DNA of 50,633 bases, taken from assembly GCA_045596985.1 (NCBI GenBank), contig JAZODM010000022.1:1-50633 (forward strand), read 5' to 3'. The translations under genes and the position numbers were made by a program. The stretch comes from Clostridia bacterium (GTDB lineage: Bacteria; Bacillota; Clostridia; UMGS1883). Below the pieces are notes generated by a model, which did not search any database, was not told the DNA's origin, and saw only the letters and a program-made list of their open reading frames with translations. Below are positions 1 through 50,633 of this stretch, piece by piece (position 1 is the first letter of the stretch; the number at the start of each line of letters is the position of its first letter).

Positions 1-43
1 GACAATATCCTACGATTTGTATATAATATAAATTGTAGGATAT
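1..43 (+). promoter_or_regulatory. sigma-A promoter of phd-doc overlapped by a long imperfect palindrome (probable autoregulatory operator)
   Basis: (TT)GACA truncated at 1-4, 17-bp spacer, TATAAT at 22-27; inverted repeat ATATCCTACGATTTGTAT (5-22) / ATATAAATTGTAGGATAT (26-43), 16/18 match. Confidence 0.7.
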
Positions 44-72
44 ATTTATTGTATAAATAATAGGAGGTAGTT

Positions 73-315
73 ATGAATATAAATACTGAAACAATCACAA
101 CTATGACAGAAGCAAATCAGAATTTTTCAAAGGTTGCTAAAGTGGCAGAGAACAACGGTCAGGCTGTTATATTCAAAAACAACAAGCCGAAATTCTTGCT
201 TATTGATGTGGATTCAAATTCATATTTTGATATTTCTGATGATGAAAAAATTGATGTGGCAGCAAAGAGGATTATGAATAGATTTAAACCTGCTTTTGAG
301 GAGTTAGCAAAATGA
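73..315 (+). CDS. phd: Phd/YefM family antitoxin
   Basis: 80 aa with TMTEANQNFSKV...VIFKNNKP Phd-type N-terminus; AGGAGG RBS; 4-nt overlap with a Doc toxin gene. Confidence 0.85.
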   Translation: MNINTETITTMTEANQNFSKVAKVAENNGQAVIFKNNKPKFLLIDVDSNSYFDISDDEKIDVAAKRIMNRFKPAFEELAK

Positions 316-689
316 TTAAATTAAGTAAGGAAAAAGTGCTTTTACTTCACCAACTTATAGCACAAGAAACGGGCGGCGGTGTTGGTGTAAGAGATGTTGG
401 TCTTTTAGAAAGTGCTCTTAATAATGCTTATGCTACTTTTGGTGGTGAAGAACTTTATAAGACTAAAGAAGAAAAAGCGGCTAGTCTTGGATTTTCGTTA
501 ATATCTAATCATGCATTTGTTGATGGAAATAAAAGAATTGGTGTTTATGTTATGCTTACTTTTTTAGAGGCGGAAGGCATAAAAATGAATTGCACAAATG
601 AAGAGGTTGTAGATTTTGGTTTATCGGTTGCTTCGGGCGATATGAAATATGACGAGATTTTAGAATGGATAAATAAATTTAAAAAATAA
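312..689 (+). CDS. doc: Doc/Fic family toxin (death-on-curing)
   Basis: Doc-type Fic motif HAFVDGNKRIG; GVRDVGLLESAL N-terminal motif; 125 aa. Confidence 0.92.
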   Translation: MIKLSKEKVLLLHQLIAQETGGGVGVRDVGLLESALNNAYATFGGEELYKTKEEKAASLGFSLISNHAFVDGNKRIGVYVMLTFLEAEGIKMNCTNEEVVDFGLSVASGDMKYDEILEWINKFKK

Positions 690-701
690 TTTTTTTAATC
701 C

Positions 702-759
702 GGTCTTGACACGAACTTGACATCAAAAAGGTTTGCATCTAAACCTTATGTGTCGCAAT
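702..759 (+). repeat. Module-boundary repeat, copy 1 (putative recombination site)
   Basis: GGTC-TTGACACGAAC(706-716)-N18-GCATCTAAACCTTATG(735-750)-TGTCGCAAT; 732-759 matches 7937-7964 at 26/28. Confidence 0.85.
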
Positions 760-825
760 TGATAGGTGGACAAACATGCTCGTGGATAGAATGAAATGAA
801 AATTAATTAAAATATGCTTTGCATC

Positions 826-854
826 TTGATTTTCAGCGAGAAACATGTTAAAAT
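826..854 (+). promoter_or_regulatory. sigma-A-like promoter upstream of the membrane protein/GT2/SLH operon
   Basis: TTGATT-N17-TAAAAT with extended -10 TG; a second candidate TTGACA-N17-CAAAAT at 906-934. Confidence 0.45.
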
Positions 855-1007
855 ATTCTAGAATTGAGATTTGTGAAAAAATCAAGAAAATTTTAAAGAA
901 GGGGCTTGACAGGTATGCTTGCAGGATGCAAAATCGTTCATACACACATACATATGACAGAGTCCGCCTTTTCTTCGTATATCACAAATAAAATACAAGT
1001 TGAGAAT

Positions 1008-1059
1008 AAACCCGCTTGCGAAGCATTTTAAGATGTTCCGCAGGTGGTTTTTGCTTTTT
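1008..1059 (+). terminator. Terminator-like hairpin in the 5' leader (possible attenuator)
   Basis: AAACCCGCTTGCG...CGCAGGTGGTTT stem (G-U pairs, one bulge) followed by TTGCTTTTT, about 40 nt before the TTG start at 1091. Confidence 0.5.
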
Positions 1060-1090
1060 GGGAAAAAGGCATTTTTTAGGGGGTGGTTCC

Positions 1091-2395
1091 TTGATAAGAA
1101 AAATTTTGCGCAGTGTGGCAAAGCATACAGTAGTTTTTGCTGTAGTGTTGTTCCTGTTGTGGCTGCTTTTGTTTCTGTCAGCACTGATACCCAATGACGC
1201 AATTCGGGACAATATGGAAAAGAGTGCGCTTGCCTATAAAGAGCGAACCGCCTTTGAATTTACAAGCGGTGATAAGCTCAATTCCGTTGCAGACCACTAT
1301 GCGGATTCAATATGGCTGAATGTTTCGTGGAATATGGGCGAAGGCAATCAGCTTGTATCTTCAATCCGCACAAATTATTATGATGGCGGAGAGCTTGGCG
1401 AAAATGCAGGACTGTATCTTTCGGTAACGCAAGGAGCAGCGCCGAATAACGACTACACACGCTATTGGCACGGAACGGCAATGTTTATACGGCTCGGACA
1501 TCTATTTACCGATGTTGAAGGCGTGAGGCTAATCGGATTTATTGCCTTCCTGCTTCTTGTCGGGCTATCGCTTTTTATCTTTGCACGAAAAAAGCATTGG
1601 GATTTAGCGGTAATACTGGCTCTGTCGCTTGCAGCGGTGCAGATATGGAACATCAGGCTGAGTATGGAATATCAACCGGCATTTATCCTTGCCTTTGTGC
1701 TTATTCCGTTGTTTCTCGTTTTGGAACGGCGAGGCGATAAATGGCTGACGATATTAAGCATTGTAAGCGGAACGACAGTTGCGTTCTTTGATTTTCTCAC
1801 AACCGAAACGGTAACAATACTGCTTCCACTCGCTCTTGTGATTGCAGTGAGGGCAAAGGAAGATAGACTTGGCAGCTTAAAGGAAAATCTGCTTCTGCTC
1901 TTAAAATGCGGACTATGCTGGGGCTTTGCCTACGGCGGAGCATTTATAGTTAAATGGCTTGTTGCAAGTATGGTAACAAATGCTAATGCATTTGAAACGG
2001 CTCTTTCTTCCGCTATGGAGCGTATGGGAAATAAGGTGGAAATGTATGCTGACAAGCCAAAATCAATTCTTTCTTCCCTTGCGGCAAATTTGTCAATGCT
2101 CTTTGGAAGTGAAATAAGAGTTGATGCAGGACGGACAGCATTCGGAATAATATTTACTATCCTGATTTTATTGTCCGTTTGGTATCTGTTCAGAGGCAAG
2201 CAAAAGAAACCTGCTGCGGCATTATTGCTGCTTGGACTTGGATTTCTTGTACTGATAAGATGTCTGGTATTAAATAACCATTCATACCTGCATTGCTTTT
2301 TTACATACAGAGCACTTGCGACGATGGTGTTTGCCCTGCTTTCGGCAATGTGGCTGAACATCGAGCTGCCTCAAAGGAAAGGGCGGCGGAAATGA
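1091..2395 (+). CDS. Multi-pass membrane protein, probable GT-C-like glycosyltransferase
   Basis: About 10-11 hydrophobic segments, large loop after TM1 with DYTRYWHGT, FFDFLTTET motif; coupled to a GT2 gene; start moved to TTG 1091 after AGGGGGTGG RBS. Confidence 0.6.
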   Translation: MIRKILRSVAKHTVVFAVVLFLLWLLLFLSALIPNDAIRDNMEKSALAYKERTAFEFTSGDKLNSVADHYADSIWLNVSWNMGEGNQLVSSIRTNYYDGGELGENAGLYLSVTQGAAPNNDYTRYWHGTAMFIRLGHLFTDVEGVRLIGFIAFLLLVGLSLFIFARKKHWDLAVILALSLAAVQIWNIRLSMEYQPAFILAFVLIPLFLVLERRGDKWLTILSIVSGTTVAFFDFLTTETVTILLPLALVIAVRAKEDRLGSLKENLLLLLKCGLCWGFAYGGAFIVKWLVASMVTNANAFETALSSAMERMGNKVEMYADKPKSILSSLAANLSMLFGSEIRVDAGRTAFGIIFTILILLSVWYLFRGKQKKPAAALLLLGLGFLVLIRCLVLNNHSYLHCFFTYRALATMVFALLSAMWLNIELPQRKGRRK

Positions 2396-3084
2396 TGGAA
2401 TTTACATTTTTAATGCCCTGTCTCAATGAAGCGGAAACATTGGAGTTTGCAATAAACGAAGCCAAAAGTGCCATAGAGCGATTAAAGCTCGATGCGGAAA
2501 TTTTAATTGCCGACAACGGCTCGGTGGACAACTCGGCAGAAATTGCAATAAAAAACGGTGCGAGAGTTACAAACGTAGAAAAGCGTGGCTACGGCTCGGC
2601 ACTAATAGGTGGTATCAAAGCTGCCAAAGGAAAATATATCATAATGGGCGATTGTGACGGAAGCTATGATTTTGCACATCCCGATTTGTTTGTGCAGGAG
2701 CTAAGGAAAGGTGCAAAGCTCGTTATGGGAGACCGCTTCAAGGGTGGAATTGAAAAAGGCGCAATGTCTTTCAGTCACAAATGGGGTATCCCGTTTCTCT
2801 CGGCATTAGCAAGGTGGCGGTTTAAGACAGACATCCGCGATTTCCACTCAGGAATGCGTGGCTTTGACAGAGAAACTGCATTAAAACTTAATCTTGTCTG
2901 TCCCGGTATGGAATTTGCGACCGAAATGATTGCAAGGTTTGCACAAAGCAGAGAAAAAATTGTGCAGGTTCCGACACCATTAAGATGCGACAGACGCTCC
3001 GGTGAGCCTCACCTTCGCACAGTAAGGGACGGCTTCCGTCATTTGAAATTTATATTGTTTAATAAATTGGAGGTAAGAAAATGA
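2392..3084 (+). CDS. Family 2 glycosyltransferase (DPM1/GtrB-like polyprenol-phosphate sugar synthase)
   Basis: FLMPCLNE, IADNGSVD, GYGSAL, MGDCDGSYD (DxD), DFHSGMRGF, GMEFATEM; ATGA overlap at 2392. Confidence 0.88.
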   Translation: MMEFTFLMPCLNEAETLEFAINEAKSAIERLKLDAEILIADNGSVDNSAEIAIKNGARVTNVEKRGYGSALIGGIKAAKGKYIIMGDCDGSYDFAHPDLFVQELRKGAKLVMGDRFKGGIEKGAMSFSHKWGIPFLSALARWRFKTDIRDFHSGMRGFDRETALKLNLVCPGMEFATEMIARFAQSREKIVQVPTPLRCDRRSGEPHLRTVRDGFRHLKFILFNKLEVRK

Positions 3085-6000
3085 AAAAACGATTGAAAGG
3101 ACTTGCCTGCTGGTGGTTAGTTCTTGTAATGCTGGTCAGTACGCTGGCAACTCCGGCTATGGCAGCATCGTCCAACTGGATATACATATATTCCGGAACA
3201 GAGCCGTTGACCTCCGGGGATATACTACTTGTAGTTTCGGATGTTGAGAGCCTAACAGTTCCCGAAGGTGGAGATATATCCACATTAGCGGCATCTTCGG
3301 AGGGCGCAACGCTGACAGGATGGAACCTTTGGGAATTTTCGGGTGACTACGGCAGCGGTTTTGTTAGAATTGCAAATAAACAGTGGACAGAGGACGCAGA
3401 CTATACACTCACCGCTGACGATATCACCAACTACGCAAACGGAAAGTGTTTTGTTTTTGAGCCGCTGTATGAGTACTATGCAGATGTTGGTGTTTACATC
3501 GGTACGGATATACTTAGTAGCTATACTTCCGTTGATTCAGACGATATTAATAATCGACAAATCGCTCTTGATTCTGCTCTCAATGAACAAGATACGCTTT
3601 CAGACCGTGCAACAAATAACCTTATCGGCTGGAAACTTTGGGAGGTTGATTCGGGACGTACGCAGGATTATGATTTTATCGAAGCTGATGGAACACTGCT
3701 TTCTGTGGATAATGATGTAAGAAACCCACTTCTTGAAGCAATGTATGCAACTGCAGGTGTTGCAACAAATGACGAACCGCTTAGTGCAGATTCCACACCG
3801 GAATTTAACTGGGAAAAGCCGATATACTTAAACCTTGGTGAAGCACTCAATAAACAAAGTGATGTTATGGATGCTCTTGAAACTCCCGCAGGAAAGGTGC
3901 TTGACGGCTGGAAGCTTTGGAAATTCGGCGATAGCGGCTGGGTTCATGAAGTAGAAAATATCAGTCCGAAACCAGTTGCGAGCGATTATGCTGTTACCTA
4001 TGAGGATGTTACAACCATTGGTGACATTGACTACGACTATTTTCTGATTCTTGAACCGCAATGGACATCCGCACCTCCCCATGAACACCCCGTTTGCGGA
4101 GAAGAGCATACCGACATTGGCGACCACGCGGGCGAGTGTGCGAATGTCGAGTGGACAGCGTGGGACGGCAAGACATCTTTCCCCGGCGGCAGTGTGTATC
4201 TGACCAAAGATATTCCCCTTACTATTACCCTTACCATTTCCAGCGGCACGGTCAACCTCTGCCTGAACGGACAAAGCATAAATGTCGAGAACAAAGCGGC
4301 TATCACGGTCTCAAGTGGTGCGACGCTGAATATCTGCGACTGTACAGGCGGTGGAACGATCAATGCCCCTGGCTCGTTTGGCTACGGCATTTATAGCGGT
4401 TTTGGCAATTCCATCGTCAATATCTACGGTGGCACGATTACCTCCGATAACAACGGCGTCTACAATAAAGGCGAGGTTACCGTGTGCGGCGGTCAAATTA
4501 CTTCCACCAACGGCAGTGCAGTAAACAACGATGCTGGTACCGTAACTGTCTGCGGCGGTACGATAAATGGTAAGACCAGAGGCATCTATAACAACGGCAC
4601 ACTGTATCTTGAAGGTGCGCCAGCCATCACCAGCAACACCGACGGTATCTATCTTGCAAGCGGCAAGGTCATCAACATCGGTGAGGGTGGTCTGAGTAAT
4701 ACCGTGGCGTATACTGTGAAAACAGTCAGTGATCCCACAACAGATGCACCGATAAAGATCGTTGCGGAAAACGACACGGATTACAGTGCAAAGTTTGCGC
4801 CTGTTAATACAAACAGCTATCGAGTTGTCCGTGGTGATGATGACTGCCTTTATCTGGCGGTGAAGCCTAAAACCTATACCGTTTCCTTTGACGCAAACGG
4901 CGGCAGTGGTACAATGGCAGAGCAGACAATCAATTTTGGTACTGCAACCGCACTTTCTGAAAACACCTTTACAAGAACAGGTTACACATTTGCAGGCTGG
5001 AATACAAACGCAGACGGCACAGGTACAGACTATGCCGACAAAGCATCGGTAACAGATATTGCAAGTGCAGGCGAAAGCATAACACTTTACGCAAAATGGA
5101 GCAAAATTCCGGCAACAGCACCGAGAATTACATCTGCTCCTCAGGGCTTTGAGGGTGCAAACGCTTTAACCTACGGAAGCATTGGTGCAGATAAAAAGTT
5201 AAGCGTTGCGACAGATGCAGATGAAAATGAATATACCGTTACATATCAGTGGTATAAAAACACTCAAAACTCCAAAGACGGTGCAACCGCTGTTTCAGAC
5301 GGCACATCAAAAGACCTTGCGGTTGAAAGTGGTCTTGTAGCAGGAGATTATTACTACTACTGCAAAATTACCGTTACGAGAAAAGACAACGATGAAGCTA
5401 CAACAGTTGATACCGATTTGGTAAAGGTTACTGTGAACAAAGCAACACCGGGCATTTCCGCACCTACGGCAAAGACAGGTCTTGTATATGACGGAACTGA
5501 TAAGGCTCTTGTAAATGCAGGAACAACCACCGGCGGTGAAATGCAGTACAGCCTTGACGGAAATACTTGGGGAACTGCAATTCCGCAAGGCAATTCAGCA
5601 GGCTCATATACAGTTTATTACAAGGTTGTCGGCGGAGATAACTACAATGATAACGAGGGCGGAACTGTTAATGTAACTATTTCCAAAGCGTCGCAAAGCG
5701 CTCCTGAAACGCCCGTTGCGGTTAATGAAACAATCAAGGCAAAAGCAGATGGTAAGCTGACAGGTGTAACATCCGATATGGAATACAAGCTTGAAGGTGC
5801 GAGCGAATATACTGCAATTTCTGAAACTGAAATCGCAAACCTTGCCGCAGGGACCTACCTTGTAAGATACAAAGAAGATGCTAATCATTTTGCAGGTACG
5901 GATAAAAAGGTTATCATTGAAGACGGTGCTATGATTACCGCAACCTTTAACTCAAACGAAGGTACAGCGGTAGAGAGCAAGACATGCGAATATAATCAGT

Positions 6001-7730
6001 CGATTACTGCTCCGGCTGAACCCACAAAAGAAAACTTTGTGTTTGCAGGATGGTATAAGGATAAAGAATGCCTTAACCTTTGGAATTTCAATAGCATATT
6101 GACAGAAGATATTACCCTTTATGCAAAATGGAATGACAAGCCTGTTTACTCCATCAGCGGCAGAGTGACAGATGGTGAATCCGGTCTTGGCGGTATTACT
6201 GTAACATTAAAGCAAGGCAATACCATTATTGCAACAACCACAACAGCAGCAGACGGCAGTTATTCATTCATTACGGAGGACGGACTTTATAACATCGTTG
6301 CTGAAAAGGTAGAAAACGATAACAGCACCATAAAGACTGTTAAAATCGAAGTAACTGAAAGTACTAATGTAAATGATGTTGTATTCGTTGCAACTGACAT
6401 TAATTCCGAGCTTGAAATCAAATCTGATACACCTCAGATTATTGTCGGTGGACTTGATGAAGAAGCACAGTCTGTATCATCTAGTAATGGTAATGCCGAT
6501 GTTACGGTGAAAATGACCGTTGAAAGCCAAGAAGACATAACCGGTAGCAATAACGTTGAGGGACAACAGCAGAGACAGAATGAGCAGAAAGAAATAAAGA
6601 AAGAGTCCGGCAACAGATATATTCAGTTTATTGAAATCAACCTAACACAAAGCATCAGCGGGGCAGAAAGCACGAAGTTGGAGGAAACCTCCGGTCTTAT
6701 TGAAATTATTATTCCTTTTGAAAAAGGCGATAAGAGAAACATTACAGTTTATCGTTATCACGGCTCTGTTGCTGAAAAACTTGGCGAAGGTATCGAAAAT
6801 GCCAATAGTGACGGCGAGTATTTCGAGGTAAAAGAAAATCACATCGTTGTATATGCAAAGAAATTTTCCACCTATGCAATTGGTTATGATTTGCCGAGCG
6901 GAGGCGGTGGTTCTTCCGTAACACGCTACACTGTTAAATTCGATACAGACGGCGGAAGCAGTGTATCAAGTGCGACAGTTACTAAAAATGCAAAAGTTAC
7001 CGAGCCGAAAGCTCCTGAAAAAGAAGGCTATACATTTGGTGGTTGGTACACAGATGAAGAGCTTACCGAAAAGTATGACTTTGACAGCAAGGTAACTAAG
7101 AACTTCACTCTCTTTGCTAAGTGGGATAAGCACGATGATGAGCAGCCCGGCACAGACACACATAACTGCCCGTCATTGGCATTTGATGATCTTGACATTA
7201 CAAAGTGGTATCACCTTGACACCGACTATGTAATCGAAAATGGTATCTTTAAGGGAACAACGGAAACAACCTTTGAACCCAATTCTGCTCAGACAAGAGC
7301 AATGATGGTTACAGTTCTTTATCGTGCAGAGGGCGAGCCTGCTGTAAACCGCAGTATTCCTTTCGCAGATGTGGATATGGGGGCATATTATGCAAATGCA
7401 GTTATCTGGGGACAACAGAATGGAATCATCAAAGGCTATTCCGAAACAGAGTTCGGTCCTGATGATAAGATTACCCGTGAACAGATTGCGGCAATTATGC
7501 ATCGCTACGCACAGTACAAGGGAATAGATGTGAGCGTAGGAGAAAATACAAATATCCTCTCTTATGACGATTTTGACAGCATTTCCGAGTACGCAATTCC
7601 TTCAATACAATGGGCTTGCGGTTCAGGTCTTATTAAAGGCAGAACTGAAAGCACACTCAATCCGAAAGATAATGCTACAAGAGCAGAAATAGCAGCGATA
7701 CTTCACAGATTTATTGAATCGAATAAGTAA
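3081..7730 (+). CDS. Large secreted S-layer-homology (SLH) surface protein with InlB B-repeats, beta-helix-like region and Ig-like domains
   Basis: Signal peptide ending AMA; B-repeats (YTVSFDANGG...GYTFAGW...LYAKW, three clear copies); three C-terminal SLH motifs (TRAMMVT, ITREQIAAI, ATRAEIAAI). Confidence 0.88.
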   Translation: MKKRLKGLACWWLVLVMLVSTLATPAMAASSNWIYIYSGTEPLTSGDILLVVSDVESLTVPEGGDISTLAASSEGATLTGWNLWEFSGDYGSGFVRIANKQWTEDADYTLTADDITNYANGKCFVFEPLYEYYADVGVYIGTDILSSYTSVDSDDINNRQIALDSALNEQDTLSDRATNNLIGWKLWEVDSGRTQDYDFIEADGTLLSVDNDVRNPLLEAMYATAGVATNDEPLSADSTPEFNWEKPIYLNLGEALNKQSDVMDALETPAGKVLDGWKLWKFGDSGWVHEVENISPKPVASDYAVTYEDVTTIGDIDYDYFLILEPQWTSAPPHEHPVCGEEHTDIGDHAGECANVEWTAWDGKTSFPGGSVYLTKDIPLTITLTISSGTVNLCLNGQSINVENKAAITVSSGATLNICDCTGGGTINAPGSFGYGIYSGFGNSIVNIYGGTITSDNNGVYNKGEVTVCGGQITSTNGSAVNNDAGTVTVCGGTINGKTRGIYNNGTLYLEGAPAITSNTDGIYLASGKVINIGEGGLSNTVAYTVKTVSDPTTDAPIKIVAENDTDYSAKFAPVNTNSYRVVRGDDDCLYLAVKPKTYTVSFDANGGSGTMAEQTINFGTATALSENTFTRTGYTFAGWNTNADGTGTDYADKASVTDIASAGESITLYAKWSKIPATAPRITSAPQGFEGANALTYGSIGADKKLSVATDADENEYTVTYQWYKNTQNSKDGATAVSDGTSKDLAVESGLVAGDYYYYCKITVTRKDNDEATTVDTDLVKVTVNKATPGISAPTAKTGLVYDGTDKALVNAGTTTGGEMQYSLDGNTWGTAIPQGNSAGSYTVYYKVVGGDNYNDNEGGTVNVTISKASQSAPETPVAVNETIKAKADGKLTGVTSDMEYKLEGASEYTAISETEIANLAAGTYLVRYKEDANHFAGTDKKVIIEDGAMITATFNSNEGTAVESKTCEYNQSITAPAEPTKENFVFAGWYKDKECLNLWNFNSILTEDITLYAKWNDKPVYSISGRVTDGESGLGGITVTLKQGNTIIATTTTAADGSYSFITEDGLYNIVAEKVENDNSTIKTVKIEVTESTNVNDVVFVATDINSELEIKSDTPQIIVGGLDEEAQSVSSSNGNADVTVKMTVESQEDITGSNNVEGQQQRQNEQKEIKKESGNRYIQFIEINLTQSISGAESTKLEETSGLIEIIIPFEKGDKRNITVYRYHGSVAEKLGEGIENANSDGEYFEVKENHIVVYAKKFSTYAIGYDLPSGGGGSSVTRYTVKFDTDGGSSVSSATVTKNAKVTEPKAPEKEGYTFGGWYTDEELTEKYDFDSKVTKNFTLFAKWDKHDDEQPGTDTHNCPSLAFDDLDITKWYHLDTDYVIENGIFKGTTETTFEPNSAQTRAMMVTVLYRAEGEPAVNRSIPFADVDMGAYYANAVIWGQQNGIIKGYSETEFGPDDKITREQIAAIMHRYAQYKGIDVSVGENTNILSYDDFDSISEYAIPSIQWACGSGLIKGRTESTLNPKDNATRAEIAAILHRFIESNK

Positions 7731-7744
7731 ATAGCACAACTTTC

Positions 7745-7774
7745 AAGGGCATACCGCAACTTAGGTATGCCCTT
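7745..7774 (+). terminator. Intrinsic terminator after the SLH gene
   Basis: AAGGGCATACC-loop-GGTATGCCCTT perfect 11-bp stem. Confidence 0.75.
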
Positions 7775-7821
7775 AATTTATAAAATCATATTGTTCAATC
7801 TGGGAAATTTGTTTGTAATTA

Positions 7822-7850
7822 TTGTTTAAATGTTTTGTTTATGATATAAT
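7822..7850 (+). promoter_or_regulatory. sigma-A promoter pointing across repeat copy 2 into the phosphatase gene
   Basis: TTGTTT-N17-TATAAT with TGn extended -10 (TGATATAAT 7842-7850). Confidence 0.6.
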
Positions 7851-7893
7851 AATTAGAAAGTGCTTTAAGTAATATTAAAAAGCAGGTTAGAGA

Positions 7894-7964
7894 GATTTTT
7901 TGGTCCTAACACGACATGAACATGTCACCCAAAAGATTTGCATCTAAACCTTATGCCTCGCAAT
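7894..7964 (+). repeat. Module-boundary repeat, copy 2
   Basis: GATTTTTTGGTC-N5-ACGACATGAAC(7911-7921)-N18-GCATCTAAACCTTATG(7940-7955)-CCTCGCAAT. Confidence 0.85.
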
Positions 7965-8027
7965 ATAAAGAATGTCGAATATTATAGAAAAATGGGTTTT
8001 ATCACAAAAACAATCAGGAGGAATATT

Positions 8028-8669
8028 ATGGCAACATTACTTTTGGTGAGACATGGCGAAAGTGAAGCGAATAGAAGTGGTACTTTTGCCGGACAGACAG
8101 ATGTACAACTGCTGCACAAAGGGATAGAGCAGGCGAGGAAAACAGCGGAATACATAGCAGAACATTATACCGTAAGCAGGGTGTATGCAAGTGATTTGAA
8201 GCGCGCTTACAAAACCGGAAGAGTGATTTCCGATTTGTTGCAAGTTGATTTGATTTCGAATGAAAAACTGCGAGAAATCAATGCAGGAGAATGGCAGGGG
8301 AAGATGTTTGATGAACTTGTTGCCAACTATCAGGAAGATTATGCTTGTTGGCTTAGTGATATTGGAAACTGTACTTGTACCGGTGGGGAAAGTGTAAAAC
8401 AACTGGGAGTGCGTGTTGTAGAAGCGCTGACGGACATCGCAGAAGATAACATTGGAAAAACGGTGGTGATTGCAACACATGCCACGCCGATACGTGTACT
8501 GCAATGCCTTCTGCAGGGCCTTTCTCTTGATGCTATGAAAGATATACCTTGGGTTTCCAATGCATCTGTCACGGAATTGACTTATGAAAGCGGGAAATGG
8601 AACTTTGTTAATGTTGGAGAAGACAAACATTTATCGGAACTGAAGACGTCTTTCCCTGCCAATGTATAA
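8028..8669 (+). CDS. Histidine phosphatase (phosphoglycerate mutase family)
   Basis: LVRHGES, YASDLKRA, LREINAGEWQG, GGES, IATHA, NASVT motifs; start at ATG 8028 after AGGAGG. Confidence 0.9.
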   Translation: MATLLLVRHGESEANRSGTFAGQTDVQLLHKGIEQARKTAEYIAEHYTVSRVYASDLKRAYKTGRVISDLLQVDLISNEKLREINAGEWQGKMFDELVANYQEDYACWLSDIGNCTCTGGESVKQLGVRVVEALTDIAEDNIGKTVVIATHATPIRVLQCLLQGLSLDAMKDIPWVSNASVTELTYESGKWNFVNVGEDKHLSELKTSFPANV

Positions 8670-8710
8670 AATGTAAGGATATGGTTTCATTGTGTTGAGC
8701 GATGTTTAAA

Positions 8711-8753
8711 GTTTGGTGATGACTTGACGCGAACTACAAAGTGGGAAGCATCT
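8711..8753 (+). repeat. Module-boundary repeat, copy 3 (partial: left box plus GCATCT only)
   Basis: CTTGACGCGAACT (8723-8735, 12/13 to copy 1); box-to-core gap 13 bp, then GCATCT (8748-8753); diverges afterwards (GAATTCA). Confidence 0.55.
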
Positions 8754-8760
8754 GAATTCA

Positions 8761-8794
8761 CCAAAAAACCTCGGAAAATTCCGAGGTTTTTTGG
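8761..8794. terminator. Bidirectional intrinsic terminator between convergent genes
   Basis: CCAAAAAACCTCGGAA-AA-TTCCGAGGTTTTTTGG perfect 16-bp inverted repeat. Confidence 0.85.
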
Positions 8795-8806
8795 CTATAT
8801 AAGGTA

Positions 8807-10045
8807 CTAGAAGTTTTGCAATAAGTATTTCTCTGCTTGAGCACACCACAGTCCGTTGTTTTCTTTAACGAGCTTGTCAAGAGCCTTAAATCTATCATCA
8901 GTTTCTCCAAGTTTTTCAAAGTCGGTGAGTGCTGTGAGAGGGAGTTCAATATGTGTATATATAAGCTTTTTGCCTCCCGGTATTTTTGGCAGATTAACGG
9001 TTGTGTCAATTGCTGTATCAATGCCGCCAATATGAGTTATCATAACAGAGGGATCAAGACGATTTTCGCCGATAAGGTCAACGATATCTCTCATGTCTTC
9101 GGGGGTGCTTCCGCTTGTTCCTGTAACGTGGTGCTGTGCATAATGAACATTATAAAAATTGAAGTTTGCACTGAATTTCTTATCAAGAGGTCCTGCAAAG
9201 AAGTTAAGAGAACCGTCAAATCCTAAAATAGAATCGCCAAGCTCAACAACTGCAGGAACAGGTGCGTATACAAACACATCATCAAAACCTGTACCGCCGG
9301 AAATATCCATAAGCTCGTCCTTGTCAGATGTTGCTGCAAACACAAGATCAATTCCATCTTCCTTTGCTTTTTCAGAAGGGAAGATAGAAGCGGCGCGCTC
9401 AAGTCTTGCCCGGTCAAGGTCTGTTACCACTACCATAGAGGGCTTGACATTTCCGTGAAGGGCAATATCAATGGCAACAAGTCCCATAGGACCGCAACCG
9501 GCAAGAATTGCAACCTTTCCGCCCGGCTTTATGCCGGTGACAGGGTTGTAGTTTTCATCAAGATGTAAACTTGCTTTGTATCCTCTTATAACGCAAGATG
9601 CAGGCTCAATAAGAGAACCATTAAAATAGGAATCGCTATTTAATTTTATTAAGAAATTGTTATCAAGGATGTGCTCATAAACAATAGAGTATGTAGAAAC
9701 CCCACCAATATCCTCAAAGGTATATCCTACAGTCTCATATCCTCCAAGATATGAAAGAACCGGCGGCATAACAACCTTATCGCCAACAGAAAATTTATTT
9801 TTCCATTTATCGCCGACTTCAACGACCTCTGCACAAAATTCGTGACCGAGGATAATCGGATGTTCTGCTACATTATCAGGAACTCTTATATGATTTTTGC
9901 CCTGCATAATTGTCTTGTGTGTTGACATACATACACTGTCAGAAATAATCTTAATCAGAAGTTCGCCTGATGTTATGGGACGAAGCTCAAATTCTTCCAA
10001 TCTTGCATCGTTGGCTCCGTAAAGACGGGCTGCTCTTGTTTTCAT
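8807..10045 (-). CDS. Zinc-binding MDR dehydrogenase, L-sorbose-1-phosphate reductase (SorE)-like
   Basis: RLYG, SDSVCMSTHK, PIILGHEF, AGCGPMGL, FFAGP, HIGG, IPGGKKLIYT; 412 aa. Confidence 0.8.
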   Translation of the reverse strand: MKTRAARLYGANDARLEEFELRPITSGELLIKIISDSVCMSTHKTIMQGKNHIRVPDNVAEHPIILGHEFCAEVVEVGDKWKNKFSVGDKVVMPPVLSYLGGYETVGYTFEDIGGVSTYSIVYEHILDNNFLIKLNSDSYFNGSLIEPASCVIRGYKASLHLDENYNPVTGIKPGGKVAILAGCGPMGLVAIDIALHGNVKPSMVVVTDLDRARLERAASIFPSEKAKEDGIDLVFAATSDKDELMDISGGTGFDDVFVYAPVPAVVELGDSILGFDGSLNFFAGPLDKKFSANFNFYNVHYAQHHVTGTSGSTPEDMRDIVDLIGENRLDPSVMITHIGGIDTAIDTTVNLPKIPGGKKLIYTHIELPLTALTDFEKLGETDDRFKALDKLVKENNGLWCAQAEKYLLQNF

Positions 10046-10054
10046 ATTATCACC

Positions 10055-10924
10055 TTATATCCTTCCTGCACTGCCAAATGTTCTGAGTTTCTCGCGCACA
10101 ACTTCCTTCATCATCTTCATGGCATCCTCATACACAAGGAAAGGCCAAGTTGAGGGATTTGTCATAGTGTTTAAATAATTCTTAAGTCCCTGATTAAGAG
10201 CATAAAGGACATCGGAATAAATGTTTATTTTTGTAATTCCGTGATGAATTGCGTTTTGCATCTGGTCATCGGGGGTTCCACTTCCACCGTGAAGTACAAG
10301 GGGTCTGTCGCATACAGCAGTTATTGCATCAAGTCTATCGATTCTAAGCTCGGGTGTCTTTTGATATACGCCGTGTGATGTGCCGATAGCAACCGCAAGG
10401 GCATCAACATCGGTAATTTCTACAAATTTTGCTACCTCCTCAGGGACGGTAAGACTTTCACCGGGGTCGGTGTCTTCACCTGTTTCACTGATGCTACCAA
10501 CACTTGCGTTACCGACATGTCCCAATTCAGCTTCAACTGTAATACCCTTTTTGTGCGCATATTCAGTAACAATGGCGGTGTTCTTTGCGTTTTCATCAAA
10601 GGAAAGTACCGAGCCGTCATACATAACAGAACTGTATCCGTTGTCGCAACCATATTTTATGAAGTCAATATCGGTTGCGTGGTCCATATGAAGACAAATG
10701 GGAATATTAAAATATTTGGAAGCACCTTCTATCATAGAGGAAAGAAGCTGAAGATTTCTACCTTGTGTATCTACGCCCAGCGTCATAAGAAGTGCGGGTG
10801 ATTTTTCCTCTTCGCAAGTTTCCAAAACAGCTTTCATCATTTCATAGTTGCTTACATCGAATGCAGGAATAGCATAATGGTTTTTCTTTGCATCTGCAAG
10901 CATTTCTTGCATGGTAACTAACAT
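10055..10924 (-). CDS. Class II fructose/tagatose-bisphosphate aldolase
   Basis: LHMDH, SVMYDGS, VEAELGHVG, LAVAIGTSHG, LVLHGGSG, KINI. Confidence 0.92.
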   Translation of the reverse strand: MLVTMQEMLADAKKNHYAIPAFDVSNYEMMKAVLETCEEEKSPALLMTLGVDTQGRNLQLLSSMIEGASKYFNIPICLHMDHATDIDFIKYGCDNGYSSVMYDGSVLSFDENAKNTAIVTEYAHKKGITVEAELGHVGNASVGSISETGEDTDPGESLTVPEEVAKFVEITDVDALAVAIGTSHGVYQKTPELRIDRLDAITAVCDRPLVLHGGSGTPDDQMQNAIHHGITKINIYSDVLYALNQGLKNYLNTMTNPSTWPFLVYEDAMKMMKEVVREKLRTFGSAGRI

Positions 10925-10956
10925 ATTTATCGCTCCTTCATTTAATCTATATATGA

Positions 10957-11031
10957 ATTATAACATCGCTTTTAACATTTGTCAAATACAAATGTTAAAA
11001 CGTTGACTTAAAAATCAATTGATGATATAAT
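10957..11031. promoter_or_regulatory. Divergent sigma-A promoters with a perfect palindromic operator
   Basis: Minus strand TTGACA(10985-10980)-N17-TATAAT(10962-10957); plus strand TTGACT(11003)-N17-TATAAT(11026); operator TTTTAACATTTGT-CAAAT-ACAAATGTTAAAA (10970-11000) covers the leftward -35. Confidence 0.8.
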
Positions 11032-11063
11032 AAAATCACAAAAACCAAGTAAAGGTGATTAAT

Positions 11064-12002
11064 ATGGAATTTCAGAAAAAACATATGCAGGAAGCGGCAA
11101 TTTTATATTATGAAAAAAAACACACTCAGAACGAAATTGCAAAAATAATGAATTTATCCCGCCAGACCGTTTCTAAATTATTAAATGATGCGGTGAAAGA
11201 AAAAATAGTGGAAATCAAAATCCACGATCCCGAAATCACTTGCACAGAACTTGAACAGGCGATTTGCGTTAAATTTGGAATTAAAAATGCAGTGATATGC
11301 GGTGTCAGTGCCGATGATAAATCGCTCTCCCTGTTGATGACTGTAAAAAAAGCAGCAAACTATATTCAATCTATTATAGAAAAAGGAAATCAGAAAATTG
11401 CCATTTCTTGGGGACGCACTATTCAGAGACTTATTTGTGAATTTAGTGATATAAATACTCCGGATAATATTGTTTTTCCGCTTTTTGGTGCAACAGACCA
11501 GGAGCAGGCATATTTTTTATCAAATGAACTGGCAAGAAGTTTTGCAGATAAAATAGGTGCAAAAGTAAAATATGCATGGTTTCCTTACCGACCTGACTCT
11601 ATTGATGATTGTAAACTTTTTAAAAATACTTCTTATTACAGAAAGCTTTACGATTTGTGGAGTGATATAGATGTTGCAATAATCGGCATAGGAAACAGTG
11701 AAATAATTCAAGCGTTTGGAAAGGTATTCGGATATAACGAAAAATGCACATCTGCGATAGGAGATATTTCTACGCATTTCTTTAATGCTGAGGGAAAATT
11801 TGTAGATATATATGAAAATACACTGTGTGCTTCAAAAGATAATTTAAAAAACGCAAAGCAAACAATCGCTATTGCATCCGGTAAAGATAAAACAGAGGCG
11901 ATAGTGGGTGCTCTGCGGACTCAAATTATTGATACATTAATTACCGATGAATATACTGCAAAAAGGATATTATCTTTTTCAAACAAAAGCAATAAACAGT
12001 AA
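11064..12002 (+). CDS. SorC/DeoR-family sugar-binding transcriptional regulator
   Basis: AAILYY...TQNEIAKIMNLSRQTVSKLL HTH; IAISWGRT, AIIGIG, AIGDI, LITDE sugar-binding domain; start ATG 11064 (GTG 11055 possible). Confidence 0.9.
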   Translation: MEFQKKHMQEAAILYYEKKHTQNEIAKIMNLSRQTVSKLLNDAVKEKIVEIKIHDPEITCTELEQAICVKFGIKNAVICGVSADDKSLSLLMTVKKAANYIQSIIEKGNQKIAISWGRTIQRLICEFSDINTPDNIVFPLFGATDQEQAYFLSNELARSFADKIGAKVKYAWFPYRPDSIDDCKLFKNTSYYRKLYDLWSDIDVAIIGIGNSEIIQAFGKVFGYNEKCTSAIGDISTHFFNAEGKFVDIYENTLCASKDNLKNAKQTIAIASGKDKTEAIVGALRTQIIDTLITDEYTAKRILSFSNKSNKQ

Positions 12003-12013
12003 CCGGCAATGTT

Positions 12014-12079
12014 GATTTTTTGGGTCTGAATTTGACATGAGCTTCACTTAAAAATTGGCTGCATCTAAACCTTATGTGT
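12014..12079 (+). repeat. Module-boundary repeat, copy 4
   Basis: GATTTTTTGGGTC-N5-TTGACATGAGC(12032-12042)-N18-GCATCTAAACCTTATGTGT(12061-12079). Confidence 0.85.
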
Positions 12080-12091
12080 TGTATTCAACAA

Positions 12092-12114
12092 AAAAAGGTG
12101 CATTTAAACCATAT
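12092..12114 (+). repeat. Decayed tandem copy of the repeat core
   Basis: AAAAAGG-TGCATTTAAACCATAT versus copy 1 AAAAAGGTT-TGCATCTAAACCTTAT (14/16 in core). Confidence 0.55.
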
Positions 12115-12206
12115 ATCCCTTATAAAATTTAAACTCAGCGATATAAATTCCTGAAGGAATTTGCGATATGTGCCTGCGGCATGCAGTATAAGAAAGGGGC
12201 AGCACT

Positions 12207-12722
12207 ATGAAAGCAAAAATCAGTGCACAGGCTTTTTACGAAAAGATTTATAATATCCTTGGCGATGTGACACCGCTTGAGATTGATTGCGGAGGGCTTT
12301 GTAATGGCGCATGCTGCGAGGTAACGGACGAAATTACGGGAATGTACCTTTTTCCGCAGGAGAATGTGATGTATGCTGATATGCCTGACTGGGGCAGGAT
12401 ATATGATATTGATTTTACATATGACGGCAAAAAGTGTGTTGACCTTTTTACCTGCACAGGGCAGTGCGAAAGGGAAAAACGACCGCTTTCGTGCAGAATA
12501 TTTCCGCTGACGCCGTATGCACACCGCGGCGCGAAACTTAAAATAATTATGGATGTGCGCGGCAGGGGAATGTGTCCGCTTGCAACTGCGATGAAGGTTG
12601 AGGATTTATCACCGCAGTTTGTAAAAAAGGTAACAGAGGCAATGACTCTCTGTATGCACGTTGAAGAAACGCGCGAATTTATATACGCACTTACAGAGGA
12701 ACTTGACAAGATTGTTTTATGA
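12207..12722 (+). CDS. Cys-cluster hypothetical protein (YkgJ/CxxCxxCC-like)
   Basis: DCGGLCNGACC, RPLSCRIFP, CPL motifs. Confidence 0.6.
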   Translation: MKAKISAQAFYEKIYNILGDVTPLEIDCGGLCNGACCEVTDEITGMYLFPQENVMYADMPDWGRIYDIDFTYDGKKCVDLFTCTGQCEREKRPLSCRIFPLTPYAHRGAKLKIIMDVRGRGMCPLATAMKVEDLSPQFVKKVTEAMTLCMHVEETREFIYALTEELDKIVL

Positions 12723-12736
12723 AAGAGAGGGAATTT

Positions 12737-13645
12737 ATGAGCAGTTGTTATTTTGCAATTATTGACCTTGGCTCCAATTCTGTCAGAATGAGCGTGAATG
12801 AGCTTGAGAAAAACGGTAACTGGCGCGTAGTTGAAAAGCTGCGCTGCACAGTGCGCCTGAGTGAAGGGATGAGTAGTGACAACTTCCTTAAAGAAGAACC
12901 GATGGCGCGCGTTATCGAAACGGTAAAGGCCTTTTGTGATAAGGCAAGGGAGTATAAATGTGTATCGATTGCCGCAATTGCCACCGCAGCACTGAGAAAT
13001 GCTGCGAATAAGGAGCTTTTCATTGCACGTGTGAAAAAGGCTGCAGGAATTGAGTTTGAGATTATAAGTGGTGAGGACGAGGCGTATTTCAGCTATCTTG
13101 CCGTGCGAGAAACAATAGGGATAAAGGACGGAGTGATTTTTGACACCGGCGGCGGCAGTACGGAAATTACCCTTGTTAAAAATTCCTGCGTTGTTCACAG
13201 TATAAGTTTGCCGCTGGGTGCAGTTGTGATGACAGAAAAAATGGCACACAAAAGCCAGATGCAGCTTTATAAATATGTTATGTCATATATAGGGGCGATA
13301 GATTGGCTTGATGAGTGCGAGTCGCTGCCCGTATACGGAATAGGCGGCAGTGCGCGCACAATGGCAACGCTTTATAAAAAGCGTGCAGTGGGGACAGATG
13401 AGCTTGACGGAATGAAAATTCCCTACGGTGCAGTTGCAAAAATTTACGAAAATATATATAATACCCCTGTGGAAAAACGAAAAGATATTAAAGGTATGGA
13501 TATTTCGCGTGCCGATATAATCCTCGCAGGAGTTACGCCTGCAAAGGTACTTATGGATATGATTGGAAGCCCGTGCGCATATATTTGCGCGTCAGGAGTA
13601 AAAGAGGGCGTATTTTTCAGAATGAAGGAAGAAATGCAAAAATGA
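12737..13645 (+). CDS. ppx: Ppx/GppA family exopolyphosphatase
   Basis: AIIDLGSNSVR, ATAALRNA, IISGEDEA, DTGGGSTE, GIGGSAR, RADII, GVKEG. Confidence 0.88.
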   Translation: MSSCYFAIIDLGSNSVRMSVNELEKNGNWRVVEKLRCTVRLSEGMSSDNFLKEEPMARVIETVKAFCDKAREYKCVSIAAIATAALRNAANKELFIARVKKAAGIEFEIISGEDEAYFSYLAVRETIGIKDGVIFDTGGGSTEITLVKNSCVVHSISLPLGAVVMTEKMAHKSQMQLYKYVMSYIGAIDWLDECESLPVYGIGGSARTMATLYKKRAVGTDELDGMKIPYGAVAKIYENIYNTPVEKRKDIKGMDISRADIILAGVTPAKVLMDMIGSPCAYICASGVKEGVFFRMKEEMQK

Positions 13646-14139
13646 GTTTGAATGTTGTATTAGTGGAGCCTGAAATTCCGCAGAACACCGGAAATATTGT
13701 GCGTACGTGTGCCGCAACGGGGGCAAGACTTCATATAGTAAAGCCGATGGGCTTTGAAATTGATGATAAAAAGTTAAAGAGGGCAGGTCTTGATTACTGG
13801 CACTTTCTCAATATTCAGTATTACGAAGGCTTAGATGACTTTTTTGAGAAAAACAAAGGTGGACGGTTTTTTTACCTTAGCTCCAAAGCGCCTGCATCGT
13901 ATACGGAGGTAGAATACCAGGATAATGATTTCCTGATGTTTGGAAAGGAAACGAAGGGCCTTCCCGAAAAGCTTTTGATTGATAATCCCGAGCGTGCAGT
14001 ACGTATACCGATGATAAGCAGTGCAAGATGTCTGAACCTTTCAAACAGTGTTGCAATCGTTGTTTATGAGGCACTGAGGCAGAATGAATTTAAGGCACTT
14101 ACTAAAGAATCAGATTATTTATATGGAATAATAGATTAA
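13642..14139 (+). CDS. trmL: tRNA (cytidine/uridine-34-2'-O)-methyltransferase
   Basis: VVLVEPEIPQNTGNIVRTC, KRAGLDYW, FGKETKGLP, RIPM...LNLSNSV; start ATG 13642. Confidence 0.93.
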   Translation: MSLNVVLVEPEIPQNTGNIVRTCAATGARLHIVKPMGFEIDDKKLKRAGLDYWHFLNIQYYEGLDDFFEKNKGGRFFYLSSKAPASYTEVEYQDNDFLMFGKETKGLPEKLLIDNPERAVRIPMISSARCLNLSNSVAIVVYEALRQNEFKALTKESDYLYGIID

Positions 14140-14184
14140 AAAAAGCAAATGACGAGAAAATGAATTCTCGCCATTTGCTTTTTT
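14139..14184. terminator. Bidirectional terminator
   Basis: AAAAAAGCAAATGACGAGAA...TTCTCGCCATTTGCTTTTTT stem between convergent genes. Confidence 0.7.
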
Positions 14185-14261
14185 AATTAAAACAATTAAA
14201 TTTTTCAGGGTATTGTTAAGAAAACTTTCTTCTTCATCGAGAGGATGGCAATACCATTCTC

Positions 14262-15632
14262 TTATAATACAACGCCATCTTTGAATATTGAGATTTCCTC
14301 GCACTTGTTGATTTCGTTTTTAGCCTGCTTCCCGTTTGCAATATCGATGCAGTAGTCAAGAAGTGCCTCTGTCGGGTCAATCCCGTCAAGGAGGGGACTT
14401 GCATCAAAGTCAATCCAGTTTGCCTTTTTTTCGGCAAGGGAATGATTTGTTGCAATCTTAATTGTGGGAACGGGTGCACCGAGCGGTGTTCCTCTGCCCG
14501 TAGTAAATAAAATCATATGTACACCGCACGCAGTAAGGTTTGTAACGGCAACAATGTCATTTCCCGGTCCGTTAAGGAGTGAAAGACCATTTTCCTTAAG
14601 CATATCACCGTAATCAAGAACGTCAACAACCTCTGAAAGACCGCCCTTCTGCACACAACCGAGTGACTTTTCCTCCAAGGTTGTGATACCGCCCGCCTTA
14701 TTTCCGGGGGAGGGATTTTCATATACAACCTGATTGTGACGGATGAAATACTGCTTGAAATTATTTATAAGAGAAACTGTTTTATCAAAAATTTCACGGT
14801 TTTTACAACGCTTCATCAAAAGGTGCTCCGCACCAAACATTTCAGGAACTTCTGTAAGAACGCAGGAGCCGCCCATTGAAATTAACAAATCTGAAAGTCT
14901 TCCTACAAGGGGGTTTGCGGTAATTCCGCTATAGCCGTCACTGCCGCCGCATTTAAGACCTATTTTAAGCTCTGAAATGCTGACAGGGGTACGGGGGATA
15001 AGAGCAGCCTTTTCCTGAAGCTCCTTTACAATTTTTATGCCGTCTTCAATTTCGTCACCAGAGTCCTGTGCGTTAAGAAACTTTACACGTTCATCATCCC
15101 ACTTGCCAAGAACTGTTTTAAACTGGTCAATATAATTATTTTCGCAACCAAGACCTAAAACAAGGACACCGCCTGCATTTGGATGGTTAACAAGACCTTT
15201 GAGTACAAGCTGAGTTGTAGAGTGGTCGTCGCCAAGCTGTGAACAACCGAAGGGATGCGTAAATGCCTTTGCACCTGTCTTTTCAGCAATAAGTTTTGCC
15301 TGACTGTTTACACAGCCAACTGTAGGGATAATCCATACATCGTTTCTTATTCCCACACTACCATCACTGCGTCTGTAACCCATAAAGGTACGGTCTGTCT
15401 GGATTTTATCCTTTTTAACCTCGCCCGGCTCATATGTGTATTCAAGCTCACCTGAAAGGTTTGTTTTCATATTGTGTGTATGAACGTGCTCGTCCTTTTT
15501 AATATCGCATATTGCGTGACCGATAGGCTGACCATATTTTATAATGTTTTCTCCGCTTTTAATGTCAAAGCGTGCGTATTTATGACCGTCTTCAAGATTT
15601 ACAATTACGTTATCAAGCTCATTTATTAACAT
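14262..15632 (-). CDS. uxaA: Altronate dehydratase (UxaA family)
   Basis: GHK...IIKYG...HVHTHN SAF domain; PTVGCVN, GCSQLGDD, GLGCENN, GLKCGGSDG, NPSPGNKAGG, FTTGRGTP. Confidence 0.92.
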   Translation of the reverse strand: MLINELDNVIVNLEDGHKYARFDIKSGENIIKYGQPIGHAICDIKKDEHVHTHNMKTNLSGELEYTYEPGEVKKDKIQTDRTFMGYRRSDGSVGIRNDVWIIPTVGCVNSQAKLIAEKTGAKAFTHPFGCSQLGDDHSTTQLVLKGLVNHPNAGGVLVLGLGCENNYIDQFKTVLGKWDDERVKFLNAQDSGDEIEDGIKIVKELQEKAALIPRTPVSISELKIGLKCGGSDGYSGITANPLVGRLSDLLISMGGSCVLTEVPEMFGAEHLLMKRCKNREIFDKTVSLINNFKQYFIRHNQVVYENPSPGNKAGGITTLEEKSLGCVQKGGLSEVVDVLDYGDMLKENGLSLLNGPGNDIVAVTNLTACGVHMILFTTGRGTPLGAPVPTIKIATNHSLAEKKANWIDFDASPLLDGIDPTEALLDYCIDIANGKQAKNEINKCEEISIFKDGVVL

Positions 15633-16887
15633 ACTTTTTTACCTCCTCGCAAAGATGGCTGAGGTCTTCGTCCCACAAGGAAGTGTTAGCAAGAATTTCC
15701 TCAACAGATGCATTCTTCATAAAATCGCAAACGTCTTTATCGTCGTTTGTCATATCAGTTCTGTAAAAATCAATAAGCTTTGCAAATGCAAAGATAAGTG
15801 TTTCGGGCATCTTGTCAAATCTCTTTATATATTCAAGGATTGACGGAAGAACACGCACCTTAAACTTACTTACAGAGTTAAGCGCAATTGATGAAAGATA
15901 GTGCTTTATGTAGGGGTTTGAAAAACGCGTGATTACGTTATCAGCATACTCTATAAGCTCCTCACGCGGGAGGTCAAGGGTGGGGATAATTTCATCATAC
16001 ACACATTTCTTTATGTGTGAAAGCATTTTTTCATCGTCAACGCAGGATTTAACAGTGTCAAAGCCCTCCAAAAGTGCGTACGGTACAAGAGAGGTGTGTG
16101 CGCCGTTAAGAATGCGCACCTTCCTTGTGCGGTACATTGCAAGGTTGTCAGTGATGATTACGTTAAGGTCGCATTTATCAAAGGGGATTTCACTGCAGAG
16201 GTTTTTGTAGCCGTCGATAACCCAAAGGTGGAAATATTCTGAAGTGTTGAGCATATTGTCATCGTAACCAAGGTCAATTTTTTCATCCCTGGGATAGCCT
16301 GTGTTAATTCTGTCAACAAGTGTGTTGCAGAATATATTTTCCTCTTTAACCCACTGAACAAAATCTTCGCCCAAATTCCAGAGCGTTGCATACTGAAGAA
16401 TAACATTTTTAAGGTTTTCACCATTCTTGTCAATAAGTTCGCACGGCAAAAAAACAAATCCGTTAAGACCAAGGTCGAAACGCTTTTTAAGGAGCTGCGT
16501 AACCTTTGCAGGGAAGGAAACGGGTGGTGCATCGGTTAATTTATCGTTTGCGTTAAAGCATATACCTGCCTCCGTAGTATTTGACACGATAAAGCGGAAA
16601 GAGGGGTTTTCTGCAAGTGCAAGGTAAGCGTTATAATCCTCATAAGGCTTTACACAGCGTGATATAACGTCAATTTTCCTTGTGTCAACACCCTCGCTGC
16701 CACGGCAGATGTGTGTGTATACACAGTTTTGAGCGGTGAGCATATCGCACATACCGTTTTCGATAGGCTGCACAACAACAACCTTGCCTGCAAAATCAGT
16801 CTTTTCATTTACAATCTGAAGCATCCAGTCAACAAAGCCGCGCAAAAATCCGCCTTCGCCGAACTGTATAATTTTTTCTGAATACAT
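15619..16887 (-). CDS. uxaB: Tagaturonate (altronate) reductase
   Basis: IIQFGEGGFLRGF, SNTTEAGI, SFPAK, PCELI, LVDRI, RKVRILNGAHT, RFSNPYI, IALNSVSK. Confidence 0.9.
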   Translation of the reverse strand: MYSEKIIQFGEGGFLRGFVDWMLQIVNEKTDFAGKVVVVQPIENGMCDMLTAQNCVYTHICRGSEGVDTRKIDVISRCVKPYEDYNAYLALAENPSFRFIVSNTTEAGICFNANDKLTDAPPVSFPAKVTQLLKKRFDLGLNGFVFLPCELIDKNGENLKNVILQYATLWNLGEDFVQWVKEENIFCNTLVDRINTGYPRDEKIDLGYDDNMLNTSEYFHLWVIDGYKNLCSEIPFDKCDLNVIITDNLAMYRTRKVRILNGAHTSLVPYALLEGFDTVKSCVDDEKMLSHIKKCVYDEIIPTLDLPREELIEYADNVITRFSNPYIKHYLSSIALNSVSKFKVRVLPSILEYIKRFDKMPETLIFAFAKLIDFYRTDMTNDDKDVCDFMKNASVEEILANTSLWDEDLSHLCEEVKKYVNK

Positions 16888-17059
16888 AGATACTACCTCC
16901 TTGTGATTTCTTAACTTGAGTATATGTCAAAATTTTTGCAATTTCAATCAAACTTTTGCTATTTTTGCGTAAAAATATCAATTTTTTGCTTGAAATATGT
17001 GCCTGTAACTGTTATATTAAAATCAGGAGATAAATTTCACACACGGGAGGGGGCAGACT

Positions 17060-17869
17060 ATGCGGCTTGCAATAGATGAAGTTATACAAAATTTTACTGT
17101 AACGCGTGAAAAGCGTGCAGGGGCGTACAATATGATAGATGCCCATTACCACGACCATTATGAAATATATTTTCTGGCAAAGGGCAGTGTACGTTACTTT
17201 ATCGGGGATAAGGTTTTTGACCTTAACGAAGGGGATGTTGTCTTAATTCCGCCCCATGTGATACATAAGACGGCTACCCTGAAAAATCAGGGCGCAGAAA
17301 GGGTAGTAATAGCGTTTACAAACGAGTTTATTCTGTATCCTGCAAGTGACAGACTTTTCTCTTGCTTTGATATATCATATTTTAAGGAGCCGCCCGTAAG
17401 GGAGCTTGTGGAAAAGGCAGAGAAGGAGTTTCTTCGTAATGACCGCTACTGTGAGGATTTGGTTGCGGGATATATCCGCGAAATCCTTGTAAAGCTTAAA
17501 CGCATAGCTGACGAAAATCGTCCCGAAGAGCTTTCGCCCAATAATTCCATTGTGCAAAAAGCTGTGCGATATATTTCAGAGAATTATGCATCGGAGCTGA
17601 CTCTCACACAGCTTGCGCGGAGCTTTGGTTTGAGTGAGAGCCATTTTTCGCGCCAGTTTAAGATGTTTACGGGGTTTGGTGTCAGCGAATATATTTCAAC
17701 TGTCCGTGTGAAAAGCGCTGAAAAAATGCTTGTTACAACAAATCTTCCTGTGACAGTGGTTGCACAAAACTGCGGTTTTAGCAGCAGCAGTTACTTCGCG
17801 GCAGTGTTTAAAAAGATAAGGGGGCTTTCCCCCGGGGAAGTACGCAGGAAAAGGAGGGAGCAGAAGTGA
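17060..17869 (+). CDS. AraC family transcriptional regulator (cupin + HTH), divergent from uxaBA
   Basis: HYHDHYEIY cupin; SHFSRQFK...CGFSSSSYF...FKK AraC HTH. Confidence 0.9.
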   Translation: MRLAIDEVIQNFTVTREKRAGAYNMIDAHYHDHYEIYFLAKGSVRYFIGDKVFDLNEGDVVLIPPHVIHKTATLKNQGAERVVIAFTNEFILYPASDRLFSCFDISYFKEPPVRELVEKAEKEFLRNDRYCEDLVAGYIREILVKLKRIADENRPEELSPNNSIVQKAVRYISENYASELTLTQLARSFGLSESHFSRQFKMFTGFGVSEYISTVRVKSAEKMLVTTNLPVTVVAQNCGFSSSSYFAAVFKKIRGLSPGEVRRKRREQK

Positions 17870-18561
17870 GATTCATAAAAAAGGTACTGAGCTTTATTTT
17901 TCTTGTGGTTTTTATAGTCACGGCAGTAATAATTGCGCTCGGCTACGGAAAGTATAAGCAGGCAATCGGTTTGCTCCCTATTAGCGAGGCTGCAGAAAAT
18001 ATCAAAAGCGATGATAGCTTTACACCGCTTGAGGAGATTTCCCCGACATTTAAAAATGCAATGGTAGCGGTGGAGGACAGACGCTTTTATAAGCATAAGG
18101 GAATTGATGTAATAGGCATCGGCAGAGCGATTAAAACAAATATCGAGAAACGCTCCCTTTCAGAAGGGGGGAGCTGCATTACACAGCAGCTTGCAAAAAA
18201 TATCTATTTTATGCACGACACCTCCATCAGCCGAAAAATAGCGGAGGTTATGATTGCAATAAAGCTTGAAAAGGAATTTTCCAAGGATGAAATTCTGGAG
18301 CTTTATTTTAATGTTATCTACTACGGCAGCGGCTATTACAATATTGCTGATGCTTCCAGAGGCTACTTTGGAAAAAAACCGTATGACCTCACAGATTACG
18401 AGGCAACACTCCTTGCAGGAATACCAAATGCACCGTCTGTATATTCGCTCGATAACAACCCTGACCTTGCAAAAAAGCGGCAGAGGACAGTTATAGACGC
18501 GATGATTGATATGAAATATATGACTAAAGAATGGGCGCAGGAGCTTATAGAGATGAACTAA
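17866..18561 (+). CDS. Monofunctional peptidoglycan transglycosylase (GT51)
   Basis: EDRRFYKHKG, GGSCITQQLAKN, RKIAE, KDEILELY, LAGIPNAPS. Confidence 0.9.
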   Translation: MRFIKKVLSFIFLVVFIVTAVIIALGYGKYKQAIGLLPISEAAENIKSDDSFTPLEEISPTFKNAMVAVEDRRFYKHKGIDVIGIGRAIKTNIEKRSLSEGGSCITQQLAKNIYFMHDTSISRKIAEVMIAIKLEKEFSKDEILELYFNVIYYGSGYYNIADASRGYFGKKPYDLTDYEATLLAGIPNAPSVYSLDNNPDLAKKRQRTVIDAMIDMKYMTKEWAQELIEMN

Positions 18562-18579
18562 GGTGCGAGGTGAGAATTT

Positions 18580-21045
18580 ATGGATAAATACAATATTACG
18601 GGAATGAGCTGTGCGGCGTGCAGCGCACGTGTGGAAAAGGCTGTATCGCAGCTTGCGGGTGTTACAAGCTGCAGTGTAAACTTACTGACAAATTCAATGA
18701 TAGTAGAGGGAGTAGCAGATGAAGACGCAATCATTGCGGCGGTAAACGAGGCAGGCTATGGAGCAAGTAAGGCAGGCGCAAAGCGCAGCGATGCACACAA
18801 AGAGGATTTGTCGGGTGCGTATGAGCTTAAAAAAATGAAGGCACGTCTTATTTCCTCGGTAATATTTTTGACGGTGCTGATGTATTTTTCAATGGGGCAG
18901 ATGCTTTTTGGATTTGAATACATCGGGATTTTCAGGGATAATATGATTGCCGTTGGAATTGCGCAGCTGCTCCTTACGGGCATTATAATGGTGATAAATC
19001 AGAAGTTTTTTATCAGTGCATATAAAAGCACGCTCCACCGTTCGCCCAATATGGATGTTTTAGTAAGTCTTGGCTCAGCGGCGTCATTTATATACAGTGT
19101 ATATGCACTTTTTATGATGACGGATGCGCATATGAAGGGCGATATGGCACTGTCACATTCATATATGCACGAGTTTTATTTTAAGTCGGCGGCAATGATA
19201 CTGACACTCATAACAGTTGGGAAAATGCTTGAAGCATATTCCAAGGGTAAGACTACCAATGCGATAAAGAGCCTGATGGATTTAGCACCGAAAACGGCAA
19301 CTGTCATACGCGACGAGAAAGAGATAGTAATTGCGGCAAGCGATGTTAAAGAGGGGGACATATTCCTTGTAACCCCGGGAAAGAGCATCCCTGCCGATGG
19401 CGTGGTTATCGAGGGCAGAAGCAGTGTGAATGAATCGGCACTGACAGGCGAAAGTCTGCCCGTTGATAAGGAAGAGGGGGACAAGGTCTGCGCAGCGACA
19501 ATAAATGAGTCGGGATTTTTAAAGTGCCGTGCGACGAATGTAGGCAGCGACACAGCACTGTCAAAGATTATACAGATGGTCAGCGATGCTGCAGCGACAA
19601 AAGCGCCGATAGCAAAAATAGCCGATAAGGTATCGGGCATTTTTGTACCGATAGTTATAGGAATTTCGTTTGTTGCAATAGTTATCTGGCTATTGTGCGG
19701 AGAAAGCTTCGGCTTTACACTTGCAAGGGGAATAAGTGTGCTTGTAATAAGCTGCCCGTGTGCGCTTGGTCTTGCAACACCGGTGGCGATTATGGTCGGT
19801 AGCGGTGTAGGTGCAAAAAACGGGATACTTTTTAAAACGTCATCAGCGTTAGAGACGGCAGGAAAGGTGAAAATTATCGCCCTCGATAAAACGGGAACAG
19901 TAACAAAAGGGGAGCCGCACGTAACAGATATTATCACAATGGAGGGCATAAACAGGGAAGAGCTTTTAATCCTTGCATATTCTCTGGAAAAGCAAAGTGA
20001 GCATCCGCTTGCAAAAGCTATTGTTAAAAAATGCAGTGAAGAAAACATTGAGCTGATTAATGCGGGAGGCTTTGCGTCACTTGCAGGAAGCGGTGTGCGC
20101 GCAGTAATTAACGGTGAAACCGTATTGGGCGGAAATCTTCGCCTGATGAATGAAAATATAGGGGCAAGCGAGGAGCTTTCGCTGAAAGTTCAAAAGCTTT
20201 CAGAAGAAGGAAATACCCCACTTATTTTTGCAAAAGGCACAACCATTATGGGAATAATTGCCGTTGCAGACGTAATCAAGGAGGACAGTAGAGAGGCGAT
20301 AGGCGAGCTTAAAAAGCTTGGAATACGCACTGTTATGCTTACGGGTGACAATAAAAAAACTGCCGCAGCGATAGCCACGCAGGTCGGTATTGATGAAGTT
20401 ATTTCAGATGTGCTTCCAGACGGGAAGGAAAAGGTGATACGTACATTGCAGCAAAGCGGCATTACGGCAATGGTGGGCGATGGAATTAATGATGCGCCAG
20501 CCCTTACAAGGGCAGATATCGGTATTGCAATCGGTGCAGGTACTGATATTGCCGTTGAATCTGCAGACATTGTTTTAACGAAAAGCTCGCTTTCAGATGT
20601 GGTAAACGCAGTGCGTCTTAGTCGTGCAACAATAAAAAATATAAAGGAAAACCTTTTCTGGGCATTCTTTTACAATGTTATAGGTATTCCGCTGGCGGCA
20701 GGATTATGGATACCCATTACGGGGTGGAAGCTTAATCCGATGTTCGGTGCGGCTGCAATGAGCCTTTCAAGCGTTTGTGTAATAGCAAATGCACTCAGGT
20801 TGAATTTATTTAAAACTCAAAAGAAAATAAAGGAGAAAAAGAAAATGGAAACTACACTTAAAATCGAAGGTATGATGTGCCCCCATTGTGAGGCAAGGGT
20901 CAAGACTGTTCTTGAAGAAACAGACGGCGTTACAGAGGCGATTGTAAGCCACGAAAAGGGAGAGGCAATCGTAAAGAGTGACAAGGAAATCCCCTTTGAC
21001 ACATTAAAAGGTATCGTAGAAGCACAAGGTTATAAGGTGTTGTGA
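18580..21045 (+). CDS. copA: Copper-translocating P1B-1 ATPase
   Basis: N-terminal GMSCAAC, TGES, CPCALGLATP, DKTGT, HP, MVGDGINDAP, YN and MxxSS TM motifs, C-terminal GMMCPHC HMA domain. Confidence 0.92.
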   Translation: MDKYNITGMSCAACSARVEKAVSQLAGVTSCSVNLLTNSMIVEGVADEDAIIAAVNEAGYGASKAGAKRSDAHKEDLSGAYELKKMKARLISSVIFLTVLMYFSMGQMLFGFEYIGIFRDNMIAVGIAQLLLTGIIMVINQKFFISAYKSTLHRSPNMDVLVSLGSAASFIYSVYALFMMTDAHMKGDMALSHSYMHEFYFKSAAMILTLITVGKMLEAYSKGKTTNAIKSLMDLAPKTATVIRDEKEIVIAASDVKEGDIFLVTPGKSIPADGVVIEGRSSVNESALTGESLPVDKEEGDKVCAATINESGFLKCRATNVGSDTALSKIIQMVSDAAATKAPIAKIADKVSGIFVPIVIGISFVAIVIWLLCGESFGFTLARGISVLVISCPCALGLATPVAIMVGSGVGAKNGILFKTSSALETAGKVKIIALDKTGTVTKGEPHVTDIITMEGINREELLILAYSLEKQSEHPLAKAIVKKCSEENIELINAGGFASLAGSGVRAVINGETVLGGNLRLMNENIGASEELSLKVQKLSEEGNTPLIFAKGTTIMGIIAVADVIKEDSREAIGELKKLGIRTVMLTGDNKKTAAAIATQVGIDEVISDVLPDGKEKVIRTLQQSGITAMVGDGINDAPALTRADIGIAIGAGTDIAVESADIVLTKSSLSDVVNAVRLSRATIKNIKENLFWAFFYNVIGIPLAAGLWIPITGWKLNPMFGAAAMSLSSVCVIANALRLNLFKTQKKIKEKKKMETTLKIEGMMCPHCEARVKTVLEETDGVTEAIVSHEKGEAIVKSDKEIPFDTLKGIVEAQGYKVL

Positions 21046-21090
21046 TTGAGAATTTTGACACTGTATATATCAGTGCAAAAATATAAATAT

Positions 21091-21127
21091 ACGGGTGTAA
21101 AAAAGTTGCTTTTTTACACCCGTTTTT
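21091..21127. terminator. Terminator between convergent copA and ynbB-like genes
   Basis: ACGGGTGTAAAAAAG-TTG-CTTTTTTACACCCGT-TTTT. Confidence 0.8.
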
Positions 21128-21168
21128 CTATATTATAATTATCGTCTTTTTGCGGTCTGTGCATTTTA

Positions 21169-22407
21169 TCACAGCCCTATTAATTCGCTTGCGGCATTCA
21201 TTATAGCCAGCCTTGCGCTTTCATACGTTATACCGCCCTGCATAAAGCCAACATACGGCTCTTTTATGGGGGCATCGGCGCTAAGCTCGATGCTTGCACC
21301 TGAAACAAATGTGCCTGCCGCCATTATAACCTGATGCTGATAGCCGGGCATATCCCACGGCATAGGAAGTGCAAAGCTGTCAACGGGAGAGGCTTTTTGT
21401 ATACCCTGAATAAATTTGATTAGCTTTTCCTTATCGTTAAACTTTATTGCCTGAATTATATCGTAGTGCTTCTGCACAGGGAGGGGATTTACCTCAAACC
21501 CTAATTTCTGCATAAGACCACCGCAGAAAATCGCACTTTTTATTGCCTGTGCAACAATATGGGGAGCCATAAAAAGTCCCTGATACATATATCTGTTCTG
21601 ACCGAGTGTAGCACCGCATTCTTTGCCAATCCCCGGTGCGGTCTGACGGTATGCGGCAAGCTCCACATACTCCTTTTTACCTGCTATGTAACCGCCCGAT
21701 TGTGCAAGTGAGCCGCCGATGTTTTTTATAAGTGAGCCAACAACAAGGTCTGCACCGTGCTGCGTAGGCTCTGTCTTTTCAGCAAATTCGCCGTAGCAGT
21801 TATCCACGATACAGCAAACGTCACTGCGGATGGATTTTATAAACGAAATCGCCTCGCCAAGCTTTTCACAGCTTAATGTGTCACGCCAGTCATAGCCTTT
21901 TGAACGCTGAAGAATAACTGCCTTAACATCAGGAGTTAAAGCCTCCTTTATACCGTCAAAATCAACATTTCCGTCAATTAAATCAACCTGTTTGTAGGAA
22001 ATACCGAAATCCTTAAGACTTCCGCCACTATTTCCTGAAATACCTATAACCTCTTCAAGAGTATCATACGGTTTTCCCGTTGCGGCAAGGAGAGTATCAC
22101 CCGGGCGCAGTACGGAAAAAAGAGAAATTGCAAGGCAATGTGTGCCGTTTACTATGTTGTGACGTACAAGCGCATCCTCCGCACCGAAAATGTCTGCGTA
22201 AATATTATCAAGCGTTTCTCTGCCTATATCTCCGTAGCCGTAACCCGTTGAAGGGTAAAGGCAGTTTTCAGCGACACGGTTTTTTATAAATGCATCAAGC
22301 ACCTTTTCCTGATTGAAGCGTGCGATTTCATCTATAGCGGAAAGCTGGGAAGAATACTCCTTTTCAACTTCTTCCCCAAGTGCTCTTATTTTTTCGTTAA
22401 TGTACAT
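21169..22407 (-). CDS. Methionine gamma-lyase family / aluminium resistance protein (YnbB-like)
   Basis: STGYGYGDIGR, GTH, GKPYDTL, QRSKGY, VDNCYGEF, GSLIKN.GG, VIMAAGTF, SIELSADAP. Confidence 0.88.
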   Translation of the reverse strand: MYINEKIRALGEEVEKEYSSQLSAIDEIARFNQEKVLDAFIKNRVAENCLYPSTGYGYGDIGRETLDNIYADIFGAEDALVRHNIVNGTHCLAISLFSVLRPGDTLLAATGKPYDTLEEVIGISGNSGGSLKDFGISYKQVDLIDGNVDFDGIKEALTPDVKAVILQRSKGYDWRDTLSCEKLGEAISFIKSIRSDVCCIVDNCYGEFAEKTEPTQHGADLVVGSLIKNIGGSLAQSGGYIAGKKEYVELAAYRQTAPGIGKECGATLGQNRYMYQGLFMAPHIVAQAIKSAIFCGGLMQKLGFEVNPLPVQKHYDIIQAIKFNDKEKLIKFIQGIQKASPVDSFALPMPWDMPGYQHQVIMAAGTFVSGASIELSADAPIKEPYVGFMQGGITYESARLAIMNAASELIGL

Positions 22408-22409
22408 AA

Positions 22410-22868
22410 TTACCCCCGTAGTTTTTTCCTTAGTTTATTAAGTCTGAAAAGTGTTCTGAAATAAAGCGGCCCTAAAATTGCCCACAAATAGAAGGGGAGA
22501 GAATTTGCACCGATATATTTGCCGCCGCGGTAAATTCCGCTGCAAACGGCAATGATGTTTTCATCCCGTATACCGTACTCATATTCAAACTGATGGTCAC
22601 CGCGCATAATATACGCACCGTCACGCGATTTCCCTACAACTCTGTGCAGCACAAACTGACCGTTTTCCCGTCTGTAAAAAGCAATGTCGTATTTTTTTAG
22701 CTTTTCGCAAACTGCCGTAAGCTCCACCTCGTCAATACCCTGACGAAGAGTGGGGAGCATACTTGTCCCGTGTGGCTTAAAGCGCACTTTGCCGCCGCTT
22801 TCAAGCTGCTCACAGATTATCGGATACATTTCGTCAAGCGAAACATTAATTTCCTGCAAAATAATCAA
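22410..22868 (-). CDS. S24/S26 family peptidase-like protein
   Basis: GTSMLPTL (catalytic Ser), DIAFYRR, VLHRV (His), MRGD; overlaps the pqqD-like gene. Confidence 0.8.
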   Translation of the reverse strand: MIILQEINVSLDEMYPIICEQLESGGKVRFKPHGTSMLPTLRQGIDEVELTAVCEKLKKYDIAFYRRENGQFVLHRVVGKSRDGAYIMRGDHQFEYEYGIRDENIIAVCSGIYRGGKYIGANSLPFYLWAILGPLYFRTLFRLNKLRKKLRG

Positions 22869-23128
22869 TCCTCCAATAGCTTGGCATCTTTGAGCTTTCC
22901 GATAAATACATCTATATCCTTTGATGCTTCCTCGGCACTTACATCATATTCCTTTAGCAGTGCTTCGAGCATTTCCTCCTTAGTTGCGCCTTTTGAAAGC
23001 AAATTCCAGAAGAATACACCCGTATCGTTAAGCGTAAGCATACCGTTAAAATCAAGCTGCGCCCCTACCGAAACAACTATATTTTTTCCAGCGACAGTGC
23101 GCAAAAGATAACCCTCACGTATTTTCAT
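22865..23128 (-). CDS. PqqD family protein (RiPP recognition element)
   Basis: 87 aa; LRTVAG.IVV, LNDTGVFFWNLL, LLKEYDVS.EEA.KDI..FI.KL....LL PqqD-fold pattern. Confidence 0.88.
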   Translation of the reverse strand: MKIREGYLLRTVAGKNIVVSVGAQLDFNGMLTLNDTGVFFWNLLSKGATKEEMLEALLKEYDVSAEEASKDIDVFIGKLKDAKLLED

Positions 23129-23157
23129 ATATTATAATTCCTTTCTTAAATGAATTA

Positions 23158-23183
23158 CGGCAGGAGCAAGCCCCTGCCCTACA
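23158..23183 (-). repeat. GTAG-type REP-like hairpin, copy A
   Basis: Minus strand TGTAG-GGCAGGGGC-TT-GCTCCTGCC-G; related copy at 28131-28156. Confidence 0.7.
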
Positions 23184-23187
23184 GATT

Positions 23188-23216
23188 ACTATAACATATC
23201 AGGCTATTAAAAGCAA
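23188..23216 (-). promoter_or_regulatory. sigma-A promoter of the pqqD-peptidase-ynbB unit
   Basis: Minus strand TTGCTT-N17-TATAGT with TGn extension. Confidence 0.5.
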
Positions 23217-23320
23217 CTGATTTTAACATATAAATTTTGATTAAAATATCTTTACATTGACGGAGAAATATGATAGTATAACATAGATTAGGTATATATT
23301 AGAAAAAAGGAACAGGTATA

Positions 23321-24322
23321 ATGAGACAGGAAAGAGTAAGTTTTCATATTATATGGAAAATATTAGTGGCACTTTTGCCTATATTATTCGGTATGCCCAC
23401 AGTGGCAATGGTTATATGCGCATATAATATTGCAATGACAATTTTATGCATAGGTCCTGTAACGGCACTAGTTGCATCACTGTGTGCTATTTGCATATCA
23501 ATGTTTTTTTGCGGCACATACGGGGAAACGGCAAAATTGCAGGGGCTTTTTATAGGGCTTGAGGCGGCGATGTGCGGAATTGTGTGTGCATATGCAATTA
23601 TAAAGAAAAAAGGATTTTATAACGGTGTATTGCTTGCAGGCGGTGCGTTTTTGCTCCTTAGCTTTACGGAGCTTTATAACGTTGCCGCAAAGGCAGGAAT
23701 GAGTGTGGCGCAGTATCTTACGGGAGTGCCGATGGAGCTTTTCAGAATGCAGATAGCGTCTTTTACTGAGGGCGGTGTAAATATTCCTGTAGAAACTATA
23801 GAAACATTAATTGACGCAATTGAACGCGTTGTCGTTATGATCGTGCCGTCAATTCTTGTAATATCCTCCCTTGCGATAGGGTATGGTGTAATGTGGCTTG
23901 TAACTGCGCAGATGAGAAGGCTGCCCGTTGGAATTACACATTCCTTTGCAAAGGTGCGTCTTCCCAGAACGGCTGTTATTATTATGGTACTTTCATTTGC
24001 ACTCTTTTTTATGAGCCCGCAGGGAAAGCTTTCCTATATTTTCCTTAATGCGTTGATGGTGCTTGGTGCGGTAAGCTTTTTTGCAGGAATGTCGTTTGTT
24101 GACTTTTATCTGCGCCGCACTCTGAAAAGTACACCGATAAGAGCTATAATCCATATTTTTGTTTTCTTATTCGCTACTGTTTTTTCAGGCGTAAGTCCGT
24201 ATGTAAATTTATTTATCGTTTATATACTGCTCGCATCAGTTGATGCGTTCGCAAATTTCAGAAAAATCGGGAAAGAAGAGGAAGGGGGAGATCCCAGTGA
24301 AGCAGAAGAACGAGAAAATTGA
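23321..24322 (+). CDS. DUF2232/YybS-like membrane protein
   Basis: Multi-TM protein ending D.FANFRK; conserved position upstream of gdpP-rplI-dnaB. Confidence 0.75.
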   Translation: MRQERVSFHIIWKILVALLPILFGMPTVAMVICAYNIAMTILCIGPVTALVASLCAICISMFFCGTYGETAKLQGLFIGLEAAMCGIVCAYAIIKKKGFYNGVLLAGGAFLLLSFTELYNVAAKAGMSVAQYLTGVPMELFRMQIASFTEGGVNIPVETIETLIDAIERVVVMIVPSILVISSLAIGYGVMWLVTAQMRRLPVGITHSFAKVRLPRTAVIIMVLSFALFFMSPQGKLSYIFLNALMVLGAVSFFAGMSFVDFYLRRTLKSTPIRAIIHIFVFLFATVFSGVSPYVNLFIVYILLASVDAFANFRKIGKEEEGGDPSEAEEREN

Positions 24323-26273
24323 TTCTATGCCCCGTGCGGCAACCCCGTTTTTTGCTATCTTTATATTTATCTGTGCGATTTTTATGATAAAAACCCATAC
24401 AATTCTTTCGGTGGTTATCCTTATACTGTCGGCACTGATTATTCTGGAAAAAATAGTGTGGCATATGAGCCGTGTTAAGAAAATGAAGGAATATATAAGT
24501 GATGCGGCAAGCGATGATAACGAACTGCAGAATAACGAAGCCCTCTTTAAATCTATGAGTCCGATTGCGGGAATAAGGATAGACGGAACGGTTGCATGGT
24601 ACAACTCCGCTTTTAAAGAACTTTTTGCCCCGATTTCAGATAAAAAAATCAGTGAGATAATTCCCCAGATTAAAATTCGTGAAATTTATGATGATGGAGG
24701 TCGCACCCCCATAACAGTGAATGTAGGGGAGGAAATTTATACAGTGCGTTCAAGCGTAAAACGCAGAACTGCACCTGACCACGCTGCGATAATGCTCTAT
24801 ATGGAAAAGGTGACAGAGCTTGTCCGTGCACAAAAAGCCCTTGAGGAGGCATCGTGTGCAGTTGCGCAGATTATGGTGGATAACTTTGACGAGGTTGTCG
24901 GGGAGCTTGGTGATGAAGAACGCCTTGATGTTCTGACACTTCTTGACAAAAATATCATTGGCTGGGTGCAGGATGCCGGCGGTCTTGTTAAAAAGATTGA
25001 AAAAGACAAATATCTGTGCGTGTTTACAAAAAAACAGCTTGATGAGTTTACGGAAAAGAAATTTGAGATATTAAACAATGTAAAGACCTTTGACCCATCG
25101 GCAAAAACCCCGCCTACGGTCAGTATTGGTATAGGCATCGGAAGTTCCTCGCTCAGCAAGAATGACATTTCATCCAAAAAAGCACTTGAAATGGCACTGG
25201 GCAGGGGCGGTGACCAGGTGGTTATCCGAAATCAGGGTAAATTCAGCTACTTTGGCGGAAACTCCAAGGAAACCGAAAAACGTACAAAGGTAAAGGCGCG
25301 CGTTATGGCAAGCAATCTCAGAGAGCTTATGGAGGCATCTGACAATATCCTTATTATGGGGCATCGTAACAGTGATGCCGATGCAATAGGTGCGGCGATA
25401 GGTGTTGCGAGCATGGCAAGCCATATTAAAAAAGAGGCGAAGGTGCTTCTTATAACAAAGGATGATACGGTACAGCTTCTCCTTAAAAAGATTGAGGAAA
25501 ATCATTACCACGACGGTATGTTTATAGGAAAGCAGGGTCTGCGCGAATACATCACACCCAAGACGTTGCTTGTAATATGCGATACGCATATTCCAGAATA
25601 TACCGAAATGCCCGAGCTTATTGATATGATAAAGACAAAGGTTGTTATAGACCACCACAGAAGAAGTGAGAGCTTTATTGATGATGCGGATATTATTTAC
25701 CACGAGCCGTTTGCATCGTCAACGTGTGAAATGGTGGCAGAAATTATGCAGTATTTTGCGCATCATTATTCTGTTTCCACAGTTGATGCGGAGGCGCTCT
25801 ATTCAGGAATAGCGGTAGATACAAAGAACTTTACCTTCAAAACGGGTGTAAGAACGTTTGAGGCTGCCGCATATCTTAGGGCAGCAGGTGTTGACACAAT
25901 ACGCGTTAAAAAGCTTTTCAGGGATTCTATAGATAATTACAAGCTAAAAGCGCAAATCGTAACAGAGGCGCAGGTCTACAGTAACAATATCGCAATTTCG
26001 CTTTTTTCAGGAACTGTGCCCCACCTTGTCATTGCGGAGGCTGCCGATGAAATGCTTGAAATAACCGATATAAAGGCAGCATTTGTGGTAGCGCGCGGCG
26101 AAAACGGCAATGTCGTTATCAGCGGAAGGTCACTTGGCGAGGTTAATGTTCAGGTTGTTCTTGAAAAGCTCGGCGGAGGCGGTCATATGATGGTTGCAGG
26201 CGCGCAGATAGAGCAAAGCTCTGTTGCCGATGCAGGGGAGTTGCTGAAAAAGGCAATTGACGAAGTGATATAA
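24297..26273 (+). CDS. gdpP: c-di-AMP phosphodiesterase GdpP (PAS/degenerate GGDEF/DHH-DHHA1)
   Basis: Two N-terminal TMs, ALGRGGDQV, MGH..SD.DAIG, VIDHHRR, DTKNF, GGGGH; start GTG 24297. Confidence 0.9.
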   Translation: MKQKNEKIDSMPRAATPFFAIFIFICAIFMIKTHTILSVVILILSALIILEKIVWHMSRVKKMKEYISDAASDDNELQNNEALFKSMSPIAGIRIDGTVAWYNSAFKELFAPISDKKISEIIPQIKIREIYDDGGRTPITVNVGEEIYTVRSSVKRRTAPDHAAIMLYMEKVTELVRAQKALEEASCAVAQIMVDNFDEVVGELGDEERLDVLTLLDKNIIGWVQDAGGLVKKIEKDKYLCVFTKKQLDEFTEKKFEILNNVKTFDPSAKTPPTVSIGIGIGSSSLSKNDISSKKALEMALGRGGDQVVIRNQGKFSYFGGNSKETEKRTKVKARVMASNLRELMEASDNILIMGHRNSDADAIGAAIGVASMASHIKKEAKVLLITKDDTVQLLLKKIEENHYHDGMFIGKQGLREYITPKTLLVICDTHIPEYTEMPELIDMIKTKVVIDHHRRSESFIDDADIIYHEPFASSTCEMVAEIMQYFAHHYSVSTVDAEALYSGIAVDTKNFTFKTGVRTFEAAAYLRAAGVDTIRVKKLFRDSIDNYKLKAQIVTEAQVYSNNIAISLFSGTVPHLVIAEAADEMLEITDIKAAFVVARGENGNVVISGRSLGEVNVQVVLEKLGGGGHMMVAGAQIEQSSVADAGELLKKAIDEVI

Positions 26274-26286
26274 GGAGGATATAAAT

Positions 26287-26733
26287 ATGAAGGTTGTACT
26301 TTTGACAGATGTAAAAGGTCACGGCAAAAAGGGTGACGTGGTTGAGGCGAGCGACGGTTATGCAAGAAATTTCCTGCTTCCCAAAAAAATGGCGGAGATT
26401 GCAACGGCTGACGTGCTTAATAATATAAAAGGTAAGAATGAGGCTGCCGCTTTTCATAAGCAGCAGGAGATAGAGGCAGCAAAGGAAACTGCAAAAAGTC
26501 TTGAAGGTGCAAAAATCGTTCTTACGGGAAAAGCAGGCGATAACGGTAAGCTTTTCGGAAAAATTACAAATCAGAATGTTGCCGATGCAATCAAGTATCA
26601 GCTTCATCATGTGATTGATAAGAGAAAGGTTGTGCTTCCCGATGGTATTAAAACAATCGGCGAAACAACCGTGGAACTTAAAATTTACCCGGAAATTTCA
26701 GCTAAAATTACAGTTGTGGTAAATCCGCAGTAA
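26287..26733 (+). CDS. rplI: 50S ribosomal protein L9
   Basis: MKVVLLTDVKGHGKKG, DGYARNFLLP, GKLFG. Confidence 0.97.
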   Translation: MKVVLLTDVKGHGKKGDVVEASDGYARNFLLPKKMAEIATADVLNNIKGKNEAAAFHKQQEIEAAKETAKSLEGAKIVLTGKAGDNGKLFGKITNQNVADAIKYQLHHVIDKRKVVLPDGIKTIGETTVELKIYPEISAKITVVVNPQ

Positions 26734-26768
26734 TGTACGAAAAATAATTAAGAAAAACGGTGATATAA

Positions 26769-28094
26769 ATGGATATTCCAATAGGAAGAACCATGCCCTA
26801 TAATCTTGAGGCGGAGGCGGCAATCCTCGGTAATATGATACTTGATGAAAAGGCGCTTGTTATGGCGATGGACAAGCTTGACGAGGACTCATTTTACGCA
26901 ACTGCAAATAAGACAATATTTATTGCAATAAGCCACCTTTTTGAAGAGGGTGTACCCGTGGATATGGTTACACTTTCCGAAAGACTTGGTGACAAGCTTG
27001 ACAGTGTGGGTGGCATTGCTTATATAACAAAGATTGCACAGAGCGTCTTTACAAAGGAAAATCTTGCACAGTATATAAAAATTGCGCAGGAGAAGAAGAT
27101 GCTCCGAAATCTTATTGAGTCTGCAAGTCAGATTATGGATATGGGTACGAAGGACGAGGAGTCTGCCGCCGACATTATCGATAAGAGTGAGCAGCTTATA
27201 TTCAGAATATCGGAGCAGCGTGGCACTAAGGGCTTTACACATATAGGTGAGGTTGTAAAGACTAACCTTGCAATGCTCGACGAGCTTAAAAAGCGAGGCG
27301 GTAAGGTTACAGGTATTAAAACGGGCTTTACAGGTCTTGACGCTTCTACCGCAGGACTTCAGAACAGTGACCTTATAATCCTTGCGGCACGTCCCGGTGT
27401 GGGTAAGACGAGCTTTGCACTTAACATTGCGCAGAATGCGGCAATTCGCGAAAGAGTGCCGGTTGCAATATTCTCGCTGGAAATGAGTAAGGAGCAGCTT
27501 GTAAACCGTGTAATTTCAAGTGAGGCGCTTGTAGAGTCGGGAAAGCTTCGAATAGGTGATATAGATGCAAGGGAAATGACGAAAATCGCACATTCGCTTA
27601 AGGATATAATCACCGCGCCCATATATATTGACGATACCCCCGGAATAACTGCCTCCGAAATCAGGGCAAAATGCAGACGCCTTAAAATGGAAAAGGGACT
27701 CGGTCTTGTCGTGATTGACTACCTGCAGCTTATGCAGGGCAGGGGCAAGGGCGAGAGCAGGACGCAGGAAATCAGCGAAATGTCGCGTTCGCTTAAAATT
27801 ATGGCAAAGGAGCTTAACGTGCCGGTAATCACTCTTTCGCAGCTTAATCGTGCATCTGAAAAGCTTGCGAGAAGACCGATGCTCAGCGACCTTAGAGAGA
27901 GCGGCTCGATTGAGCAGGATGCCGATATTGTTATTATGCTGTGCCGCCCGCAGGAGGAAGGCGCAGAGGAGGAGAGTGCAGGAAACATTGTTGAATGTAT
28001 CCTTGCAAAAAACCGTGCCGGTGAATGTGGCATTATAAATCTTGCTTGGCGCGGCGAATTTACTAAGTTTATGAATCTTGACAGCAGAAATTAA
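26769..28094 (+). CDS. dnaB: Replicative DNA helicase
   Basis: LAARPGVGKT, FSLEM, VIDYLQLM, LSQLNR, DLRESGSIEQDAD, AKNR. Confidence 0.97.
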   Translation: MDIPIGRTMPYNLEAEAAILGNMILDEKALVMAMDKLDEDSFYATANKTIFIAISHLFEEGVPVDMVTLSERLGDKLDSVGGIAYITKIAQSVFTKENLAQYIKIAQEKKMLRNLIESASQIMDMGTKDEESAADIIDKSEQLIFRISEQRGTKGFTHIGEVVKTNLAMLDELKKRGGKVTGIKTGFTGLDASTAGLQNSDLIILAARPGVGKTSFALNIAQNAAIRERVPVAIFSLEMSKEQLVNRVISSEALVESGKLRIGDIDAREMTKIAHSLKDIITAPIYIDDTPGITASEIRAKCRRLKMEKGLGLVVIDYLQLMQGRGKGESRTQEISEMSRSLKIMAKELNVPVITLSQLNRASEKLARRPMLSDLRESGSIEQDADIVIMLCRPQEEGAEEESAGNIVECILAKNRAGECGIINLAWRGEFTKFMNLDSRN

Positions 28095-28130
28095 TTGCAG
28101 CTTTTGGTATGTTTGGGTCAGCCTATATAT

Positions 28131-28156
28131 TGTAGGGATGGGGCTTGCTCCATCCG
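28131..28156 (+). repeat. GTAG-type REP-like hairpin, copy B
   Basis: TGTAG-GGATGGGGC-TT-GCTCCATCC-G; 22/26 to copy A, all four differences compensatory. Confidence 0.7.
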
Positions 28157-28181
28157 CAATACAAAGATGGAGGGATATGCG

Positions 28182-29525
28182 GTGCTTGAAAGGGTACGTC
28201 GTACAATTGAAGAAAATGCCCTTTTAAAAAACGGCGACAGTGTTATATGTGCAGTGTCGGGCGGCGCAGATTCCATATGCCTTCTGCATACGATGCTTCG
28301 GCTTAAAAGTGACTATAACCTTACTATTTATGTTGCGAATGTAAACCATATGATACGCGGCGAGGAGTCTCTGGAAGACAGTGAATTTGTGAGAATTGTC
28401 GCAAAGGCTGCCGATGTAGAATTTTTTTATCGGGAATATGACGTTATAAAAATAGCGCGTGAAAGAAAATTGGGCGAAGAAGAGTGCGGACGCATTTTGC
28501 GCTATGAATTTTTTACAGAGCTTTCTGAAAACTTAGGCGGTGCAAAAATTGCCACCGCGCACAATCTTAACGATAATGCCGAAACGGTGCTTTTCCGACT
28601 TATACGCGGAACGGCGGCGCAGGGACTTTCAGGAATAAAATATAAGCGTGATAATATTATAAGACCGCTTCTTGACATCCCGCGAGAGGATATTGAAAAA
28701 TATCTTCGCGCAAACTCCCTTACGTGGAGGGAGGACAGTACAAATAAAATTCCCGTATATGCAAGAAATAAAATACGCCTTTGTGTTATGCCCAACCTAA
28801 ACGAAATATCACAAGGTGCAGAAAAGAAGATTGCAGCAGCATCACGCTATATTGCAGAGGATAATGCATTTATTGATGCTATGGCGCAGAAGATGATGGA
28901 TGAATGCTTTTTTAAAGACCGCCTTATTACAAAACCGCTATTAAATGCGCCGATGCCAATAAAACGCAGAATATGCGCAAGCGTGCTTAAAGAGTGGGAG
29001 GCAGCGCAGGTAACTGCTGAAAAAATAGAACGCTTTTGCAACTTCGCTAATGGAGAAAACGGACGGATTTTTGATATTAATGCACGCCTTTATGCGCAGA
29101 AGTCGTATGATGCAATAATTCTTTGCAAAAGGGGCGAAAAAACAGATTTCAATCTGCTGCTTGACACTGAAAACGATGCGGTCGGCGAAGACTGGATTGT
29201 GTCAATAGAGTATTCTGATATGCCTTATGCGCGACACGGAAACAATATAGCCGTGTTTGACGGTGAAAAGCTAAGTGCGCCGCTGCTTGTACGCAGCAGA
29301 AAAGAGGGGGATAAAATTTCCCTCAAAGGTGCGGGCGGCACTAAAAAGATAAGTGATATATTTACTGACGAAAAGATAGAGCGGTCACAGCGCGACACCA
29401 TCCCTATAGTGGAGAAAGACGGGGAGATACTTTTTGTATGCGGAATAAGGCAATCATCGCTCTATGAAACCTCAGAAAATACAAAAAAATATCTTATTAT
29501 AAAATACGAAAGAATAAATAATTAA
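28182..29525 (+). CDS. tilS: tRNA(Ile)-lysidine synthase
   Basis: AVSGGADS PP-loop, VNHMIR, ATAHNLNDNAET, IIRPLL, EDSTN, RNKIR; start GTG 28182 after GGAGGG. Confidence 0.95.
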   Translation: MLERVRRTIEENALLKNGDSVICAVSGGADSICLLHTMLRLKSDYNLTIYVANVNHMIRGEESLEDSEFVRIVAKAADVEFFYREYDVIKIARERKLGEEECGRILRYEFFTELSENLGGAKIATAHNLNDNAETVLFRLIRGTAAQGLSGIKYKRDNIIRPLLDIPREDIEKYLRANSLTWREDSTNKIPVYARNKIRLCVMPNLNEISQGAEKKIAAASRYIAEDNAFIDAMAQKMMDECFFKDRLITKPLLNAPMPIKRRICASVLKEWEAAQVTAEKIERFCNFANGENGRIFDINARLYAQKSYDAIILCKRGEKTDFNLLLDTENDAVGEDWIVSIEYSDMPYARHGNNIAVFDGEKLSAPLLVRSRKEGDKISLKGAGGTKKISDIFTDEKIERSQRDTIPIVEKDGEILFVCGIRQSSLYETSENTKKYLIIKYERINN

Positions 29526-29538
29526 GAAAGGCAAGGAC

Positions 29539-30090
29539 TTGAAAATGGAAAACATCAACAAACCGATTGAAAAAGTACTTATTTCAGAAGAGCAGATTAA
29601 AAACCGTATAGAAGAGATGGCAAAGGAAATTGACAGAGATTACAAGGGGAGAGAGCCGCTGATGCTTTCTGTGTTAAGCGGAAGCTTCATGTTTGCATCT
29701 GACCTGATGCGTGCCGTTTCAATTCCGGTTGGAATATCGTTTATTTTTGCGGCAAGCTATGGCGCGGGAACAATTTCAAGCGGAAATGTTGATATTCACA
29801 CGGGAAAGGGTTTTGATCCCAAAGGACGGGATATAATAATAGTTGAGGATATTGTGGACTCGGGAAGAACGCTGAGCAAAATCAAGGAATACCTTTTAGA
29901 GAGCGGTGCTAAAAGTGTGGAGCTTTGCACCTTCCTTGACAAGCCCTCCCGCAGGGTTGTGGATATAGATGTTAAGTACACAGGCTTTGAGGTTCCTGAC
30001 GAATTTGTTGTAGGTTACGGTCTTGATTTTAATTATAAATACAGACAATATCCTTTTGTTGGTGTGCTTAAACGCGAATATTATGAATAA
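29539..30090 (+). CDS. hpt: Hypoxanthine phosphoribosyltransferase
   Basis: IIVEDIVDSGRTL, LDKPSRR, FVVGYGLD; tilS-hpt-ftsH synteny. Confidence 0.95.
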   Translation: MKMENINKPIEKVLISEEQIKNRIEEMAKEIDRDYKGREPLMLSVLSGSFMFASDLMRAVSIPVGISFIFAASYGAGTISSGNVDIHTGKGFDPKGRDIIIVEDIVDSGRTLSKIKEYLLESGAKSVELCTFLDKPSRRVVDIDVKYTGFEVPDEFVVGYGLDFNYKYRQYPFVGVLKREYYE

Positions 30091-30163
30091 AATGTGAAAT
30101 AGATTGATTGAAGTTTTATTTTATGTTAGTATTAGTTGAAACAATTTACAAGGGGGTTTTGTT

Positions 30164-32032
30164 TTGAAAAAGTCTTTCAGAAGCATAAGCTTTTATATAA
30201 TCCTGCCGATTATCATTATTATTCTTATGATGATGTCGCTCCAGCAGCCCGATTCGGGTGTAAAGTCATTTTCAGAGCTTGTAAACGCAATTGAGCAGGG
30301 AAAGGTTACACACCTTGAAATAGGTGATACTGTTACCGTTGCCGAAATTGACGGCAAAAACTATCAGGTTGAGGTAACGCAGGGAATACTTTTCACTGTG
30401 ATTGGTGACGAGCTTGAAAAGCAGATTAAAGAGGGGAATATGACAGCGACAGTTCCTGCACCGGAGACGGTTTCGTGGTGGGTATCGCTTATCCCTACAA
30501 TACTGATGATTCTTGTAATAGGTCTTTTCTGGTTCTCGTTTATGAAGCAACAGACGGGCGGACACGGAATAGGAAACTTTGGCAAGAGTAAGGCGCGCTC
30601 TGCCGCAGATAGCAAAAACAAAGTAACTTTTGCAGATGTGGCAGGTGCAGACGAGGAAAAGAAAGAGCTTGAAGAAGTTGTGGAATTCCTCAAAAACCCT
30701 AAAAAGTTTATTGATTTAGGTGCGCGTATTCCCAAGGGTGTACTTCTTGTAGGACCTCCGGGAACGGGTAAAACCCTCCTTGCAAAAGCAGTTGCAGGTG
30801 AGGCAGGAGTGCCGTTTTTCTCCATATCCGGTTCTGACTTTGTTGAAATGTTTGTAGGTGTCGGCGCAAGCCGTGTGCGTGACCTTTTTGAACAGGCACG
30901 CAAAAATCTGCCTGCAATTATATTTATTGATGAAATTGATGCTGTGGGACGTCAGCGCGGCGCGGGTCTGGGCGGCGGTCATGACGAGCGTGAGCAGACA
31001 CTCAATCAGCTTCTCGTTGAAATGGACGGCTTTGGAACTAATGAAGGCATTATAATGATTGCCGCAACAAACCGCCCCGATATTCTCGACCCGGCGCTTT
31101 TAAGACCGGGCAGATTTGACCGTCAGGTAGTTGTTAACTATCCTGACCAGAAGGGTAGAGAGGCAATTTTAAAGGTACATTCAAAAAATAAGCCCGTTGA
31201 CCAGGAGGTTTCGCTGGAAACAGTTGCAAAAACAACTTACGGCTTTACCGGTGCAGACCTTGAAAATCTTCTTAACGAGGCGGCAATCCTTTCTGCAAGA
31301 AGAGATAAAAAGACGATTACTGCCGATGAAATTGACGAGGCAATGCTCAAGGTTGTAATGGGCCCTGAAAAGGCTACAAAGCAGCATAATAAGGAAAATA
31401 AGCGTAAGACTGCCTACCACGAGGCGGGTCACGCACTGGCGGCAAGGCTTCTTCCCACGCAGGATACTGTGCATCAGGTGTCTATCGTTCCCAGAGGAAG
31501 AGCGGGCGGCTTCACCCTCAGTCTGCCCGATACTGATAAGAGCTATATTTCAAAGAACGAAATGCTTGAAAGCATTGTTATGATGCTTGCAGGACGTGCT
31601 GCCGAAAAGATAGTATTTAACGATATAAATACCGGTGCATCAAGTGACCTTGACAAAGCTACCTCTACTGCAAGGAAGATGGTTATGCAGTACGGTATGA
31701 GTGATAAGCTCGGTTATGTAACCTTCACAAACGAAGATCACGAGGTATTCCTGGGCAGAGATTTCTCGCAGGGTAGAAATTACAGCGAAAATGTTGCTGC
31801 GGTAATAGATGAAGAGATAAAGCGCATTATTGACGAATGTTATAAACAGTGCGAAACCCTCTTAAATGAAAACCGCGACACGCTTGATAATATTGCAAAT
31901 GCACTTGTCGAGCACGAAAAACTCGATGCAAAAGAGTTTGAAGAAGTATTTACAAACGGAAGTCTTGGGGTAAAGGAAGAAAAGGAAGAAGAACAAAGTG
32001 TTCTTCCTGCGCAGACAGACAATATTGAGTAA
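30164..32032 (+). CDS. ftsH: ATP-dependent zinc metalloprotease FtsH
   Basis: Two TMs, [42 protein letters not shown]. Confidence 0.97.
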
Positions 32033-32037
32033 AACAC

Positions 32038-32070
32038 AAATACGGTGTGACATTTTGTCACACCGTATTT
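32038..32070. terminator. Terminator after ftsH
   Basis: AAATACGGTGTGACA-TTT-TGTCACACCGTATTT perfect stem. Confidence 0.8.
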
Positions 32071-32490
32071 CTATTTTAGCATAAATGTAGTCGTAGCACC
32101 CTTTTTGCGCAATGTACGTGAAATTATCCCTCCCTTACCTTCAGGAACACTTACCGTAATGCTTGCGCACTGCGGATATTCCTCGTATGTCAGTATATCA
32201 AGCATCGTGCCTGATATTGCGCCGATAACACTCCCTGCAATAAGCCCTGTAAGTGGCGATAATACAAATGAAAAACCGCTGTAGGGTAAAAGCAGCAGAA
32301 TAAATCCTATGAGTGTTCCTGCTGCACCGCCGATAAAGGTGCTTTTCACGCTGAAATCAAATGCCTGCGATTTTTCGGTGGAACGGCTCCCTATAAGTAT
32401 TTCATTGCAATATGGAAAATTTTCGGAAAGGTCAAAGGCTGCCGCGCCTGCCGCCTCGCCGCTTGTAAAGTATGAAGTAAGCTTTTTCAT
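32071..32490 (-). CDS. Small membrane protein with glycine-zipper-like hairpin
   Basis: AGGAG RBS before ATG 32490; GGAAGTLIG and GLIAGSVIGAISG TM segments. Confidence 0.6.
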   Translation of the reverse strand: MKKLTSYFTSGEAAGAAAFDLSENFPYCNEILIGSRSTEKSQAFDFSVKSTFIGGAAGTLIGFILLLLPYSGFSFVLSPLTGLIAGSVIGAISGTMLDILTYEEYPQCASITVSVPEGKGGIISRTLRKKGATTTFMLK

Positions 32491-32711
32491 TTTTTCTCTC
32501 CTTGAATAAATTGAAAATTGAAAATTAAGGAAAAAAATCAGCTTTTCCAATTTTCTTGTCATTTATATTATTTGTCGTTGTGCAAAAAAAACACACGTAT
32601 TTTTGTTCTTTTATACAAAGCTTAAAAAAATCGACCAAAACAGTTGAAATGTTTCAAAAAAAGATGTATTATAATTATAGGTGATATAATAAATTATTAA
32701 GGAGGAGCAGT

Positions 32712-33323
32712 ATGGAAAAGAGAGTGTTTTTACATACGCTTATTATTGGTGCGGCGTTGCTTTTATCTGCTTGCAATGGCGGTCAGACTATCAGTGTTAA
32801 GGAAAAAAATATCAGAATGAATATAGATGAAAAGTACACAGTTAAGCTTGTTGACGGAGAGGGCGAGAATGTTGTATGGACAAGTAATGACGAGGGGATT
32901 GCGCTTGTTTCGCCTGACGGAACAATAACCGCAACGGGTAACGGTATTACCACCGTCACGGCAAAGGCGGAGGATAGCTATGTGCACGTCGGTGTTATTG
33001 TAGGCGGAAACAATGACTATACAGATGAATTTGGTAACGTGGTTGAGGTGTTTGACGGGGAGTCAGATATAACGGAAATATCGGTAGGTGTTAAAAATGG
33101 CGGTAAGGGCGATGTTTCTGTGAAAGCAGGGGAGAGTTTTCAGCTTCGTGCGTACGTAACACCCTCTGATTCCAAGGATAAAATTGTGTGGCGCGTGCAG
33201 GATAGCTCTGTTGCACGTGTTGACGAAAAGGGGGTCCTGCAGACAGTGGGCACAGGAAAGACAACAGTTACTGCCTATGCACCAAACGGGGTAAAGGGCG
33301 AACTTATAGTTCGTGTTAAATAA
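32712..33323 (+). CDS. Lipoprotein with two bacterial Ig-like (Big_2) domains
   Basis: Lipobox LLLSAC; VVWTSND..IA.V..DG.ITA.G.G.TTVTA occurs twice. Confidence 0.82.
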   Translation: MEKRVFLHTLIIGAALLLSACNGGQTISVKEKNIRMNIDEKYTVKLVDGEGENVVWTSNDEGIALVSPDGTITATGNGITTVTAKAEDSYVHVGVIVGGNNDYTDEFGNVVEVFDGESDITEISVGVKNGGKGDVSVKAGESFQLRAYVTPSDSKDKIVWRVQDSSVARVDEKGVLQTVGTGKTTVTAYAPNGVKGELIVRVK

Positions 33324-33428
33324 TATTACTAAAAGATTTTTATTATGTTACAGAAATGTTTCGTCAAACTTAACAAAGGGTAGGGTGTAAATTAGTTAAA
33401 AAAACGAAAAAAATTTTGCTTTAACCAC

Positions 33429-33457
33429 TTGAAATTATTTTATTTACGGAGTATAAT
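33429..33457 (+). promoter_or_regulatory. Strong sigma-A promoter
   Basis: TTGAAA-N17-TATAAT with A-rich upstream region. Confidence 0.65.
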
Positions 33458-33554
33458 TTAAAATGTATAGATGATGGGTGGGGTCTATCCATATTTATAC
33501 CTTATGTAGTAATTAAATTAATTTAATTTAATATAAAAGAAGGAGGAAAACAAA

Positions 33555-34343
33555 ATGAAAAAGTTTATGAAGGCACTTGCACTTGCTCTTGCATTGTGCA
33601 TGGTTCTTTCAGTATCTGCTTTTGCTGCACTCGTAGAGGATGAAGCTGATGGTATTGTTACTACTGCTACACGCACTATTGATTTTACTATAACAGGCTT
33701 TGAAACTACTGAGCAGGTAGCGCTCTTAGTTCTTAAGACAGGTAAAACACCTTCTACAGCTGCTGAGAGTGACATTCTCTACATTGACCAGAAGCTTGCT
33801 TCAAGTGGTTCAGTTACATTTGCAGCTGCAATTGCTGAGGGAACTGACAATGATGTTGTTGATGTTTATGTTGGTTCTACAAGCATCAGTGCTGCTGATG
33901 GTCCTGGCGCGGGTGAAGCTTGGGATGTTTACAAAGGTGTAGTGATTGCTGAAACAAGCAGCATCACAATCGCTGGTGAGGCAAAGAAGCTGAATGTTAA
34001 CGAAACAGCTATAGTTAATGGTGCAGAAGTGACAATCACTCGCCCCGGTGCTGCAATCGGTATTACCATTAATAATCTTACACCTGCGAAGATGGTTTGG
34101 GCACTTAGGGGTACCAAGGATGGCGAGACAGAATACAAGTATTCTAAGCCAGTTGACATTGATTTAACAGGTGTTGAAACAGATGCTCCGATTTGGTTCA
34201 CCGGTATATTCTCTTCATCAGTGCTTGAAGGATTCACAATCGATAAAGTTGCTGCAATCTTCCAGGCTACAGATGCAAGTGAACACTATGTTGGTGATGC
34301 TGATGAACAGCAGACCATAATGGGACACAAGAAAGCTAATTAA
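33555..34343 (+). CDS. Secreted acidic beta-rich protein of unknown function
   Basis: Signal peptide ending AFA; AAGGAGG RBS; QVALLVL...ILYIDQ; codons biased to GCT/ACT/GTT/GGT. Confidence 0.8.
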   Translation: MKKFMKALALALALCMVLSVSAFAALVEDEADGIVTTATRTIDFTITGFETTEQVALLVLKTGKTPSTAAESDILYIDQKLASSGSVTFAAAIAEGTDNDVVDVYVGSTSISAADGPGAGEAWDVYKGVVIAETSSITIAGEAKKLNVNETAIVNGAEVTITRPGAAIGITINNLTPAKMVWALRGTKDGETEYKYSKPVDIDLTGVETDAPIWFTGIFSSSVLEGFTIDKVAAIFQATDASEHYVGDADEQQTIMGHKKAN

Positions 34344-34364
34344 TTTTCAGGAGGTAATGAAAAG

Positions 34365-34544
34365 ATGAAAAAGTATATTAAACCAGAAATCGATGCATTA
34401 GCTCTTGAAACACTTGATGTAATCACTTTAAGTAACGCCTCTCGAATAACAGCTGAAGCTGTTGCCGGTATGACCGGAAGCGAAAATGTTGTTGCAGGTA
34501 AAGTTACTATCACAGACATCACTACTAATGAGTGGTCCTGGTAA
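34365..34544 (+). CDS. 59-aa peptide with RRE/lasso-type leader (putative RiPP-like precursor); not in the ORF track
   Basis: AGGAGG RBS (34349-34354); MKKYIKPEIDALALETLDVITLSNASRITAEAVAGMTGSENVVAGKVTITDITTNEWSW*; followed by a terminator. Confidence 0.75.
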   Translation: MKKYIKPEIDALALETLDVITLSNASRITAEAVAGMTGSENVVAGKVTITDITTNEWSW

Positions 34545-34569
34545 GCGATTACATAGTTAAGAGCTAATT

Positions 34570-34600
34570 AAAAGGGTACGGAATTTTCCGTGCCCTTTTT
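34570..34600 (+). terminator. Terminator of the secreted protein + peptide operon
   Basis: AAAAGGGTACGGAA-TT-TTCCGTGCCCTTTTT. Confidence 0.75.
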
Positions 34601-34613
34601 ACGTGCGTTTATA

Positions 34614-34646
34614 AAAACACCGATGCAATGGTTGCATCGGTGTTTT
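34614..34646 (-). terminator. Terminator after purC
   Basis: AAAACACCGATGCAA-TGG-TTGCATCGGTGTTTT perfect stem. Confidence 0.75.
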
Positions 34647-34662
34647 AACTTTGATTATATAA

Positions 34663-35346
34663 TTATCTGTTAAGAATAAGCTTTGTAAGCTCAACAGGCT
34701 CAACAATCTTACCATCCTTATAAACACGCATATTGCCTGATGCAATCTCATCAATAAGAATAACCTCGTTATTGTTATAACCAAACTCAAACTTAATATC
34801 CCAAAGGTCAAGACCAATTGACTTAAGGTCATCAGCAACAATCTTTGTGATTTTGAGTGTCTGCTCCTTCATACTCTCAAACATTTCGGGAGACATAACG
34901 CCAAGTGCCGCAACACCCCCCCCCCTTACAAGGGGATCGCCCTTCTCGTCGTTTTTAAATGTACATTCAACGTAACCGCCCTCAAGCACTGTTCCGTCCT
35001 CAATTTTTTCTCCGTATCTGCGGATGAAGCTGCCTGTTGCAACAAGACGGCAGATAACCTCAAGGCCGTGACCAAATACTGTCGCAGGAAGAACCTCCAT
35101 AGTAGCATCCTCGACATTAGCACTTACATAATGTGTTTTAATGCCTGCTTTCTTAAGAAGCTCAAAATAAAGAACGGAGGTTTCGAGGTTAGCCTTACCA
35201 ATACCCTCGATAGTAAGACCTACAGAATTTTCACCCGGGTCAAATACGCCGTCCTTACCTGTGCAGTCATCCTTGAACTTAAGGAGAACATTACCGTTTT
35301 CAAGCTTGTACACATCTTTGGTTTTTCCCTGATAAAGTTTTTCCAT
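34663..35346 (-). CDS. purC: Phosphoribosylaminoimidazole-succinocarboxamide (SAICAR) synthase
   Basis: [37 protein letters not shown]; start ATG 35346. Confidence 0.92.
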
Positions 35347-35556
35347 AAAAAAGACACCTACTTTTTTAGATTTTTCATATGAGAACATTTTACCACAAAA
35401 TTTCTTCTGTGTATACAATTTTTTTCAATATTTTGAAAAAAAGAATATTCTGTCAATATAGAGGGAGTTTTTGCAAACAAAAAGATTGAAACGTGCGTAT
35501 ATATATGATATAATAAATCCATTATAGTTACTATTTATTGAAGGAAGGGATAATCG

Positions 35557-37566
35557 ATGCTTGAAAAGGAATGGGTATTTCTTGACGAAAATATTGATAA
35601 TGCTCAGGCAGAGGCATATTCAGATATTTTTGATATTCCCGTTATTGTTGCAAAGGTGCTTTTAAACAGAGGTTTTACCGATGCAGCAGAGGCAAAGAAA
35701 TTTCTTGACAAGGATTCAGGAAATTTTTATTCGCCCGATTTGCTTTGCGATATGGATAAGGCAGTTGCAAGAATTAAAGAAGCAATAGAAAAGAAAGAGC
35801 ACGTTGTTGTATACGGAGATTATGATGTGGACGGAATAACGTCAACGGCACTCTTAGTAAGCTACCTGCGTAATCAGGGCGTTAATGCGCAGGCGTACAT
35901 ACCCGACAGACAAAATGAGGGATACGGTATTAACAAAGCCGCAGTTAAAAAAATTCATGATAGCGGCGCAACACTCCTCATAAGTGTTGATACAGGAATA
36001 ACAGCTTTTGAAGAAACAGAATATGCAAAAGAGCTTGGTTGTGATGTTATAATAACTGACCATCACGAATGTAAGGCAGAGCTTCCAAATGCAGTTGCAG
36101 TAATTAATCCAAAGAGAATGGACTGCAGTTATCCTTTTAAGGATTTGGCAGGTGTAGGCGTTGCCTTTAAGCTTGTGTGCGCGGCAAGCGATAAGAGCGA
36201 GGCAGAGCTTCTTGATAAATACGCAGATCTCGTGGCACTCGGAACAATTGCCGATGTAGTATCTCTAAAAGGCGAAAACAGAATTATTGCAGCGCGCGGT
36301 ATTGAAAAGCTTTCCAAAAATCCCAATACGGGACTTGCGGCTGTGATAGCAACACTCGGACTTCGTCAGAAGTGGAACAACTGCGCAGTTGTAAGCTATT
36401 CTATAGCGCCGAGGCTTAATGCTGCAGGAAGAATGTCAAATGCTATGATTGCAGTTGATTTGCTTCTTACAGAAGACCCGATCGAGGCGCAGGAGCTTGC
36501 GATAAAGCTTGATGAAGAAAATAAAAACCGCCAGTATGAGGAAAAAATCATATTTGACGAAGCGGTGGAAATGATAAATAATATTGATATTGCAGATAAA
36601 AAGGTGCTCGTACTGGCAAAGCGCAACTGGCATCATGGTATTATCGGTGTTGTTGCATCGAGAATTTGCGAAAAATACAACAAGACGTGTATTCTGATAT
36701 CAATAGAGGATGAATGGTGTAAAAGCTCCGGCAGAAGCGTGGATGGAATAAACCTTTTTGACGCGCTGAGCAATTGTTCCGACATTTTGGAAAAGTTTGG
36801 CGGTCACGCATATGCGGCAGGCTTTTCAATCAAGGAGGAATATATAGGGGAGCTTGACAGACGTCTTAATGAATTTGTTAAGGAAAGCAACGAGTCGGGA
36901 AAACTACCAAGACTTCTGATTGATTCAAAAATTACAGTTAATGATATCAGTGCCGCAACCATAAGAAAAACGGAGGTACTCGCACCGTATGGAGCAGGAA
37001 ATAAAGTTCCCGTTTTTGCGCTTATGGGTGCGAAAATTGTTGATGTAAAGACGCTTTCTGACGGAAAGCACTGCCGCTTTCTTGTTGAAAGCGAAAGACG
37101 CCTTGTTGAGGCGATTGCTTTCGGCGCAGGCAGTATGGCATCGGAATTTTATCCCGGTGATATAGTGGATATTGCAGGTGAACTTAACATCAATCTGTAT
37201 AACGGTCAGACAAGACTGCAGATAATTCTCTGTGGTATAAAAATGACTGAAAAGAAAGCGGAGGATATGTTGCCTGACAGGCAGGATTTTGTCGATATGT
37301 ACAGATATTTCAGGCAACAAAATACTATTAGCGAGGAGCTTTCAAGCCTTTCGGGAAAATTTACAGACACCTTCGGCAGACGAATTATGCGCGATAAAAT
37401 TATAAATGTGCTTAGAGTGTTTAAGGATCTTGACATACTAAATTATCATAAGCTGGGCGACGTTGTGCAGGTGAGTGTGCTTGAGGGTGAAAAGGGCAGA
37501 AAAGTCTCGATAGATAAAAGCCCGGAATATCAGAGAATTAAAAAAGAGGTAGAAGGTGTGCACTAA
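35557..37566 (+). CDS. recJ: Single-stranded DNA exonuclease RecJ
   Basis: YGDYDVDG, EGYG, SVDTG, ITDHH, LAGVGVAF, GTIADVV, PRLNAAGR, GGHAYAAG. Confidence 0.96.
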   Translation: MLEKEWVFLDENIDNAQAEAYSDIFDIPVIVAKVLLNRGFTDAAEAKKFLDKDSGNFYSPDLLCDMDKAVARIKEAIEKKEHVVVYGDYDVDGITSTALLVSYLRNQGVNAQAYIPDRQNEGYGINKAAVKKIHDSGATLLISVDTGITAFEETEYAKELGCDVIITDHHECKAELPNAVAVINPKRMDCSYPFKDLAGVGVAFKLVCAASDKSEAELLDKYADLVALGTIADVVSLKGENRIIAARGIEKLSKNPNTGLAAVIATLGLRQKWNNCAVVSYSIAPRLNAAGRMSNAMIAVDLLLTEDPIEAQELAIKLDEENKNRQYEEKIIFDEAVEMINNIDIADKKVLVLAKRNWHHGIIGVVASRICEKYNKTCILISIEDEWCKSSGRSVDGINLFDALSNCSDILEKFGGHAYAAGFSIKEEYIGELDRRLNEFVKESNESGKLPRLLIDSKITVNDISAATIRKTEVLAPYGAGNKVPVFALMGAKIVDVKTLSDGKHCRFLVESERRLVEAIAFGAGSMASEFYPGDIVDIAGELNINLYNGQTRLQIILCGIKMTEKKAEDMLPDRQDFVDMYRYFRQQNTISEELSSLSGKFTDTFGRRIMRDKIINVLRVFKDLDILNYHKLGDVVQVSVLEGEKGRKVSIDKSPEYQRIKKEVEGVH

Positions 37567-37609
37567 GGCATAAGCTTAATATGCTTTAGGCGGCAAAGGA
37601 AGTGACAGT

Positions 37610-39781
37610 ATGGATTATGCATTTGATACTTTAATGGAAAAAATCCGAAAATATAATAAGAACGCTGATTGTGACGAGCAGCTTTTGTATAAAGCATATA
37701 AAAGGTGCAGGGAGGAACATTCAAATCAGCTTCGCCACAGCGGGGAGCCGTATTTTGTCCACCCTTATGAGGTTGCGTGTATTTTGGCGGATATGGAGCT
37801 TGACTGTGAGGCTATTATGGCAGGTCTTCTCCACGATGTTATAGAGGATACACCATTTGGTTATGAGCAGATGAAAAACGAATTTGGCGAGCAGGTTGCA
37901 ATGCTTGTCGAGGGTGTGACAAAGCTTGACAAGATTAAATGCATATCCAAGGAAGAAGCACAGATAGAAAACCTTCGTAAAATGTTCTTTGCAATGGCGG
38001 AGGATATCAGAGTTGTGCTGATAAAGCTTGCAGATAAGCTTCATAATATGCGCACTTTAAAGCATATGAAGCCTGAAAAGCAGCTTGAAAAGGCGAAAGA
38101 GGCACTTGATGTATATGCACCGCTTGCCTATAGGCTGGGTATTTCAAAAATTAAAATAGAGCTTGAGGATCTTGCACTAAAGCATCTTGACAGTGTTGCA
38201 TATTATGAGATTGTGGACGGACTTTCACAAAAGCAATCAGAACGTGACGCCTACGTGCAGAATGTAAGGGACGTTATTGCCGACAAGATGGAGGCAATGG
38301 GAATACAGTGCCACATTGTTGCGCGTGCAAAGCATATATACAGCATTTTCAGGAAGATGTATAACCAGAATAAGACACTCGATGAAATATATGACCTTTT
38401 TGCGGTAAGAATAATAGTTGATACCGTGGCTGAGTGTTATGCCGTTTTAGGTATGGTTCATGAGGAGTATAAGCCAATCCCCGGACGTTTTAAAGATTAT
38501 ATTGCAATGCCCAAGCCGAATATGTACCAGTCACTGCATACAACGGTAATCGGCCCTGACGGTCAGCCATTTGAAATACAGATAAGGACATGGGATATGC
38601 ATCGCGTTGCAGAGCGCGGTGTTGCTGCCCACTGGAAATATAAAGAGGGCAAGGCAGGCGATAAGGATAACCTTGAATGGGTAAACAGACTTCTTGAAAT
38701 TCAGAGTGAGGCAGTTGACCCCGAGGACTTTATGCGCACGCTGAAAATAGATATGTTTGCAGATGAGGTGTTTGTCTTTACTCCAAAGGGGGACGTTATA
38801 GGTCTTCCTGCTGGGGCAACACCGATTGACTTTGCATTCTATATTCACTCAGCAGTAGGATATAAAATGACGGGTGCAAAGGTTAATTCCAAGATTGTAA
38901 ACCTTGACTACAAGCTGCAAAACGGTGATATTGTGGAGGTAATAACCTCCGGCGCAAGCAAAGGCCCGAGTATGGATTGGCTGAAAATTGTCAAGACAAG
39001 TACTGCGCGCAATAAGATAAATTCCTGGTTTAAAAAGGAAAATCGCGAAATAAATATAGAGCGTGGCAGAAATGCCGTTGAAAATGAGTTTAAAAGGGTT
39101 GGAATGTCGCAATCTGACCTCTTCCAGAGTAAGTATCTTGATCCGATGCTCAAGCGTTACGGCTTTGCCAATGTTGAAGAGATGTATGCCGCAATAGGAT
39201 TTGGCGGTATAACGGCAGCAAAGGTTGTAACAAGGCTACGCGACAGCTACCAGAACGACCATAAGGAAGCGGAAATGCCACCTGAAATCTCACTTAAGCA
39301 GGCGACACACAGAACTCAAAAGGGTGACAGTGGTATTGAGGTGCGTGGTGTTGATAACTGTCTTGTAAGGCTTTCGCGTTGCTGTAATCCCGTACCAGGT
39401 GATGAAATTATCGGATTTATTACAAGGGGCAGGGGTGTCAGTGTACACAGACGCGACTGCATAAATGTTATTCCCGACAATATGAGCGGAGAAATGCGTG
39501 CGCGTATGATAGAGTGCAGCTGGCTTGACGATATTTCAACTGCTTTCCATACGGAGCTTAGTATTGAGTGTACTAACAGAAACGGAATACTTGCCGATGT
39601 TATCGGCGTAGTGTCGGAGCAGAAGATAAATCTTATAGCTGCCAATGCACGTTCGCTTAAGGACAGAACAGCACTTATAGATATTACTATCGACGTAACG
39701 AGCAAGGAAGACATTGATTCCATCATAAGAAAGCTTCACCGTGTTCCCGGGGTTTATGAAATCAAGAGAACGGTGCAATAA
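37610..39781 (+). CDS. relA: Bifunctional (p)ppGpp synthetase/hydrolase
   Basis: R.SGEPY, LHDVIED, IKLADKLHNMR, GRFKDYI, YQSLHT, EIQIRT, TGS, ZFD and ACT domains. Confidence 0.96.
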   Translation: MDYAFDTLMEKIRKYNKNADCDEQLLYKAYKRCREEHSNQLRHSGEPYFVHPYEVACILADMELDCEAIMAGLLHDVIEDTPFGYEQMKNEFGEQVAMLVEGVTKLDKIKCISKEEAQIENLRKMFFAMAEDIRVVLIKLADKLHNMRTLKHMKPEKQLEKAKEALDVYAPLAYRLGISKIKIELEDLALKHLDSVAYYEIVDGLSQKQSERDAYVQNVRDVIADKMEAMGIQCHIVARAKHIYSIFRKMYNQNKTLDEIYDLFAVRIIVDTVAECYAVLGMVHEEYKPIPGRFKDYIAMPKPNMYQSLHTTVIGPDGQPFEIQIRTWDMHRVAERGVAAHWKYKEGKAGDKDNLEWVNRLLEIQSEAVDPEDFMRTLKIDMFADEVFVFTPKGDVIGLPAGATPIDFAFYIHSAVGYKMTGAKVNSKIVNLDYKLQNGDIVEVITSGASKGPSMDWLKIVKTSTARNKINSWFKKENREINIERGRNAVENEFKRVGMSQSDLFQSKYLDPMLKRYGFANVEEMYAAIGFGGITAAKVVTRLRDSYQNDHKEAEMPPEISLKQATHRTQKGDSGIEVRGVDNCLVRLSRCCNPVPGDEIIGFITRGRGVSVHRRDCINVIPDNMSGEMRARMIECSWLDDISTAFHTELSIECTNRNGILADVIGVVSEQKINLIAANARSLKDRTALIDITIDVTSKEDIDSIIRKLHRVPGVYEIKRTVQ

Positions 39782-39792
39782 GGAGAGGTATA

Positions 39793-40413
39793 ATGGATAT
39801 TAAAAGTATTGTTGTCGGTGCTTTGGAGGAAAACTGCTATATCCTCACCCATAATGGGGAGGCGGTAGTTATTGACCCCGGTGCGCAGCCTGACACAATT
39901 ATAAGCAAAATCCAAGAAAGCGGCGCAACGATAAAAATGATTCTTCTGACACACGGGCATTTTGACCATATCGGTGCGGTAAGTGCACTTGCACGCTATA
40001 GCGGCGCACCGGTCTATATACATACGCTGGACGCGCCTATGCTGAGAGATAATAAAAAAAATCTCAGTTTGATGACTATGGAAGAGATTGAGCCATATAG
40101 CGGTGAAAACCTTCTTTCGGGCGGCGAGGTTTTAACCTTTGGTGAAACACAGATTAAGGTACACCATACGCCGGGTCACAGCGACGGTTGCGTATGTTAT
40201 GAGTGTGGGGATAACCTTTTCGGCGGAGATTTGCTTTTCAGGGGAAGTATAGGGAAGTTTGACCGCAGTAATCTGTCTACACAGATGCGCTCGCTAAGAT
40301 ACCTTATGGATAATTTTAGTAATTGTGTAAAGGTATTTCCCGGTCACGGGGAAGCCACAACAATAGGACTTGAAAGAAAGACTAACCCCTATATTGTCAA
40401 CCACATAAATTAG
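39793..40413 (+). CDS. MBL-fold metallo-hydrolase (glyoxalase II-like)
   Basis: THGHFDHIG, HTPGHS, GDLLF, PGHG. Confidence 0.9.
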   Translation: MDIKSIVVGALEENCYILTHNGEAVVIDPGAQPDTIISKIQESGATIKMILLTHGHFDHIGAVSALARYSGAPVYIHTLDAPMLRDNKKNLSLMTMEEIEPYSGENLLSGGEVLTFGETQIKVHHTPGHSDGCVCYECGDNLFGGDLLFRGSIGKFDRSNLSTQMRSLRYLMDNFSNCVKVFPGHGEATTIGLERKTNPYIVNHIN

Positions 40414-40425
40414 GAATGAACAAAA

Positions 40426-41844
40426 ATGGAAATAATTACGCAGGGACACTCGTTTGAAGATGCCGTAAGACAGATTTTGCAGCTGTTTTTTGACCTTAAC
40501 GCATCTTTTAGCGTGCACTCCCGACTTTATAATGAAAAAAACACATATAAGGCAACTGCTAAAATCACCCTCGGCGAAAAATACGCTGAGGGTGAAATAG
40601 AAACGACGATGCATTTATTAGACAGGCGACATCTTAGCGATTTGGTGAAAAAATCGGTGTTCTTTGCGTGCAAAAAGCTATCATCAATGCCGACACCGTG
40701 GGGAATTTCCACAGGGATAAGACCTGCGAAAACCGCCAGAATGATGCTTGATGACGGGAATTCTGATGAAGAAATTCTTTCATATATGGAAAGTGAATTT
40801 CTGGTAGCACAAAAAAAGGCGCAGCTATCCCTTGATGTAGCAAAAAGGGAAAAGAAATTGCTTGCGGGACGCGCTCAAAACGGTGTGAGTATTTATGTGG
40901 GAATACCTTTTTGCCCGACAAGATGTGCGTATTGTTCGTTTATATCGCAGGCAATGGCGCACAACCAAAAGTTTGTAGAACCATATGTAGACGCACTTGT
41001 TAAGGAGATTGAGCAAACTGCCCTTATGGCCGAGTCACTTGGTTTTGTGGTGGAAACAATCTATTTTGGCGGTGGAACGCCGACTACGCTTTCTGCGCAA
41101 AATTTGGAAAAGCTTATAAAAAGAGTAAAAGAATGCTTTGACATATCACTCTTGCGTGAATTTACTGTCGAGGCAGGGCGTCCTGACACCTTTACAGATG
41201 AAATGCTTTCTATGCTGAACGAAAACGGAGTTGACCGTATCAGCATTAATCCGCAGACAATGAACGAAGAAACTCTGCGCACAATCGGCAGACGTCATAG
41301 TGTCGAAGATACCATAAAGGCGTTTGATATGGCAAAAAAATATCCGTCATTTAGCATAAATGCCGATATTATAGCAGGACTTCCCGGTGAGGGATGCGAT
41401 GAATTTGCAAAAACTGTTAAAGAGGTTTGCGCCCTTTCACCCGATGCGGTGACGGTGCATACAATGTATCTTAAGCGTGCCGCGCGGTTAATAGGTGACT
41501 TTGAAAAGCTGCGCTTCGCAAATGACACCGCCGATATGGTCGAGTATGCATATGACACCCTGAAGAAAGAGGGATTCAGTCCGTATTACCTGTATAAACA
41601 GAAAAACACATTGGGAAATCTTGAAAATACGGGATTTTCACGCGAAGGGCACGAAAGCCTTTATAATATATATATTATGGAGGAAATTCAGACGATACTT
41701 GCCCTCGGCGGCGGCGCATCTACAAAAATGGTGCGCGGTGATAGAATTGAAAGAGTTTTTAATCCAAAAGAGGCTGCTGATTATATTAACCGCATTGATG
41801 AAATAATTGAAAAGAAGAAAAAAGCACTTGAATTTTTGAGGTGA
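40426..41844 (+). CDS. hemZ: HemZ-type radical SAM protein
   Basis: PWG.STGIRPAK, IPFCPTRCAYCSF, GGGTPT, VEAGRPD, ISINPQT, PYYLYKQK. Confidence 0.9.
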   Translation: MEIITQGHSFEDAVRQILQLFFDLNASFSVHSRLYNEKNTYKATAKITLGEKYAEGEIETTMHLLDRRHLSDLVKKSVFFACKKLSSMPTPWGISTGIRPAKTARMMLDDGNSDEEILSYMESEFLVAQKKAQLSLDVAKREKKLLAGRAQNGVSIYVGIPFCPTRCAYCSFISQAMAHNQKFVEPYVDALVKEIEQTALMAESLGFVVETIYFGGGTPTTLSAQNLEKLIKRVKECFDISLLREFTVEAGRPDTFTDEMLSMLNENGVDRISINPQTMNEETLRTIGRRHSVEDTIKAFDMAKKYPSFSINADIIAGLPGEGCDEFAKTVKEVCALSPDAVTVHTMYLKRAARLIGDFEKLRFANDTADMVEYAYDTLKKEGFSPYYLYKQKNTLGNLENTGFSREGHESLYNIYIMEEIQTILALGGGASTKMVRGDRIERVFNPKEAADYINRIDEIIEKKKKALEFLR

Positions 41845-41849
41845 TGTAA

Positions 41850-43487
41850 ATGATTACTTTTACCTATGACAAAAAGAATGTTGTTGCTGACAAAAAGACT
41901 TCTCTCGGAGACTTTGTGAAAAGCATTAAAAAGGAGAAAAGCGTCCTTTCCTGCAAGGTTAATAATATAATCCGTGATAAAGATTATGTAATCAAGGAGC
42001 ACGACTGTATAGAGCCAATTACAATAGAAAATGATGAGGGATATCTTATTTACAAAGAAACCCTTATTCTTGTATTGCTGCACGCGGCAGAGCAGATTGA
42101 AGGCTGCAATGCGCTCTTTGTACGCCAATCTGTAAATAAGTCCACATATTTTGAAATAGAGGCTGAGGGTGAAAACAAAGCGCACCTTGCAGAAAAAATA
42201 AAGGAAAAAATGCGCGAAATTATAGAGAAAGATACCCCTATGATGCAGATAGAGGTTAAAAAGAATGCCGCAGCGGAGATTTTTGCATCCTGCAATGAAA
42301 ATGAGCGGGCAAAGGAAATAGCGCTTCTTCCCGTTGAGGAAATAAAGCTATGTAAAACCGCTAAAAGATACCATATTATGTACCAGCCGCTTGCCTACAG
42401 CTTGCACGCGGTGGAAACATTTGAAGTCAGGGTATATGACGAAGGCTTTTTGTTAAAATATCCCACAAACTACACTATTGATAAAATTCCCGAAATAAAA
42501 TCGGGGGAAAAGGTTCACCGCGCTATTGAGGATTACCGCGACTGGATAACAACAATCGGTGCGGCGGACATTTTCAGTCTTAATAAATATATCCGCGAGA
42601 AAAAGGGGACAGAGCTTATAAACCTTTCAGAGGGACTGCACGAAAAGCGTATAAGCAGTATTGCAGATAAAATTAAGGAAAATCCAGATATAAAGATAAT
42701 TTTGATTGCAGGCCCGTCTGCATCGGGAAAAACGACATTTGCAAACAGACTCTGCCTGCATCTTAAAATTAATCACATTGACCCGGTGGTAATATCGCTC
42801 GATGATTACTATGTTGATGATGAGCGTATGCCGCGCGACGAAAAAGGGGAGATGGACTTTGAATGTGTGGAGTCCATTGATTATATGCTTTTTAACGAGC
42901 ATCTTTCCCGACTTGCAAAGGGGGAGAGTGTCGATATCCCCAAATATGATTTTAACATCAGAAAGCGTGTAGAGGGAAAGACACTTTCGCTCAAGGAAGG
43001 GCAGATTATAATAGCAGAGGGCATACACGCACTTAATGAGCTTCTTACAAGTAAGGTTGAAAGAAAGAATAAGTATAAAATATACCTTAGCGCACTGACA
43101 AGTCTGTGTCTTGATGAGTATAATGCGTTTTCTCCTACTGATAACAGACTTTTGCGCAGAATGGTGCGTGACGCGTCCTACAGAAATACGAGCGCAGAGG
43201 GCACGTTTAAGCTTTGGAGCAGTGTCCGCCGCGGGGAGAAGGAATATATTTTTCCGTTTGAGAGTGAGGCTGACCAGGTGTTTAATTCCTCGCTCGTATA
43301 TGAGCTTTCAGTGCTGAAAAAGCCTGCAATGCAGCTGCTTATGAATATAGATGAAAAAAGTGAGTATTATAGCCGTGCAAGGCGACTTATACAGCTTTTG
43401 TCATATTTTGAAGATATGGAGCCGTCAGCCGTGCCGCCGACATCCATAATCCGCGAATTTATAGGTGGAAGCACTATAGTACACTAA
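41850..43487 (+). CDS. Nucleoside (uridine) kinase with TGS/ThrRS-like N-terminus
   Basis: IAGPSASGKTT, SLDDYY, EGIHALN, RLLRRMVRD, VRRGE..YIFP, FNSSLVYEL. Confidence 0.85.
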   Translation: MITFTYDKKNVVADKKTSLGDFVKSIKKEKSVLSCKVNNIIRDKDYVIKEHDCIEPITIENDEGYLIYKETLILVLLHAAEQIEGCNALFVRQSVNKSTYFEIEAEGENKAHLAEKIKEKMREIIEKDTPMMQIEVKKNAAAEIFASCNENERAKEIALLPVEEIKLCKTAKRYHIMYQPLAYSLHAVETFEVRVYDEGFLLKYPTNYTIDKIPEIKSGEKVHRAIEDYRDWITTIGAADIFSLNKYIREKKGTELINLSEGLHEKRISSIADKIKENPDIKIILIAGPSASGKTTFANRLCLHLKINHIDPVVISLDDYYVDDERMPRDEKGEMDFECVESIDYMLFNEHLSRLAKGESVDIPKYDFNIRKRVEGKTLSLKEGQIIIAEGIHALNELLTSKVERKNKYKIYLSALTSLCLDEYNAFSPTDNRLLRRMVRDASYRNTSAEGTFKLWSSVRRGEKEYIFPFESEADQVFNSSLVYELSVLKKPAMQLLMNIDEKSEYYSRARRLIQLLSYFEDMEPSAVPPTSIIREFIGGSTIVH

Positions 43488-43497
43488 AAAATAAAGG

Positions 43498-43704
43498 ATG
43501 AATAGAATGAAGATTATACTTAATCCTAATGAAGAGGTTGTAAAAACCGTTAAAGAAGGTCTTGAAAGGACGGGCGGATACTGCCCGTGCCGTCTTGAAA
43601 GAACAGAGGATTTTAAATGTATGTGCAAGGAATTCCGCGAGCAGATAAAGAACAAAGATTTTGAAGGATTTTGCCATTGTATGCTTTATAAAAAAGTTAA
43701 TTAA
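43498..43704 (+). CDS. Ferredoxin-thioredoxin reductase catalytic subunit-like small protein
   Basis: GYCPC, KCMC, CHC motifs in 68 aa. Confidence 0.8.
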   Translation: MNRMKIILNPNEEVVKTVKEGLERTGGYCPCRLERTEDFKCMCKEFREQIKNKDFEGFCHCMLYKKVN

Positions 43705-43726
43705 CAGGAAATGAGGAGTATGCAGA

Positions 43727-44452
43727 ATGTTTAATGCACAAAAGGTCAAGGACGAATGTGTCTGCTGGATAAGAAATTTTTTTGAAGAAAACGGCAAGGA
43801 CTGTAATGCCATTGTCGGCATATCGGGCGGAAAGGATAGCTCCATTGTGGCAGCACTATGCGCGGAGGCACTTGGTAAAGAACGCGTAATAGGCGTGCTG
43901 ATGCCCTGCGGTGAGCAGCACGATATTTCCTGCTCCCATATGCTGGTGGAGCATCTTGGAATAAAGAGCTTTACAATAAATGTAAAGGATGCCATTGAGG
44001 GGTTGAAAAAGAATTTCCCTGACGAAATTTCCCTCACTGCGCAGGCAAATACAAATCTTCCGCCAAGGATACGTATGGCAACACTTTATGCGGTGTCGCA
44101 ATGCTTTAACGGAAGAGTTGCAAATACGTGCAACTTATCCGAGGATTGGGTAGGATATTCTACGCGTTATGGCGATGCGGCAGGGGATTTCAGCCCCCTT
44201 GCAAACCTGACAGTGACGGAGCTTAAGGAAATCGGACGAATTTTAGGACTTCCCGATGAGCTTGTTGACAAAACCCCCATTGACGGGCTTTGTGGAAAAA
44301 CTGACGAGGAAAATCTCGGCTTTAGTTATGCTATGCTTGACAGATATATCCGCACGGGTGAGATTGAGGATATAGCGATTAAAGAGCGCATCGACACTCT
44401 GCACAGGAGAAATCTTTTTAAGCTTCAGCTAATGCCTGCGTTTAAATTTTAG
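43727..44452 (+). CDS. nadE: NH3-dependent NAD(+) synthetase
   Basis: VGISGGKDSS, N..PRIRM..LY, TCNLSE..VGY.T.YGD, DEENLG. Confidence 0.92.
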   Translation: MFNAQKVKDECVCWIRNFFEENGKDCNAIVGISGGKDSSIVAALCAEALGKERVIGVLMPCGEQHDISCSHMLVEHLGIKSFTINVKDAIEGLKKNFPDEISLTAQANTNLPPRIRMATLYAVSQCFNGRVANTCNLSEDWVGYSTRYGDAAGDFSPLANLTVTELKEIGRILGLPDELVDKTPIDGLCGKTDEENLGFSYAMLDRYIRTGEIEDIAIKERIDTLHRRNLFKLQLMPAFKF

Positions 44453-44480
44453 AAAAAATACTTGATTTTAAATATTAGGG

Positions 44481-46025
44481 GTGTTTATTTTGATACTGAA
44501 AATTGGGATGTTGGTAGTGTTTTTTGCAGTTATGGTTGTGGTAGGTCTGTACTGCAGAAAAAATTCCACAGACGTAAACGGTTTTGTATTGGGCGGACGC
44601 AGTGTCGGCCCGTGGCTGACGGCGTTTGCCTACGGCACATCGTACTTTTCGGCGGTTATCTTTGTAGGTTATGCAGGACAGTTCGGATGGAAATTCGGTA
44701 TTGCATCGACGTGGATAGGTATTGGTAATGCATTGCTCGGTTCACTGCTTGCATGGATAATTTTAGGAAGACGGACAAGGCTTATGAGTCAGCATCTTGA
44801 AAGTGCGACAATGCCGGAGTTTTTTGGTAAAAGGTATGAAAGTGATGCACTTAAAATTGTAGCATCAATCATAGTTTTCATCTTCCTTATTCCTTATACG
44901 GCTTCGCTTTATAACGGTCTTTCAAGACTTTTTGAAATGGCGTTTCCGGGAATTGACTACTCGGTATGCGTTATAGTGATGGCTGTCCTTACCGGTATAT
45001 ACGTTATTGCAGGCGGATATATGGCAACAGCGATAAATGACTTTATTCAGGGAATTATTATGCTTGTAGGTATAGCAGCGGTTATTGGCTCCGTGCTTTC
45101 TAAAAACGGCGGCTTTATCACAGCACTCGAAGGTCTTGCAAAGGTGGAGTCAGAAACCCCCGGTGCATTTAACTCCTTCTTCGGCCCTGACCCGCTGGGA
45201 CTTCTTTTCGTTGTAATACTCACCTCGCTCGGTACATGGGGACTTCCGCAGATGGTGCAGAAGTTTTACGCTATCAAGAGCGAGAAGGATATTGAGAAAG
45301 GTACAATCATTTCAACTTTATTCGCAGTTGTAGTTGCAGGCGGATGCTACTTCCTCGGTGGCTTCGGAAGACTTTTCGGGGACAAGCTTGATGTTGTGGA
45401 TGGAAGTCCTGCAGGTGGTTTTGACGCAATTATACCGACAATGCTTTCAAACCTCCCCGAAATAATTATCGCCGTTGTAATAGTGCTTGTACTTTCGGCA
45501 TCAATGTCAACGCTTTCCTCGCTTGTGTTGGCATCAAGCTCCACACTTACGCTTGATATGATTAAAGGTCACGTTGTTAAGAAAATGTCAGAGAAAAAGC
45601 AGGTGCTTATTATGCGTGCACTTATCGTGGTATTCATAGTAATCTCAGCGTTTATTGCGCTTAATAAGGATAAGCTTGGTTACATAGCTGATATGATGGG
45701 TATTTCGTGGGGCGCACTTGCAGGTGCATTTTTGGCGCCGTTTCTTTATGGACTTTACTGGAAGAAGACGACAAAGCTTTCTGTATGGGTAAGCTTCATT
45801 TTCGGCGCAGGCATTATGGTGCTTAATATGCTTATGAGGGCGTCTTTCCCGGCTTTGTTGCAGTCACCCATTAACTGCGGCGTAATTGCAATGCTGGGCG
45901 GACTTGTAATAGTTCCCGCTGTAAGCCTCGTTACACCTAAAATGAAAAAAGAAAGTGTTGAGGCTATGTTTGAATGTTATAATCAGGAAGTAGTAGTGTC
46001 TAAAAAGAAATCACTTGGAAATTAA
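44481..46025 (+). CDS. Sodium:solute symporter (SSS family)
   Basis: FVLGGRS, SAVIFVG.AG, Y...GG..A....DFIQG, WGLPQMVQKFY, SASMSTLSS. Confidence 0.88.
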   Translation: MFILILKIGMLVVFFAVMVVVGLYCRKNSTDVNGFVLGGRSVGPWLTAFAYGTSYFSAVIFVGYAGQFGWKFGIASTWIGIGNALLGSLLAWIILGRRTRLMSQHLESATMPEFFGKRYESDALKIVASIIVFIFLIPYTASLYNGLSRLFEMAFPGIDYSVCVIVMAVLTGIYVIAGGYMATAINDFIQGIIMLVGIAAVIGSVLSKNGGFITALEGLAKVESETPGAFNSFFGPDPLGLLFVVILTSLGTWGLPQMVQKFYAIKSEKDIEKGTIISTLFAVVVAGGCYFLGGFGRLFGDKLDVVDGSPAGGFDAIIPTMLSNLPEIIIAVVIVLVLSASMSTLSSLVLASSSTLTLDMIKGHVVKKMSEKKQVLIMRALIVVFIVISAFIALNKDKLGYIADMMGISWGALAGAFLAPFLYGLYWKKTTKLSVWVSFIFGAGIMVLNMLMRASFPALLQSPINCGVIAMLGGLVIVPAVSLVTPKMKKESVEAMFECYNQEVVVSKKKSLGN

Positions 46026-46060
46026 CAAAAGCGCGGTGGCAAATGCCACTGCGCTTTTGT
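46025..46060. terminator. Bidirectional terminator between the SSS gene and lexA
   Basis: ACAAAAGCGCGGTGGCA-AA-TGCCACTGCGCTTTTGT. Confidence 0.8.
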
Positions 46061-46107
46061 ATAATTGTTGCCTTTTTGCGGTCTGGACTTTTTTTACATT
46101 CCCTTCT

Positions 46108-46722
46108 TTAAAATAGACGATATACGCCTATTACCTTACCGAGAATTGATACACTGTCAACAATTATCGGCTCCATAAAGTCGTTTTCAGGCTGCAGACG
46201 AAAATGACCGTTTTCCTTATAAAAGGTTTTAACGGTTGCACTGTCATCAACAAGGGCAACTACCATATCACCGTTATTTGCAACGGAGCACTGCTCCACA
46301 ATTACATAGTCACCGTCAAAAATACCTGCGTTTATCATACTTTCACCGTGAACGTGGAGCATATATACGTTATTTTTCTTCGCAAAATCCATCGGTAGCG
46401 GGAAGGTACGCTCCAGATTTTCCTCCGCAAGGATAGGAAGTCCTGCGCTGACACGTCCTATTACAGGAACTTCAAGAAATTCCTTTTCCATAGAGGAAAT
46501 ATTTGTAGGAACATTAGCAAGGCGGATTCCCCTGGAACTGCCGGCATCCTTTACAATAAGACCGTTTTTTTCAAGTCGGCTGAGATAGCCGTGTACCGTA
46601 GAGGGGGAATTAAGCCCTACAGCCTCACAAATTTCCCTGACGGTAGGGGGGAAACCCTTCTGCGTAAGATGCTTTTCAATAAAATTTAAAATTTCCTGCT
46701 GCTTATCAGTATTAGCTGCCAT
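46108..46722 (-). CDS. lexA: SOS repressor LexA
   Basis: PPTVREIC wHTH, VIGRVSAGLP (A-G cleavage site), GESM, ATVK. Confidence 0.96.
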   Translation of the reverse strand: MAANTDKQQEILNFIEKHLTQKGFPPTVREICEAVGLNSPSTVHGYLSRLEKNGLIVKDAGSSRGIRLANVPTNISSMEKEFLEVPVIGRVSAGLPILAEENLERTFPLPMDFAKKNNVYMLHVHGESMINAGIFDGDYVIVEQCSVANNGDMVVALVDDSATVKTFYKENGHFRLQPENDFMEPIIVDSVSILGKVIGVYRLF

Positions 46723-46752
46723 AAAAATCCCTCCTGTAATTTATCTGATACC

Positions 46753-46791
46753 ATTATAACACAGGTAAAAGAAAAAATCAAACATTTGTTC
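46753..46791 (-). promoter_or_regulatory. lexA promoter with SOS (Cheo) box
   Basis: Minus strand TTGATT-N17-TATAAT; GAAC-AAAT-GTTT at 46791-46780 overlapping the -35. Confidence 0.7.
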
Positions 46792-46908
46792 GTGAAATTG
46801 TAAAATTTTTATTACCAAACCTCTAAAAGGGATATTTTCCTTGACTTATTTTGCAGAAATTGATATTATATAGGTAGAAAATGTTGACTTATTGACAAAG
46901 GAAGTGTA

Positions 46909-48078
46909 TTGATGAACACAGAAAATGAAAATATGCAGCCCTCTACAGCCAACGAAACAGTTGCTACAGAGGCTAAGGCTGAGAGTGAAAACGAAAAAAA
47001 CGAGCGTGAGTTTATTTCTGAATTTGTGCCCGAGCCTATACAAATTCCTAAATACAATAAGGAAAAGGAACAGAAAAAGCACGAAAAAGCAAATGAAAAA
47101 ATGAGAAAGCGCAACACGAAAAAGAGCCGGAAACGCCGTAAGCTTCTGCGCAAGATAATATTTGCAGTAAGAACGGTAATTCTGTTTGCAGTTTTGTTTT
47201 CTTTGCTTTTTGCGACGCTTTCCTCACTTGTTGTAAAAATGAATACCTCACAATATTCGATTGAGAGTGCAATCCGCACACATGAGCCGGAGAGCTTTGT
47301 TATAGGAAAGATAAAAAACCCCTCTAAAATTAATCTCAAGAAAAGCTCGCCGCGTGCAAGTGTTGCCGATGTAATCAGGGATAATTCACTTATTACAGTT
47401 ACATATGCTGATATAGAGCAGGCAGTCAGAAAATCGTCATATCCTGATTTTGTTGCAGATGTAGCGCACGATATAATATCTTTTTATATCTATGGTAATG
47501 ATTTTAAGGAGATAACTGCAAAGGATGTTTCGCAGATGCTTCTTAAAAATGTGTCTTATATAAAGCTTGTTACCGGTGTAGAGCTTGGTGAGAGTGCGTG
47601 CAATGACATTGCAAAATACGCGCTTAAATCGTCTGCACTCAAGGAAATATCACCCGATGCTTTGCAAAAGCAGCCAGCGTCGAAATACACCTATATAACC
47701 TCGGTGCTTTTTTCAATGATGGTGCTTATATGCCTTGTAATTGCGCTGATGCTCTTTTTGGTGCTTACGGTTGTAGCTTGTAACGGCTTTGCACACAGAA
47801 TGATTGGTTGGGCGTGTATGCTTTCCGGCATAGGCGTAGGTGTGGCAGGATTTATCTTTAAGCCGGCATTTAAGGTTTCAAGTGACTTTTTGCAGTGCAT
47901 TATAGATGCAATAACAAAGAGCTTCAACCAAAGCTCGCTTATATACGGCGGCGTAGTATTTTTGGCAGGTATTCTCGTTATGCTTATAGGTCATGCAATG
48001 GCAGACGATGAATATGAAGAAGTCCAGGAAGATGACGAATATATAGAAGAGCTTGAAGAAGCTGTTATTGAAGAGTAA
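46909..48078 (+). CDS. Hypothetical membrane protein
   Basis: Charged N-terminus, basic patch + TM, large loop, three C-terminal TMs, acidic tail. Confidence 0.7.
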   Translation: MMNTENENMQPSTANETVATEAKAESENEKNEREFISEFVPEPIQIPKYNKEKEQKKHEKANEKMRKRNTKKSRKRRKLLRKIIFAVRTVILFAVLFSLLFATLSSLVVKMNTSQYSIESAIRTHEPESFVIGKIKNPSKINLKKSSPRASVADVIRDNSLITVTYADIEQAVRKSSYPDFVADVAHDIISFYIYGNDFKEITAKDVSQMLLKNVSYIKLVTGVELGESACNDIAKYALKSSALKEISPDALQKQPASKYTYITSVLFSMMVLICLVIALMLFLVLTVVACNGFAHRMIGWACMLSGIGVGVAGFIFKPAFKVSSDFLQCIIDAITKSFNQSSLIYGGVVFLAGILVMLIGHAMADDEYEEVQEDDEYIEELEEAVIEE

Positions 48079-48090
48079 AGAGAGATAAAC

Positions 48091-48133
48091 GGGGTTGCGG
48101 CGAAATGTTTCCATTTTGTCGCAGCCCATTTTT
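48091..48133 (+). terminator. Probable terminator hairpin
   Basis: GGGTTGCGGCGAAATG-TTTC-CATTTTGTCGCAGCCC-ATTTTT. Confidence 0.5.
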
Positions 48134-48145
48134 ATAGGTGAGAGT

Positions 48146-49117
48146 ATGATTATACCAATATTTGTCCCTCATGAGGGATGCCCAAACGATTGCGCATTTT
48201 GTAATCAGCGCACAATAAGCGGTAAGACGGCTGCGCCAACGCAGGAAGAGGTTCATACGATAATCAGGGCACATCTTGCGCAAAACGAAGGGAAAGCGCA
48301 GCAGATTGCATTCTTTGGCGGCAGCTTTACGGGAATAGAAAAAGAGCGCAGACAGATGTATCTTGAAACAGCATATGAATATATAGAAAAAGGCGTAGTA
48401 GATAGCATACGACTTTCCACGCGTCCTGATTATATAGACGAGGAAATTATAAGAGAGCTTTTAAGCTATAAAGTGGCAAATATCGAACTGGGCGCGCAGT
48501 CTATGGACGAGGATGTTCTTATCGCTTCAAAAAGGGGACACAGTGCGCGCGATGTGGAGAAAGCCGCAGAAATTATTAATAAAAGCGGCATCACGCTGGG
48601 ACTGCAGATGATGACGGGACTTCCAAAGGATAGCTATGAAAAATGCCTTTATACAGCAAGACGGTTTAAAGAGCTTGGTGCAAAGGAAACGCGGATTTAT
48701 CCGACTGTTGTACTGCGCGGGACATACCTTGCCAGAATGTATGAGTGCGGTGAATATAGCCCGCAGAGCGTTGAAGATGCAGTGGAAATATCTGCAAAGC
48801 TTTACAGTTTTTTTAATGATAACGCTATAAAAATATTGCGTATAGGTCTTCCCGACAGTAGTGAACTCAGGGAAAATTTTGTAGCAGGGGCATATCACCC
48901 TGCATTGGGGGAAATGGTTATAAGCCGCGATATAAGGAATATGATTGAGCAGCGCGCGCGTGGAAAAAACACAGTAAATCTGCGTGTAAACCCCTGTTTT
49001 ATATCAAAATTAAACGGCAACAAACGGTGTAATATCCACTATTTTAAGGAAAAGGGAATTACACTGAATGTTACCGTGACTTCTGAAGTTGAAAGTATAG
49101 TTATGGAAGAATTCTGA
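48146..49117 (+). CDS. Radical SAM protein (YhcC/Elp3-like)
   Basis: IFVPHEGCPNDCAFCNQ, FFGGSFTG, IRLSTRPD, IELGAQS, QMMTGLP, RIYPT; start ATG 48146. Confidence 0.87.
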   Translation: MIIPIFVPHEGCPNDCAFCNQRTISGKTAAPTQEEVHTIIRAHLAQNEGKAQQIAFFGGSFTGIEKERRQMYLETAYEYIEKGVVDSIRLSTRPDYIDEEIIRELLSYKVANIELGAQSMDEDVLIASKRGHSARDVEKAAEIINKSGITLGLQMMTGLPKDSYEKCLYTARRFKELGAKETRIYPTVVLRGTYLARMYECGEYSPQSVEDAVEISAKLYSFFNDNAIKILRIGLPDSSELRENFVAGAYHPALGEMVISRDIRNMIEQRARGKNTVNLRVNPCFISKLNGNKRCNIHYFKEKGITLNVTVTSEVESIVMEEF

Positions 49118-49946
49118 CGGGAGTTCCTACTGACGTAATATCAAACAGAGCTTCAATATCCTCGTTATACATTCTGATACATCCGTTTGATGCTGCCTGA
49201 CCGATAGAGGAGGGATCGTTTGTACCGTGTATGCCGTACCCCCTTGCAGAAAGTCCGAGCCATCTTGTGCCATAGGGCCCGCCGGGGTCAATCTCTTTAT
49301 TTATAACTTCAAAAACACCAACAGGGGTTGGCGTATCAGGCTTTCCCGTGGCAACAATATATTCTCTGAAAATAGCACCGTTTTTATATACTGTAAGGCG
49401 CTTTGCCGAAATATTTACGATTATTTCAATAGGGGACGGAGCAAGCGGAATACAGATAATCTGCCCTACAGTGAGGTTTCGTGGGTCAAGCTGCGGATTT
49501 TGTGCCAGAATTTCGTTTGTAGTTATGTCAAATGATGCTGCTATTGCTCTTAGGGTGTCGCCACGCCGTATAACGTAAAAATTTCTGGTGGGGCACATAG
49601 GCGGCTCCTGAAATTTTTGTGAAATGCAGATGCGCTGTCCTACAATAAGGTTTTGTGGGTCAATATCGGGATTTGTTATAAGCAGGGACTCGACATCTGT
49701 CCCAAAGCGCTCTGCAATTGACGCGAGGGTGTCACCTGCGTTTATGTTATAGGGAAGTGTTCCCAAAGGACACCTGACCGGCTGCGCCGTTGCGGAAATG
49801 ACGCAGATGCGCTCTCCCACGGGGAGGTTATCGGCATCTAAAGTGGGGTTAAGACGCAGAATATTCTGCGGCGTTGTATTATAGAGGGCGGATATAGAAA
49901 AAAGTGTGTCACCCTCTTCGATCACATAAAACTGTGCACAAGCCAT
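49101..49946 (-). CDS. Three LysM domains + YkuD L,D-transpeptidase
   Basis: Three Y.I..GDTL..IA LysM repeats; YGIHGTN...SNGCIRM catalytic motif. Confidence 0.9.
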   Translation of the reverse strand: MACAQFYVIEEGDTLFSISALYNTTPQNILRLNPTLDADNLPVGERICVISATAQPVRCPLGTLPYNINAGDTLASIAERFGTDVESLLITNPDIDPQNLIVGQRICISQKFQEPPMCPTRNFYVIRRGDTLRAIAASFDITTNEILAQNPQLDPRNLTVGQIICIPLAPSPIEIIVNISAKRLTVYKNGAIFREYIVATGKPDTPTPVGVFEVINKEIDPGGPYGTRWLGLSARGYGIHGTNDPSSIGQAASNGCIRMYNEDIEALFDITSVGTPVRILP

Positions 49947-50596
49947 CAGCGAATATTCACCTCCGTTCCTACTGTAACGAGATTAAATACTTTGTCCATA
50001 TCATCTTCGCCCAGCAGAATATCGTTTTCCGAGCGCTGCGCAGACGGACTTGATATAGCACTGTCAGTTTCAAGCAGATTAAGGCGCTTCTTTCCTCCGA
50101 AAGAAGTGTCAATCTGCTTTTGTACTATTACGCTCGGTGTTGGTGCAAGGTTATGCGCGACAGGAAAGCTGAGAATATTTCCTGACGGGTATAAGAGCTT
50201 TAAAATCCCGTTTTCTATGCTGACGCATACGGGGGGCTTTGCAAGCGGTATGCAAAGAATCATTCCGCGGTAGAGATTATTGGCATCTATGCCGATGTTT
50301 GAGTAAAGGATTTGCGCCGTGCTTACACCGAAATAATCTGCAATACTTTCGATGGTGTCAGTTTCATTTACAACGTAGTAGTTTGTTGTCATACACGCAG
50401 GAAAATACTGCAGCGGCAGAGGAATGCATAGCCTGTCACCCGCGTTTATACTATTTACATTGGCAATGGAGTTAATTTGGGCAAGCCTTTCTACGGAGGT
50501 TTCAAACCTTTTTGCAATACTGTAGAGAGTATCGCCCTGCCGTATTGTATAGGGGAAGCTGCCGGGAGGGCAGTTCCAGCTAAAAGAACAACTCAT
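49946..50596 (-). CDS. Two LysM domains + degenerate YkuD-like domain
   Basis: Two LysM repeats; C-terminus aligns with the neighbouring YkuD domain (..D...F....VGT.V.I) but lacks HGT/C. Confidence 0.75.
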   Translation of the reverse strand: MSCSFSWNCPPGSFPYTIRQGDTLYSIAKRFETSVERLAQINSIANVNSINAGDRLCIPLPLQYFPACMTTNYYVVNETDTIESIADYFGVSTAQILYSNIGIDANNLYRGMILCIPLAKPPVCVSIENGILKLLYPSGNILSFPVAHNLAPTPSVIVQKQIDTSFGGKKRLNLLETDSAISSPSAQRSENDILLGEDDMDKVFNLVTVGTEVNIR

Positions 50597-50633
50597 AAAA
50601 AAACCACCTCATACATATTTTATGCTTGAGGTG

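Follow-up and report, generated by a model that had tools for sequence, protein, structure and literature searches.

The repeat that separates unrelated gene modules in the window (the whole 50,633-nt stretch of Clostridia DNA that was analysed) is one copy of a 27-base element, widespread and nearly invariant, that heads unrelated genes in gut Clostridia. We tentatively favour, at somewhat less than an even chance, the reading that the core of this element and the leader that follows it form a portable expression head that also serves as a recombination junction. No print record of the element was found in the literature.

Copies of the element in the window

The core GCATCTAAACCTTATG occurs exactly three times in the window, each time on the plus strand, with a second box 18 nt upstream in all three copies and a T-run with GGTC upstream of the box (690–705, 7896–7905, and 12016–12026; Table 1), in agreement with the earlier sequence-only reading. 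Three matches were returned at up to two mismatches, a number reached by none of 100 shuffled sequences (mean 0.03), and the region from 12.1 to 50.6 kb contains no further copy at this threshold. The full copies and the partial copy that had been placed near 8711–8753 are all intergenic and located on one strand. The partial copy is a truncated element that matches the profile of the left module only weakly (E 0.38), and its likeness to the other copies stops after GCATCT, where a terminator-like hairpin takes over. The sole addition from a profile search of the window was a degenerate second core (12090–12116, E 0.35), an arrangement ('type C') that is found in 35 of 232 copies elsewhere. 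Two features had escaped the first reading: the conserved nn-TCGCAAT that follows the core, and a fourth exact copy on another contig of the source genome G000 (G000:C34:1462–1477, minus strand), ahead of a gene for an Mrp/ApbC-type ATPase. The T-run starts 1 to 14 nt past the upstream stop codon (stops at 687–689 and 12000–12002) in copies 1 and 3, both of which lack Spo0A boxes. Between copy 1 and the first gene of unit 2, a distance of 265 nt, there are ordinary promoter-like sites (sigma-70-like, 826–934). The missing boxes and this distance speak against an expression head.

Table 1. Features of the window, in order of position.
Feature	Position	Strand	Parts or evidence
Unit 1, phd-doc toxin-antitoxin module	73–689	+	stop codon abuts T-run of copy 1
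Element copy 1	690–759	+	nhmmer E 7e-13
Copy 1, left parts	690–734	+	T-run 690–696; ccGGTC 700–705; box TTGACACGAAC 706–716; A-rich linker 717–734
Copy 1, right parts	735–759	+	core 735–750; TG 751–752; TCGCAAT 753–759
Unit 2	1016–7730	+	membrane protein; GT2 glycosyltransferase; 1549-aa List_Bact_rpt + SLH protein
Element copy 2	7896–7979	+	nhmmer E 6e-12
Copy 2, left parts	7896–7939	+	T-run 7896–7901; GGTCCTAAC 7902–7910; box ACGACATGAAC 7911–7921; linker 7922–7939
Copy 2, right parts	7940–7964	+	core 7940–7955; CC 7956–7957; TCGCAAT 7958–7964
Copy 2, leader	7973–7979	+	one exact Spo0A-box sequence, TGTCGAA
Unit 3, histidine phosphatase gene	8028–8669	+	Pfam His_Phos_1, E 9e-54; ribosome-binding site 8015–8021
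Truncated element	8724–8753	+	box TTGACGCGAAC 8724–8734; 13 nt; GCATCT 8748–8753
Terminator-like inverted repeat between convergent units	8761–8794	.	sequence; self inverted match
Unit 4	8807–12002	.	Pfam
Unit 4, zinc alcohol-dehydrogenase-type reductase	8807–10045	-	Pfam
Unit 4, class II aldolase	10055–10924	-	Pfam
Unit 4, SorC-type regulator	11055–12002	+	Pfam
Element copy 3	12016–12085	+	nhmmer E 2e-7
Copy 3, parts	12016–12085	+	T-run 12016–12021; box TTGACATGAGC 12032–12042; linker; core 12061–12076; TG; degenerate TTGTATT 12079–12085 replacing TCGCAAT
Second, degenerate core GCATTTAAACCATATA	12100–12115	+	'type C' arrangement
GCGATAT - small hairpin - GCGATAT motif	12138–12169	+	leader of 171-aa gene
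Conserved flank	12207–14000	+	171-aa protein; 308-aa ORF 12719–13645; ORF 13573–14139

The repeats had been taken as recombination junctions left by the integration of modules at one locus. This stands insofar as the units differ in history; the integron mechanics and the single array at one locus do not, as the copies are dispersed over several loci per genome. The phd-doc region (1–694; PhdYeFM_antitox at 26.9 bits, under Pfam's cut-off of 29.8 bits, and Fic/DOC) is 87% identical to genome G011, the housekeeping flank of which reaches only 71%, and phd-doc homologues in seven other genomes of the genus (79–87% DNA identity) have different downstream genes and lack the element. The 3' part of unit 2 (6920–7783), the membrane protein of which matched no Pfam family, is 89% identical to G029:C14. 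The region of unit 4 (8765–11979) is 81% identical to G028:C1, where there is no core, and the flank of G028 is at 71%. The flank from approximately 12207 is constant, as predicted, with the region from 12193 or 12303 to 14000 matched in 39 of 39 genomes of the genus (67–87%). It begins with the gene of a 171-aa protein that matched no Pfam family and the neighbor directly upstream of which varies among these genomes; the GCGATAT motif in its leader recurs in many of them and is related to an iteron-type ORF-less unit.

Anatomy and spread of the element family

Across 232 distinct contexts, the conserved unit is the 27-mer TT-GCATCTAAACCTTATG-nn-TCGCAAT, in which positions -2 to +24 are 95–100% conserved save for +16/+17. 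This central dinucleotide has two states (TG in 111 copies and CC in 81) that are linked to neither flank. The full element begins with a left module, L (a T-run near the upstream stop codon, then CCTAAC, then TTGACACGAAC), which is followed by an A-rich linker of 17–18 nt, the invariant 27-mer, and often a leader in which two Spo0A-box sequences follow at an interval of 10 nt and the second merges into the Shine-Dalgarno sequence. Many copies contain the 7-6-7 inverted repeat AAGGTTT-GCATCT-AAACCTT, the left arm of which is not conserved. The gap between stop codon and core is 42–47 nt in 30 of 76 cases, and L is conserved and tied to the stops of unrelated upstream genes, so a pure promoter model leaves L unexplained. 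A further 49 sites consist of L alone and bear the same leaders as the cores, after CGAAC instead of TCGCAAT, a pattern that points to paralogous heads or, alternatively, to site-specific joining.

Within the order, 26 of 87 genomes carry the element, and within the class 52 of 401 sampled genomes do. Its distribution over genera is patchy (26 of 216 sampled) and takes in at least a dozen families; no more than 4 to 5 cores were counted in the source genome. In part, the copies behave as the dispersed regulatory site that the sequence-only reading had set against recombination. A same-strand ribosome-binding site and ORF follow within 400 nt in 164 of 188 copies (38 of 188 on the opposite side, as a control) and within 150 nt in 134 (control, 19), and 102 of 232 copies have Spo0A-box sequences. 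TCGCAAT and the start codon are separated by a median of 68 nt, and the first ORF of a unit has a median length of 158 aa (129 clusters). Neighboring cores up to 3 kb apart are on the same strand in 89 cases and on opposite strands in none. The 113 cargo representatives are spread over as many as 97 Pfam families, a diversity that extends to housekeeping families, TsaD and the ParA/NUBPL-type (Mrp-like) ATPase family among them.

Exchange of units between genomes

In the genus search, breaks in homology coincide with elements, and BLAST matches stop near the limits of coding sequences. Core-to-core units are common to different genomes at 90–98% identity as the sole long homology between the loci, with examples of 764 bp (L034/L072, 92.7%), 515 bp (L087/L116, 96.5%), 537 bp (L105/L122, 98.3%), and, between genomes of two families, 1855 bp (L035/L041, 98.1%). 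By linkage analysis, the point of exchange falls within the invariant core. In 50 pairs of loci with only the upstream flank in common, the box (0.92) and linker (0.82) are kept and positions +18 to +29 are at background (0.72 versus 0.71), and in 21 pairs with only the downstream flank in common, +18 to +29 are kept (0.91), with box and linker at background; L thus moves together with the upstream gene. The core is identical everywhere and is therefore also the place at which units are exchanged. None of the 14 Mrp orthologues in the genus has the element and the neighbor of the 171-aa gene is variable, so the element is not the inherited promoter of orthologues. No whole-unit indel was found between otherwise collinear loci, and cores were at the break in none of seven candidate indels.

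Core and leader as a putative expression head

The sequence TGNCGAA is present between +25 and +90 in 102 of the 232 copies, as opposed to 3 of 232 for a control region, and peaks at +32 and +42. In all 45 copies with two or more such boxes, the first two are exactly 10 nt apart. Among 88 leaders of this kind, 39 have their second box joined directly to GAAAGGA(G), and in 37 of these 39 a start codon follows 3–10 nt later. TGNCGAA is described as the Spo0A box in PMC7643835, and Spo0A_C is encoded in all five genomes tested, including G000. Core and leader would thus constitute a portable promoter/operator region with a ribosome-binding site, which Spo0A~P would probably shut off or modulate. 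In front of DUF559 genes, the head appears, in our reading, to take the place of a canonical TTGACT-N17-TAATAT promoter at an approximately equal distance from a 5' UTR hairpin. A positional scan gave no peak and no canonical sigma-70 pair at a fixed position; the best fixed hexamer candidates, TTGCAT and CAATAT separated by 17 nt, match in just three of six positions each.

Promoters of the abrB type, which are repressed by Spo0A, have tandem 0A boxes downstream of the transcription start, and the leader resembles them in its two TGNCGAA direct repeats with a 3-nt gap near the presumed start. In contrast to them, the head is multi-copy and mobile, and both Spo0A binding and the start are putative here. 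Closely similar sequence before non-homologous genes is a trait that the element shares with putative mobile promoters, which occur within one genome and across genera, families, and beyond and for which the means of spread is unknown (PMC3575422), and with promoter-bearing repeats such as Correia elements. The element differs from both in forming arrays, in having a separate stop-tied tail module, in bounding units that are exchanged whole, and in its far tighter conservation (25 of 27 bases), and no terminal inverted repeats or target duplications of the Correia kind were seen. A stretch of 25 consecutive constrained bases across at least a dozen families is not normal for a promoter or operator, and such invariance fits the target of a recombinase, nuclease, or guide RNA better.

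Comparison with integrons and Xer-dependent modules

The element could instead be part of a dedicated cassette system, with core and L as the recombination site. The enzyme that acts on this site would have its gene at another place in the genome (a Xer-type or other tyrosine recombinase, a serine recombinase, or an RNA-guided recombinase), and units would be cut out and inserted in the manner of integrons or pdif modules, with their expression signals carried along. We consider such a system unlikely, although much of the anatomy speaks for it: the near-invariant yet patchily distributed core, the strictly direct orientation, the single-gene units, an exchange point within the core, a central dinucleotide unlinked to either flank, the 7-6-7 repeat, and the L-only junctions with core-type leaders, together with the window copy that stops after GCATCT. 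The arrays also resemble those of integrons in being co-oriented and mostly composed of single small unrelated genes, with a repeated site that starts near the stop codon, units common to genomes irrespective of neighbors, and toxin-antitoxin pairs as cargo. However, the element has neither an attC-type hairpin (RNAalifold predicted no pairs for 75 copies) nor, in the genomes checked, an integrase beside the arrays, and forms several short arrays and singletons per genome rather than one platform. It is conserved at the 5' end of the downstream unit, where ribosome-binding and Spo0A-box sequences are located, and this conservation across families is one of sequence, not structure. Cury et al. 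2016 (PMC4889954) report that no complete integrons were found in Firmicutes.

Dif and pdif sites share with the element a length of ∼27–28 bp and the bounding of modules that move without a recombinase gene of their own. The core has no dyad symmetry of the 11-6-11 kind, and all 89 neighboring pairs are direct, whereas the sites that bound pdif modules alternate in orientation. To our knowledge, the likeness of the core to the dif consensus is limited to TTATGT. The integron- or dif-like site of the sequence-only reading is therefore not borne out, and neither is a recombinase close by: in 10 genomes, only one tyrosine recombinase was located within 5 kb of a core, and one serine-recombinase element stood by two arrays. 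A survey of 148 non-redundant loci (878 ORFs of at least 120 aa in 1.02 Mb) revealed no recombinase family that recurs near cores. The unconserved left arm of the inverted repeat, the housekeeping cargo, and the failure to show either circles or empty sites also weigh against a dedicated system.

The DUF559 nuclease

The gene that most commonly stands beside cores encodes a DUF559 nuclease. It is directly upstream or downstream of 25 of 232 copies, with its coding sequence directly upstream of the core in 13 (nine of at least 90 aa, four partial), and 11 such ORFs, always on the same strand, are present in 10 of the 148 loci. An ORF-less hairpin-unit class accounts for 42 of 232 left contexts, and we read these hairpins as the probable 3' end or untranslated hairpins of the DUF559 unit; G000 has both a full copy (C59) and the ORF-less form (C34). 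In the class sample, DUF559 is present in 35 of 52 core-positive and 42 of 347 core-negative genomes (odds ratio 15, related genomes not being independent). As commonest cargo that co-occurs with the element, DUF559 is a candidate driver.

In a homing-like system, the core-flanked DUF559 unit would nick or cut the invariant core, units would be copied in during repair templated by a second locus with flanking cores, and the ORF-less units would be decayed DUF559 copies. This would account for the long invariant target and the missing recombinase. A group I intron homing endonuclease is placed within the DUF559/Vsr clade in PMC3424549, and the closest solved relative is 3hrl (E 2e-10). Free-standing homing endonuclease genes of this Vsr-like/EDxHD clade are likewise small intergenic nuclease genes with their own expression signals, patchy spread, decayed ORF-less copies, and a need for a long specific target. 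We nevertheless regard a homing-like system as rather improbable, a little more so than a dedicated cassette system, as a merely frequent cargo predicts the same association, DUF559 is missing from 17 of the 52 core-positive genomes, and some DUF559 genes (L216, L219, and L223) have an ordinary promoter and terminator and no core. Moreover, in contrast to classical homing, the putative target is kept intact on both sides of DUF559 upon insertion, and most units have no nuclease.

RNA-level and regulatory alternatives

It is quite improbable that the element acts purely at the RNA level, as a transcript processing site, 5' UTR motif, or conserved small-RNA target, with the mosaic as a by-product. 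It does always lie in sense orientation to the downstream gene and near the ribosome-binding site, arrays have no terminator between units, stop-to-core gaps are mostly ∼43 nt, and the head also precedes ORF-less structured units. A stem of 3–4 bp that surrounds the A-run shows weak covariation (paired cells, 58.7% versus 49.5% in shuffles, a level reached by 0 of 500 shuffles; covariation score of 0.38 versus 0.02–0.20 in slid controls). However, RNAalifold gave no consensus structure, no Rfam match in the window reached the gathering score and none lay over a core at E ≤ 1 in seven loci, the complement of the core was not found elsewhere in G000 at up to two mismatches, and exchange points within the core are left unexplained. 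The least probable explanation is an ordinary regulon site that has no part in gene movement, with accessory turnover and BLAST matches that end at any intergenic region, since, despite copies upstream of genes at several loci, Spo0A boxes in leaders, and match limits expected of any diverged intergenic DNA, the site is missing from all 14 orthologous Mrp promoters, has few copies in G000, is invariant yet patchy across many families, and bounds whole units that are alike between flanks without homology, with L moving with the upstream gene.

A portable head that doubles as a junction remains our preferred reading. The simplest mechanism would be that identical cores recombine homologously or undergo gene conversion, a process that the Vsr-like DUF559 nuclease may stimulate. 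A length of 27 bp is close to the minimum for RecA-type exchange, which counts against homologous exchange in the core. Recombination within the 27-mer would join any upstream unit to any downstream unit, and the outcome would be arrays of co-oriented single-gene units and mosaic loci like the one at 691–12114 of the window.

Architecture and distribution of the repeat

The 16-nt core GCATCTAAACCTTATG described in the sequence-only reading was recovered exactly at three positions on the + strand of the window, whereas three matches arose in none of 100 shuffles. The remaining parts of the proposed repeat were also found: 18 nt separate the end of the box TTGACAYGARC (ACGACATGAAC in copy 2) from every window core, a T-run and GGTC lie further upstream of the box, and in the partial copy the similarity ends after GCATCT and is followed by a terminator-like hairpin. 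The genes between the copies were as had been reported, except that the Phd match lies under Pfam's own cut-off. The conserved stretch runs past the 16-mer into nn-TCGCAAT. In a family alignment of 232 distinct 216-nt contexts from the fetched loci, TT-GCATCTAAACCTTATG-nn-TCGCAAT (−2 to +24 relative to the core) is 95–100% conserved except at +16/+17; the conservation of TCGCAA is partly ascertained, as many loci were fetched by a 24-mer, and copies obtained by the 16-mer alone carry TCGCAA too. The +16/+17 dinucleotide is two-state (TG in 111, CC in 81 and TA in 18 of 232), with intermediates being rare, and it did not covary with any flank position (maximum mutual information of 0.060; the null 95% point is 0.071).

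The sequences on both sides of this invariant unit fall into classes. On the left, a tail module (L), composed of a T-run, tCCTAAC, and TTGACACGAAC, located 17–19 nt ahead of the core, is present in 98 of the 232 copies (≤3 box mismatches), with a spacing of exactly 18 nt in 75 of those. In 42 copies, the left context comes from a DUF559 unit (its 3′ end or its untranslated hairpins), in nine it is an iteron-type ORF-less unit, and in 83 it is another sequence. When a first ORF is followed by the next core, the gap from stop codon to core is 42–47 nt in 30 of 76 cases, and L therefore starts straight after the stop codons of unrelated genes. On the right, 76 copies have a leader with Spo0A-box sequences (type A), 14 have a hairpin, an iteron unit, and another core (type B), 35 have a second degenerate core, as in the window (type C), and 107 have other contexts. 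L also occurs without a core (49 L-only sites versus 64 in which L has a core), and the leader types that follow CGAAC in L-only sites are those that follow TCGCAAT in cores.

Of 61 relatives, 25 contain the 16-mer (≤1 mismatch), frequently in same-strand clusters with a spacing of 0.2–1.4 kb. A 24-letter pattern gave matches in 26 of 87 order genomes and in 52 of 401 class genomes (26 of 216 genera, at most 18 copies in one genome), and its reversed control gave none in the same 401-genome sample. Public species genomes contained at least 120 stretches with the pattern; among the matches listed, all were MAGs, with animal guts as the source wherever one is named, labelled Clostridia, Congzhengia, Ructibacterium, Oscillospiraceae, and others. 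The 24-mer is also present in one viral contig. Neither the 16-mer nor three of its sub-strings were found in print in the main texts searched.

The MAG that contains the window (G000; 1.25 Mb, 79 contigs, 78% complete) has four copies, which head a glycosyltransferase operon, a histidine phosphatase gene, a 171-aa gene, and an Mrp gene. In the fourth copy, on contig C34, the box lies ∼215 nt upstream of the core, separated from it by a hairpin-rich insert. Two weak L-only heads, 1.2 kb apart on contig C60, each have a ribosome-binding site and ATG within about 40 nt and form a small core-less array. A 45-nt stretch of the window has 85–98% matches at several sites in G021, G023, G024, G025, and G029 among other genomes, and is a separate short repeat family.

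Coordinates of the repeat copies and associated features (G, genome; C, contig; L with number, fetched locus)
Feature	Location	Strand	Remarks
Exact cores	window 735, 7940, 12061	+	
Variable +16/+17 dinucleotide	window 751–752, 7956–7957, 12077–12078		variable pair in otherwise invariant site
Partial copy	window 8724–8734 (box), 8748–8753 (GCATCT)		
Exact Spo0A-box sequence	window 7973–7979		copy 2
Degenerate second core	window 12100–12115		type C arrangement
Separate short repeat	window 12129–12175		
Fourth exact core	G000:C34:1462–1477	−	between 5S rRNA gene and Mrp/ApbC-type ATPase gene
Hairpin-rich insert	G000:C34:1480–1660 (L004)		ORF-less DUF559 unit
TnpA (Y1) fragment	G000:C34:1–363 (L004)		IS200/IS605-type
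Full DUF559 copy	G000:C59 (10000–10500)		behind L-only head
Weak L-only heads	G000:C60:19008–19042, 20246–20276	−	
ORF-less iteron unit	L035:9029–9290 (G029:C65)		between two cores
Similar ORF-less units	L036:4135–4372; L034, L042, L043		
Related iteron motif	window 12138–12169		
Serine recombinase	L038 (G032:C103, rc 4019–5620); L039 (G002:C107, rc 4140–5741)		3.2 kb upstream of array

Units between cores are exchanged at the core

The claim that direct repeats bound exchangeable, unrelated units was borne out by both the block structure of the window and the core-bounded sharing across MAGs. A search of the genus splits the window into blocks that end at elements and differ in their nearest relatives: 1–694 is 87% identical to G011, 6920–7783 is 89% identical to G029, and 8765–11979 is 81% identical to G028, with the flanks of these three genomes being 71%, 67%, and 71% identical, respectively. 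Core-bounded units are the sole long homology between loci across MAGs, for example 764 bp at 92.7%, 515 bp at 96.5%, and 537 bp at 98.3%, and two genomes from different families have a unit of 1855 bp in common at 98.1%.

Position 12193 onward is matched in 39 of 39 genus genomes, and the gene just upstream of the 171-aa gene varies among genomes. G025 and G032 have a CDF-transporter gene at this place, G016, G036, and G007 an SDR gene, and G002 another gene; a core and a Dabb-type gene are found there in G026, and a degenerate core and a kinase gene in G030. The CDF-transporter gene was not found in the 78% complete G000. None of 14 Mrp orthologues has an upstream core. In seven other genomes, phd-doc has different downstream genes and no element, and an eighth locus contains a partial doc and L only. 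Two loci (L058 in G011:C5 and L059 in G020:C8) share both flanks (95% and 87%) and differ by a 1.9-kb insertion/deletion directly upstream of phd-doc, with no core at its break.

Linkage between the flanks and the element located the junction. In pairs of copies that share only the upstream flank (n = 50), the box (0.92) and linker (0.82) are kept, and positions +18 to +29 (0.72) are at background (0.71). In pairs that share only the downstream flank (n = 21), +18 to +29 are kept (0.91), and the box (0.37) and linker (0.48) are not. The +16/+17 dinucleotide is linked to neither flank, with values of 0.40 and 0.33 against a background of 0.36. The two flanks are linked to either side of the core, and the exchange point therefore lies inside the invariant core. 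Neighboring cores are on the same strand in 89 of 89 pairs. Among collinear locus pairs that differ by one unit, none of seven candidates had cores at the break.

A search of metagenomes with the 171-aa flank protein returned one locus at 68% identity and none from the same species. Twelve sequencing runs, none of them of RNA, were considered (shares all ≤0.10), and contigs of X1, X5, X7, and X12 were compared with window 1–14000 at 90% likeness; depth on this region was high only at repeats and the SLH sequence. Apparent joints, such as 761→12132 and 7964→12132, have extra letters between the two sides and match the core-then-hairpin and GCGATAT arrangement of other organisms, and were therefore rejected as excisions of the window's strain.

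The core as a possible expression head

A ribosome-binding site and ORF follow on the same strand within 400 nt in 164 of 188 copies and within 150 nt in 134 of 188, compared with 38 and 19 of 188 on the opposite side. The motif TGNCGAA, given as the Spo0A box in PMC7643835, lies downstream of the core in 102 of 232 copies, whereas a control region has it in 3 of 232. Its positions peak at +32 and +42, and the first two boxes are 10 nt apart in all 45 multi-box copies. Among 88 leaders of this kind, 39 have a second box that leads directly into GAAAGGA(G), with a start codon 3–10 nt further on in 37 of these 39. Spo0A is encoded in G000 and four other carriers. Among the window copies, the exact sequence, a putative operator, is confined to copy 2. 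Before DUF559 genes, the head appears, on our reading of the sequences, to occupy the place of a TTGACT-N17-TAATAT promoter found in core-less genomes, both at a similar distance to the same 5′ UTR hairpin.

A canonical sigma-70 pair was not found at a fixed offset from the core, and candidate hexamers TTGCAT/CAATAT are weak, which counts against a plain promoter. Judged by eye against consensus sequences, none of the sigma-54, H, E, K, F/G, D, and ECF promoters fits; an ECF/RpoE-like reading (GAACTT ... TCTAA) was rejected, as the spacer exceeds the expected length by ∼3 nt and the box is absent from many copies. The 16S rRNA gene was assembled in none of five carrier MAGs. The nearest printed concept is that of putative mobile promoters (PMC3575422), in which, likewise, near-identical upstream sequences precede unrelated genes in one genome and are common to several genera or families.

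DUF559 and ORF-less units

The commonest neighbor of the core is a 120–150-aa DUF559 protein (Pfam E-value of 1e-28; nearest solved relative 3hrl), encoded directly upstream or downstream of 25 of 232 cores. Its unit contains two 5′ UTR hairpins and one 3′ hairpin, and the ORF-less hairpin units, such as that on C34, correspond to this unit with the ORF missing. The C34 insert folds at −101.5 kcal/mol (z-score of −6.9). In the full copy on C59, there is complementarity between the ribosome-binding-site region (GGATGAGGTGG) and the 3′ end of the ORF. DUF559 occurs in 35 of 52 core-positive versus 42 of 347 core-negative class genomes; both shared ancestry and the fact that DUF559 is itself cargo confound this difference. 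PMC3424549 places a homing endonuclease in the DUF559/Vsr clade, and PMC12907096 proposes Vsr-like endonuclease action for a Caulobacter DUF559 protein.

A second ORF-less unit of ∼235 bp consists of a hairpin and four GCGATAT 7–8-mers, each with a small hairpin, followed by four reverse-complement copies. Other copies have different 7–8-mers (GCTAAATT, ATGAATTG, and AACTTCAC type) with matching inverse repeats, which looks like compensatory change in a putative long interrupted helix. This unit gave weak Gut-1 matches in Rfam (E-value of 0.4).

Comparison with known mobile systems

The co-oriented arrays of compact, mostly single-gene cassettes (median first ORF of 158 aa) resemble integrons, and the cargo is diverse (113 representative downstream genes in 97 Pfam families, housekeeping families included). 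Integron core sites follow the consensuses RYYYAAC (R″) and GTTRRRY (R′); L contains a YCCTAAC-like sequence, but the GTTRRRY partner is absent from alignment A2. RNAalifold predicted no pairs for an attC-type hairpin in 75 full elements (95 columns), and a 4-pair stem (3–4 bp) around the A-run is weakly supported. Rfam gave no matches at gathering score in the window and none at E ≤1 over cores in L004, L034–L036, L095, L164, and L165. In 10 genomes with arrays, a PF00589 tyrosine recombinase was found no more than 5 kb from a core in G347:C93 alone, and no recombinase family recurs near cores in 148 non-redundant loci. A large serine recombinase of 533 aa is 97% identical in two species, G032 and G002; its gene is located after an L-only site and ahead of three variable ORFs and a core array, and the C-terminal 70 residues of the protein resemble region 2 of an ECF-type sigma factor.

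The 28-bp Xer/dif site has ∼11-bp inverted arms around a 6-bp spacer, whereas the invariant 27-mer lacks dyad symmetry; in a 7-6-7 repeat (AAGGTTT/AAACCTT), the left arm is variable, with 51–57% conservation at −6 to −3. Modules of the pdif type are bounded by oppositely oriented sites, whereas 0 of 89 neighboring pairs are inverted here. With no predicted fold, recurrent recombinase, or inverted pairs, the earlier proposal that cargo was integrated serially at one locus next to a recombinase, in an integron-like or dif-like manner, was not upheld. MITE and IS ends have terminal inverted repeats and target duplications and occur in either orientation, whereas orientation to genes is fixed here, no inverted repeats were seen in the element consensus, and no Y1 transposase genes were found near arrays in five genomes. 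On C34, a TnpA fragment convergent with the Mrp gene is located 0.2 kb past that gene, with hairpin-rich DNA in between.

Interpretation and implications

The best-supported reading, which we put forward tentatively, is that the element may be a portable expression head that doubles as a recombination junction. The invariant core and L are only partly explained by an expression head, and a trans-acting enzyme may also be involved, with DUF559 as the leading candidate. A fuller version is rather doubtful: a non-integron cassette system of gut Clostridia, where no integrons have been found, in which the invariant 27-bp head would be both the expression signal of each unit and a universal joining site, and units would be moved in trans with no adjoining recombinase. 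The best candidate enzyme would be the Vsr-like DUF559 nuclease, given that it is the commonest cargo and leaves ORF-less derivatives behind.

If such a system exists, then it would provide a route to build and reshuffle accessory-gene arrays in Firmicutes, a group without known integrons, and every captured gene would come with a ready expression head tied to sporulation control. DUF559, a widespread domain of unknown function, would gain a testable role. The element is short, near-invariant, and found in approximately one-eighth of the sampled Clostridia genomes, and it could thus mark recently exchanged genes in gut metagenomes and supply a small, portable expression signal for anaerobes that are difficult to engineer.
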